A stretch of 64,000 nt of DNA from Macrostomum lignano (Eukaryota), in assembly GCA_002269645.1 (NCBI GenBank), contig NIVC01003415.1, positions 1 to 64,000 of the forward strand, written 5' to 3'. The notes below the pieces were generated by a model, which saw only the letters and a program-made list of their open reading frames with translations, did not search any database and was not told the origin of the DNA. Below are positions 1 to 64,000 of the stretch, in pieces; position 1 is the first letter of the stretch, and every line of letters starts with the position of its first letter. The position numbers and the translations under genes are program-made.

Positions 1-95
1 GAAACTATGTGAGTATGAATGCCTTGAAATTTATTGAAACAATGCGTGAATAGAGAATTGCGCTACACAGACTGAGAATGAGAGCATGAGGTCTG

Positions 96-410
<315 letters not shown>

Positions 411-1015
411 GACAAAGGGAGAGCTGGCGGGATGAGGCAGCGCAGGTTGCGTGACAAGAATCCTGGCATGCAGACGCCACAGCAGGAACTCCCTCCAGCC
501 AGTCTTCTCCTAGTAGCAATAAGTTCTGGAGAGCCCTGATTTCACAAGGGAGAAATTCAAGCAACTGTGACTCGCAATTTAAGAGCAGACTGAGCCAGCT
601 GTGTGCGTGTGAATTCCAAGAAACCCGAAATCGCGAGCTTATCACTGGCATTCGAGCTCCATCAGCGCCCCCCAAAGCCACTTATTTGATAATGAGAAGG
701 CGGAACAGGCTGGGAACAAGTGAAGCCAGACGGGAATTCAAATTCCTGGGTGCAAGGAATGCATTTGTTAGAAACCCGAAAGAGAATCTTGAGTGAAGAG
801 CATTGTGCCCTGTAATTTAGCCCAGCTGAATTGCTGCCCAACTTTCCTTGAATGTATCTCTTTGCCAGGGCTTCTCTGTGTCCGATTTGAGTCCATTAAA
901 TTATGTGTATTTCCTGAATAAATTCTCTTTATCTGAAGGCTACAGGCTTGACTTGAGCTCAAGTGTCACTGCTATAGGGATTCAGTTCTGAATGCCGAGT
1001 CTGGGGGCGCTTTTT

Positions 1016-1352
1016 TAAGCGCCTACTGAACATAAGCACACACTGTCATAAGCGCTTACTGAACATAAGCGCACACTGTCATAAGCGCTTACTGAGCATA
1101 AGCGCACACTGTCATAAGCGCTTACTGAACATAAGCGCACACTGTCATAAGCGCTTACTGAGCATAAGCGCACACTGTCATAAGCGCTTACTGAACATAA
1201 GCGCACACTGTCATAAGCCCTTATTGAACATAAGCGCACACTGTCATAAGTGCTTACTGAGCATAAGCGCACACTGTCATAAGCGCCTACTGAACATAAG
1301 CGCACACTGTCATAAGCTCTTACTGAGCATAAGCGCACACTGTCATAAGCGC
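1016..1352. repeat. 33-bp minisatellite (ACTGAACATAAGCGCACACTGTCATAAGCGCTT), about 10 copies
   Basis: Tandem copies read directly. The array ends about 40 nt upstream of the acceptor at 1391. Confidence 0.95.
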
Positions 1353-1391
1353 GCAATATATAAATGAAACCCTCAACTCCAACTCAAGCAG

Positions 1392-4300
1392 CTCAAGCGG
1401 CCAGCGGCAGCGGCGGGCTCAGCCTGAGCATCAGCCAGTCCCAGGCCTCAGTGCAGCCGGGAGACCCTGTGGCCATCAGCTGCAGTTTCTTCCCGGCAGC
1501 GACCTACATTTTCTGGCGCTTCTCCCCCGACGAGGGGCGCACGTGGACCCGGCTGGGCATCTGCCACTCGGATTCGGCCAGGTGCAACCAGCTGGGCGCC
1601 TCGCCTGCCGACCGTGCAGTCCGGCTGAGCACGAACGGCAGCCTGACCATCGGGAACGTCAGCAGAGCCAGCGACGGGGCGTACGAGTGCGAAGGAATTC
1701 GAAATACGGACTCGGCCAAGGGCAACGCCAGCGTAACTGTGGCCAGTGAGTAGGGTGAGAGGTAGACCATAGTGTGCAGTGGAGTAGGGTGAGAGGTAGA
1801 CCATAGTGTGCATTGGAGTAGGGTGAGAGGTAGACCATAGTGTGCAGTGGAGTAGGGTGAGAGGTAGACCATAGTGTGCATTGGAGTAGGGTGAGAGGTA
1901 GACCATAGTGTGCAGTGGAGTAGGGCATGTGACTGAGAGGCATAGAGTGCGGGTGAGATGCAGTCTAGTGCTAATTCTAGGTTCAGAGAGTGCGGATCTG
2001 TGAGTGAGCAGGCTCACCCCCAACAGTGTAAAACATTCAAGACGGCGGAAATGAGTTACTGAGGTAACAGGCTGGATAATTAGAAAAAAGCAAAAAAATT
2101 CCCTCCGCCAGAGACTGAGCAGCCGCGGCGGCAGTCTCGCTAGCAGACAGCAGCAGATCACGCCTGCCATCCCACTATAGCCAGCCGTTACCGGAGAACC
2201 CCAAGGGGGGTGTCTTCCTCCGCCAGTTGCCATCCCTCATAGTTGCTGAGCATTCTTTACTGCTTGGCTCAAAAAGCTACTCAAGAAAATTTTTTTCGGA
2301 GCGGAAAAAAATCGCAGAACAAGGAGGGGCAGCGGGGAAAGGGGGGACTCCAAATGAGACTCCGTCAGGGACTTCGAGACGGGCACAGAGCGCCTTGAGT
2401 GTCCCAGCCAGCAGACGCTCAGTAAAATAATAGGGTGAGGGGATAAAACTCCTCTTCAACTTGACTTTGCTGGAAGGTCGCTTCCTCCTCAAAAATCCAC
2501 TCAGTCGCCACTCCAGCCGGGCCTCAACTGCTTTCCCTGAGCTCTCCCTGCTCAATTTCTCTCCACGGCATGAGCAGAGAAAGCGGTCGCTACCCCCGGC
2601 GGGGGGGAGCGCCGAGAAAAAAACCTGAGCAAACTGAGCCTGGGGGTGACGCAATTTCACCTGTCAAATTGACGGCCCTCATCCGTGATGCGACAATTCC
2701 TTATCCCCCAACTATTTGTTACCTGGTGAACAAACAGCTCCTCTGTGAATGGACAGTCTAAAGCAGCTTGTCATCTGTATTCACAAAGAGTTGGCTGCGG
2801 GCACCCCCTGATGCAGCCCCTTCACCCTCTCTGTGTTGTGCACAGGTTATATTTTCATTCATTCCACTGATCCCAAATGATCTGAATCTGCAGCTCCGCC
2901 GGGATCGCCGACATTGTGGGGCCCGGCAGGCCCGACAGCCGAAGGCCGGCGAGTCCGGCTGAGCTGCACCAGCCTCGGCGGTAACCCGCCGCCTCGACTC
3001 ATCTGGCTGCGTCGAAGATTCGGCCAGTCGGAGTTCGAACCCCTGACCTCGGATGCCAATTACTCGTCAGAGTCTTCGTCCGTTGAAATTCGCCGCCAAC
3101 CTCCGGAGAGAAAGTTCGGCGCCCAGCGGAGCGAGCTGCTGATGGTGGCCAGGGCCGCGGACCACCGGGCGCTGATCCGCTGCCGGGCGCTGCACCCCAT
3201 GGGAAACTCCAGCAGCGAGAGCCTGCATCTCGGGGTGCTGTGTGAGTGGGGCAGCTGGGGTTGGATTCCAGTTGAGTTGGGAGGGATTCTATTCTATACT
3301 CGATATTGTTTGCATCGGACAGTCATCATTAAATATAATAATTAATTCCCCACAAGCTAATTCCTCAAGAACTAATTCCCCAAGAACTAATTACCTACAA
3401 ACTAATTCCCTACAAACTAGTTCCCTACAAACTAGTTCCCTACAAACTAGTTCCCTACAAACTAGTTCCCTACAAACTAGTTCCCTACAAACTAATTCCC
3501 TACAAACTAATTCCCTACAAACTAATTCCCTACAAACTAATTCCCTACAAACTAGTTCCCTACAAACTAGTTCCCTACAAACTAATTCCCTACAAACTAG
3601 TTCCCTACAAACTGATTCCCTACAAACTAATTCCCTACAAACTAATTCCCTACAAACTAATTCCCTACAAACTAGTTCCCTACAAACTGATTCCCTACAA
3701 ACTAATTCCCTACAAACTAATTCCCTACAAACTAGTTCCCTACAAACTGATTCCCTACAAACTAATTCCCTACAAACTAATTCCCTACAAACTAATTCCC
3801 TACAAACTAATTCCCTACAAACTAATTCCCCCAGACCCCCCGCGAGTCCGATGGTCGCGGCTGCAAGCGGCCTCCGTCCGCCTGGGCGACGCCGTCTGGT
3901 TGAACTGCACCGCGGATGCAAATCCGGCCGCCGAAGTGTCGCTGTGGATGGACGGCTCGGCCGTGTCAGGTGAGTGCGGTACTGGCTACTGAAGCTATCT
4001 GACTTAAGTAGTCAGTTACGGTTGTAGGATAATTTAGTTATTTCGCATTTTTATTTAAATTTCTATGCCTTTGCTATTGATTTTCTTGTCGCAACTTGTT
4101 GCTTCTATTGCCTGTTTTTTGCTTTTTCTGTTGTTCGGATGCCTCTTTTCTCTGTTTGCTCTGTTCTTTTTTTCTACGAGTCCTCACGGTTCATGAGCCG
4201 GTATTAGCTTGGTATATTAATTAATCAGAGATTCGCTTTACATTCCTTTCTTGCTACTCATTCATTAGTAGGCGATATCTTCTATTTATTGTTTTACAAG

Positions 4301-7300
4301 TGTGGCTGCAGACACCGCCATAAAACCAGCCTTTTCCCCGCCACCGCAGGCGCAGGGAACTCCAGCGTCAGTCACAGAGTCCCCGCCGCGTCCCTGGAAG
4401 ACGCCGGCACCTACGAGTGCCGCGCGGCGAACTCGATGACGAACTCCTCGGCCTCCGCGGCAAACTTCACGCTGGAGGTGCAGCACCCGCCAGTGGTTTC
4501 CGTGCCTTCGTCCGTGGTTGTCCGCGAGTTCGCGCCCCTCCGCCTCAGCTGCCGTGTGCGCGCCAATCCGCCAGCCAGCTGGATTCGCTGGCGCCGTCAG
4601 GATGCGGCTCAGCAGCTGCCGAAGCCTCCGTCGGGAAATTCCACAGAGCCGCCGCCGTCGCAGCCGCTGCTGCTTGAGCTGGCCTCGGCCACTCGCTCCG
4701 ACGCCGGCCGCTGGCTGTGCGAGGCAGGTAACAGCCTGGCAACGGCATCCGCGGCGACCGCGGTGGCAGTCGAGTACCCGCCCGGCATGCCCGAAGCTTC
4801 GGCCGCTGTCGACAGCAGCGTCGTTTCCGCAGTCAGCGCCCTGGCTGGAGACAACCTGACGCTCGTCTGCTCGCCCAACCGGCTCAGCCCGGGCTTCCCG
4901 CGGCCCCGCCTGGCCTGGTCGAGAGTCTCCGCGCGAGATTCTCCCGGAGGCAACGACGATGGAGACAGCGACGATTCGAACTTTCGATTCGATTCGACGA
5001 TTCCATCGGATCGGCCCGTCCTTCAGCTGGTCAACGTCAGCCTCTCGGACACTGGCCGGTATCGCTGCCGCGCCAGCAACAGAGTCGGCCAGTCCGCGCC
5101 GGCCACCCTGCGGGTCAGCGTGGAATCGGCGCCAGCTTGGCGCCACGGCAGCGCGCCCAATGTGACGGCGCCGGCTGGCCAGGCCGAATTCGAGCTCGTC
5201 TGCGAATTTCAGGCGCGGCCCAGAGCGAAGATCGTCTGGCGGAGGATCGACGAAGACGGCGGGGGCGGCGGCGGCGGCGACAGCGCGACCGTCGGACTGG
5301 CCGGCTCTGGGGCGAGGTTCAGCGTGGTGGAGACGGCGGACGATAGGGACTCGTGAGGATTCGGGGATTAGGGATTCGGGGATTCGGAGATTGGGGATTC
5401 GGGAATTGGGGATTGGGGATTCGGGGACTGGAGACTCGGGGGTTGGGGATTTGGGGATTGGGGATTGGGGATTCGGGGACTGGAGACTCGGGGATTGGGG
5501 ATTCGGGGATTCGCGGATTGGGGATTGGAGATTCGGGGATTGTGGATTCAAGGATTGGGGATTCGGGGATTGGGGATTCGGGGATTGGAGATTCGGGGAT
5601 TGTAGATTCAAGGATTGGGGATTGGGGATTCGGGGATTGGGGATTGGGGATTGGGATTGGGGATTCGGGGATTGGGGATTCGGGGATTGGGGATTCAAGG
5701 ATTGGGGATTCGGGATTGGGATTGGGGATTCGGGATCGGGGGATTGGGGATTCGGGGATTGGGGATTCGGGATTGGGGATTCGGGGATTGGGGATTCAAG
5801 GATTGGGGATTCGGGGATTGGGGATTCGGGGATCGGGGATCGGGGATTGGGGATTCGGGGATTGGGGACTCGGGAATTGGGGACTCGGGATTTGGGGACT
5901 CGGGAATTGGGAATTCGGGAATTGGGAATTCGGGGATTGTGGATTGGGGATTGGGGATTCGGGGATTGGGGATTGGGGATTGGGGATTGGGGATTGGGGA
6001 TTGGGGATTGGGGATTGGGGATTCAAGGATTGCGGATTCGGGGATTGGGGATTGGGGATTCGGGGATCGGGGATTAGGGATTCGGGGATTGGGGACTCGG
6101 GAATTGGGGACTCGGGATTTGGGGGCTCGGGAATTGGGAATTCGGGGATTGGGGATTGGGGATTCAAGATTGGGGATTCGGGGATTGGGGATTCGGGGAT
6201 TGGGGATTGGGGATTCAAGATTGGGGATTCGGGGATTGGGGATTGGGGATTCTTCTTGATGACTCAGATTAAATGATTCCTTATAACCCAACCCCACGCT
6301 GCCCCACTCCTAGCTTCACCACAAAGAGCCGTCTGATCTTTGTCGGCAGCCGGAGGACCGAGTTGGAGCCGGAAGACGCGGGGCTGTACCGCTGCTCGGC
6401 TGAAAATATCCGCGGAGAGGTTGCGCACTCCATCAGGCTGACAGTCGAATGTGAGTTACGATGAATTCCTTTTTATACCCCTAACAAGCTTTCCATGACT
6501 TCGCCTAATGATAATCTTATTGACTAGCCTCTATATTTAAAGTAAGGTAGCATCATGATCCCCCGTGACGTCTGTTAATTTTGATGACCCCATGATGACG
6601 CATGTTGACCAACGATGACCCCATGATGACCCTGTGATAACCCCATGGACCGACCCCTTAACAACCCCTCAGTCGCCCCAATCATCGAGCCGAGTCCCAG
6701 TCTCGTGGCGCTGGACGGCCAGGCCTCACTGGAGTGCTCAGTACTTGCCAAGCCCAGCCCAACTGTCACCTGGGAGTTCGCCAATAGCAGCCACGTGGGC
6801 CTGACTCTGCCGGACCCTAGACATCGCGGCCGAGTTCGGAGCACCCTGCACGGGGCTCGAACCCTGGGCCTCTACGCCTGCGTTGCTCGAAATCGACTTG
6901 GCGTGGCTAGGCGCGAGTTCCGTCTGGTTCCATCCGGACCGCCGTCACCGCCAGAGGACGTTCAAGTGGTGGCAACTGGCTGGGACCGGCTCGAACTGGT
7001 CTGGCGGCCCGGCTTCGACGGTGGACAACCGGCAACTCCCATTGTGAACTGTCGGCGACTGGCGGTGCCAACCGAGTCGACAATAAAAATGGCACAGACA
7101 GCAGCGCATTTGGCGGTGTCCACTAGGTGAGTTCGACTTATTTAATCTTGCATTTGCAGTTGATTCTGCTAACTGCGGGTTACTAGCCAGTTTTAAATAG
7201 TTTACGCCGCCTCTTAGGATGGGGTAGAAAATTAGGATGATGGGGTGAAGTGAGGACCAGCCAATCGCAGGTGGTCACGTGCCCGTGTGGGATGGTGGAC

Positions 7301-10300
7301 TCTGGATAGAAAATGAAAAGGGTTAGTGTGACATAGTGATGCGATGGACTTTCAAATAGTTTGTGTGTACTTTTACTGAAGTGTTGACTCACTAGCAGTG
7401 GCGATTGTTATTGACCGGCTTAGAGATTTGTTTGGTATTGTATTCAACCCCCACCCCATGCGCGCGTGATTGAATCTGTCTGCACCCACCAGGGCCACCA
7501 CCTCATTGTTAACTAATAAATATTGTCAGCCTAGCTCTCAAAGTTATCACAGTTAGACTGGTAGGCTAGCCAATCGCATGGCGTCACGTGTTGGTATGGG
7601 TGGTCGACTCTGAATAGAAAGTAAGAAGGGGTAGAGTGGTGGCTAGCCAATCGCAGGGCGTCACGTGTTGGTATGGGTGGTGGACTCTGGGTAGAAAATG
7701 AAAAGGGGTAGAGTGGTAGGCTAGCCAATCGCAGGGCGTCACGTGTTGGTATGGGGTGGTGGACTCTGGATAGAAAATGAAAAGGGGTAGAGTGGTAGGC
7801 TAGCCAATCGCAGCGCGTCACGTGTTGGAATGGGGTGGTGGACTCTGGATAGAAAGTGAGAAGGGGTAGAATGTCTCGACTACAGTGCTCTAAAACTTGC
7901 TACTGTCCTTATTAGATAAGCTAGATTAGCCGCTGTTAAATATTACATTTCAAAGCGTTTCGGCAACACAATCTGCGGCGAACTTGACTGGTCTCCGGCC
8001 GGACACTGAGTACGCATGCTCGGTGCGAGCTGCCAATCGACTTGGCCAGGGCCAGCATATCCATCTGAAGGATCCGACATGAAGGGACAGCATATCCAGC
8101 TGAAGGATCCGACATGAAGGGACAGCATATCCATCTGAAGGATCCGACATGAAGGACAGCATATCCAGCTGAATGGTCTGACATAAAGGACAGCATATCC
8201 AGCTGAAGGGTCTGACATGAAGGGACAGCATATCCAGCTGAAGGGTCTGACATGAAGGGACAGCATATCCATCTGAAGGGTCTGACATGAAGGACAGCAT
8301 ATCCATCTGAAGGGTCTGACATGAAGGGACAGCATATCCAGCTAAAGGGTCTGACATGAAGGGACAGCATATCCAGCTGAAGGATCCGACATGAAGGACA
8401 GCATATCCAGCTGAAGGATCCGACATGAAGGGACAGCATATCCAGCTGAAGGGTCTGACATGAAGGGACAGCATAACCAGCTGAAGGATCCAACATGAAG
8501 GGACAGCATAACCAGCTGAAGGATCCGACATGAAGGGACAGCATAACCAGCTAAAGGATCCGACATGAAGGGACAGCATAACCAGCTAAAGGATCCGACA
8601 TGAAGGGACAGCATATCCATCTGAAGGATCCGACATGAAGGACAGCATATCCAGCTGAAGGATCCGACATGAAGGGACAGCATATCCAGCTGAAGGATCC
8701 GACATGAAGGGACAGCATAACCAGCTGAAGGGTCTGACATGAAGGGACAGCATATCCAGCTAAAGGGTCTGACATGAAGGGACAGCATATCCAGCTGAAG
8801 GATCCGACATGAAGGACAGCATATCCAGCTGAAGGATCCGACATGAAGGGACAGCATAACCAGCTGAAGGATCCGACATGAAGGGACAGCATAACCAGCT
8901 GAAGGGTCTGACATGAAGGGACAGCATATCCATCTGAAGGGTCTGACATGAAGGGACAGCATATCCAGCTGAAGGGTCTGACATGAAGGGACAGCATATC
9001 CAGCTGAAGGGTCTGACATGAAGGGACAGCATATCCATCTGAAGGGTCTGACATGAAGGGACAGCATATCCATCTGAAGGGTCTGACATGAAGGGACAGC
9101 ATATCCATCTGAAGGGTCTGACATGAAGGGACAGCATATCCAGCTGAAGGGTCTGACATGAAGGACAGCATATCCAGCTGAAGGGTCTGACATGAAGGGA
9201 CAGCATAACCAGCTGAAGGGTCTGACATGAAGGGACAGCATATCCAGCTGAAGGGTCTGACATGAAGGGACAGCATATCCAGCTGAAGGGTCTGACATGA
9301 AGGGACAGCATATCCAGCTGAATGGTCTGACATGAAGGGACAGCATATCCAGCTGAAGGGTCTGACATGAAGGGACAGCATATCCAGCTGAAGGGTCTGA
9401 CATGAAGGGACAGCATATCCAGCTGAAGGGTCTGACATGAAGGGACAGCATATCCATCTGAAGGGTCTGACATGAAGGGACAGCATATCCAGCTGAAGGG
9501 TCTGACATGAAGGGACAGCATATCCAGCTGAAGGGTCTGACATGAAGGGACAGCATATCCATCTGAAGGGTCTGACATGAAGGGACAGCATATCCAGCTG
9601 AAGGGTCTGACATGAAGGGACAGCATATCCAGCTGAAGGGTCTGACATGAAGGGACAGCATATCCAGCTGAAGGGTCTGACATGAAGGGACAGCATATCC
9701 AGCTGAAGGGTCTGACATGAAGGGACAGCATATCCAGCTGAATGGTCTGACATGAAGGGACAGGATATCCAGCTGAAGGGTCTGACATGAAGGGACAGGA
9801 TAACCAGCTGAAGGGTCTGACATGAAGGGACAGCATATCCAGCTGAAGGGTCTGACATGAAGGGACAGCATATCCATCTGAAGGGTCTGACATGAAGGGA
9901 CAGCATATCCAGCTGAAGGGTCTGACATGAAGGGACAGCATATCCAGCTGAAGGGTCTGACATGAAGGGACAGCATATCCATCTGAAGGGTCTGACATGA
10001 AGGGACAGCATATCCAGCTGAAGGGTCTGACATGAAGGGACAGCATATCCAGCTGAAGGGTCTGACATGAAGGGACAGCATATCCAGCTGAAGGGTCTGA
10101 CATGAAGGGACAGCATATCCAGCTGAAGGGTCTGACATGAAGGGACAGCATATCCAGCTGAATGGTCTGACATGAAGGGACAGCATATCCAGCTGAAGGG
10201 TCTGACATGAAGGGACAGGATAACCAGCTGAAGGGTCTGACATGAAGGGACAGCATATCCAGCTGAAGGGTCTGACATGAAGGGACAGCATATCCATCTG

Positions 10301-13300
10301 AAGGGTCTGACATGAAGGGACAGCATATCCAGCTGAAGGGTCTGACATGAAGGGACAGCATATCCAGCTGAAGGGTCCGACATGAAGGGACAGCATATCC
10401 ATCTGAAGGGTCTGACATGAAGGGACAGCATATCCAGCTGAAGGGTCCAACATGAAGGGACAGCATATCCAGCTGAAGGGTCTGACATGAAGGGACAGCA
10501 TATCCAGCTGAAGGGTCTGACATGAAGGGACAGGATATCCAGCTGAAGGGTCTGACATGAAGGGACAGGATAACCAGCTGAAGGGTCTGACATGAAGGGA
10601 CAGCATATCCAGCTGAAGGGTCTGACATGAAGGGACAGGATATCCAGCTGAAGGGTCTGACATGAAGGGACAGCATATCCAGCTGAAGGGTCTGACATGA
10701 AGGGACAGCATATCCATCTGAAGGGTCTGACATGAAGGGACAGCATATCCAGCTGAAGGGTCTGACATGAAGGGACAGCATATCCAGCTGAAGGGTCTGA
10801 CATGAAGGGACAGCATATCCAGCTGAAGGGTCTGACATGAAGGGACAGCATATCCATCTGAAGGGTCTGACATGAAGGGACAGCATATCCAGCTGAAGGG
10901 TCTGACATGAAGGGACAGCATATCCAGCTGAAGGGTCTGACATGAAGGGACAGCATATCCATCTGAAGGGTCTGACATGAAGGGACAGCATATCCAGCTG
11001 AAGGGTCTGACATGAAGGGACAGCATATCCAGCTGAAGGGTCTGACATGAAGGGACAGCATATCCAGCTGAAGGGTCTGACATGAAGGGACAGGATATCC
11101 AGCTGAAGGGTCTGACATGAAGGGACAGCATATCCAGCTGAATGGTCTGACATGAAGGGACAGGATATCCAGCTGAAGGGTCTGACATGAAGGGACAGGA
11201 TAACCAGCTGAAGGGTCTGACATGAAGGGACAGCATATCCAGCTGAAGGGTCTGACATGAAGGGACAGCATATCCAGCTGAAGGGTCTGACATGAAGGGA
11301 CAGCATATCCAGCTGAATGGTCTGACATGAAGGGACAGCATATCCAGCTGAAGGGTCTGACATGAAGGGACAGCATATCCAGCTGAAGGGTCTGACATGA
11401 AGGGACAGCATATCCAGCTGAAGGGTCTGACATGAAGGGACAGCATATCCATCTGAAGGGTCTGACATGAAGGGACAGCATATCCAGCTAAAGGGTCTGA
11501 CATGAAGGGACAGCATATCCAGCTGAAGGGTCTGACATGAAGGGACAGCATATCCATCTGAAGGGTCTGACATGAAGGGACAGCATATCCAGCTGAAGGG
11601 TCTGACATGAAGGGACAGCATATCCAGCTGAAGGGTCTGACATGAAGGGACAGCATATCCAGCTGAAGGGTCTGACATGAAGGGACAGGATATCCAGCTG
11701 AAGGGTCTGACATGAAGGGACAGCATATCCAGCTGAATGGTCTGACATGAAGGGACAGGATATCCAGCTGAAGGGTCTGACATGAAGGGACAGGATAACC
11801 AGCTGAAGGGTCTGACATGAAGGGACAGCATATCCAGCTGAAGGGTCTGACATGAAGGGACAGCATATCCATCTGAAGGGTCTGACATGAAGGGACAGCA
11901 TATCCAGCTGAAGGGTCTGACATGAAGGGACAGCATAACCAGCTAAAGGATCCGACATGAAGGGACAGCATAACCAGCTAAAGGATCCGACATGAAGGGA
12001 CAGCATAACCAGCTGAAGGATCCGACATGAAGGGACAGCATAACCAGCTGAAGGGTCTGACATGAAAAGACAGCATAACCAGCTGAAGGATCCGACATGA
12101 AGGGACAGCATAACCAGCTGAAGGGTCTGACATGAAGGGACAGGATATCCAGCTGAAGGGTCTGACATGAAGGGACAGCATATCCAGCTGAAGGATCCGA
12201 CATGAAGGACAGCATATCCAGCTGAAGGATCCGACATGAAGGGACAGCATAACCAGCTGAAGGATCCGACATGAAGGGACAGCATATCCAGCTGAAGGGT
12301 CTGACATGAAGGGACAGCATATCCAGCTGAAGGGTCTGACATGAAGGGACAGCATATCCAGCTGAAGGGTCTGACATGAAGGGACAGGATAACCAGCTGA
12401 AGAGAGAAGCCTCCAAGGCCTCTATTTTTAGAAAGGCGATGCCATACAGTCAGGCAGTCAGTAAGTACACAGCCTTTGAACAGCCATCGCATTGATCACG
12501 AATCGTTAAACGCAGTTGATTGACTTACTGTTGTTTATCGAGTAGCTGGAGGAGAGTACAGGGCAGCGACCTCCTGTCAGGGGGTTAGGAATCAGAAGTA
12601 GGTCATTGAGATCACTCTGGGGGGGGGGGAAGAGGACCAACGGAAACTCCAATCTGGGCTGCGATCCCTATAAGCCAATTTTCCTTCATATATACAGCAT
12701 CATCGAATACTCGCTTCTCCATCTCGGCTTCCTATTCCCCATCATCCCTTTCCTGCCGCATTAGATAGCCCAGGGGAAGAGCTCCTCGGAGGATGGCAGT
12801 GAATTCGCGCTAATTCATTGTTGCTACGCTAGATTACGAGTATACTGTTTATGGATGCACTGCCCTGCGCGGGACGAAATCTGATAAGCAACAGAAATCC
12901 CCCCGCTAGGGCTCGAGGCGACACTTCTCGAGTTCGTCTTCTCTCATCCAGTTTTCCTATTCCCAACTCAGTGGACCAATCACGGCTGCCCCAATACTGA
13001 AGCAGTGCGAAGCTTTTAGTATAAAAAGACTTAGCAATTTAGTTGATCTTTCTAACTGTTTTTATTTGCTGAAAAAAAGAAATGGACCAGAATGCAACGA
13101 ACTTGCTGGTTGATGCCAGAGAGACCGAGGCCAATACGCTCGTACGACAGAAAAATGGAGCGCTGGCCTGAATCTCGTATTGCAGGAGATCAGTAAGCTG
13201 TTGAGTTTCTGGTTGCGAATTGGCGAAACTGGCCAATGCATTCGTGAGAGTTGGTTAGACTAGCAATCCATTCCATTGCTCCATTCGTGATTGGCTAGAC

Positions 13301-14645
13301 TAGCAATCCATTCCATTTCTCCATCCGTGATTGGCTAGACTAGCAATCCATTCCATTTCTCCATCCGTGATTGGCTAGACTAGCAGTCCATCCCATTTCT
13401 CCATCCGTGATTGGCTAGACTAGCAGTCCATCCCATTTCTCCATCCGTGATTGGCTAGACTAGCAATCCACCCCACCCGCCGCAGTGTCAAATCTTCCCC
13501 AAGTCAGCGGCCCGACAATCATAGCCGTCGCCTCTATCTGCACCGGCCTGATCTTGCTGCTCATCTGCGTGCTGGCGTTCTTCTGCTGTCGACGGCGAGG
13601 CGGCGGCAGCGGCAGCAGATGCGGATGCGAGTACGTCGACGACAACGGGAACGAAGACGGTCGGCACAGGCGGAGAAAGGAATCCCGGCGAAGCAAAGGC
13701 AAGCAGCTGCCGTCGCCCCTGTCGCCGATTTCGCCGATGCCATCGCCTGGACGCGACGATCTGTGAGCGAAGTCGTTTGCGCACTACTAACTTGGGATCG
13801 GTTTTGGGACGCGTGGGACTCTCAGTTTTGAGCATAGGGAATAAGTGCACTGAGCATAGAGAAGATGCAGGAAAGAAGTCAGATGTAAAATAAATGGATT
13901 GAGAGATTGCGACACTAAGTGTCAGTTGAAAACGATATAAAGAAGAAAAATATTGGGTTGTCGACTGGGTATTGAGAGTCTGAGACTGTGGATTGAGCAT
14001 TGGGACTGTGGATTGGGTATTGAAACTGTGGATTGAATATCGAAAATGTGTTTTGGGTATTGGGACTACATGTTGGGTATTGGGACTACAAGTTGGGTAT
14101 CGGGACACTGGACTTAGAATTAAAATTATAATCTGGGTGTAATGGTTATAAACTGGGTATCGAGGGTATCAGGGGTTATAAACTGGGTAACGGGAGTTAT
14201 AAACTGGGTATCGGGGGTCATAGACTGGGTGTCGGGGGTTATAAAATGGGTATCGGGGTCACAGACTGGGTGTCGGGGGTCATAGACTGGGTGTCAGGGA
14301 TTATAAATTGTGCTATAGGCTGGGTAGTTGACATTGTGGACTGAGGCTGTAACGGGTATTTGATTTGGAATCGGACACATCCCTGCCGTGAACCTGACCG
14401 CATGCAGGTGCCAGCACGAGATGCATCCAGAGGCCGGGCTGACCCCGACCTATCAATACTACGGCACAAGTCTCAAGCCATTCGCGATGGTTTCGCCTCA
14501 TCCCAGTCTGTCAGGCACAGACGAGACCTCGGTGCATGCTGACCCCAAAGTGTTCGCAACCCTACTCAGCGCTAACAGTGAGGATTCGTTCGAATTCTGC
14601 TTGTTACTTATTATTTTTAGCACTCATCTGTGGGGCTGGCTATAA
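1392..14645 (+). CDS. Nephrin/SYG-2/sticks-and-stones-like cell-adhesion receptor (at least 7 Ig domains + FN3 + TM + cytoplasmic tail), multi-exon, probably 5'-partial
   Basis: Exons with matching phases: 1392-1745, 2894-3241, 3835-3969, 4350-5352, 6314-6450, 6673-7126, 7956-~8070 (donor unresolved), 13486-13762 (TM: IIAVASICTGLILLLICVLAFFCC), 14408-14577 or to stop 14645. Ig motifs: DGAYECEG, LSCTSLGGNPPPRLIW, DAGTYECRAAN, DTGRYRCRASN, DAGLYRCSAEN. FN3 motifs: WRPGFDGG and LRPDTEYACSVRAANRLG. The family assignment comes from architecture, not a search. Confidence 0.85.
1746..1925. repeat. 34-bp minisatellite (GTGGAGTAGGGTGAGAGGTAGACCATAGTGTGCA), about 5 copies, starting at a splice donor
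   Basis: The first copy begins with the GTGAGT donor at 1746. Confidence 0.92.
3343..3834. repeat. 15-bp minisatellite (ACTAATTCCCTACAA), about 32 copies, ending at a splice acceptor
   Basis: Variants are ACTAAT/ACTAGT/ACTGAT. The last copy reads ACTAATTCCCCCAG, followed by the exon at 3835. Confidence 0.96.
5353..6251. repeat. G-rich (GGGGATT[C/G])n degenerate 7-8-mer array filling an intron
   Basis: Starts at the GTGAGG donor (5353) and fills about 900 of the 961-nt intron. Confidence 0.95.
7560..7870. repeat. 77-79-bp tandem repeat, 4 copies (plus a diverged copy near 7250-7330)
   Basis: GGCTAGCCAATCGCA recurs at 7564, 7641, 7719 and 7798. Confidence 0.9.
8052..12402. repeat. 35-bp satellite (CAGCATATCCAGCTGAAGGGTCTGACATGAAGGGA), about 124 copies, 4.35 kb
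   Basis: Homogeneous core, with GGATCCGAC variants concentrated at both ends. Directly fused to FN3-coding sequence. Confidence 0.98.
13245..13470. repeat. 40-bp minisatellite (GTGATTGGCTAGACTAGCAATCCATTCCATTTCTCCATCC), about 5.5 copies
   Basis: The last partial copy runs into CCCCACCCGCCGCAG, the acceptor of the TM exon (13485). Confidence 0.92.
13980..14310. repeat. Degenerate ~20-22-bp tandem repeats (CTGGGTAT/GTCGGGG.. family)
   Basis: Repeated CTGGGT(A/G)TCGGGGG and TGGGTATTGGGACT motifs in the intron before the cytoplasmic exon. Confidence 0.75.
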
Positions 14646-14835
14646 TATGGTAAATTCCCTCATCTTCATACCTTTATTAGTAGAAGTATTGGCGTTATTA
14701 GCTAAATTATGATTTTCTTGGATAATGCAATCACCAGCCACTTATGGAGATAAAAAAATGATCCAATTCGGGTGACGAGACGAGTTTTTAAGTAGGCCTC
14801 CCATCATGCGAATAATATGCACTATATAGCTATAG

Positions 14836-15000
14836 CTAGGGATTCCAATCCCGGGATCCCGGGATTTCCTAGAGTTTGCAAGCGGAATCCCGGGATTACT
14901 CTAGTCCGGGATTTTCCAGGATTCATAATCCCGGGATTTAAGAGTAACAAGATTTCGAGACTTTTAATCCCGGGGCCGGGATTGTCAATTGTCGGAATTT
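14836..15000. repeat. Cluster of palindromic ATCCCGGGAT motifs, possibly a DNA-transposon subterminal region
   Basis: About 6 copies of (AT)CCCGGGAT(T) within 170 bp. No partner end was found. Confidence 0.45.
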
Positions 15001-17179
15001 TGGAATCCTTAGCTATACCAGAGAGTGCTACATCGGTCATGGTTCAAGTACAACACATTCCACTTAACCTGTCTTGTTTAGTCTAAAAACGTATATGGAA
15101 TATAAGTACACATAGGTTAATCCAATTAAGCTGTACACAATTGCAACTGCAACTGCACAATCGACCAAAAATATTTCAGACCCAAATCTCATTTCAATCT
15201 CATTTCAGACCCAAAGGATGGATCGTGTTCAGATCACAGCAGTAGTACATTTTTGCATCCTTCAAGGCATCGCAAAGTTATTTACGAAGTTGTGGTGTAA
15301 AAAAACAATTGCGGATCTTCTCCAGAAGCTATTGCCTACTGCAGCTTTATTTCATGTATGTGGCTTGAATAGGTAACAAAAACAGAAGCCCTCAACCTAA
15401 TGTATATATGGATCATGGATGTACTTTTAAGAGCATTTAAAAGCTAATGCCTAGTACATAATATTTTACATTTTATTTGATGTTATAAACATTCGGAGGG
15501 AAATGAAATAGTAAAAGTGCTGGGCCGAAAAGCGAGAGTGCAAAATTGGCATCAACAACCACAAACTATGTTTAATAATTTAGAAATTTGAAAGTCCTTC
15601 CATATCACTCTTATTTTGATTTTTGACATCTGGCACCGCTGAGCTGTATTTATTTGTATTCAGTATGCTTAGCGAGATAGTAGTGATAATTACAATCAAA
15701 TCAATCGCTCATTGGTCTTTCAGTACAACAGTGGCAGAATCGCGCTTAAAGTACTCGCACTACTAAATACTACTCTAATTAAAAAGTTATTAATGTAAAG
15801 ATCAATGATCTGTTCTTGCATGTTGATTTTAGTGTAACATTGTACTGCTTTTTGAGTTTAATGTCAAGCTTTAAAAATGTAAATTGCTGAAACCAATGAT
15901 TTCTAATGAGACAACATTGCAACCCCAGTTTATCGTATGTGTCCATGTATATTGACATTGATCAGTCCCTCTTCCTCGTATGGCTCTTGCTTTGTAATCT
16001 CAAGAAATGGCAAAGTAAATAGTACTTAATTTTAATGCCTCTTTGGGTTTCAGTTGAACCAATATTTGAAGCTCACTAGAGTCATGTCCAAACTCCTAGT
16101 TACTCCTAGTTACCTTACCTAGTTACTTGCTTTTCATATAATACGCTTGCACTTGCATATTTCTTTTGAATGTACTTGCCATCGTTGTCTTGTGCCGTCT
16201 GTTCGACAATAGAAACAATATATTTTGCTATAGCTACCTTATTTCTTCTTGACTTGTATAGTCAAATATCGATCTTCTTTTCATCTGTGCCCCGCGAACC
16301 ACAGTTGTTTTTTGTAATTAACTTACTACGCTTCTGCACCAAGCTTTGCAGCAAATTAAAACAAAAGTAACTGCAACTGAAACACTGAAAAAATTCAGTG
16401 CATTCATTCATGCCCATGGTTTGTTTCAGAACTAAACTTTTGAATAGAATCGTTTTTAATCACTTTAGTTTCAATTTTTTTAATTTACAGAGTCAGAGTT
16501 CTGCATGCATTCAATCGCAATTTAAGATTAATTTTAACACACTACGAGAGCAGAAGTTGCTTATTACTATACTCGATTAGCACTAAGGCCTAAGGGAGGT
16601 TTGCTGATGCCTGATACTTAATTCGATAGCCTTCGATCAACCAGCCATAGAGGACTGACCGAAATTTTATGACAAGTTCACTTCAACCCCCGTCTAATTT
16701 GGCTCCAAACAAGTGTCAAGCTGCATTGGTGGTTTAGCTTTGAACCATTTTATCGATCCATAGACGAAGTTGCAAAAGGCTAGAGTAGAATGGGAGCTTG
16801 CGATTGGCTGGAATGGTTCAGCCAGGCTTCAAGAGTTTCGGAATAGTGGCCTTCATTTGTGGCTCCACCGAGTCTTTCACAAGCTAGCGAAACATTAACG
16901 ATGCAACGGACATGTCTAGGTGCCTGACCTGGGGCTTTTCATGGCCTTAATCTACAACTGCAACAAATTCACTGTAAAAGCTTTGTCTATACGTATACGC
17001 TCCAAGGACCACTAGAAGAAGGACGGGATACTTCGTTTCTTGGAAAATTTATTAAAGGCTGATTTTCACGGAAAATGCACTAGCGAGATAGGAGCTTTTC
17101 ACATTTTTCACTTTAAAATGGTGATAACTTTTTATTGGAAGCAGATACAAAGCTCTTCTTTTGATATAACTTACAAAAC

Positions 17180-17363
17180 CAGTGGCGTAGCCAGGGTCGA
17201 TTTCCTTCTGGGGGGGGGGTCACAGTCAGTCAGAGGCTCACAGCGGCAACCGGGGCAGGGGGTGCTAGGCCTCTGCGACGGGGGAGGGGGCCTGAAAATT
17301 TGGCCTGGATCAGCCGGCTGGGGGGGGTCAAGACCCCCATGACCCCCCTTGGCTACGCCCCTG
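17180..17363. mobile_element. hAT-type MITE, 184 bp
   Basis: Terminal inverted repeats CAGTGGCGTAGCCAGGG ... CCTTGGCTACGCCCCTG, with a perfect 8-bp TSD TACAAAAC at 17172-17179 and 17364-17371. Confidence 0.9.
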
Positions 17364-19041
17364 TACAAAACATGTTGCTTCGACGGATTTTATAAACAAT
17401 AATACGAGTAATAAAGAATATAAAGAATTTTCCTAACTCGCTAGTGCATTTTTCCGTGAAAATCAGCCTTTAATAAATTTTCCAAGAAACGAAGTGTCCC
17501 GTCCTTCTAGTGGTCCTTGATACGCTCGTACAAATACTAACAGATTTTATTTGTTTATTAACCAAAAGGGGGTTCACAAACTCTAAATTTCTTCCTTCCT
17601 TCAGCACCTTCCCACAAAGTCGAAGCTTCACAACGTCGAAAACTCGAATAGCAGCCACTTTCACAAAGCTCAAAATTTCACAACGTGGAAAGCTATACAT
17701 AACAAGGGACGTGGACGTCATATACCGAACATTCGTACCTGATTATGATAAGAGTACCGTTTCAAAAAGTGTATCTAAAGCATACATGTCCAATAAATTA
17801 CCAAGTTGAACTGCAACTCAAAGCTTTCGATACATAAGCACGTTACGGCCTCCGTTCCATGCTGAAAATGGAAGCAAAAAAGTCTTGCCATACAGTTCTC
17901 AACCTTGTGAAGTTACAACCATATGGAATAATTTGCTTTTCGACTTTGTGAAATTCCGAGCTTGCGAAAGAAACCCCAGCCAAAATATGCATATTGGTCA
18001 TGACCAATTTTATCCGGATGCACAAGAATAGAAGTTGAAGTCACTTAATTGTTACAATAAGCGCTTGGCAAAAAGTAAATGTAGAGCCAACGACAAGCAA
18101 CAATCTTCAATTTTGTGAAAAAAAAACAGAAACAAATAATAAAGAAGCCTTAATTTATTTTTCGATTTTGGTAATAGCACAAAACAATAGAGCAGCTCAA
18201 AATACTACAGCAGCACAATTTCAATAAACTTAGCAACAGTAATTTTTTAACGAGGGTAGCAATTTGCTAGCAAAGACGCTTTCTCCTAAAAAATAAACGA
18301 ACAAAATAAAAGAGGAACAGAAAAAAAACAAAAACGATGCAAAAAACATTCTGGCCAACTGTGTATTACCATACACACTTTCTCAATCGCTTTCGCTGTA
18401 TAGTAAAAGCTATACCATTTTGGTTCAAAAGTTCTTAAAATGCTACTGACATAAGTAGAAAGTATTGTACAATGTGGAATTCATTAACAATAAATTATGC
18501 ATAAACTTGCAATCAGTAGCTTTTTGGCCATCGGTTGTTACTTTTCATACTAATAAATTTAAATTTTTACTTTGTACATTGTTTTTAAATTCCTAGCATT
18601 ACCCTGATTGCAAGCAGACACACAAAAATGCTGAGAAATAAACAAAAACTTAACATAACAAAAACTGCAGAACGGTAGCTCGTAACAGCAATACTCTTGA
18701 AAGCGTAAACTTTTACGACTTCAGTGATAAGTAATTAGAAGTTAGCAATAAAAAGAACTGTGGCTTTTTTGTTAGCCGTTTTTTAGAAAAGAAATTGAAA
18801 AAAGCAAATTGCAAGAGCAACAATATCAATATGATACTTAAGATAATAGAATAGCTAGATTAGATTAATAACATGGCTTACTTAATCCGCAGAATCAGAT
18901 GAAGAATGAATTAATCAGAATGTATAGTATTTAATCATTCAAATTTCAAATCAATCAAAAGTTATTTCCGTAACTTTTAATTAACATATAAACCAGTGAG
19001 ATAATTCGTTATTTATCATTGATGAACTGAATTTATAGAAA

Positions 19042-21716
19042 TTACTTGCTCGGCATGGCAGCACTTGTATCTGGCGGTGTCAAATCGGTCGGCTCGGCAG
19101 TTCCCGACGCTGGATGATTCCAGAAATTCGACTCCGGCGAAGAGCCGAAGATGTCACTCGACGAAGCGTCCCTGGACCGCTCGGCGCTCGACGGGGTGGC
19201 CTGCCACGACTGCCACTGCCAGGCTAGGTTCTCATTTGATGGTAACCAGGGCATGAATTCACGCACCAATAAAGTTCTAGGCTCGTTGCTTGAACCGGTG
19301 TTGACTTGTGGCTCTGGCGATGAGGCTACGAGAGAGGCGGTTGTTGGCTCAAGCGTTAGGGCGGCTAAGGTCACAGGCTCGAGTGCGCTGGCACCGGAGG
19401 CAAATCTCGGCTCGGTCGTCGGCGTTAGCACAGAAGAAGCAAAATGTTCAGCATTTGGAGCCGCGGCAGCTCTTAGCTCGTGAATTGGAGCGGCGGTAGC
19501 CAACGGTTCGAAATGTTGAGTGGCGGTAGCTCTTGGCTCGAGCATTGGAGCAGCAGCAGCAATAGGTTCGAACATTCCGGCGGCAGAAGCCATGGGCATG
19601 GGCACAGATTCGAAAATATGAGCAGCTGCAGCTCTGGGCTCAAGCATCATGGTGAATTCGGATGCAGGCCGCTGTTGACGCCTTGGATAGCCTGCAGCAG
19701 ATGAAGCTACAGCAGTCATTGGCTCAAAGGAAGCCACTGGCATTGGTTGATGACGCTGACGTTGGTCGGAAAGCCGATGTGTGTTTGGGCCTGCATAGAA
19801 AAATTGCGATACCGATAGCATGATCTCAGTTGCATAAAAAATACTCATTTATGATTTGATTTTTTAATCGGAGGCTGGTAAAATGAACACGATACCACTA
19901 GCACCTGTCACCTACAACCCATATGGAAACCCGTGGCAACCACTCCGGCCCTATTCGTCACCCCTTACATGGTGAAATGAACACTATACCACTAACACTA
20001 TAACACTATATTATGAACACTATACACTTTGCTGTGTACTAACAATGAATTGTCGGTATCTAATTAAGTTAAGCAATTGATTTAAGGAAAAACGGCTAAG
20101 CCGATTTTTCATGAAACTTGCACTGTTGTGTTAGATCAGAAATAAGGATCCTGCGAATGAAAAGATCCTCGGTTTCCCCTCCCGATTGGCCGAGGTATAC
20201 AGATACAGATCTAGATCGATTAAGTCTATTTGCTATACGAGTAGTATGTTGAACGCATGAAGATGACTTAAATCGAAGAAAATCTTCGCTCAGTTTTTAT
20301 AGTTATAGTTATATAACTAGTTATATAGTTATATAATAGTTATATATAGTTATAGTTATAGTTTTGCTGTAATATTTTTAAATCACTAAAAAACTTACCT
20401 GTAGAAACTGTAGCAGAAGCACGAGAGCCGGATGCACTGTTATAGCGGCCAATTCTGGGAGGCCGGACTTCTGGTGCAGAAAAATTGCTGAAGGGTACTG
20501 GCGTTGCTGAGGGGATTGTCAAAACCTGATTGCTGCGATATTCCATCTGAATGAAGTTCTTAGGTGATTGCAGACACGCTGGATAATCCATTTTCGGGTA
20601 GGTTATCTCCCATAGCTTTCGCATCTTGCACCAAGTGGTTAAAAAGAATGACAGACTCGACTGAGACAGAAGCCACTTCACCTCAAGCATTGAAGCAACG
20701 GTTCCTTCATTGCTCTCCAAAGCCATCTTCTGGCCAACGAAAAATCGCTTGGCTGAAGCGCCGAAAAACATGGTAGTTGAGTCACCGAAAGAATTCCCAA
20801 AGTTACTACCAATCTTGACCGAGTAAAAAGTTTCTAAGGTGCCAACCGTTTCGGCATCGAGCTTGCAAGCAACCGCATTTGAAGCGATCAAAATGTTAAT
20901 TGGCAGTGCATTTATAAGCATAGTCTTGACTTCCAGAATATGACCTGGATCATGCGCAGAAATGGTAACCAGAGACTTTCCGTCATATTTGACAACTGTT
21001 TCGATTGACTGCAGGTACATGTCCAGAGCGCAGCTTGAAGAAAGCTGTCCCTCTTTGTTGAGTTTTTGACTCTTTAGAATGTTGTCTGATAACTTAGCAA
21101 TTACATCGTTCCACTTCGTGCTGGGAATCCGAGTCGTCGAAGTCAGCTTTAGCACGGGAAGCTTGAGTCGATCAGATAGGCATTCTGTGATCTGGTTTGT
21201 CACAGAAATGACCAACTTTGAGTTGCTCACCGTTCCTCGAACCACAACATTTCGATGGTGCTCTTCTGGTAGTCCTGGATACGGACTCGATAGGTAGATA
21301 CTGATCGCGTTCTTTTTGGCAGAGTCAATGGTTTTCTGAATCTCGTTCTGAACTGTAGAAAAAAGTGCAGGAGGGCACTGAAAAGGAATCGTGAAGATAA
21401 GTAGCTGATTCATACGAATACATTGCAGTGAGGACGAGAAGACTTCAAGAAGTCGATCTTCCATCTCTGGTACACACGGTTCCTTCTTCAGTTCGAGCTC
21501 AGTTGGTGTTACAAGCACCTCATCCTCTCCTTGAAAGGGCGATGATACAAAAGACTCAGTTGGATTCGAGTGAGAACTTCTTTCAGGAAAGTGAATTAGC
21601 GTTTTTGAAAAGGCCTGCAGATTCTTATGGCTAGCACCCTTCCTTCCGATTAGGTGGCTGTGGTCGTCGAACGATACGCTCAAACGCAGAATAGGGCCTT
21701 TTAACAAATGATACAT
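19042..21716 (-). CDS. Divergent Bicaudal-C/GLD-3-like KH-domain RNA-binding protein (about 688 aa), 2 exons
   Basis: Exon 1 is 21716-20399 (donor AG|GTAAGT) and exon 2 is 19790-19042 (acceptor TATGCAG); both junctions are phase 1. LSVSFDDHSHLIGRKG...IHFPE, VVVRGTVSN and LINALPINILI resemble the BicC KH/KH-like repeats as I recall them. Exon 2 is Ala/Pro-rich with FEP/LEP repeats. Confidence 0.72.
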
Positions 21717-24514
21717 TGTTAAAAAGAAAGCTTAGGCCGATTAAGAGAACAGCCAAGAGAGCGAGTGCTAAACAAATAAAGAAGCTCTAGCTAGTCTAGA
21801 CAAGTTCATTTAACGGTTTATCGACCGACCCCCTCTCTCAATCCTCTCTCCAATTCAACATCTTAGCCATAGCTCTCCCTGATTGGCTGAGAGAAGTTTA
21901 ACCAACCAGCGAGCGTCTGGGGCCATGGAGGGGTCGCCTTCGTCTAAGCATTCCTAAACTTCACATTCTTTAAAATTTGGTGCTTTTTCATTCTTTAATT
22001 TTCAACTACTACTCGTAAATACAATCTGTGACTGTTAATGCACACGAGTGTGCACCACCTTTACAAATACCATAAAATTAAATGAAAAATTATATTACAA
22101 AAGCTAAAGTTAGGACAGAGTGACGTGTAATTCGGGTTTGTAAAAACAGCGCAATTAAGGATTATGAATGATAATCTTTGATCATAAAGTGGGGTTGTAT
22201 TTTTGGAATTGAAAGACGCTGCAATCATTGGCGTTTAAGCATTAAAAGAAAGTGATGAGAAGCATTACAGAGATTGGAATTCGGATGTATAAAATAATTC
22301 CTTCGGGGTTGCGAAAGTTACCATGTCCAAGTATTGCACCAGAGGTAGGAACATTAAGTTGCCAACTAACTATACCCAATCGATAAGCCTTCAACATTTG
22401 GCCTTAAAATTCAGCGTTCGTATTCTGGGTCTATAAAATATAATTTCAGATCCCCACAAAAGCACCTCAGAATGATCTTAATAAATACCAACGAAAGCTG
22501 CCGACTGCTGCTGGCACTACTAATTTTTTGGATTTTGATACAATACTGAAGTGCATGGTTTGTGGGAGCGCCAGATCTAAAACTCGCCAAATAGGAAATA
22601 AAAAATGAAGGTTTCTTGACAGACGAATTAAAAAAGCTATTTAATCCAAATATACCAAATCTCTAATATTTGTTTGTATGTCCATAATGTCTAGTTTTAT
22701 ACTAAAAATACAGGTGCCAGAATAATTTAACTATAGTCTTCAGAGTCCATACCATGTAGTTGAAAGTAGCAAATAATTAGCTTGTAGCTCGTATTGCAAC
22801 ACTGCTCGGAGAATTGATAAGAAAAACTAAGAAACTAATTATAGGGACAGTCGATATATCGGTCATAAAATTGGTTATAAAATTGTAGCAAGGGTTTTAA
22901 CTTTTAACAGCTTTCATCCGTATCAATTAAATTATTTTTTAAATTCAACCAATTATCTGCCTGAGAAAAAGGTGATGCTGCGATTTCTGCGAGTGAAGCG
23001 CGGAAAACAACAAAGATTTTTACAGAGTAATTGCCTCGGCAGTTGCGCATTCGCAAGATAAGACGTCAAGTTGTGTTCGACTAATTACATCCCTCCCTGT
23101 TAAATGCCTACAGTCAATTAAAAATCAGTTGTAAACCAATTAACTTTAATTTCTTACCTATGCACAAGGCTATCGTTATATGCCATAAACTATAACCCCG
23201 CAGAGCTTAAATTTTAGATTGGTACTTGGTAGTGAGAGCTAAACCCGTAATTGAACTCTGTTAATAATACAGTTATACCATAAAAATAAAGAACGCTTTT
23301 ATGATATCGACTTCATGAAATTTTCTGCTTAAATCGATAAGTCGAGAAATTGGCAACTTGCATAGCTAAGCTAGTATTGCAGCAAAAAACCCGACAAAAA
23401 CAGAATTTGTATATTATTGCGAAAATTGCACGATACTCGTAGATTTCATCAGAATCCGAATTGATCAAGCATTTAAATAATAGATTAGGAATCTCAGAGC
23501 AATAAATAGGCTCTTATAAAAGGAATAAAAACTTATTTCAAACAAAGCAGTGAAAACATATATATACTCGTACTCGTAGTCGTAATAGCAAGAGTGAAAT
23601 CCGATAAAAAGCTTTTTTTTGGCATTGGTCAACAATCAGAAAAATACAAGTGATAAAGTCTGGCGTTTACTAAATTTGCGAAATTCATTTAAATTCAATA
23701 ACAGACAACGTAGTGTTGAGTATTGAGGTGGTCCAAAGGACCCACCGACTAATCTGGTTGACAGTGTTAGTATTTGGTTGACAGAAAGAGATGAGGTATG
23801 GCAATAAAAAGTATACTCATTCCAATTCACACTACAAAATATCAAAGCATGAATGGACAATAAATTGAGAAGTAGAGAACCACAAAGTTAAATAAAATCG
23901 TAGCACCTGAAAAAAGATTACAAAAAAGATAAGCAGCACGGAGTTACTGTTAGTTAATACCTATAATTTTTAAGCAAAGTTCATGCTTAAAAATATATAA
24001 AAAATCAAGATCACAATTTAAAGCGCACTAAGCACTAGCAAGCGAACACATAAGCACTGTCATCGACGAGGTGAAAGGTTTACTTTTATTTTATATTATA
24101 TGCTAAACAGCTAAATCCTAACTATAACTTATAGTAAACAGACTAAAACAAACAACTAAAGTTAAAACAAGTACCCCTAAAGCTTAGGCAGGGCACAAAA
24201 ACGCCAATCCAATACCACCAAAGTCTAAAACCGTTTTATCGATTTAACGATTTAAGCGCCAACCCAAACTATAACCCCATCCGTACCACCCCCAGTAAAT
24301 TCCTCCTGCTAAGAATTTAGTTAATATAGTTAATACTGATGAGTCATCAAAACGGATCGGATTTAAATGCAAACTGATTTGGGATTGCCCAAGTTTCCTT
24401 CACATGCAGAAAAGAGATAAGATAACGTCTTTTCCTAGTGGCTAAAATTTCGAATCACTTGATCCGAAGTCCGAATAACTTCTTACTTAGACGTCTTACT
24501 TAGAAACTTAGACC

Positions 24515-24884
24515 CTGGGTTTTTTGTGCGAATGGGTGCGAATAGCATCCTGGTCTTAAAAATCGCACCCTGAAATTTGACTCAGGGTGCGAAAAGCGCA
24601 CCAGAATTTTTTGCAAGGATGTGATGCGGATTTCACAATTTAGTGTTATGGACGTCTTGAGTCAAACAAGATATCAAGAGATCAAACAAACAATTAAGTT
24701 AAGCGTTTGGAATTTGGATCATCATTGGATGGTTTGGAGACGGACAGAAACTTTGAAACACACTATTAGTGTTAGACCAGTTTTTGTCTGTAGCAGTGCA
24801 GCACATCCTGGTCTTGAAAATCGCACCCTGAAATCTAGCACAGGGTGCGAAATCGCACCCAAGTTATGGACGAAAAAAAACCAG
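24515..24884. mobile_element. MITE, 370 bp, with 8-bp TSD and two internal palindromic subrepeats
   Basis: Ends CTGGGTTTTTT ... [23 protein letters not shown] at 24507-24514 and 24885-24892. The internal unit ATCCTGGTCTT.AAAATCGCACCCTG...CAGGGTGCGAAA occurs twice. Confidence 0.82.
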
Positions 24885-26006
24885 CTTAGACCTTACGTTA
24901 CGTATAATAAGTGTAGAACAGCCAAAACACTATATACCGATGTAAAATAATAGCTCGTACGAGTATAAAGCAGTAGATAACAAACGCTTACGAGCTACAA
25001 CTTTAGAAATTAAATTAGTTAGCCAACAAGACAAGAAATTATATAAAAAATCTTGACACAGGTTTCCTATACTTGTATAAGTAGAACTAAAAACCTACTT
25101 TAGATGTAGCAAGCCGTCAAAGTTCATTTCCTTGTTTGCGTTTCTTTTATTAATCAGTAGCTAAGTAAAGCTAATAAGCTCGGTTTGAACATTGATTGAT
25201 AAGTTGCTTACAATCTTACCCGAATGCGAATGGAATATAAGGTAGTCGATAGAATAACAGTAGGAAGTTGCGCCGATGACTGCAGAGTGCTTTAGCGTAG
25301 CAAAAATTAGTATAGAAAGGCACTGTAGCTTTTTTACAAGATAATTGAATCAACATGCGTTAAAAATCCAAGGCTTCTCTCAACTATGCACGTGACTGCA
25401 ATGAGCTACAGTTAATAAAAAATTCGACAAGTCGCCGTCAGTTAGTAATTCATTAATTAGAAGTAGAAAAATTCTGAGTTTGAATGAATAAATACCATAT
25501 TCAAAAATCCGCAACTGAGGCGCGCTTCATCAAAGAAATAAGTGAACTGGCTGCATCCAAACTGTGCTATTATGGAATGGATTGGGTCAGAAAAAAGCGA
25601 ATAAAAAATAAATAGTAAATAAACAAGCAAAGCGCCGAATCGATCCATGGCTAGCTGGGACTGATCGGTCAGTCCGTAGTCTATAAAAATCAATAGCGCA
25701 AGGCTCTACAAGTATCAGATAAAGCACAGCTAATCGTCTGAAAATATATGAACTCACATTTTTAGCAAAGACAAGATAGATAATATTTATATTTACAGAC
25801 ACAGATTTCAATAGCTTGACAAACCCAATATGAACACAAAAATGTTGCTACCAAAACATGATTTGATCCACGAAACAATCAATAGATTAAGCTGCGAGAT
25901 GATCAGTCAGATAATCAAAAGATTGATATGGGAGATTAACCGGCGAGAAGATAAAGAATTCCCATTTCCCCACCTTGTATTCATATTGATACTGATTTTG
26001 CATATT

Positions 26007-28306
26007 TCAGGTGAAGCTGACCCAGTTATTTCCCATACCCGTAGCCGCAGAGCCAATCGGAAACGAGGCCGGCCGTGAAGCTCCGGTCCCGTAGCGACTC
26101 AAAATCTGAGCTTTGAGAGGCGAGCTGAACTGCAACAGGTCCGTCTCGGAACTGCTCTCTGGTGCCGGTGCTGGTCTCGAGTCGCCGATTAGAGCTGACC
26201 AATCCTCGATGCTGTCAGTCTGCGCCTGCTGGGGCCGCAAAGGCAAAGTCGATGGAGGCGACACGAAATGGACGTGGGCGGGGCCGCCAATGCTGTGCGA
26301 AGACGAGGCAGCCGAGTGCAGCGAAGCGGCATCATTATTGTTGCTGCCGCTGTCCGAGTCGTCGATGTTTATCAGTACACCTTCACCGCTGCCCTCGCCA
26401 ACGTCATCGCCGACTCCGCTGTTCAGCATGACGGTTGGAGCCAAACTATCGTTCAGAGACTTAACTACTTCATCGGCTTCTTCAAAGCCTTCTTCAGCTT
26501 CGTCTTCTTCAGCATCATCATCGCTTTCTAATTTCTCTCCGATTAGCTCCGGTTTCTGTGGAAGCTGCTGAGCAGCCGAATGGGCCGAAGCCAACCGTCT
26601 GGAGAGCAGGTTAGAGCGCACCCTGCGACCAATGTTGCGCGGCAGGTTGACGATGGCTCGCTTGCGCTGGCGGCTCGCCAACAGCCGATCGGCGGCCCGA
26701 TTGAACGCTTCGTAATGAGACTCGGATGTGCCGGCGGCTAGGTAGCGGTCGACGAACTCGCGGAACAGCTGCGAGCCGGACAGGCGGCGCAGGAACGCCC
26801 GGTGCGACTCAGGACTGGCGGCTAGGAAGGCGTCCAGGTTGAAATCCGAGCCGGCCGGCTGCTGTCGAATCGGCGCCAGCAGTTCCACGGTGACTCGGAG
26901 CAGGGCCTGGGAAAAGGCGTCGCCTGGGGCGCTGGAGGACCGAGAGCGGCTTAGAGAACGCTTGGCGGCGCGCACGAGTCCTTAGGAAATGAATGTGTGT
27001 AGATACTGACTGTTAAGAAAGAGGCTTACGTGGAATCTGGGAAGCTAGTCTTAGAATCGGGGATGGCGGCGGAGGCGCAGCAATTAAGGATTGGGGGGGG
27101 AAGGATGGAAGTGGTTCAGCAACTGAGGATCTGGGAGGGTGGCGAGATGCGGTCACAAAGAATGACCGTTTCAGACAGTAAAAGCTAAAGGACTCACTCT
27201 TGGGTAGCCCGAGCTGCTCAGCAGAGGCCTCAGCGCCATCAGCCACAAACAGATCTCCGCTATCCAGATTGACCAGAGCAAAATCTCGGTCGGCAAAATT
27301 GGCGTCAACTTTGGCCCGGTTAGTAACGTAGAGAGCCTCAACTAAGCCGAAAACGAAGGGCACAAGGCAGCCGATGTGGTCAATGTTGGCAGCGGAGAGG
27401 CTGGGCGCGAACACGTGCTCCCAGCTGAACGGGTACAGCATAGAAACGCAGCCGAAGGCGCACAGAGTCAAGCGATCCAAGCGTCTTTAAAAAACGCGAT
27501 GGAAATAATTTATGGAAACGATACGAGACATGAGTACGATACGAGTATGCAGCTGCACCATCTAGCTCAGTAGGAAGCTCGAGGACTAATATCCCTGTTG
27601 GAGGATAATAAGACTAGCATATTTACCTGGCAACCAGAAGCAGTTTTCGCTCAGTAAGCATAGCGGTCAGCAGGTACAGCAAGGTGTCCGAACTGCGGCC
27701 AAGCCGGTCGGACAGTTCACGCACCGGACCCCACCGGCCAGTGTCCGGCAACTGGCTGTCCCGGTGTCCGGTCGGCTGTCCCATGGTGGCCGAGGCGGCC
27801 AGTTGCTGAGAAATGGCCAGCACCGGGTCGACCGGCCACTGGCTGCTGAGCTGTCGCAGCAAGGCCGGAAAGATGTCGAACCCTGGCCGTCTAGTGACCA
27901 ACGCCAAGCACTCGACGATGCAGTCCGCCTCTACATGCAGTCGGGTGAACACAGCAAACAAGAAGGTGAACCGAGAGTTGATGTCGGTGAAGGCAGTGCA
28001 GAGGGTGTCACCATCCTCAGGCTGCCAGTCGGAGCCGCGGCTGTCGCAGCAGTCTGGCAGCGCGTATTCAACAACTCGAATACGCCAGTCGTCCACGGCG
28101 GAAAAGGCCGCCACAACGGAGGTTGGACCGCCGCATAGGCGTCGGCGCAGACGGTAGAGAGCCTCAAATGCTGAAGCGCAGGATTCTGGCGGCAGTAGCC
28201 GACTGTGAATGCCCTGCTTCATCGGACTAGCAGACTTTGCTGTCCCAGCTGATGCCGCTGCGGGAGGCAAGCAACCAAACAGGTTTAGCACAGCTGGCAT
28301 ACGCAT
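26007..28306 (-). CDS. DENN-domain protein (Rab GEF; connecdenn/DENND1-like), 3 exons
   Basis: Exons 28306-27627 (phase 2), 27484-27198 (phase 1) and 26980-26007. Motifs: LLTAMLTERKLLLVAR, SMLYPFSWEHVFAPSL, VPFVFGL and SQLFREFV (cDENN/dDENN). The C-terminus ends WVSFT*. Confidence 0.88.
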
Positions 28307-28585
28307 GCTAGCATCTACTCATATCTAGGCAGACTAAATATATAACCATGCCACGCAGTTCATTGATGATCCACTGCTTATATAGTACTTAGCCAACAAA
28401 TCCAGAACAGAGTCTAAAGTGACGCTATACCTATGTAGCAGGTTTGGAGAATGTAAACAGAGAAGATATACATTATATGTATCTGTTTCAGGGGCCTAGA
28501 TTTCAATATTACAATAAATGTATGCAGGAAATCACTGTGAAAAAGTCTGAATGAAGTGTGAACAATTGCTTCAATTATTTAATCT

Positions 28586-28631
28586 TGTATTGCATTTCTT
28601 TGGCTCCCAAAAAGGGGGCGTAGATTGCTAG
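28586..28631 (+). mobile_element. Helitron-like 3' terminus (hairpin + CTAG|T)
   Basis: GCTCCC-AAAAA-GGGGGC hairpin, then GTAGATTGCTAG|T. A near-identical copy lies at 35778-35823. Confidence 0.6.
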
Positions 28632-31600
28632 TGCTTTACTATAATGATTTTACTAGTATGAAGGGTATTGCAAAAGTTTTTGTACTGTGTTCACCATGTA
28701 CCTGCCAAAAATTAGCATTTTAAAATTGTATCCAAGAAATTACTAACATGATTTTGAAGTTTGCAGAGAGGTCTATGGCTTTTGTTTATAGTCCAAGTAT
28801 ATGCATTTAATATTCTATTGAAAAGCAGTAAAATTGCAAAAATATTGATTCAACAATTGATTCAATTATTAGCTGATTAGCTTATAAATACTATTCATCA
28901 AGATATATAAGTACCCAGGATGCTTTTTGATATCAATATGAGGATATACCATTTTTCTTGCATTAAAAAGTGCAAACTTCAAAATTGCATTATAAATTTA
29001 CTACTAAGCTACACTATTTATATGTATTAATATAAAGGAAATAGTCTGATATACTTAGCAGCATCAGCCTATATAATACTGGATAAGTTTAAGCTATATA
29101 AGGCAATTATTAAAGCTCATATTAATCAGTTATATAAAGATTTAAATGTTAAAGAACAAGTGTTTAAAGGTTTTTATAGACTATTAGGCATTGCTAAATA
29201 AGTCTTATTATATATAATAAACTTTTCTAAGAAATTAATTATTTATATATTAAATTATAAATGTTGGCTTATTATATATAGGCCTGCATTTTAGCACCGC
29301 AGGCACTCATTTTAGCACCATAGGCCTGCATTTTAGCACCGCAGGCACTCATTTTGGCACTGCAGGCGCTACGTTTGTTGCCCTGTAGCAAAATGGATTC
29401 AAGCAAAGCAGCAAAAAGCAAAAATAAGCAAGAAGTCTGACATTTTACATTTAAAATGTGGAAGGGCCAGATACCATTACTGCCCCACCATTTTAAAAAG
29501 TGAGGATGGGCATGGCCACACTGGCCCCCCGTTTTTACGCCTATGTAAATATAACGATATTTATCGCAATTCGCAACTTCGCAAGTATTTTTATTCTTTC
29601 ACTCCGGTGATCCAGAACGTCCGAACCAAGAGTCTGCAGACTGCAGGCAATGGCACAGTCCGAGGACGCACCAATGCTATAAATTGCATTATACACTAAA
29701 CGATGAAACATATGTACTTTTATAATAGGATAATTCGTTTACGACAAGTCCTTAGACAAGTTAGAGTGAGTGAACTGATTGCTCTGAAAATGCCGAACGA
29801 AGGATTCACTTGCTTTCCTAGAAAGAAGAAAGATTGAAATTGTGTCTTTTGGGCCACGGGATGTCGTAACGTTTATAACAATTATTTAGTCCGATTATTT
29901 ATCTTTTCAACTCATTGCAGCTCCAGAGCTGACAGCCAAAGTCAAGTAGGGCATCTTTGCTAGTATATTATTATTATTATTATTAAGTATTATTATTAGT
30001 TTCAGTTCTCCGCATATAACGTACGGTTTGGTTGGGTCAAAGTTAGAAGCGTCAGACTGTATTTTCGAGATCCTAATCCCAATGCATGGTAGTCAGTTTT
30101 TTATATTTTGACGCCTTTAGCTTCTTGGTTTGTTATTGGATTTGGGGCGCTACAAATGTTGAATTCGGGAGTACGACACTAGCAAGCAGAATATTTCCTC
30201 ATGGGAAGTGAGCCCGGGAACGTTTGCCCTCAGATATTCGGCTGTCTAATTAAAGTAAAAGCATTAGTCCAAGACAGAATTACTAGATTACTAGTATTTA
30301 AAGACTTGGTACTAGATAATAAGTCAATGAAAGTGTAAAACAACCGTTAAAGCACATAGTGCGTTCATAGCCAATCTGCAGTTTTTTCAACGGATAGTAG
30401 CAGCGATAGTAGCAGCGTAGTGTATTAGCCGACAGAAATTTCTGAGAGCATAGAAAGATCCTTGCTCACATATTTTGTCTAACATTTGTTACACTAAGCT
30501 TCTGTCGTCATTGTTAAAAGCAAATGCTTTTACTAACGAGAAGTTCCGTTGATTGACTAAATTGACTGCCTAATTGCCTGGAATGGATTAGGGTTTTTTT
30601 AACCTGCTACTGCTATAATTCATTTTTAGCAGACAAACAAACTTTGATCTATACAAGAATGGACCATTAAAATTTGCTTTCGATTTTAATATAGAGTGGT
30701 AAACCAGTTATACGAGTAATAATGTAATTTGACAGTCAAATGTCTTCGGGCAAACTTCCCGCGTGCTAATGTCGTAGACCGGTTGAATTCTATTAATTTT
30801 ACAGTCATATATTCCAACAATAGAAGGCCTGAAAGTTTTTAAATAATAATCAGTTAAAAGATGTTCGTTTAAATGATAAGCTTACGATACGGAATTATGT
30901 AAGATAATGGCTCGGTTAAAAAGTGTCACGAAGAACAAGCAGTGAATTAAAAATATATATTTTTTGTATAATAATGTGCCCCCATTGGCATTATAATAAT
31001 AAACAGCGAAGCGAGCATACGACAGATAAAAACGATGCACTATATGTACAGGAGGGGGAGTGCGTAAAAGTTGATATAAGCATTCGCAACATGCAGCAAA
31101 GAGATTAAAATGAAGCTGCAATATACAATGAAATAAACAAATTTACAACACCCAAGGGATAAATAGAAGCGATCGTGCGGCATGCGAAAAATCTGAACCC
31201 CAAAGCGGAAAGTTCAATCACATGCGTAAAAACAAAAAAAGAAAATTATAAATAAAAGTGAAGCAATTCAATTGATTAAAAAAAGCCGCGAAATTAGCAA
31301 TTCCGATTTGAATAAAGTTAGGCAATTAAAAACCCGCAGCTCTGTACACGGGGGGGGGGGGTGGGTAAGCGGTGCATGCATTGTAAATATACTCGTATAA
31401 TCGACATTGACAGTACGAACTATAATAAAAGTGTATAAAAATACATCAGTGATGAGTGCGGGTGCACGCGAAATTTAGCTATAATTTACACAGGCTGCCT
31501 CCAGGCGAAAAAAGGGCGCTAAAGACTGCGCCAAAAATGATCAATTACGAGTTAAAAAAGACAGTGTCAGACTGATTCCGAAAATCGATAGTATAGCAAT

Positions 31601-31814
31601 CATCATAATGATAGGTACTAATGTAGAGGCTAACAAGAAGTACAGAACAAAATTATGTGCAAGAGAAAATGTACGCTAAACAAATGCTATAAGTTTGCCG
31701 CAACACGCCGGAATATGCCACACAAGTCACAACGATAATGAGACATAATTTAGTATATTGTGATTAGTTATTGCCGAACCTGATTTTGTGGTGGTGGGGT
31801 GGATGTAATTAGGG

Positions 31815-32190
31815 GCCTGAGCCCGATGCTGCGGAGGTGGGGTGGGTGTCATTTGGAGCCCGAGCCCGATGCTGCGGAGGTGGGTGGGTGTCATTTGGGG
31901 CCCGAGCCCGATGCTGCGGAGGTGGGGTGGGTGTCATTTGGGGCCTGAGCCCGATGCTGCGGAGGTGGGGTGGGTGTCATTTGGGGCCCGAGCCCGATGC
32001 TGCGGAGGCGGGATGGGTGTCATTTGGGGCCCAAGCCCGATGCTGCGGAGGTGGGGTGGGTGTCATTTGGGGCCCGAGCCCGATGCTGCGGAGGCGGGAT
32101 GGGTGTCATTTGGGGCCCAAGCCCGATGCTGCGGAGGTGGGGTGGGTGTCATTTGGGGCCCCGAGCCCGATGCTGCGGAGGTGGGGTGGG
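31815..32190. repeat. 41-43-bp minisatellite (GGGTGTCATTTGGGGCCCGAGCCCGATGCTGCGGAGGTGGGGT), about 9 copies
   Basis: Tandem copies about 180 nt downstream of the RAD21 stop codon. Confidence 0.94.
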
Positions 32191-32365
32191 TAACAATTTT
32201 AGGGTCAGAGCCACAAAGATATAGGACTCCTGAGTGGGTACGTACGAATGCATTGTGGTTATAGAAGTTAATTCAACTATTTAAAAGCAATAGTGCAGCT
32301 TAGTATGCTCATAGACCATAATAGTGTAGGTAATTTCGAGCCACTGAATCCTAGCAACCGGTGAT

Positions 32366-34747
32366 TCACGCGGAACTGAGCAGAGACGCGAAGCGCGCAC
32401 CCTTTTGCACGTAGATATTCGAATAGGGGCCGTCATTCTGCTGCATCTCAACGCCGCGCACCTTGCACAGAGTTAGCAGAGTGTAGAATTTGGCGGCTGC
32501 CGCTTTTCGCCCGTTGCCGATAGTGAGCTCAGACACGGTGCACGGCTCGGCGGCTGACCGGCCTTCCAGGCGCAGCTGTAGAACCTTCAGCATGGCCGCC
32601 CCGCGTCGTTCGGTGCGCGCCTCCTCAGTGGCCTCTTCAACATCCTCGCAAGTGATCTGGCGGTCAAGATCCTCTTCGGCAGACAGGCCGGTGGGGTTGA
32701 AAACGCTAGGCGGGCCGCCAACTTGGTCAACAATGTCAGTGTCGCCGTGGTGGAAGGGGAACGGCGTGTGGACGCTGCCGTGCAGCGGCACGGAGGCCGG
32801 GATGAGCGGCTGGTCAGCCGGAGCGGAGGAGGCGATAAGCGGGTCCGTGTTGGTGCTGATGAGGCCGTGGCTAAGCTCCTCACGGATCGGTGTCATGGCG
32901 ACGCTCTCGTGATGCTGATGTTGGTGATGATGCGGCGTCTCGCTAGTGATGAGCTCTTGAAGGTCGCGCATGTCAGCGTCCTCGTCTTCGGCGGCGGCGG
33001 CGGCAGCAGCAGCCGCAGCGTCGGCACCGCTGGCGGCCGGGCGGGTGCGCGCGTTCTGAGCAAAGAGGCGCAGCAGGCGGTCGCTGAGGTGGAGGCGGGC
33101 CGTGTGCGACAAAAGCCGGTCAACGCTGCCGGTCTCCTTCCACTGCATGAGCTTCTTAGTTGGCGGGGCCAAGTCCAGCACAGTGACGATCTCGGACGTG
33201 TCCTGCATGTGAGCCTTCATCAGCTCGGACGGGATCGATTTCTGGTCGTCAATAATGAGGCGACGCCGGCGTGCCCGACGAGCGGTCACGTGGCTGCGCA
33301 CGCTGGGCTCGGATGGGCCGCTGGCTCCTTGCTGGTGATGCTGACCGGCCTGCTGGTGCTGCTGGTGCTGATGGCTGCCGACAGCCGACGCAGATGAAAT
33401 GTCCGGCAGCGGCGGCAGGGCGTACCGGGACTCCTGCTCGCCAAGGACGCTGCTAGGAGCCGTTGGCTGAGGCTGAGGCTGCAGGTCGATTTCGGACAGC
33501 ACGTTCTCGAAGTGCCGCTTAGTGGTCAGATCGTCGAATAGGTCGGTTGGCTCGAAGTCGCCACCGAAGCCGTCCTCGTCGTCGTCGTCGTCGCCGGCGG
33601 GGCCGGCCAGCAGGCCGATTTCGTCGGCGGCGTTCTCCATGTCCACCAGGGTGCTGTCCTGGTGCTGCTGGTTGGAGTGCCGGCCGCGGCCGATGCTGCC
33701 GATGTCGTCAGCCTGGCCGGTGCTGTTGGCGCCCTGCCAGTTGTCAAAGGCGGTGCGGATTAGCGAATAGAACAATGGATCAGTCAGGACTACGGATGGG
33801 GAATTTGGGGAACTCCTGGATACTGATTGCTGGGGCTTATAGCAGAGGCCACGTCTTCTTTCCAGGGGTCAGAGGGCGGTTCCTAATGGGGTCAAATAGC
33901 GGTTCCTAATGGGGTCAAATGGCGGTTTCTAATGGGGTCAGAGGGCGGTTCCCAATGGGGTCAGAGGGTGATTACTAATGGGATCAGATTGTGTTTCCTA
34001 ATGGAGTCAGAGGGCGGTTCCTAATGGGGTCAGAGGGCGGTTCCTAATGGGGTCAGGGGGCGGTTCGTAATGGGGTCAGAGGGCGGCGGTTCATGCTTTG
34101 AGAAGATAGGAGCAATGAAGAAGCCAATCGGAAATAAAGAAGCAGAACTGTCAAATTGAGTGCCAAAACAGTTTGCCCCACCAAAGCTTCAAATAAAGTA
34201 CCTGAGAGTACAGGCTCTCTGCGCCGGCGTCTCGCATAGTTTCCAGGGCGGCCTCGCCGAAATCGTCGTCAGGCCGGCCCAGATTGATCTCGGCCTCGCC
34301 GGCGTCCAGCTCCTTCATGGTGATGTCCTCGGGCCGGCTGGTATGCACCACCGGCACGCTGAGCTGGTCGGCAATGTGGGTCAGATCCTCGGACTCGAAG
34401 TCCTGCAGATTGTCTGGCAGGGTGATGGCGGCGGCGGCAGCCTCTCGACTCTTTTCTGGCAGGTCGACGGCGCCCGGCCGGAAGGCCATCTTGATCTTCA
34501 CGTAGGCCTCGTTACAGTCGGCCAGGAGGTACTTGGCCTTGCGATTGTAGATTTTCACAACGCCAAGCAGCAGATGGCCGGATGTGCGCAGAGCCATTTT
34601 CACCTTGGGCTCGAGGATGGCCTCAACGCTAGACGAGATGTTAGTCTCAAACACGTGAGCCTTGGTGAGCTTTTTGTCCCAGTGGGCGGCCAGCCAGATT
34701 TTGGCCAGCGGGCCCTTCTTGGTCAGCACGAAATGCGCGTAGAACAT
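32366..34747 (-). CDS. RAD21: Cohesin kleisin subunit RAD21/Scc1 (about 637 aa), 2 coding exons
   Basis: Exon 1 is 34747-34202 and starts [37 protein letters not shown] (canonical N-terminus). Exon 2 is 33733-32366, joined in phase 0, with [16 protein letters not shown] and the winged-helix end [14 protein letters not shown]. Confidence 0.97.
33870..34085. repeat. 23-bp minisatellite (GGGCGGTTCCTAATGGGGTCAGA) in the RAD21 intron
   Basis: About 9 imperfect tandem copies. Confidence 0.9.
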
Positions 34748-35509
34748 GGCGGCGCCGACTCAATGAAGCTGCAAGTGGGCGATTTTTAAAGGCGTTTTAG
34801 AGCTGCCAATAGTGATGAAAAAAGTAAATAAATGAAAGAAATCAAGTTCCTGAGCTAGCTTTCTTGCTAGAACCATGGTCACAGTATTGCAAGCACACTC
34901 CTAAGTGTCAGCGCAATTAATAAGTTGCCTGAAGTTGGTTTCATTGTCCAAGCTAGCTAATCTCATGCTATATGTTATGACCAACCCTGGAGACCAATTT
35001 GTTGCCACTATCAATGAGGTTGCAATTTACTAGTCATTTTATTATTACCCTAGGTTTATAACCTAGTAGGATAGGAGGAGACCTATGCCTTTTTTACTTT
35101 GCTTTGCAATACAGTGTTATAGGTAAAAGGATGCATATATAGCTTTTGCATATATAGCTTATGTTTCCATAGGGTACTACTATTTTTTACCCTCAGTCTA
35201 AGGCAATGTAGTATACTATTAGTAAGGTAGTTAATAAGTTAGTTCACAAATAAGGTAGTAAGTTAGAAAAAAGGAAAAACACTAGTAAACTTCATATCTC
35301 ATATTTTGTACTCTAACTCTAATACACTGATAATGCCATGGTATTAGCAATGCCATTCAGAATCAGACCAGCAAGAGACAAGCACTGAGATGTTGATCTT
35401 GACAATAATAACATTTTTGAGTCACAAGCAATTAATGAAGCAAGTATTATTTCAAAGAAAACTTTTAAAGAAAGAGTCTTCTCAATAACTTTCTTGAAAA
35501 AATAAGAAA

Positions 35510-35823
35510 AAAATATTGCAAAGAGATGCTACATGTAGTTTATTACAGAACTTGTACTGCATTTTTGGCTCCCCAACACTAAGCTAAAAAATACTACTAG
35601 CGCTTCACAAACTTATGCAGATGTCAGGCTGTAGGGTTAGTGTTAGGGTTAAGGTTTAGGGTTAGGTTCAGGGTTATAGCGTTAAGATTTGGGTTAGGGC
35701 TAGGGTTAGGGTTAGGGTTAGAAGTTTGACAGGAGATTTTTTAAGATTTCAAGGCTACATGTAGCTTATTAAAAAAGTGTATTGCATTTCTTTGGCTCCC
35801 CAATGGGGGGCGTAGATTGCTAG
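35510..35823 (+). mobile_element. Helitron-like fragment carrying a degenerate (TTAGGG)n tract
   Basis: TTAGGG-like run at 35632-35721, lying between two similar GCTACATGTAG..TGCATTT..TGGCTCCCC segments, and ending in hairpin + CTAG|T. Confidence 0.55.
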
Positions 35824-36299
35824 TCTGGATGCTAAGCATGATGTGGGTCTTCTGTTAGCCTTATTAGGCACATGTGGGTTGGATATGGCATAGTTTGTGC
35901 AAGATGCCCTAAATCTGATATAAACAGCTGCTAAGCATAAGCATCTGTATAAACTTGATCTAATTATGTCAAGTAAGCTTGTCTAGGGCTTTGTCAAGAC
36001 TCAAAGTTTAAACACCAAGTGAATAGAATTTCTTTGGGAAGGAAAGGGATAAATTCTTTATAGTCTTATTGTTAAAAGTCAATTTACTAAATAAGCTAAG
36101 GTGCTAACTACTTTCACATACCCAAAACTAAATATCTTAGAAACTTTAAAGTCTCAAAACTTTATATCTATTATATTTTTGGGATTGTAAAAGCAGTTTC
36201 TTTCCATATAAATATAAAGGTACATTAGACACTTTTTTGGAGATATAAAATCTATTTATTTGTTGTGCCAATTATGTGACTCTTTCTTAGCCCCATTGT

Positions 36300-36900
36300 T
36301 TGTTATAACATTCTCTCATTCTGTCATCTGTACTCTTTCTTTCACCTCTTTTGTCTCCTCACTTTCCTTTCTCCTTTCTTCTCTTCTCTTCTCTTCCCTC
36401 ATCTATATACTCTCTCCCTCTCTTGTCTCATCTTTTCTCTCTCCACTCTCCTTTATCTCTCATCTCTCATCTCTCCTTACACCTCTCTCATATGTATAAC
36501 CTTATCTATTCTCTCTTCCATTTACTCTCTCATCTCTCCTTTCTCCTCTTTACTAATTCCTCTCTGCTCTCCTCTCATCTGCAGCTTTCTACTCTCTCTT
36601 CTCTACTAGCTCCTCTACTCTCTCTTCTCCACTTGCTACTCTACCCTCTCCTCTCTACTTGCTCCTCTACTCTCTCCTCTCTACTTGCTCCTCTACTCTC
36701 TACTTGCTCCTCTACTCTCTCCTATCTACTCACTTCTCTACTCGCTCCTCTACTCTCTCCTATCTACTCACTTCTCTACTCGCTCCTCTACTCTCTCCTC
36801 TTTCCTATCATCATCCTCACTCTTTCATCTCTCCTACTATCCTTTATCTTTTCTCTTATTCCCTTTCTCCCCTTTCTCTCTTTTTGAATAGTCTATTCCT
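36300..36900. repeat. CT-rich low-complexity tract
   Basis: Polypyrimidine simple sequence. The Leu/Ser ORFs are artefacts. Confidence 0.9.
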
Positions 36901-36929
36901 TTTTCTCTCCACTCCAAACTATCCCTCAG

Positions 36930-38135
36930 CCATGAGCTGGATTCTTTATCTGGCCTTTGAGGTAAAAGTCTATCTTTTCCTGCTTGAAAAGCCAGTTTGT
37001 GGGATGTATTACTCTCATGGCTGTTCTCATGATTTGATCATGTCATCTTTCTTGCCAATTTGCAAGTTCTGAAAAGAATTTGTGTATCTTCAACTCAACT
37101 GCAGTCTGCATTAGACTAACAACCAAGGAAATATGCATTTCTTAGGAGGCCATTTAAATTTTAAAGTACCTTTAAGAGAAACCTTGAATTTCCATGGTGA
37201 CTAATTTAGTAGGGTTGTATATTGTATTGCTTTGCATTGCTTTCTCATAAACCTTTTGCTTTTACAAAGGATGCTGGATTGTCTTGTTTGCCAATTGCCA
37301 TCCACTATTAAACTGCTGCAAAGTTTGCCTATACAAAGGGCAGTGGTTAGAATTTATCACTAAACTGTTATTCATGGCTAAATGTAGCCTCTCTACTCTC
37401 AGGGTGCAGAGAAGGCTTTAAAAAAGTTATTCTAGAACACTGTACATTGCCATGTACATTCAGCCCTATTGCCTGACCCTTGGTCTGGCTCTGGGGGAAT
37501 GAGTGAGTTGAGTGGCACAAACCACAGAAAAAGCAGACAAAATTCACTTGCTTACAGTTTCTGTTCTAATTTGTTACAGAGTTAAAACTTTATATTTTGA
37601 TAGAGAATGAATAAATGAAGAACTGTGTCAAGTTTAAAGTCAATTGCTTTATGTGAAGCAAACTTATGGCAGCAGAAAGTTAGTCAATTTTGAAACCCCT
37701 TTTACATATCTGGGCCCAGATCGGGAAAGAGAGACAGGCAGGTGGAGTTTGGGGTGGCTGCCTTGCTAAAAAAACAGCCTAACTTTAAAAGTGCACAGCA
37801 CCATTCAGGATTAACTTTGAGACTCAAAATTGTACATGATTGTGCCAAAATAGTTGAAGATTGTCTGTGTCAAATTTGAAGAGAATTGGTAGAAGTGGAA
37901 TGGCACTATGGAGGATTTAATGAAAAAATCACGCATTTTGAGCAGTTTTTTTATACTTTTAGGTAGAAAGACTTGAGTCTAGGAAATTTAAAGGTAGCCT
38001 AAGACATTCTCTGTAGTAAGTTTAGGGTAGGTGTAAAGTTTGGTATAATTTGGTTTAGCAGTTTGGGAGTCCATAGTGATCAAAATTGTACATACACAGA
38101 CACACAGACAGAGTTTCAATTTTTATATATAGAGA
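36930..38135 (-). mobile_element. Interspersed repeat, copy 1 (Helitron-like 5' end A|TCTCTATATATAAAA on the minus strand)
   Basis: Colinear with 41455-43057. Both copies end in a CAGA microsatellite then TTTTATAT.TAGAGA|T and both follow a CT-rich tract. Confidence 0.7.
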
Positions 38136-40399
38136 TAAGGCACAATTGCTAACAAGCCTTAGGTTCTAAATGATTTATATAGTTTTTATAAAAGTATAGT
38201 ACATTCATAACATTTTAGCTCTATTTTAAAAGGGACTGACTACATGTAATATAAATGCTAATCCTAAATTATTGAATTTCTTATTATTCTCAAAAAGGAT
38301 TTTTCTAAAAAGTTTCAAAGGATATAAATGAAAAACAAATAGATAAAAAGGCAAGATCTTTTGCCAGTAGTATAATATGTGCATATACCAATAGCAGTTC
38401 TACTAATCCTATATTTATAAAATAAAAACTTTTTATTTAGTTTTTACTTTTAAACACAAATGGAATCATTTGTTACTTTATTTATTTAAAAAGGCTTTAG
38501 CTACTTATTTTTATTAGATTATACCTTTAAATATCAAAAGAAATATTTCCTTAAAAGCATTTAAGTATAGAAAGCAATACTAATATATAGCCATATTTTT
38601 TATAAGGAATCTTGTACAATAAGCCTATTATAAATAGAGCTTTGCTACATTTTGGAGAAAAAAATATTTTTTGCTTACTTGCAATTTTATTATATCCTCA
38701 AATATATGATTCTTATAAACTTTTTATTATTATTATTTTATAGATTCTATTATTTAAGTCAATTCTAAAATGAAAAAAAATATGTAACATATCAAGAGTC
38801 TGTCATATCCTAAATATGTTAAGAATAAATTGAAAAAAATTATTCTAAATATTTGAGGTAAGAAATATTATGTCAAATAAGGCTAAAACCTTGTTTATAG
38901 TTGTATTATATAATAAAAAGATGATATTTGCTAGCAAAAACTAGCAAAAGCAATGGATAAATAGTTGTATTTACTAGACAATTCTTATATATTATAAGTA
39001 CTAGGCCTAATTGTTTGTTTTACATTGTTTAATTTTTTGATACTGTTATAAATAAATTGTTTATATGAATACATTATCTTAAATTAATAGATTGTTTAAA
39101 ATATATACATGTGATATGTATATAAATAGTTTAATAAGTTTAATATGGAAAATTTCATATTGACTCCCATATTAAATTCCATATTGAAATATGCAATGTA
39201 TATTAATGTGGAACTTAATATAGTTTTATCTTGTAGAACCAAAGTTACAACATGTATACTATAGAAGTGGTTAATAGTTTTTAGGAATGTAAGAATTTGA
39301 ATCTGCACTAATAATTTGTTTTACTCTACAAAATATTCAGATATATATTCTATATATTCTCAATATTTGATATTTGTTAAAAATACACACATTTGGACAA
39401 TATAAATAGGAGTAGGCTGAGAGAGAGAAGAGACAACTTGTGCACTTGTATAACTTGTAAGTTCACTTGTTTGAAAGCTATAACTTATAACTTATAGTAT
39501 AAGCTCAAACCTTGCTTATATACTTATTCTCAGATCATAGCTTATTTTATTCTAAGAAGTATTGAGAGTTAGAAATCAGGGATTCATATAAAGAAAGTAC
39601 TAAGAATAATTGCTATGACCCTATAATCTTGGTAATGCCTAGACTGGAAAAAGAAAATACATATACCAGTAAGACTGCTCAGGCCACATACTAAGAACAT
39701 ATACTAAGAATGCTATCAGAATGCTACTAAGAATGCTAGGCCTACCTAGAAATATATGAGATTCTAAGAAATGGTTAAAAACATTAAAGCAAGATTTATT
39801 GTTAGCAGTAAAAGTTTAATAAAGGGAAATTAAAGCCTTGTTACAACTTTGGTAGGATAATTGGAGGACAGAAGTAAGCCCTACAACAATTTTGGTGGCT
39901 AATTAGTAAGATATTAATAGAGAAGCTCACCCCTAGCACAATACTAATAATGCAAAATTAAAAAAATTAATTATCATTCTAGCATATGCTTACTATGATC
40001 AATTTAGACTAGCATTTGACTGCTTTAGATTATAAAAAATCTAAATAAATAATTAATTGGAAAATTGCAATATTAGGCCTACCTATTTTAGTATGATACA
40101 AGCTGTTGAAACCTGCGGATTTTGAACCTGGGGAATTTCAATCCCCCGGAACTACTTTTGCATGTATTCTGAAATCTAAGGTCATACACAAACAAAAACT
40201 TGTTAATAGTTAGTAGGATAGAGGTAGACATAAAATGGACACATTCGTGCAAAATTAGGATTTGAGGCAAACATTGATATTGTTGGCTGGGGTACTACAC
40301 AGAATGTCAGGCAATGTCTGTCTGACTCTAAAACATGTATTGGCAAACTCTGGCCTCTCCCTGACTCTCCCTATGTCCCTTGGATCCTTTAAAATTTCT

Positions 40400-41440
40400 A
40401 TCGTCTCTTCTGTTTCCTCTCTTCTCTCTTGTCCCTTGTCTCTCCTCTCTCCTCTCTTATCTTCCCTCATCTCTCTTATCTCTTCTCCCTACTCTTTCCT
40501 CTTCTCTTCTCTACTTTTTGTTTTCTCTCTTTTCTCCTCTCTCCTGTCTCCTCTCTACTTTTCGTTTTCTCTCTCCTCTCCTCTCCTCTCTCCTCTCTAC
40601 TCTTTCGTTTTCTCTCTCCTCTCCTCTCTCCTATCTTCTTTTGTATCTTCCCTCATCTCTCTTCTCTTTCATATCTCTTATCTCATCTCTTTCCTTTTCT
40701 TTTCTCTCTCCTCTCCTCTCTACTTTTTCGTTTTCTCTCTTCTCCTCTCTCTCCTCTCCCCCTCTTCTCTCGTCTCTTCCTTCTCCTCTCTATTCTTTTC
40801 TCTCTTCTCTTAACTCTCTCCTCTCTCCTCTCTCCTCTTTCCTCTCTCTCCTCTCTCCCCTCTTCTCTCGTCTCTTCTCTCACCTCTTTCCTCTTTCTCT
40901 TTCCTTACTCCTCTTTTCTTTTCTCTTCCCTCTTCTATACTCTCTCTCCTCTATTATCTTCTCTCGTCTCTCTGCACTCTCCTCTCACCTTTTTCATCTC
41001 TTATCTTTACTCTCTCATCTCTCCTTTCATTTGTCTCATCTCTACAATCTCATCTCTCCTTTCTCCCCTCTTCTTACACCCCTCTCAGATCTCTATCTCT
41101 TCTCTTCTCACTCTTCTCTCCCCTCTTATCTCCTCTCTTCTCTATCCTTTCTACTCTCTCCTCTCCTCTTGACCCTCTGTCATCTTCTTTCTGCTCTCTC
41201 ATCTCTACTCTCTTCTCACTCTTCTCTACTCTCCTCTCATCGATCCTCTGTCTCATCTCTCTCCTCTTTTCACCTTTACTCTTTCCTCTCCCTCCTTTCT
41301 CCCCTCCTCTCGCTTCTTCCTCCCTTCTTCTCTGCTCTCTGCTCACCACTTATCTTCTTATCTTCTTATCTTCCATGTTTTCTCTTATCCCCCTCTCGCC
41401 TCTCCTCTCTTCTAATAGTCTATTCCTTTTATTTTCCACT
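40400..41440. repeat. CT-rich low-complexity tract
   Basis: About 1 kb of polypyrimidine simple sequence. Confidence 0.9.
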
Positions 41441-41454
41441 CTTATCTGGTCCGC

Positions 41455-43057
41455 ACATAAGCTGGATTCTTTATCTGGCTTTTGAAGTAAAAGTCTGCCG
41501 ATCCCTGCTTCGAAAGCAAGTTTGTGGGACGTACTACTCTCATCAGGGGGGGGGGTGTCGTAGCCCAGCGGTCTAGCGCAGGCTCTGGTGTGCCAGCGAC
41601 CCAGGCTTGATTCCAAGTGCAGTCACATTAATTTGGGGCCGAATTGGAATCTTGGCTTGGCTCTGCTCGTGCAATTAACGGCCTTGAGAGCCAACCCCCG
41701 AAGGCACAGTGAAGTGTACATGCCTAACGATAAAATAAAATAGGGCCGCTATACACTCCTGTGTGAGTGTGTGCCTGCGTACATATCTGCGCGCTTGTAT
41801 GCCTGCTCAGGGGAGTTGGTGGAATGGGCAGTAATGCCTCTCGCCGGTTATGTGCCTATGTCGCTTAAAGTGCGCCAGGGTGCACACAACCCCCCTGCCT
41901 TTAATAAAAAAAACTACTCTCATCGTTATTCTCATGCTTTGATCACGTCATCTTTCTTGCCAATTTGCAGCCCTGAAAGGAATTTGTGTATCTTCAGCTC
42001 CACTGCAGTCTGTATCAGTCTAACAACCAAGGAAATATGCATTTCTTAGGAGGCCATTTAAAATTTACACAGTACCTTTAAATTTAAAAGAAACCTAAAA
42101 TTTCCATGGTGTGCCTAGGGTTGTATTGCATTGCATCGCATCACCTTTTCATAAATATTTCGCTCTTACAAACCATGCTGGATTCCCTTGATTTGCCAAT
42201 TGCCATCCAGTGTTAAACTCTGCAGAGTTTGCCAATATAGAGAGGAGGGGAGGGCAGTGGTTAGAATTTCTCACTAAACTGTTATGGCTAAACGTAGCCT
42301 CTCCACTCTCGGGGTGCAGAGAAGGTTATAAATAAAGTTATTTCAAAACACTGTACATTTGCTATGTACATTCAGTCCTATTGCCTGACCCTTCATCTGG
42401 CTCTGGGGGAATGAGTGAGTGAGTAGCACAAACAACAGAAAAAGCAGACAAACTTCACATGCTTACAGTTTCTTTTTCAATTGAGTTACAGAGTTGAAAC
42501 TTTATATTTAGATAGAGAATAGGCCCTAAGTCAATGAAGAATTGTGTCAAATTTGAAGTCAATCACTTTATGTGAAACAAACTTATGGCAGCTGAAAGTT
42601 AGTCAATTTTGAAACCCTTTTACACATCTGGGCCCAGATCGGGAAAGAGAGGCAGGCGGGCGAAGGTTGGGGTGGTTGCTACGCTGAAAAAAACAGCCTA
42701 ACTTTAAAAGTGCACAGCGGCTTTCAGGATTAACTTTGAGATTTGAAATTTTACACGATTGTGTCAAAATATTTGAAAATTGCCTGTGTCAAATTTGTAG
42801 AGAATCGGTAGAAGTGGAGCGGCGCTATGGAGGATTTAGTGAAAAAATCGTGCATTTTGAGCAGTTTTTTGTACTTTTAGGTAGGAAGACTTGAGTCTAG
42901 GAAATTAAAAGGTAGCCTAAGACATTCTCCGTAGTAAGTTTAGGGTGGGTGTAAAGTTTGGTGTCATTTGGTTGAGCGGTTTGGGAGTCCATAGCGATCA
43001 AAATTGTCCATACACAGACGGACACACACACAGAGTTTTGATTTTTATATGTAGAGA
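41455..43057 (-). mobile_element. Interspersed repeat, copy 2 (interrupted by a SINE)
   Basis: Homologous to 36930-38135 and retains its CpGs. Confidence 0.7.
41545..41912 (+). mobile_element. tRNA-derived SINE, about 370 bp
   Basis: tRNA-like head with A box TAGCCCAGCGG and degenerate B box GCTTGATTCC, tail TAATAAAAAAAA, and 12-bp TSD ACTACTCTCATC (41533-41544 and 41913-41924). The empty site is present in the paralogous copy near 37010. Confidence 0.88.
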
Positions 43058-45291
43058 TAAGTAGGCCTAACTAAAAAACATTTATATAAATAGCTAATAC
43101 TATGCACCTAGCTATAGTATAGAAAGATATATATACAACTGAAATTTCTATTGTATACTGAGACTGAGACTAGCTATTGTACATATTATTAATAGATCAT
43201 TCATTTTTGCAAGGGCCCTTTGTTGTAGGCCCAAGCTAATATTTATGACAATACAGTATGAGAAAAAATAAAATAACATACTTAACAAAAGCTATTTTAC
43301 TAGGCTTATTAGCAATATCAATCTAAGTAAAAACCTAACCAAGGCCTAACATTTCGTTATTTGTATTTCTGGGCCTGTGTTGTGAAGTATTTTTACCACG
43401 TAAAAAAAAGCTAAATCATTTTGATGAAAACACCCTTGATGATGTGTCACACAGCTGCATAATGTTGCGTGTAAAAAAATAGTTCGATTAGTTTTTGGCC
43501 CGTCGAAGACAAACTAGACAAAGTCGTCAAAAATCAAAATAATCGATAATTTTTCTTTTACAAAATATATTTCATTTTCTAAAAAACTGTGAATTAAAAA
43601 TACTCTGGTCAAAAACGTATTAAGGTACGCACTTAAACACACACTTAGAATTTCAATCGTATTTTTTAGTACTATTAGCATTGTTGAAAATATTTTGAGC
43701 ATAAAAAATATAGTTGCAGTTAGACAGGTGTAAAACATGACAAAAAAGTTGTGGCTTGGGCAACTTTTTTTAAATACAAGGAAATGCGTAGCATTTTTTC
43801 CCGAGTTCGAGTCTCAAAGTAGAGGATAATATATAAATAAACTATCTTAATCTCACTGTCACTGGCTTACTGCCCAGTGATAAAAAAACGGAGATGAAAT
43901 TACAAATTCTTTTTTTGGCAATATAATATTAAGTATTAGGCCCTACTCACAGTATCGCTTTAAATTCGTCAGTTTGTTAGTTATTTTATTTATGATAGAC
44001 AAAGACTGATAGTTAAAATTGAAATGATGGATGGATCGGATGCGGGATGTCGAATTACTGAATTTTTGCTTTAAACTTTGACCCTTTTAGATTAAGATCA
44101 AAATGTTAGTAGTTTTGTTTCTTTTACATTTAATTAAAATATTTTCATTTTTTAACTAGTTAAAACATTATAATATTTTTTTAAATTTTAGTCTCTAGTG
44201 GTAGTAGTACTAGCAGTACAGTAGTAGTAGCAGTAGTTAGGCCTAGGATTGGCTTAGTAAAAACACAAAACAGCCTGGTTAGCCTATATAAAAATTATAT
44301 TTAAGTATTTTTAGAAGTAATAAAAGTTAGTAATACAAATGGATATTTTCTATTAATTATTATTGCATTTGCAATTGTTTTATAATAGCATTTATATAAA
44401 AATTTAGATTTTGAGACAAATAAGTATGATTAGCAGTAAAAAATGAAATTTAGTAAGGTAAAATCTATCAATATCAGTTTGCTTTTCATTTATAGTTAAA
44501 AAATAAAAAAGTAAATTAATATTATGAGACTATCAAGATAATATTAAAAAGACAACTAATACAATATAATTTTTTATAAAATCATATATATATATATGAT
44601 TATGATTTTAATAGTAGCACAAATTAATAATGCATGGAAATAATGCTAATTTTATATTAATATATCAATGCCTTATGAAATTTTGATGTTTGCATAAAAT
44701 AAAAATATGAAGTAATAAAATTGTAATTATAAGTATAAATTATTATTATATGTATATTGAATATAAAAAGCAACATAAGCCAAGAATAGCACAAAATTTA
44801 ATGGGTTGCAGAATATAAGAAAGAATACAAAAAATGTGTAGCCAATAGTAGTTATAAGCAACAAATAAAAAAGAAAAAAGAAGAAGTCTATATTAGAGGT
44901 CAATAGTTTAAAATATTTAGCTTTGAGCATATTGCAAATTATTTAAAAGTTTAAACACTTGAAGTTCAAACTTTTAAACTATGAATGGCAGTTGTATTGA
45001 TTATAGTGTTCTGTTATTCTAGATTAAGTCAATTGCTCCTAAGCTCAAAGTGACTATAAAAATATTATATATTTATAGTGACCTATTCCTAATATGAGAA
45101 ATAAAAATAATGCAAAAACCAAATATTTTATAGCTAGTGCAAAAAGTTCTGCATTGTAAAATAAATATAAGTCGATTGTCTTGGATCTTAGCAAGGTCCT
45201 AGTTTAGTGGGTATAGAAAAGCTTTATTCTTTATCCTCTGTGTAGTCCAGTACCCATAGACTGCCAGGCCGCCACAACCTTTGCATGTCTA

Positions 45292-48200
45292 ATGGCCGAA
45301 GTCGCGGTCGGCATTGACATTTCCTCCGGTGGCGAGGCTCGCAAGAAGAAGCGCTCATCAAGACGGGCCGAGGCTGGCGATGAGGCCGGCGAGAGGCGGC
45401 ACCGGCGGAAGAAGTCCACCCAGCAGCCCGGCGACGCCGATGGAGGCGGCGATGGCGATGGTGAGCGGCGCAAGAAGAAGAAGAAAAACAGAGAGGACGA
45501 GACGCCCGAGGAAAAAGAAGAGCGAAGGCGTCGACGAAGGGAGAAGAAGCAGGCGAAGGCGGAGGCGGAGGCGGCTGCTGCCGCCGCTGCTGCTGCAGCC
45601 GCGGCTGGCGTGGCGCCGACTGCGGACGAAAGCGATGAAGATGTGGAAGCCAATTTTCAACCTGCCGCTCGCCCACCGCCCCCGCCTGTACCGCAGCAGC
45701 GGGCTCCGGCGGCTGCCTCCGACACTGCATCGGACGAGGATGCCAGAGGATTCGACGAGGAGCCACCGAGGCGTCAGCAGCCGCCGCCGCCGCCTGCACC
45801 GAAGCCGAAACCAAAGCCGAAGCCGGCAGCCAGGCCGCAAGTTCCGCCGCCGGCGTCCCCGTCGCCGCCGCCGCCCCCTCCGCCGCCACCGCCGCAACCC
45901 CAGCAGCAGTTCTACCCGGCTGAGAGCGACGAGGACGATGTTGAAGCTCACGATGCCAGGGTGGCAACTCCGCCGCCGCCGACGCCTCCGCCGCCTCCGC
46001 CTACGTCGGACCCGCGAGCGCAGCAAGCCGACAGCGAGGCGGATGAGGACGACCAGGATGACGACCAGTTCCGACCGCCGCAGTGGAACCGGCCGAGCAC
46101 TCCGACGCCCCCGACCACGCCTCCGCCACCGCCGACAACGACGAAACCGGCGCTGCCGAATCCGGCCAACCCGACCGACCTGCATCGCTATATTGCCGCT
46201 ACCCTGGATGACGAGGGCAGCGACGTCGGCGGGATGGAGCCGGAACCGCCAGCACGCCAGCCGCAGCACCAACAGCAGCCACCATACCAGCAGCAACCAT
46301 ACCAGCAGCAGCCGCAGCAGCCGCCGTACCAGCAGCAGCCTCCAGTATCTCCCGATGCTGAGTTCGATCGGCCCGACCGGCCGATATCGGCGTTTGGCGG
46401 CGGCGGCGGCGTGCCCGGCGACCGCCAATCGGCTGCGCTGTCGTTATCGCGCGGCGAGGATCCGAACATGGAGCAGCCGCCGATTCCGGAGGGCAAAAAG
46501 CCGGGCGGCGGCCTCCTGGGCCGACTGTTTGCCTCGTTTCGTCGGGGCGGCTCCACGAAGCGCAAAGGCTCCACCGCCTCAGCTAAGAAGGCTCCGGGCA
46601 CGGCGATGGCATCACCGGGGGCTGGCGGAGCTCCTTCTACATCGGCGGAATCGGCCGGTCTAGGCGAGCACGACAGGTGGAATTCGAACCCGGGACTATT
46701 CAACGCCAACGACACGCCGGGCAATACGTTTGACCAGAGATTGCAGCAGCCGCCTCAGCAGCCCGTGGCGCTCAGACAGCCAGTACCAGGTGTGAGACCC
46801 CTGGCTGACACTGAGGTTCGTGTCATTCTGCTGGACGGCGAAGAAATTGGCGTGCCAATACCGCGCAAAGCTACTGGCAGCGAGCTGATGGCTCGCGTCT
46901 GTGAGCACATCGACCTACAGGAGATTGATTACTTTGGTCTAACCTACGTCGACGGAAAAGAACGCATGTGGTTCTGGTTGGACTGCGAGAAGCGAGTTCT
47001 GAAACAACTGAAGCACTGCGAGAATCGCATGCTCAATTTCCAGGTAAGTCTGTCTTCATAACTGCTGATTTTTAATTTAACTATGTTTCTGTTTCTACTT
47101 ATGTAAGTAGGCTACCGCGAACATGAGTTTAAAAATCTACCACGTAGAGTTGTGGTAGTGAGGCTCTCTACGTGCTCTCTAGTAAAAATTCCTTTAAATT
47201 CGGCTCTGGGTTTTGTCCGGAAAAGCTCATTTTTATTAAAAGACAACATTTGCTTCTTTCAACCTTAATATATGATTCACATTCACTTATTCAGAATACA
47301 TTTTTTACAAAAAAATTAATGAAATTGTAGCAATTTTTCTTTTGCGTCTTTAATTTCTACACAGTCTTGCTTTGGTTTTTTGCTCATGTCTCGAATCCAC
47401 TTGACATGCGTGTATTGGTAATCACTCGAAATTTTCCAGTAAAAATGCAGTTTAACTTGGCTTTAAAATTATTATTATACTTCAAATTTTTCCATGCGAT
47501 TGCCAACTTGATTGTTCCTGCGTTGATTTGTTCGGTTTTTCCAGCTTGATAAAAGATACTTGCTGCTAAAAGTGTTAAGAGTGCGAGAGTGGCACGTTGC
47601 TGCTGTAAAAGCTGAAGAATATGTTGTGGTCGTGAGCCTTCGAGGCTCTTTAAACTGAAACCTTTAGTTAGACTGTCTCTCCTAGTCATATTCCTACATC
47701 TTCGCTTGTACTCAACACCCACTAGGTGAAGTTCTACCCGCCGGAGCCCAACATGCTAATGACTGACGTGACACGCTATCAGCTGTGTCTGCAGGTTAGA
47801 CAGGACATCTACACAGGCAAGCTGCCCTGCACCTGGGTAACTCAAGCTCTGCTCGGCTCGTTCCAAGTTCAATCAGAGCTCGGTGACTTTGACCAAGCTG
47901 AACACGGTGACATCGGCACGCTTGACTATCTGCAGAACTTCGAATTCGTGCACAACCAGACTCCGGAGCTTGTGAATAAGATTGCCGAGCTGCACCGCGG
48001 GCACAAGGGCATCACGCCCGAGGTCGCCGACCTGCGCTACTTGGAGACTGCCCGCCGGCTGGAGTTCTACGGAGTCGACCTACACCCGGCCCGGGATCTG
48101 GACGATGTTGACATCACTATCGGGGTGTGCTTCGGCGGCGTGCTGGTGTACAAAGACCGCATGCGAATTTCGCGCTTCGCTTGGCCAAAAATTTTGCGCA

Positions 48201-48962
48201 TCTCCTACAGGAAGAACCTCTTCTACTTGAAGATCCGATCCGACCTGTATGAGAATGTCGAGGCTGTGGTCGGCTTCAAGATGATGAACCACCGGTGGGT
48301 TTTCCTTACAGATTCCAAATTCAGATTCTCTATGGTTCAAATGAGCATCAATAGCAGCCCTCGAGTTTTAGCTCCCACAGATCCTCGCATTCCGAATATC
48401 GAATCCCTAAATATCCATAAAAAGTCCTTAAAAGCCACAAGCTGAATCACAGATTTAGCTCGCAGAGAGCCACAATGCCAAGCTCCAGTCACTATCAATC
48501 GATAAGCTTGTCAATTCGTGTCTCCCACCCCGCAGCTGGGCCAAGCGCCTATGGAAGATCGCCATCGAGAACCACTCGTTCTTCCGCCTAAAAGAGGTGC
48601 AGATGGAGAAGTCCAGCAGCAAGCTGTCGCTGAACTTCATCCGCGGTAGCAGCAGCCACCGCTTCTCGGGCCGCACAATGCACCAGTACCGCGCCGAGGG
48701 CGGCACCATGCGCCAGTCGGGGACCTTCGATCGGTCGCTCAGCAAGCGAATGTCGGCCAGCCTGCCCAGCCTGAAGGGCTCGCAGTACGGCTCCTTTCAC
48801 AGCCTCAACCGGCTGCACCCAAGAGACATGCGACCGCAGGCTAGCGGTGGCGGCGGCGGCGGCGGCGGCCGCGCCAGCATGCAGGGACCGCCGAGAACAG
48901 CCGGCCGGACCGCCAGTGTCAGCGTGCTTCCAACGGCTGCATTTAGTCGCGACAGGCCGTCT
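45292..48962 (+). CDS. EPB41: Band 4.1/coracle-family FERM + FERM-adjacent protein with a long acidic/Pro-rich N-terminus
   Basis: Exons 45292-47043 (phase 0), 47726-48294 (phase 2) and 48536-48962 (phase 0). Motifs: VILLDG, LQEIDYFGL, FQVKFYPPEP, TRYQLCLQVRQDI, YGVDLHPA, HRWAKRLWKIAIENHSFFRL and HRFSGRT. Probable further exons are 49436-49470 and one starting at a TTGCAG|T acceptor (49789 or 50647). Confidence 0.92.
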
Positions 48963-49079
48963 GTGAGTTGCTTGAGAACTGCTAATTCACCTATTGGGGA
49001 TCATCGACTCCCTGAGGGTTTTTATTCCATAGCTTAGGCTTTCATATTCATATTAATAGAGATTTTATGCCCATGCGAT

Positions 49080-49290
49080 TTTTATCCCTGTTGGGATTTA
49101 TCCCTACTGGGATTTATCCCTACTGGGATTTATCCCTACTGGGATTTATCCCTACTGGGATTTATCCCTACTGGGATTTATCCCTACTGGGATTCACCCG
49201 GTTGGGATTCACCCGGTTGGGATTCACCCTGTTGGGATTTATCCCTATTGGGATTCACCCGGTTGGGATTCACCCTATTGGGATTCATCC
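49080..49290. repeat. 16-bp minisatellite (CTACTGGGATTTATCC / CCGGTTGGGATTCAC)
   Basis: About 13 tandem copies in an intron. Confidence 0.9.
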
Positions 49291-49781
49291 CTTAATGGAA
49301 CTTATCCATTAATGTATACATTAACTTATACATACATTAGGTTGCCAGCTATCGAAGTATAGCTACAGAAAAATGCACTTTTAAGAGATTTTAATTTATT
49401 ACTAATTAACAAATCATTCTTGCCTGGCCTTGCAGACTCGCTCTTCATCTACAGCCAATGACGACATTCTGTGAGCGCTGAAGTTCATTGTTTCCTATAG
49501 TTTTCTTTAAGTAGGTACGCTGGAACTGGGAGGCCTGCTACGATTCAGCCCCGTTCACTGTGTAAAGCTGAGCAAATTTCGAACAAACTAACGATTCATT
49601 GAACTTGTGAGCCAATCGCCAATCATTTTTACACATTTTTCCCAGGTGCCCTTTTTTGCTTGCTCGTTTGCCAAAGAGTTATTAATACTATGCAAATAAT
49701 AGTTTTAGCCCCATTGTCAATACAAAGTATATCACAACCTTTGACTGAATCGATTGATGATCTAGCTGCCTCACTTATAAT

Positions 49782-50659
49782 ATTGCAGTGGAAAATTCCA
49801 TTGATAAGTTGCAGTGGAAAATTCCATTGATAAGTTGCAGTGGAAAATTCCATTGATAAGTTGCAGTGGAAAATTCCATTGATAAGTTGCAGTGGAAAAT
49901 TCCATTGATAAGTTGCAGTGGAAAATTCCATTGATAAGTTGCAGTGGAAAATTCCATTGATAAGTTGCAGTGGAAAATTCCATTGATAAGTTGCAGTGGA
50001 AAATTCCATTGATAAGTTGCAGTGGAAAATTCCATTGATAAGTTGCAGTGGAAAATTCCATTGATAAGTTGCAGTGGAAAATTCCATTGATAAGTTGCAG
50101 TGGAAAATTCCATTGATAAGTTGCAGTGGAAAATTCCATTGATAAGTTGCAGTGGAAAATTCCATTGATAAGTTGCAGTGGAAAATTCCATTGATAAGTT
50201 GCAGTGGAAAATTCCATTGATAAGTTGCAGTGGAAAATTCCATTGATATGTTGCAGTGGAAAATTCCATTGATAAGTTGCAGTGGAAAATTCCATTGATA
50301 AGTTGCAGTGGAAAATTCCATTGATAAGTTGCAGTGGAAAATTCCATTGATAAGTTGCAGTGGAAAATTCCATTGATAAGTTGCAGTGGAAAATTCCATT
50401 GATAAGTTGCAGTGGAAAATTCCATTGATAAGTTGCAGTGGAAAATTCCATTGATAAGTTGCAGTGGAAAATTCCATTGATAAGTTGCAGTGGAAAATTC
50501 CATTGATAAGTTGCAGTGGAAAATTCCATTGATAAGTTGCAGTGGAAAATTCCATTGATAAGTTGCAGTGGAAAATTCCATTGATAAGTTGCAGTGGAAA
50601 ATTCCATTGATAAGTTGCAGTGGAAAATTCCATTGATAAGTTGCAGTGGAAAATTCCAT
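49782..50659. repeat. 26-bp minisatellite (TTGATAAGTTGCAGTGGAAAATTCCA), about 33 near-perfect copies
   Basis: Only one visible substitution (ATATGTTG near 50248). Confidence 0.98.
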
Positions 50660-51039
50660 CGGCGGCTAGATTAGCAATCGATTCTCATTTCGAAATTGCT
50701 GTTGCCTTAAAGTGGTTGCTACGCCCAATTTCCTAAAGTTTTTTAGCATGTTCGATCTGCTCAATCGTTTTGTTGCGTCCCACTTTTTCCTCTCAACCCA
50801 GCTGGCTGTTCAGAGGTTTTTGTCGTCAGAATAGTTTTGTTTTACTTACGAGCTCGTTTCAACGTGTTTTTTGTCCAAAGATACCATTTGAAAAGTGTCT
50901 TATAATAACCTTTTGTCTTCCACCAAACATTCCGGAATGGCCTCATTTTTTACTGTTACGAGCTACGTGTAGTTCTGTTTACTTCAGATGCTGTGTCGGT
51001 AAAGTTTGCTCATTGGCATCAAATCACAATTTGTGTGTG

Positions 51040-51285
51040 AGTGGGTGAGGGAGAGTGGGTGAGGGAGAGTGACTGAGGGAGAGTGAGAGAGGGAGAATGA
51101 CTGAGGGAGAATGACTGAGGGAGAGTGACTGAGGGAGAGTGACTGAGGGAGAGTGAGAGAGGGAGAATGACTGAGGGAGAATGACTGAGGGAGAGTGACT
51201 GAGGGAGATTGGATTGGGGAGAGTTGGTGAGGGAGAGTGGGTAGGAGAGGGTGGGTGAGGGAGTGTGACTGAGGGAGAGAGAAGG
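51040..51285. repeat. 14-bp purine-rich repeat (GAGGGAGAGTGACT)
   Basis: Imperfect tandem copies. Confidence 0.88.
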
Positions 51286-52029
51286 GATGCTACAGAATCA
51301 ATCATTTACAGACTTAACCAGCATCGCCCACATATCCTCGAATGTGTTTTCCCAGTTTTTATAAAACCTCTCGCTAATAACGCGCCCATATCTACGTGTG
51401 ATGTACTTTTACCAAACGTGTGATAACTGATATAGGCTTATATACATTACATATTTATTTATATTTTTACCTTTGATTTTAGTACACTAGCCAGCTATCT
51501 GCTGTGATGTCCCTGCATTCTCCTTTCATTTTGTTTGACAGTTTGACCACCAACTGAATCGAGCTGGACCTCTGCCCGCTGATGGAACCAAATTTCCATA
51601 TTTCATATTTTTGCAGTTTTGATTGCTGTTCCTTCTGCTTCGCAACGTTTTTTCATTTAAATTTTCTCCATTAATAAATAAACATTCCTAATGCTACTGG
51701 CTAAGCTCTGTTTGCTGCTGTGATCACCTGTTTATCAACACCTGTGCTGCTGCTGCGTCGCGCACTCGAATTCCTGAGCCCCTCCTATACGCCTTACTCA
51801 ACTGTAATCAATCCCATTTATTTGGCAGATCAACGAACGAACTGTCTGCAAATTTACACTAAACAGGTAGTTCAATCAGTAGATAAACGAGTGAACTTTG
51901 CGGAAATAAAATATGATTGTATTCAAATCGCCAAAACACTGCTGGCTGATGTTTGAGATTTAATCACACTCCACTAACCGCAGGTGATGCTTTCTTGTTT
52001 ATTGTTTTTTAACGCTTCCACAGCTTGCA

Positions 52030-52330
52030 AGACATGAAAGGGACCGCAGTCATTCCTACAACTTCTCATCGAGATCAAAGGGACCGCCGTCATTCCTACC
52101 GCTTCCTCTCATCGAGATCAAAGCGACCGCCGTCATTCCTACCGCTTCCTCTCATCGAGATCAAAGCGACCGCCGTCATTCCTACCGCTTCCTCTCATCG
52201 AGATCAAAGCGACCGCCGTCATTCCTACCGCTTCCTCTCATCGAGATCAAAGGGACCGCCGTCATTCCTACCGCTTCCTCTTAGAGATCAAAGAGACCGT
52301 CTTTATTACTACAGCTTCTTCTCATACTCG
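52030..52330. repeat. 43-bp minisatellite (CATCGAGATCAAAGCGACCGCCGTCATTCCTACCGCTTCCTCT), about 6 copies
   Basis: Tandem copies read directly. Confidence 0.92.
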
Positions 52331-53244
52331 TAGACATCAAAGAGTCTGCATCCCTAAAATCTTCGCCAAAACCAAGACAAGAATGGAATAATTTTTGCTG
52401 CGAAGCCATGATTCTTATATTTTTAATTAGAACTCAATAAATGCTGGTATATAGCGCTGCAGCATACATGTCGCAGTGACAAAATTAGTACTTGAACCTA
52501 AAGCATAAGTCAGCTTTTGTCTGCGTTGTAAAGCCCAGACTGAAAATTACGGTCTCCAACAACAATTGCGTATAAAATAAGTTCCCGGCGGCTCGAAAGA
52601 ATGCGATGCTTGCCTTTGGAAACTGAAAACACGTCACGGCAAAACAGGCCTTGAAAGAGCAACTCTTGCCAGTACAGACACTATAAAACCATATGCAAAC
52701 ACTCGCGCTAAAAAACTTGTCGAACTCAATGCGAGGGGATAAAAGTGTGGCTGCTCACCTCCCGCAGAAGCCACGGGAGGCGGTAGCGCAGTAAAACTTT
52801 CTTGGAAATAAAACTCAAAACAAGACAATAGCGGACATTGATCACCATTGAATTATTAAAACAAAATAATTTTTGCTCTATACAGTTATGGTCACAAAGA
52901 TGCGACACAAGGCTAAAAATACCTGCTTGGACTTCTAATGAGAACAGGGAAATCTTTAATTACATATTTCGGGTGTTGATTTAGCACTGTACGTTGGATC
53001 CCCTGTTCTCGTTATTATTTTTATTATTATTTTAAACAAAAACAAGTCCACAAATTTGTGCAGTCTATTAAAATTTGTGCTTGGCTATAACAATGGATTT
53101 GTGCTGCACTCAGTCGAGGCTCACAGACAGCCAAATATCGCACCAGTTAACTGAATTTCACTGTTAACAAATTCTAAAATCACACTAATTTGCTTTTCTA
53201 GCAGTACCGGGAATTCTATGTAAATTTAAACAAAACGATTCGTA

Positions 53245-54705
53245 TTACGGCATGCGCGACTGCATCATCGGCGTGCTGCTGTTGTTCTCGGCGATGAAGT
53301 CGGCGATGTAGCGAACTCTTGGCTGATGCTGCTGCGGCTGCTGAGACTGCGAAGACTGGTGCGGCAGCGGCCATTCGCCGGAAGCCAGACACGCGGAATT
53401 CTGATGGCTGAAAGGCGCTAAAAACGATGCAGCTGGCGCCAAATTGGAAGGACTCGCTGTGGAAAATTCCGGCGTTGGCGGACTGGCAAACATTCCTGGT
53501 TGCTGGTGCAGATAGCTGCTGCCGGGAGGCTGAGGATTCTGGAACGATGTCGAACCGTAGTAGGAAAAATACGACTGCGGCTGCTGCTGCTGCTGCTGCA
53601 GATGCTGATGGTGTTGCTGGTAGTGCTGCTGCAGTTGCATTGGACTTTTAGGACTCTGGAAGTACGATGGCCCTGAAGCTGCTGCGGCAGCGGCTGCGGC
53701 AGCGGCGGAAGCAGCGGAGCTGGCAATGAAATCGTGGGGCCCGTAGTCCACCTTGCGCACGCGGCGGTCCTTGGCCCGTCGGTTTTTAAACCAGATCTGG
53801 AGATTGCATGGTTTGATGATTGAACATTGCTTTCATGGAAATCCTTCTGATTCCTGATCACTCTAAAACGTCTTTATTGAAGGTCTTGAATCTGACATCC
53901 CAATCAGACTCCATGGCAAGCACTGGATTCACAAGGTAGACATTGATCCTGATCACTTGTTGAGCTCAACTCTCTAATCTCCTCTGATCTCCGTTTCATT
54001 ACTCCCTCTCTCTGACCTCTCATATCTGACCTTAGCTTTGGTTTCCAACTACTGATAACCCTTGTTTGATTGAACCCTCCACCTCTTTTGCAAGCTACTC
54101 TTTTTCACTTTTCCTTCTAATCAAATAAAATATCAGACTCAAACTCCCATCTCGCAGAATTTAAATTTACTGTCAATCCTGAGCTTTAAACATTTAAACT
54201 GATTGCTTCGATCGGCTTACCCTCTCTGAACATTCCCACTTTTCCGGCCTCTCCTTGTCTGATAACTTCCACGTTGTCGCAAAACCACCATTTAACCCGA
54301 ATCTGTCTTGCCCCCGATTCCAATACTCCATCCTATACTTTTATTGCTTAAAACTATTATAAGTAATAACAAGACGTAATAAATAAACTAAAGCTGTTTT
54401 ATCAAGGTGCACGAATAGTCACGTACCAACACCTTCCTGTAGGGAATGCCAATCGTTCTGCTAAGCAACTCCAACTCTCGATAATCGGGGTACTTTTGCA
54501 ACTCAAACATGCGCTCAAGTTCACGCCTCTGTACAGCCGTGAGATTGGCCCTTCGTCTCGGTAGCGTTGCCTTTGGCGTCTCTTGCAGTGCCAGTACAGG
54601 CGCAGACGCAGTGGCAGATGTCGATGCAACCGAACTAGAAGCTGGTGCAGCATCAGCATAGTGGAATGGACGGTTGAATTCCACAAAACTTGGAGTGCCT
54701 TCCAT
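53245..54705 (-). CDS. Divergent PRD-class K50 homeobox protein (about 276 aa), 2 exons
   Basis: Exon 1 is 54705-54427 (donor GTACGT) and exon 2 is 53796-53245 (acceptor CTCCAG), joined in phase 0. Spliced homeodomain: RRRANLTAVQRRELERMFELQKYPDYRELELLSRTIGIPYRKVL|IWFKNRRAKDRR. The C-terminus is poly-Ala/Gln rich. Confidence 0.88.
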
Positions 54706-55326
54706 CACTGATTTTATCGGAAATAGAGTCTTTTCTGATTTAATATTTGTATTTGTTGCAGCCAACTCAGTCCAAGGAGTCCATTTCTACCTAGCCTCCA
54801 ATGCAGTCAGTTCATTTTATATTACTGTACAAAACTATTGTCGATCGCTATCGACCTCGCTATCGTTGCATCAGGCCATCAGCCAATCAGGGGAGCGGTT
54901 GGGGGGGTAGAAAATATAATTGCTACGATTGCCCACCCCATTTCCGCGGCCACTGTATTATTCAGTACGCGTGTATAAAGTACATTGCAATATTGGGGGG
55001 TGGCAAATTAGGCTCGCGCAATACCACAAAATGTACATGCACGATTGAGTTCAAAGGGCCTGTCAACTTAAGCTCATAAAGTGGAGCCTGAGTAACCTAT
55101 GTACACAAATGCTACGTCATTCTGCTCACGGTGACACTAGGAAGCTGGGTTTGGCAAAAAACGACAAATCGAGCATATTGGACTTGGATAGCCGGATAGG
55201 GGAGGAGAAGCATGGGAATAATTATGGACTCGACTTTATGAGCTTAAGTTGACAGGCCTTTTAAAACTGAGCCTTAAAGTGTAACTCGATGGGTGGGTGA
55301 TACGTTTTCATTGTTGTTGCGACAAT

Positions 55327-55476
55327 GCGCAACCAGAAATTTGTTGAGGATGAGGGTGGATTCTGGAGGGTAAAGACCCAAGGGGGACGGAAGGGGGTGG
55401 CTCTGTATTTTGGCGAAAATTCGCTTGGTCTCCGCCTAAGATGGGGGCGACCACCCCCCTCCTGGTTGCGCCACTA
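55327..55476. mobile_element. MITE-like fragment
   Basis: Inverted GCGCAACCAG / CTGGTTGCGC(CACTA), with GACAATGC on both sides. The left end looks clipped. Confidence 0.5.
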
Positions 55477-56652
55477 TAGACAATGCATCAATGAGTTGTG
55501 TGGTCTCTGAACTACTCGTAACTTTTCCTGTGCCCTTGATGAGCACCAGAAATTGGGGATTCAACTGCATTATTGGCTGGGGAACCGAACAAAGATTTCT
55601 TACAGTGGTGACCGACGTCAAGTCAGGTGGGGCACCAAAGGCCAAAGCTGAGAGATTCTTGCCTCCTCCTAGCTTAACTGTAAAAGATTTGCACCATGGA
55701 GGTCCCACTCCGTAAGGGAAAAATCTCTAAAGAGATCTTATATTATCAGGTCTTGCAGGACAAAAATACGGGGGCTGGAATTTTTCGCTGGCCTTCTTGA
55801 CATGGACGGATCGAGAAAATTTTTGCATGGCATGAGGGGGGCCATGCCCCCCCCCCCAGGGTCCGCCCCTGCTTCTTGATTTCCTTATTGAATAGCTAAA
55901 ATACTCGTACATCGACTTTTAGCTTCTAGGTTAATTTGAAATCATTTTAATCATTGCATTCAAGCGAAATCATACGCGATATCGATGAGTTCTCGCAACT
56001 TCCATGTAGAATTTGTGGAACTATTACTATCCCAAATTCTAAAGTCAAAATGGTTTGCTTTCCAATCCGATCTAGCAAATAACGTTACCTTTTGAGATTC
56101 AATACATTTCTTTCAATAGAGACGATAATGATTCGATTCTTGACTTAATAGAGTGCTTACAAGTAGCATATATGAAGGTAGCCGAAAACGGGGTGGTTCA
56201 AAAAATAATGCTCGCTAATCTCGTCCACCACCAAGAATTCAGCGAGTAGTAGTGAACTTTAGCTTGATAAAGCCTTTTTAATAGACAATATAAATTTTAA
56301 GAAGCAAATTCTTAAATTGTACTGATTTTTTAAACTAATTTGTCAATATTGGTATCAACTAAATCTTTGTTGTGGGACTGGGTTGGCCCACCCCTCTTGT
56401 GTAGGTTGGCGTTACTTTAAGTCAGACTCTAGTATAAAACAGCCTCATTACTAGAGCGACAGAATTGAAAACTATTGCTATATCCGAGGAACAGTCTGGT
56501 CACGTGACTTCGAGGAAGAACGGCCAAAGGAGTCTGAATTTTCTCAAAAAGACGATATATGAGAACTTCTGGTCATCAATTGGATATTTGACTATTATAT
56601 TTCACATTTTTCTTGCATTTTAGTAAATATCAGCAGTTTATTCATCATCAGG

Positions 56653-59600
56653 ATGGCTGCTAACATGTACCGCGTCGGAGGTAAGAGCCTCATTTCTTTA
56701 TACACGCTTACTAACCCAGGTTTTTGCGTTCTATTGAATCTGTTAGCACAATTTCATATTAGTAAAGTTTCAAGCACAAGTTTAGGAGTTTCCTGCTCTT
56801 GTTTCTGATAGATATTCTATAATCTACCTTTTATTTAAAAAATACACTTCAAATCATTGGATTTTTCTCATCTGATGAGCGCACGTAGAGAGCCTCAAAG
56901 TCTACCCTTTCAGCTTTTTTTGCCCTGCTTCAGCGCTACGACGGAGCAAAACGAGTGCCAGGCTAGATAGAATAGGCTTAATGCTGCAAGGTGTTAGTTG
57001 AGAATGAGAAGAATATGTTAGACTAACCTTAAGAACTCTTGGCAGATAATAGGATTTATTTATTCACCCTAGGCTAAATATTTTTAAAATAGTCTCACTC
57101 ACAAAATGATTTAGGAGTCAAAGGCCTATCTACATATCTCTAGAACCTATGGCCTATGCCTATGGGTATGGGCTATGGCCATGCCTTAGATAAATAGAAC
57201 CTGCTGTATATGATAGCTAAATTTTAAAGTGTTAAAAATACTATTTATATTAGACCTATACATTTTTATAAAAATTAGAGAGCCTAATAAAACTATAGAT
57301 ATTAAGTTAAGATGTTGGTATTTAAAGGCCTAGATATTTAGGCCTAATAAAAATTAGGCCTATGCATATGATGGTAAAAGTCTAGGTTTATTTTTTGTAT
57401 AGCTACGAATGCAAACTAAAATTAAAATTAAAATATTAAAATATAATATGCCTATTAGACCTTATAAAGTTATATACAATTTTGTAACCTAACCTATTAG
57501 TATTATGGCTATTAGGCCTCAAGCTAAGGCTAAATTTGAAAAAAATATATTGATATAATATTTCAGTGAATTATAAATTAGGTCTAAAAGTAAGACTAAA
57601 AGGCAAATAGGTAATTTATATAAATAATTAGAGGCAATTAGGTAATTTTAAAGTAATTTTATCCTTTTTGATAAGTAGAAATCTTAATTAAAGTCTGTTT
57701 TTATAATATAATCCTTTTTTAAAGATGGCTTATACCTTTCAACCCTTAGGAATATAGGTGCATAGTTGGGATTCATGTTGTAGGGGGAAGATATTAATAT
57801 ATTTCCTATGTTAGCAATAAAAGCAAAATACAAAAGCAAAAAAAGTTCCCCCTTTCAAGGGCCCAGGGAGGCATGTCTTTAGCGTCCCCCCTATGGCTAT
57901 ATGTATGAATAAAGAATATCCTAAACAAAAGCTATAATCAAAGATTTATATACTATAATTTATATACTATAAGTTAGGCTAAAAGAATCTTTTTTTATAA
58001 AAATTTCAAATTCTATTGGTTGCTTTCTATAGTTATTTATCACTTTTTTAATGTAAGAATAATCAATGAAGGCTTTCTGTATTTTTTAGAAGTTATAAAC
58101 CAGTGCAAATTTTGCTAAAATTGTACATAACTCTTTATCTTCAACTCTTCATCCTCTTCATAATACCAAATCCCAAAGGCCAAAATCTGCTTTCTATATA
58201 TACCTAACAAAAAACATTGTTTCTTATAACCTAGCTCATGATAAGCCTATCACAGTCTACAAAACTTCCTTAAAATAAATCTTTTTAGCTCCATATTTTA
58301 TATAATTCAAATGGATTTAAAGTAATTCTTTTATATTGGGATTCTTGGGATTTTAAGACTTAATCCATGGTAAATTTTGAGTTATCTGTAAATATGGAGT
58401 CTGCAAAGGCTTAGATTTGACTGAGATTAAGAACTCTTGAGAAGTCAAAGGCCCAACAATGTAAAGGGTATGGTTAGTATTTTATTTGGTTATAAACTTT
58501 TGACTAATGCTAGCTAGCATCCCGATTTTTGATTTGGCTTTTTAGCCAACTTTAGAATTTGGACCTAGGATGCCAAATGACACTGCGACTCTGATTCTTG
58601 AATAAAATATCCAAGTGGTCACTGCTTCCTGAATTTTAAATATAGCGTTTTTAAATACAAGCAATGCCTGCAATGCACAGTCACCAATTGATATGCAGAA
58701 GCAACACCATTCAATTGCAGACTATGTGTACTTCGAGACCTCAGCCTCCGGACCATATCAGATTCGGCGTATCGAGGAGCTTACAAAGACCCCAACTGGC
58801 AATGTGGAAGCTAAGGTTATGTGCTTCTTTAGGCGGCGCGACATTTCTAATAATCTCATTAGCCAAGCTGACAAGCATCTGAGTAAGCGGCGTTGCTTTT
58901 CATTTTTTTTCGACTATCCTATCATTTCATTTAGATCAGAAAATGTAGAGAAACTGCAACAGGAATAGTAGAGAGCCTCATTTTGCCTATTTTAACCCTC
59001 TTGGGTCTATCTGAATGCTGTGTACTCCGGAATAAAGGTAGTAAACGTAGAGAGCCTCATCGTAGCGCCCGAGTGCGTGTGTTAGAGAAAAATTCGCATT
59101 AGACGAGATTTCGATTTTCGTCCAGCGCTGATGGGAAACTCCGATTGAATGGGAAAGTTTCAGCAGCTAGCGAAAGCAATTATTCCTGCTCCAAAAAAAG
59201 AACTGGCTTGTCAAAAGATGAGACAGACTGCTCCAAAGAAAGAACTGGCTTGTCAAGAGATACAGACAGCCTGTCATAGACAAACTGTGAGAAGAGACAG
59301 ACGATCCACAGCCGACTTGTTTATTTTATCGTAATTTCGCACGGTTCAAAATCCAGCTTAAGGCTGGTTAATCTCGCTGGACCCTGTCAGTGAGACTGGC
59401 AAATAGGTAAAGAGACTGGCAAACAGACAGTGAGACTGGCAAATAGACAAGGTGAGACTGACAATTGACAAATAGACAGTGAGCCTGGCAAATACGCTGT
59501 GTGAGACTGGTAAATAGACAGTGAGACTGGCAAACACACAGTGAGACTGGCAAATAGACAGTGAAACTGGCAAATCGACAGTGTGAGACTGGCAAACTGT

Positions 59601-62600
59601 GAGACTGGCAAACACACAGTGAGACTGGCAAATAGGCAGTGAGACTGGCAGGCAATCACATTAAACCTCGACCGACTGAATGACAGCAGACGAAAGCACC
59701 TCTCGGGGAGCATCTCTCCGCCAGAAAAGCTTCCTACAGACGAGCCGTGCCTAATAGTCTTCCCTCCTCCCCTAGGCCTGGATGATGAGCCATCGGCAGC
59801 TGGCGAAGCCGAGGCGGCCAGCTCCGAGCCCAGGGGCGGAGGCCTCACGGAAGTTCAGCGGCACCAGCTGCGCCATCGAGAGCTGTTCCTATCCCGCCAG
59901 GTGGAGACCCTACCGGCCACAACCATCCGGGGAAAGTGCGCCGTGACCCTGCTGAACGAGACCGAGGCCCTGACCTCCTATCTGGCCAGGGACGACGCCT
60001 TTTATTACACCCTGACCTACGACACCGCGCAGAAGAGTTTACTGGCCGATCGCGGCGAAATCCGGGTCGGCGGCCGCTACCAGGCCGAGGTTCAACCGTT
60101 GCTAGGCGACGGAGAATCCGACGGCCGCGACCTGGCCCAGCTGGAGGAGCTGGTCTGGCGGCCAGATCACGGCCTGTCCGATGCCGACATTGACAAGTAC
60201 CTGCTGGTGGCTCGGTCGGTAGGCTGCCTGGCCCGAGCTGTGGACGCCTGCAGCTCGGTGCGTCAGCCCGGACTGGCGGCTGCTGCGGCCGCGGCTAGTC
60301 GCGACTACACCCAGGTTTGTGGCCGGCTTACTTGGGCTTCCGGCGCTCTAGAGATATGAAATTCAATAAATAGGGATTTGGGTCCTCGGAACATTAATAT
60401 TTCGGGATCTAGGATGCGAGGAATCACTGGGATTCGGAAATTAAGATTCAATAGGGGATTCCGGGATTAGAATTCGAGATCTGGGGTTCGGGGATTAGGA
60501 TTCGGAACCTGGGATTCGGGATCTGAGATTTGGGATTAGGATTCGGAACCTGGGATTCGGGATCTAAGATTTGGGATTAGGATTCGGAACCTGGGATTAG
60601 GGGATTTGAGATTTGGGATTAGGATTTGGAACCTGGGATTCGGAACCTGGGATTCGGGATCTGAGATTTGGGATTAGGATTCGGGATTAGGGATTAAAAT
60701 TCGGGATTTGGGATTAGGATTCGGATTCTGAGATTAGGATTCGGGATCTGGGATTAAGGGATTAGGATTCGGGATCTGGGGTTCGGGATTTTGATTCGGG
60801 ATCTGGGATAAGGGAATTAGGATTCGGAATCCGAGACTTGAAGAAGAGGCTTGGTAAGTTCGTAGTTTTAGATTAGCATCCCTGTATTTGTTAGTGACTT
60901 TAGGACTTCTACAGCACAAAAGCATCAAACCGCCTCAAACTCGGCATTTCCAGGCCCACGCCTACCGAATGCTGCACTCGTCCAAGTACGATCTGGGCCG
61001 GGCCTTCTGCCGGCTGGTGACCGACTCTGGGCCCGTGCTGTGCCGCGACCAGCTGGAGGACTGGTCAGCTAGCGAGTGCAACCTGTTCGAGGAGGCCATG
61101 AACAAGTTCGGCAAGGACTTTAACGAAATTCGGCGCGACTATCTTTCTTGGAAATCTATGCGCTCGATAGTGGAGTACTTCTACATGTGGAAGACTACGG
61201 ATAGATACGTGCAGCAGAAGCGCTTGAAGGCCTCGGAAGCTGAGAAGAAACTGAAGCAGGTTTGTTTGTTTACTTTTAGTTTTTTGGCATTAAAATGCTT
61301 CAACTATTCAGTCGGCGCCAATTCTATTTATCTTTTGGCGTGAATTCTACCCAGCAAGAACCCCATCCCCAGGTGTACATTCCCAACTACACGAAGCCCA
61401 ACTCCGATCCCCAGATGTACATTCCCGACTACACGAAGCCCAACCCCATCCCCAGGTGTACATTCCCAACTACACGAAGCCCAACCCCATCCCCAGGTGT
61501 ACATTCCCAACTACACGAAGCCCAACCCCCATCCCCAGGTGTACATTCCCAACTACACGAAGCCCAACCCCATCCCCAGGTGTATATTCCCAACTGCACA
61601 AAGCCCAACCCCCATCCCCAGGTGTGCATTCCCAACTACACGAAGCCCAACCCCCATCCCCAGGTGTACATTCCCAACTGCACAAAGCCCAACCCCATCC
61701 CCAGGTGTGCATTCCCAACTGCACAAAGCCCAACCCCATCCCCAGGTGTGCATTCCCAACTACACGAAGCCCAACCCCCATCCCCAGGTGTACATTCCCA
61801 ACTACACGAAGCCCAACCCCCATCCCCAGGTGTACATTCCCAACTACACGAAGCCCAACCCCATCCCCAGGTGTATATTCCCAACTGCACAAAGCCCAAC
61901 CCCCATCCCCAGGTGTGCATTCCCAACTACACGAAGCCCAACCCCCATCCCCAGGTGTACATTCCCAACTGCACAAAGCCCAACCCCATCCCCAGGTGTA
62001 CATTCCCAACTGCACAAAGCCCAACCCCCATCCCCAGGTGTGCATTCCCAACTACACGAAGCCCAACCCCCATCCCCAGGTGTACATTCCCAACTGCACA
62101 AAGCCCAACCCCATCCCCAGGTGTGCATTCCCAACTGCACAAAGCCCAACCCCATCCCCAGGTGTGCATTCCCAACTACACGAAGCCCAACCCCCATCCC
62201 CAGGTGTACATTCCCAACTACACGAAGCCCAACCCCCATCCCCAGGTGTACATTCCCAACTGCACAAAGCCCAACCCCCATCCCCAGGTGTGCATTCCCA
62301 ACTACACGAAGCCCAACCCCCATCCCCAGGTGTGCATTCCCAACTGCACAAAGCCCAACCCCATCCCCAGGTGTACATTCCCAACTACACGAAGCCCAAC
62401 TCCCATCCCCAGGTGTACATTCCCAACTGCACGAAGCCCAACCCCCATCCCCAGGTGTACATTCCCAACTGCACAAAGCCCAACTCCCATCCCCAGGTGT
62501 ACATTCCCAACTGCACGAAGCCCAACCCCATCCCCAGGTGTACATTCCCAACTACACGAAGCCCAACCCCATCCCCAGGTGTACATTCCCAACTACACGA

Positions 62601-64000
62601 AGCCCAACCCCATCCCCAGGTGTACATTCCCAACTACACGAAGCCCAACCCCCATCCCCAGGTGTACATTCCCAACTACACGAAGCCCAACCCCATCCCC
62701 AGGTGTATATTCCCAACTGCACAAAGCCCAACCCCCATCCCCAGGTGTGCATTCCCAACTACACGAAGCCCAACCCCCATCCCCAGGTGTACATTCCCAA
62801 CTGCACAAAGCCCAACCCCATCCCCAGGTGTGCATTCCCAACTGCACAAAGCCCAACCCCATCCCCAGGTGTGCATTCCCAACTACACGAAGCCCAACCC
62901 CCATCCCCAGGTGTACATTCCCAACTACACGAAGCCCAACCCCCATCCCCAGGTGTACATTCCCAACTACACGAAGCCCAACCCCATCCCCAGGTGTATA
63001 TTCCCAACTGCACAAAGCCCAACCCCCATCCCCAGGTGTGCATTCCCAACTACACGAAGCCCAACCCCCATCCCCAGGTGTACATTCCCAACTGCACAAA
63101 GCCCAACCCCATCCCCAGGTGTACATTCCCAACTGCACAAAGCCCAACCCCCATCCCCAGGTGTGCATTCCCAACTACACGAAGCCCAACCCCCATCCCC
63201 AGGTGTACATTCCCAACTGCACAAAGCCCAACCCCATCCCCAGGTGTGCATTCCCAACTGCACAAAGCCCAACCCCATCCCCAGGTGTGCATTCCCAACT
63301 ACACGAAGCCCAACCCCCATCCCCAGGTGTACATTCCCAACTACACGAAGCCCAACCCCATCCCCAGGTGTACATTCCCAACTGCACAAAGCCCAACCCC
63401 ATCCCCAGGTGTGCATTCCCAACTACACGAAGCCCAACCCCATCCCCAGGTGTGCATTCCCAACTGCACAAAGCCCAACCCCATCCCCAGGTGTACATTC
63501 CCAACTACACGAAGCCCAACTCCCATCCCCAGGTGTACATTCCCAACTGCACGAAGCCCAACCCCATCCCCAGGTGTACATTCCCAACTGCACAAAGCCC
63601 AACTCCCATCCCCAGGTGTACATTCCCAACTGCACGAAGCCCAACCCCATCCCCAGGTGTACATTCCCAACTACACGAAGCCCAACCCCATCCCCAGGTG
63701 TACATTCCCAACTACACGAAGCCAACCCCATCCCCAGGTGTACATTCCCAACTACACGAAGCCCAACCCCATCCCCAGGTGTACATTCCCAACTGCACGA
63801 AGCCCAACCCCCTTCTCCAGGTGTACATTCCCAACTGCACGAAGCCCAACCCCCTTCTCCAGGTGTACATTCCCAACTATACGAAGCCAAATCCCGGCGT
63901 GCTGTACAATCGGCCGGAGCTGCCGGGCTCCAGCCGCTGCTGCGAGAGCTGCTCAGGCACTGCCACCTCCAACGGTCAGTGGTTCGCCTGGGGCCCCCCG
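56653..64000 (+). CDS. MTA1: Metastasis-associated (MTA1/2/3) family NuRD subunit (BAH-ELM2-SANT-GATA), 3'-partial
   Basis: Exons 56653-56680 (MAANMYRVG), 58721-58882, 59776-60314, 60954-61259 and 63863->64000, with phases 1, 1, 0, 0. Motifs: [79 protein letters not shown] and CESC...WFAWGPP. Confidence 0.97.
59385..59650. repeat. ~20-bp minisatellite (GTGAGACTGGCAAATAGACA) in MTA intron 2
   Basis: About 12 imperfect copies. Confidence 0.9.
60400..60830. repeat. GGGATT-based degenerate array in MTA intron 3
   Basis: Repeated GGGATTAGGATTCGGAACCT and GGGATTCGGGATCT units. Confidence 0.88.
61355..63895 (+). repeat. 41/42-bp minisatellite made of 3' splice site + first 10 codons of the next MTA exon, about 60 copies
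   Basis: Unit CCCCATCCCCAG|GTGTACATTCCCAACTACACGAAGCCCAAC. The last copy continues into the GATA-finger coding sequence. Confidence 0.97.

Follow-up and report, generated by a model that had tools for sequence, protein, structure and literature searches.

How does a gene find its 3' splice site when the intron before it is filled with some sixty copies of that same site? The question is raised by a contig of the Macrostomum lignano assembly Mlig_3_7 (764 Mb, PacBio reads with Canu, known to contain redundant blocks of 95% identity or more), in which the last intron of an MTA gene contains a tandem array built from its own acceptor and the start of the following exon. The window, by which we mean the whole stretch of 64,000 nucleotides analysed, is part of a contig of 98,985 bp, and the array lies internal to that contig and not at its edge. 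The host protein (P0121) has Pfam matches above the cut-offs for BAH and ELM2 and just under the cut-off for Myb/SANT and MTA_R1; the Pfam GATA model gave no score on this protein, and a CX2C...CX2C finger is readable directly in the last exon. Its top homologues are annotated MTA1 and MTA3 proteins from many phyla, with E values down to 1e-90. The BAH, ELM2, SANT, GATA-type finger and MTA R1 regions together place it in the MTA family of NuRD subunits, and we refer to the gene as MTA-A. The relevant features are as follows, a slash marking each splice junction.

58721..58882, plus strand: MTA-A coding exon, BAH region, acceptor ttgcag/, donor /GTAAGC (tblastn of P0121 against the contig; BAH Pfam match on P0121)
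59776..60314, plus strand: MTA-A coding exon, end of BAH and ELM2, acceptor cccctag/, donor CAG/GTTTGT (tblastn of P0121 against the contig, Pfam)
60954..61259, plus strand: MTA-A SANT exon, C-terminal end EKKLKQ, donor CAG/GTTTGT at 61260 (tblastn of P0121)
61260..61372, plus strand: unique 5' part of the last intron, ending ...CAAGAACCCC ATCCCCAG, with the first decoy acceptor AG at 61371-61372
61373..63862, plus strand: 'mirage' minisatellite, 60 units of 40-42 nt of 17 unit types (TRF; CAG/GTG junction parsing)
63779..63862, plus strand: the last two of these units, the sole ones ending CCCCCTTCTCCAG (junction parsing)
63863..64000, plus strand: start of the last coding exon, then the GATA-type finger; runs past the window to a stop at contig position 65108-65110

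The SANT exon ends in ...GAGAAGAAACTGAAGCAG, and each unit of the array joins ~30 nt from the beginning of the last MTA exon to ~12 nt of acceptor tract ending in CAG, such that the exon start GTGTACATTCCCAACT(A/G)CAC(G/A)AAGCCCAAC is followed by the acceptor tract C(C)CCATCCCCAG. The initial annotation described about 60 tandem copies of the acceptor and exon start, with an exon half equal to the conserved MTA segment that follows KLKQ, and both statements hold: junction parsing yields 60 intronic units (31 of 42 nt, 28 of 41 nt and one of 40 nt, 2490 nt in total), and KLKQ/VYIPNY(N/T)KPNP is near-invariant in 128 MTA homologues. TRF returns a single array at 61359-63895 with a period of 41/42, 61.1 copies and 94% matches, the sixty-first 'unit' being the real exon start at 63863, whose first codons differ from those of the decoys only synonymously (TAT, CCA, AAT). 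A CAG/GT junction had been ascribed to every copy; it is present at 59 of the 60 decoy junctions, and the exception, at 61414/61415, reads CAG/AT. The donor half of these junctions is GTGTAC in 37 cases, GTGTGC in 18 and GTGTAT in four. The stronger tract had been placed in the last two copies only, and no other units carry it.

Six copies of the SANT exon are present genome-wide, of which three are 99-100% identical and the other three 77-78%. Three near-identical copies of MTA-A, on contigs C3415 (the window copy), C666 and C708, are either alleles or recent duplicates, and all have decoy units in the same intron: 60, 19 and 14 respectively, in last introns of 2603, 1220 and 651 nt. The unique flanks are 96-99% identical across the three, with the exception of an upstream 880-nt block that has another tandem array inside it (94-96%), and the unique 5' part of the intron is 96-98% identical. 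Unit identity is 0.945 within arrays as against 0.85-0.90 between them, and different arrays have only 0-2 unit types in common. In C666, 16 junctions read CATATG instead of CAGGTG, without AG or GT, and the array is interrupted by a 293-nt MITE of which there are many full-length copies genome-wide; C708 has in-array stop codons in all frames. Paralog B (77% identical; three contigs) has a single acceptor and an exon start equal to the decoy consensus TAC..CCC AAC, and its homologous intron contains a GATA/GATT microsatellite. We also considered the unit as a fragment of a dispersed satellite or transposon and rejected this, as a genome search with six units matched MTA loci only.

The plus strand from 61344 to 64000 contains no TAA, TAG or TGA and is open in all three frames. 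This was correctly observed at the outset, although its use as a hint of variable coding isoforms is not supported: a shuffled unit of equal composition is without any stop triplet in 34% of cases (P≈0.34), 44-nt windows taken from the adjacent MTA exons are stop-free in 38% of cases, and stops occur in every frame of the C708 and C666 introns. A stop-free array is expected and unremarkable, because a young array inherits the property from its unit. In a coding repeat the unit would be a multiple of three and one frame would be kept open, but the 28 units of 41 nt and the one of 40 nt scramble the frame. The reading frame is kept at 24 of the 60 decoys and lost at 36; the first decoy acceptor is in frame, as 2490 nt is exactly 830 codons. 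Searching 1.84 billion representative proteins with a 300-aa translation of the array recovered no protein carrying the repeat peptide. There were 19 weak matches (best E 1.9e-10), and the three that were inspected as a possible hidden coding repeat (P0130-P0132) are unrelated translated tandem repeats. The array is a fast-evolving non-coding minisatellite and not a hidden coding repeat.

In GenBank each of the three copies has a protein of 745 aa (P0121, which comes from the 98,985-bp contig, P0001 and P0122), and in all of them KLKQ is joined directly to the start of the last exon. As this annotation was built from RNA-seq via StringTie and TACO, together with de novo transcripts, the three RNA-guided models indicate that the distal acceptor is the one used. 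Repeat-overlapping transcripts and alternative transcripts with identical CDS were dropped by the annotation filter, so minor decoy-using isoforms could exist unseen. The stronger CCCCTTCTCCAG tract singled out in the initial annotation could be taken as a mark of the true site, a proposal that the sister copies contradict: the true acceptor of C708 has an ordinary ...AACCCCATCCCCAG tract and that of C666 reads ...ACTTACATCCCCAG, both of the decoy type, and CTTCTCC-type tracts are located within the C708 array. A stronger polypyrimidine tract as the defining feature of the true site is ruled out by these two copies. In the window copy the acceptor at 63820/63821 (position -42, in frame, adding 14 aa if used) and the true site share the same 42 nt on their upstream side and the same 16 nt on their downstream side; GTGTACATTCCCAACTATACGAAGCCAAATCCCGG follows the true junction, and ...AACTGCACGAAGCCCAACCCCCTTCTCCAGGTG follows the -42 decoy junction. 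Because of this identity from -42 to +16, the exclusive use of 63863 is unexplained by local sequence. RNA structure that loops out the decoys was considered and rejected, as folding 300 nt of the array gave nothing more stable than folding shuffled versions of it (z = +1.03).

If the decoys were used appreciably, the nearest in-frame sites (-42 and -84) would insert 14 or 28 aa between SANT and the GATA finger, and out-of-frame sites would cost the finger; such transcripts are not expected to trigger exon-junction-dependent NMD, because the array is in the last intron. The identity of the -42 site to the true one, the 24 in-frame decoys with no stop between, and the filtering of the GenBank set against repeat-overlapping transcripts are all consistent with such use. 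Exactly one extra 14-aa unit is moreover present in two UniRef models, P0124 and P0002, the insert of the former (+VYIPNCKKSNLHPQ) matching the -42 acceptor of C666. Both models presumably derive from the older ML2 assembly via WormBase ParaSite; the source contig of P0002 was looked for and is not on record, and the models may represent collapsed arrays or ab initio choices. Against decoy use stand the distal site in all three RNA-guided CDS and the failure to recover a repeat-bearing protein in the representative library, as well as the sister arrays, which have lost AG or gained stops and a MITE, such that the coding and splicing capacity of the decoys is not conserved. Comparable arrays of amphioxus, termed mirages, yield no aberrant mRNAs according to the published account. 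We regard appreciable use of the decoys as unlikely. As between the two alternatives originally offered, the RNA-guided models of all three copies agree with a choice of the distal acceptor from among ~60 decoys, whereas variable coding isoforms find no repeat protein in their support and are opposed by the stops, AG-less junctions and MITE of the sister arrays.

The number of units is a separate matter, as the window array contains a higher-order structure in which an 18-unit block is present twice.

61428..62236, plus strand: 809-nt stretch that recurs without mismatch 1123 nt further on (higher-order repeat)
62551..63359, plus strand: perfect recurrence of that 809-nt stretch (higher-order repeat, lag 1123 nt)

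The exact count (60 versus ~33) depends on this duplication being real. The array could be genuine and its size in this contig an artefact of mis-joined or mis-polished PacBio sequence, which would account for the 1123-nt duplication or for part of the 41/42 pattern. An 809-nt perfect repeat is compatible with this, the 41/42 difference falls within a C homopolymer, a typical site of long-read error, and the assembly was made by Canu on early PacBio data. However, the 41/42 pattern is repeated exactly in both 18-unit blocks, unlike random errors, assemblers usually collapse arrays instead of expanding them, and 2.6 kb is well below read length. The existence of the window-copy array is backed by two further, independent contigs with arrays of their own, and we consider an artefact of size improbable.

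Another way to obtain a constant mRNA would be self-correcting splicing of the recursive type, in which ligation to a decoy recreates a CAG/GTGT(A/G)C donor that is then re-spliced onward as far as the last copy. This would explain the correct output without any feature distinguishing the distal site. AG/GT is present at 59 of the 60 decoy junctions, and the 18 units that start GTGTGC equal the gene's own GTTTGT donors (used twice) in consensus match at +1, +2 and +5. Most units, however, start GTGTAC and lack G at +5, as does the real exon start, where re-splicing must not occur; the C666 array fares well with most junctions lacking AG or GT. Recursive splice sites, or ratchet points, are known from long introns of Drosophila and vertebrates, where each is a lone, conserved site whose GTAAGT half is strong, set in tens of kilobases of intron. 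The decoys resemble them in setting a 3' splice site against a regenerated 5' splice site (AG/GT) within an intron, but they are candidate sites by sequence only, hypervariable, in 60 copies whose GTGTAC half is weak, inside an intron of 2.6 kb. The donor halves found here are GTGTAC, GTGTGC and GTGTAT, with CATATG in C666, and not the GTAAGT/GTRAGT consensus, and the host intron ranges from 0.65 to 2.6 kb and is hypervariable, whereas known recursive sites are conserved and lie in very long introns. We judge recursive splicing very improbable here. That the array is instead a functional DNA or RNA element regulating MTA, through ~60 E-boxes (CAGGTG, replaced in C666 by CATATG), a template strand prone to form G-quadruplexes or C-rich RNA that binds proteins, is scarcely credible: the junctions CAGGTG, CAGATG and CATATG are all CANNTG, and the minus strand has about four G-runs per unit and 58 relaxed G4 motifs, but CAGGTG is simply the splice junction, the array has no canonical short-loop G4, its RNA shows no excess of structure over shuffled sequence (z = +1.0), the co-resident copies diverge wildly in the number and sequence of their units, and no such array is present in the paralog.

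The reading that we favour, and consider probable, is that of a non-coding intronic 'mirage' minisatellite in the last intron of one MTA paralog A copy, which arose by slippage, grew by unequal exchange, is spliced at its distal end and is tolerated. An AACCC(C) microhomology is visible at 61359-61364, where the unique 5' intron part carries its upstream copy, and at the end of each unit. The ancestral junction may have read ...AACCCC ATCCCCAG/GTGTACATTCCCAACTACACGAAGCCC AACCC..., with two AACCC(C) motifs 41 nt apart, and slippage or unequal exchange between them would have generated a 41/42-nt duplication across the 3' splice site. The unit anatomy supports the original proposal of a tandem duplication across the acceptor of the SANT-to-GATA intron of an MTA gene. 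The array structure and the allele comparison show that the array then grew and turned over through more rounds of unequal exchange, some of them moving blocks of 3, 7 and 27 units, which left 60, 19 and 14 decoy units and array-specific unit variants in the three co-resident copies. As others' RNA-guided annotation suggests, KLKQ would be joined to the most distal acceptor and the decoys removed with the intron, and since upstream sequence alone is insufficient, this choice presumably depends on the downstream context of the real exon or on its position. Persistence would reflect tolerance rather than selection. Occasional mis-splicing may be less costly because MTA is present in six copies, and a genome that is 15-39% tandem repeat offers a further reason for tolerance.

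Tandem arrays make up ~22% of the window (sum of TRF rows), including the following two.

8048-12402: neighbouring array, 35 nt x 125 (TRF)
49783-50659: neighbouring array, 26 nt x 34 (TRF)

In a random 200-kb sample of the same genome the figure is 39%. One further boundary-spanning array, on the donor side of an exon of an SLC7-like gene, was found in that sample; other arrays near long ORFs there (sample coordinates 29868, 60148, 91843 and 95326) abut exons and do not span them. A 20-nt AGGTSA array at 86494-86770, beside an SLC7-like exon, is ambiguous as a boundary-spanning array. Within the window, the Rad21 intron has a 23-nt array (33865-34086) that stops short of the exon and spans no boundary. 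The MTA-A array resembles ordinary M. lignano intronic VNTRs, such as the neighbouring arrays, in period range, copy number, homogeneity and abundance, and differs from them in that its unit was seeded across an exon boundary and so combines a splice signal with a conserved piece of coding sequence. A literature search for Macrostomum and minisatellite found nothing relevant.

The class itself is already known from amphioxus, where the tandem unit likewise spans an intron-exon boundary with its splice signal and the authentic boundary lies at the array edge, copy number differs between haplotypes (3 and 6 units in the two BflGb6 haplotypes, the only counts available to us), germline or somatic length instability is reported for Adh3, concerted evolution acts within arrays with the edge unit excluded, normal splicing is undisturbed as judged by RT-PCR, and the same link to intron gain is drawn, so that the connection made in the initial annotation has precedent. 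The MTA-A array has the same marks: head-to-tail minisatellite units, each with an intronic splice signal and exonic sequence, a terminal authentic boundary at 63863, unstable length (60, 19 and 14 units) and greater identity within arrays than between them. Its RNA-guided GenBank models have the distal site, and the two older models have one extra unit. Set beside that account of Cephalochordata, the present case concerns Platyhelminthes and an MTA/NuRD gene, has 60 units rather than 3 and 6, includes an array (C666) that has lost AG/GT at most junctions and carries a MITE, and has its correct splicing inferred from annotation and not by RT-PCR. The array is also the acceptor-side counterpart of the 37-bp VNTR in intron 7 (IVS7) of human F7, the first unit of which straddles the donor of exon 7 (PMC1557585). 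There too intronic units repeat an authentic splice site, identical pseudo-sites are silent and only the exon-adjoining site is used, but in F7 this is the most upstream of a series of 5' splice sites and in MTA-A the most downstream of a series of 3' splice sites. The donor-side array of the SLC7-like gene is the closer F7 analogue in M. lignano. In the model of Rogers, as cited in PMC3087553, introns are gained by tandem duplication of an AGGT-containing exon segment. MTA-A shares with it the creation of extra AG/GT junctions inside a gene, but the duplicated segment already held an existing acceptor, such that an existing intron was lengthened and no new intron was created in any of the three copies.

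These observations extend mirages from cephalochordates to a flatworm, and the MTA-A array together with the donor-side SLC7-like case suggests that they arise wherever minisatellite formation is rampant. They bear on the movement of intron-exon boundaries and on duplication models of intron gain. Such arrays also mislead gene predictors, and two database proteins have a spurious or minor extra unit. We offer with considerable reserve, as a rather unlikely proposal, that boundary-spanning minisatellites may be a pervasive by-product of the minisatellite-rich M. lignano genome and that an unusual splice-site rule (iterative re-splicing, or strict dependence on downstream exon context) may cope with the decoys. 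Working transgenesis is available in M. lignano for minigenes. The three co-resident MTA-A copies, with 60 AG/GT decoys, 19 mostly AG-less ones and 14 mixed ones, amount to a built-in allelic series in a transgenic model animal, and, as the decoy content differs within the same animal, allele-specific RNA-seq could show the effect of decoys without engineering. With sixty near-identical 3' splice sites in series ahead of the functional one, the -42 site of the window copy matching the true site over 58 nt, the locus is a natural stress test of the rules of 3' splice-site choice, whether first-AG scanning, first-come-first-served co-transcriptional choice or exon definition.

The SANT exon of the MTA gene in the window is present six times in the genome searched (764,410,778 bases, 5269 contigs): the copies on contigs C3415 (which carries the window), C666 and C708 are 99-100% identical and make up paralog A, and those on C1177, C353 and C997, at 77-78% identity, make up paralog B. 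Mlig_3_7, the 764-Mb assembly of the DV1 line (5270 scaffolds, PacBio reads and Canu), is described as having large redundancy owing to extra large chromosomes, blocks of ≥95% identity summing to 180 Mb (assembly paper). Among named proteins, the closest are the MTA3-like proteins of Macrostomum lignano, and Pfam places BAH and ELM2 over threshold and SANT/Myb and MTA_R1 slightly under it. The coding exons of the window copy (MTA-A) and the Pfam-supported features elsewhere in the window are as follows.

58721-58882, 59776-60314, 60954-61259 and 63863 onward, plus strand: MTA-A coding exons (stop codon at 65108-65110 of the contig)
60954-61259, plus strand: MTA SANT exon, ending ...EKKLKQ, with donor CAG|GTTTGT
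2881-7130, plus strand: Ig-domain protein gene
20340-21731, minus strand: weak KH match
26007-26981, minus strand: dDENN-domain protein gene
32366-34759, minus strand: Rad21/Rec8 cohesin subunit gene, with a 23-nt array in the intron that separates its N and C domains
45217-49037, plus strand: FERM-domain protein gene
53245-54786, minus strand: homeodomain protein gene

The last exon (contig 63863-65110) also encodes a C2H2-like motif, RCPVVDCDKEFRLRPQLVRHAASAH (residues ~195-220 of a 517-aa composite), after the GATA-type finger; in flatworm MTA this is under the cut-off for Pfam zf-C2H2 (E=0.009), and PF00096 is listed for some deuterostome MTA homologues too.

The intron following the SANT-exon donor has 113 nt of unique sequence and then unbroken 41/42-nt units until the last exon at 63863, which TRF returns as a single array (61359-63895; 61.1 copies, 94% matches). 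Cut at its CAG|GTG junctions, the array resolves into 60 intronic units (42 nt in 31, 41 nt in 28 and 40 nt in one; 2490 nt in sum) belonging to 17 sequence types. Each unit combines ~30 nt of exon start (GTG TAC ATT CCC AAC TAC ACG AAG CCC AAC) with a ~12-nt acceptor tract, C(C)CCATCCCCAG. The initial annotation, which had reported about 60 copies of acceptor plus exon start in 41- and 42-nt units, an exon half equal to the conserved MTA segment after KLKQ, and a different tract only in the last two copies, is an accurate description of the array: KLKQ|VYIPNY(N/T)KPNP is nearly invariant across 128 homologues, and the CCCCCTTCTCCAG ending is confined to the last two units of the window array. 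Its statement that every copy carries CAG|GT holds for 59 of the 60 decoy junctions (decoys being units with an acceptor upstream of the true one), the other being CAG|AT.

The array is internal to its contig and not at the contig end: the contig is 98,985 bp long and the window covers its first 64 kb. An 18-unit block is present twice (809-nt perfect match at a lag of 1123 nt; other periodicities are 83, 125 and 291 nt), and growth appears to have been partly by large blocks. The 41/42-nt pattern is identical in both blocks, which speaks for a genuine pattern and against homopolymer noise, although an assembly error may lie behind the duplication of the block. The hexamers at unit junctions, CAGGTG in the window, CAGATG in some units and CATATG in most C666 units, all correspond to the E-box CANNTG (window 61373-63862; L017; L018), and the series marks a two-step loss, of GT first and then of AG. 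The minus strand of the array has ~4 G-runs per unit, with 58 relaxed G4 motifs and none with short loops.

An array with the same 5' edge is found in the same intron of all three paralog A copies, in very different states:

C3415 (window): intron of 2603 nt, 60 decoy units, CAG|GT at 59 of 60 junctions, stop-free
C666: intron of 1220 nt, 19 decoy units, CATATG at 16 junctions (no AG, no GT), 293-nt insertion inside the array
C708: intron of 651 nt, 14 decoy units, some truncated to 29 nt, TAA/TGA stops in every frame
L017 3169-3461 (G000:C666:330168-330460), minus strand: the 293-nt MITE within the C666 array, with 14-bp TIR CATACATGCGCAAC and 8-bp target duplication TGTACATT

The unique flanks of these copies are 96-99% identical, and an upstream block that includes another array 94-96%. 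Unit identity is 0.945 within the C3415 array versus 0.85-0.90 between arrays, and at most two unit types are common to any arrays, the hallmark of arrays that turn over rapidly and evolve in concert. The MITE is high-copy (at least 3084 first-look candidates genome-wide) and has probably been active recently, since the 40 scored copies are all full length or nearly so (39 span 1-293 and one 2-293) and 94-100% identical.

The homologous intron of paralog B has one acceptor and a GATA/GATT microsatellite. Being absent from paralog B and present in all A copies, the array postdates the A/B split and predates the separation of the three A copies. In the paralog B introns after the SANT exon (L019-L021: C1177, C353, C997) the place of the array is taken by a long GATA/GATT/GACA microsatellite, the acceptor is AAG| instead of CAG| in two of the three copies, and two database models place the start of the last exon 24 nt downstream (KLKQ|PNPAVLYNRQD) and so omit VYIPNYTK.

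The unique part of the intron ends in ...CAAG AACCCC ATCCCCAG|, and every unit ends in ...AAGCCC AACCC(C). Given the shared AACCC(C), an ancestral single-copy junction would have had two such motifs 41 nt apart, flanking exactly one unit, and slippage or unequal exchange between them would be the simplest way to seed the array. The decoys retain the codons TAC, CCC and AAC, as found in the exon of paralog B; in the functional exon of paralog A they are now TAT, CCA and AAT, all synonymous changes that also abolish the 3' microhomology.

GenBank proteins of 745 aa exist for all three paralog A copies: P0121, from the 98,985-bp contig and equal to the window exons residue for residue, P0001 from C666 (418,831 bp) and P0122 from C708 (465,452 bp). 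In each of these RNA-guided models the junction is at the distal acceptor, one of the alternatives that had been proposed from the sequence. The models were assembled with StringTie and TACO from RNA-seq data, supplemented by a de novo transcriptome, and were then filtered to drop repeat-overlapping and redundant transcripts, so that the main product is shown and minor decoy-using products are possible. The UniRef models P0124 and P0002, which we infer to be from the older ML2 assembly, have exactly one extra unit each; that of P0124, VYIPNCKKSNLHPQ, corresponds to the -42 acceptor of the C666 copy, and that of P0002 is a type present at the start of the C708 array.

The suggestion that a stronger tract marks the true acceptor is rejected, as the true acceptor has an ordinary ...CCCAACCCCATCCCCAG in C708 and ...AACTTACATCCCCAG in C666, and CTTCTCC-type tracts occur within the C708 array. 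In the window copy the -42 site (acceptor 63820|63821) is the same as the true site from -42 to +16, and with the tract idea failing, upstream sequence cannot discriminate between them. The constant features are the downstream sequence of the real exon and its position, at the last AG|G ahead of the exon. Use of the decoys would give in-frame insertions at 24 of them and truncate the protein at the other 36, ending it 65-82 codons into the last exon and destroying the GATA-type finger. Re-splicing is possible in principle, in that decoy use recreates CAG|GTGT(A/G)C and so could allow further splicing; GTGTGC starts 18 units and may be compared with the GTTTGT donors of the MTA-A gene itself. 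Because six MTA gene copies are present, selection against occasional errors in one of them is probably weak.

The openness of the array in three frames, to which the initial annotation drew attention, is correct in that the plus strand has no stops from 61344 to the window end, but it is not meaningful. The unit (19 C, 12 A, 6 T, 5 G) lacks TAA, TAG and TGA, as do 34% of shuffled units of the same composition in all circular frames and, among 44-nt windows taken from the neighbouring MTA exons, 38%, and both sister arrays (C666, C708) do contain stops; a homogeneous young array simply inherits the property from its unit. The array peptide is absent from all proteins in a library of 1.84 billion representatives, and a search for structure excess in the array RNA gave none. 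The MTA-intron array is real, non-coding and fast-evolving.

Tandem arrays account for ~22% of the window (summed TRF rows) and, in 151 arrays, for 39% of a 200-kb sample of contig C1; the Mlig_3_7 paper gives 15% of the genome as simple and tandem repeats. The window array at 8048-12402 (35 nt x 125; a 4.35-kb minisatellite of 124.7 copies, 96% matches) is open for >1000 codons in several minus-strand frames, and is another homogeneous array mimicking a long ORF. Array units in the window and the C1 sample are often G-rich on one strand (GGATTGG, GGGATTCGG, GGTGGGGTGGG...). The other MTA-A introns (window 59388-59650, 60427-60831) and the sequence directly downstream of the stop codon (contig 65322-65701, 66254-67451) each have separate, unrelated minisatellites, with units that are 20/40-nt GAGACTGGCAAATAGACA..., GGGATT-type, 21-nt and 22-nt; no exon boundary is spanned by these arrays. 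The C1 sample also includes an array at a donor:

G000:C1:1085568-1085994 (L031; positions 85568-85994 of the 200-kb sample L023-L042): 427-nt intron within an SLC7-type amino-acid permease gene, with the 35-nt unit GATTACAGATGATTACAG|GTAGAA... in 11 copies

This unit reproduces the final ~13 nt of the exon together with the donor (ACAG|GTAGAA), and the two exons, once joined, match AA_permease_2 in a single unbroken stretch (residues 1-309 to profile positions 77-377). The array is a donor-side mirage, as tandem duplications of an intron-exon boundary are called in amphioxus; it is one case in 200 kb, too few for a rate. This second, donor-side example suggests that a genome-wide tendency gave rise to the MTA array as a by-product.

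Boundary-spanning arrays are a described class, and the amphioxus reports present mirages as varying between haplotypes, evolving in concert with the edge unit left out, often carrying AG/GT signals with normal splicing undisturbed, and offering raw material for intron gain (PMC3087553; PMC3902484). In human F7, the first unit of a 37-bp VNTR spans the exon 7 donor and identical pseudo-donors are silent (PMC1557585). Our literature search found no report of boundary-spanning arrays in Macrostomum. The MTA-intron array shows every structural feature that characterises mirages and is a further example of this class, although it differs in phylum, gene and scale (60 units versus the 3 and 6 given for the two BflGb6 haplotypes in those amphioxus reports) and is accompanied by a series of decayed versions in the same genome. 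With three versions in different states of decay in a single genome, that of a transgenic model animal, it constitutes a natural experiment on 3' splice-site choice.
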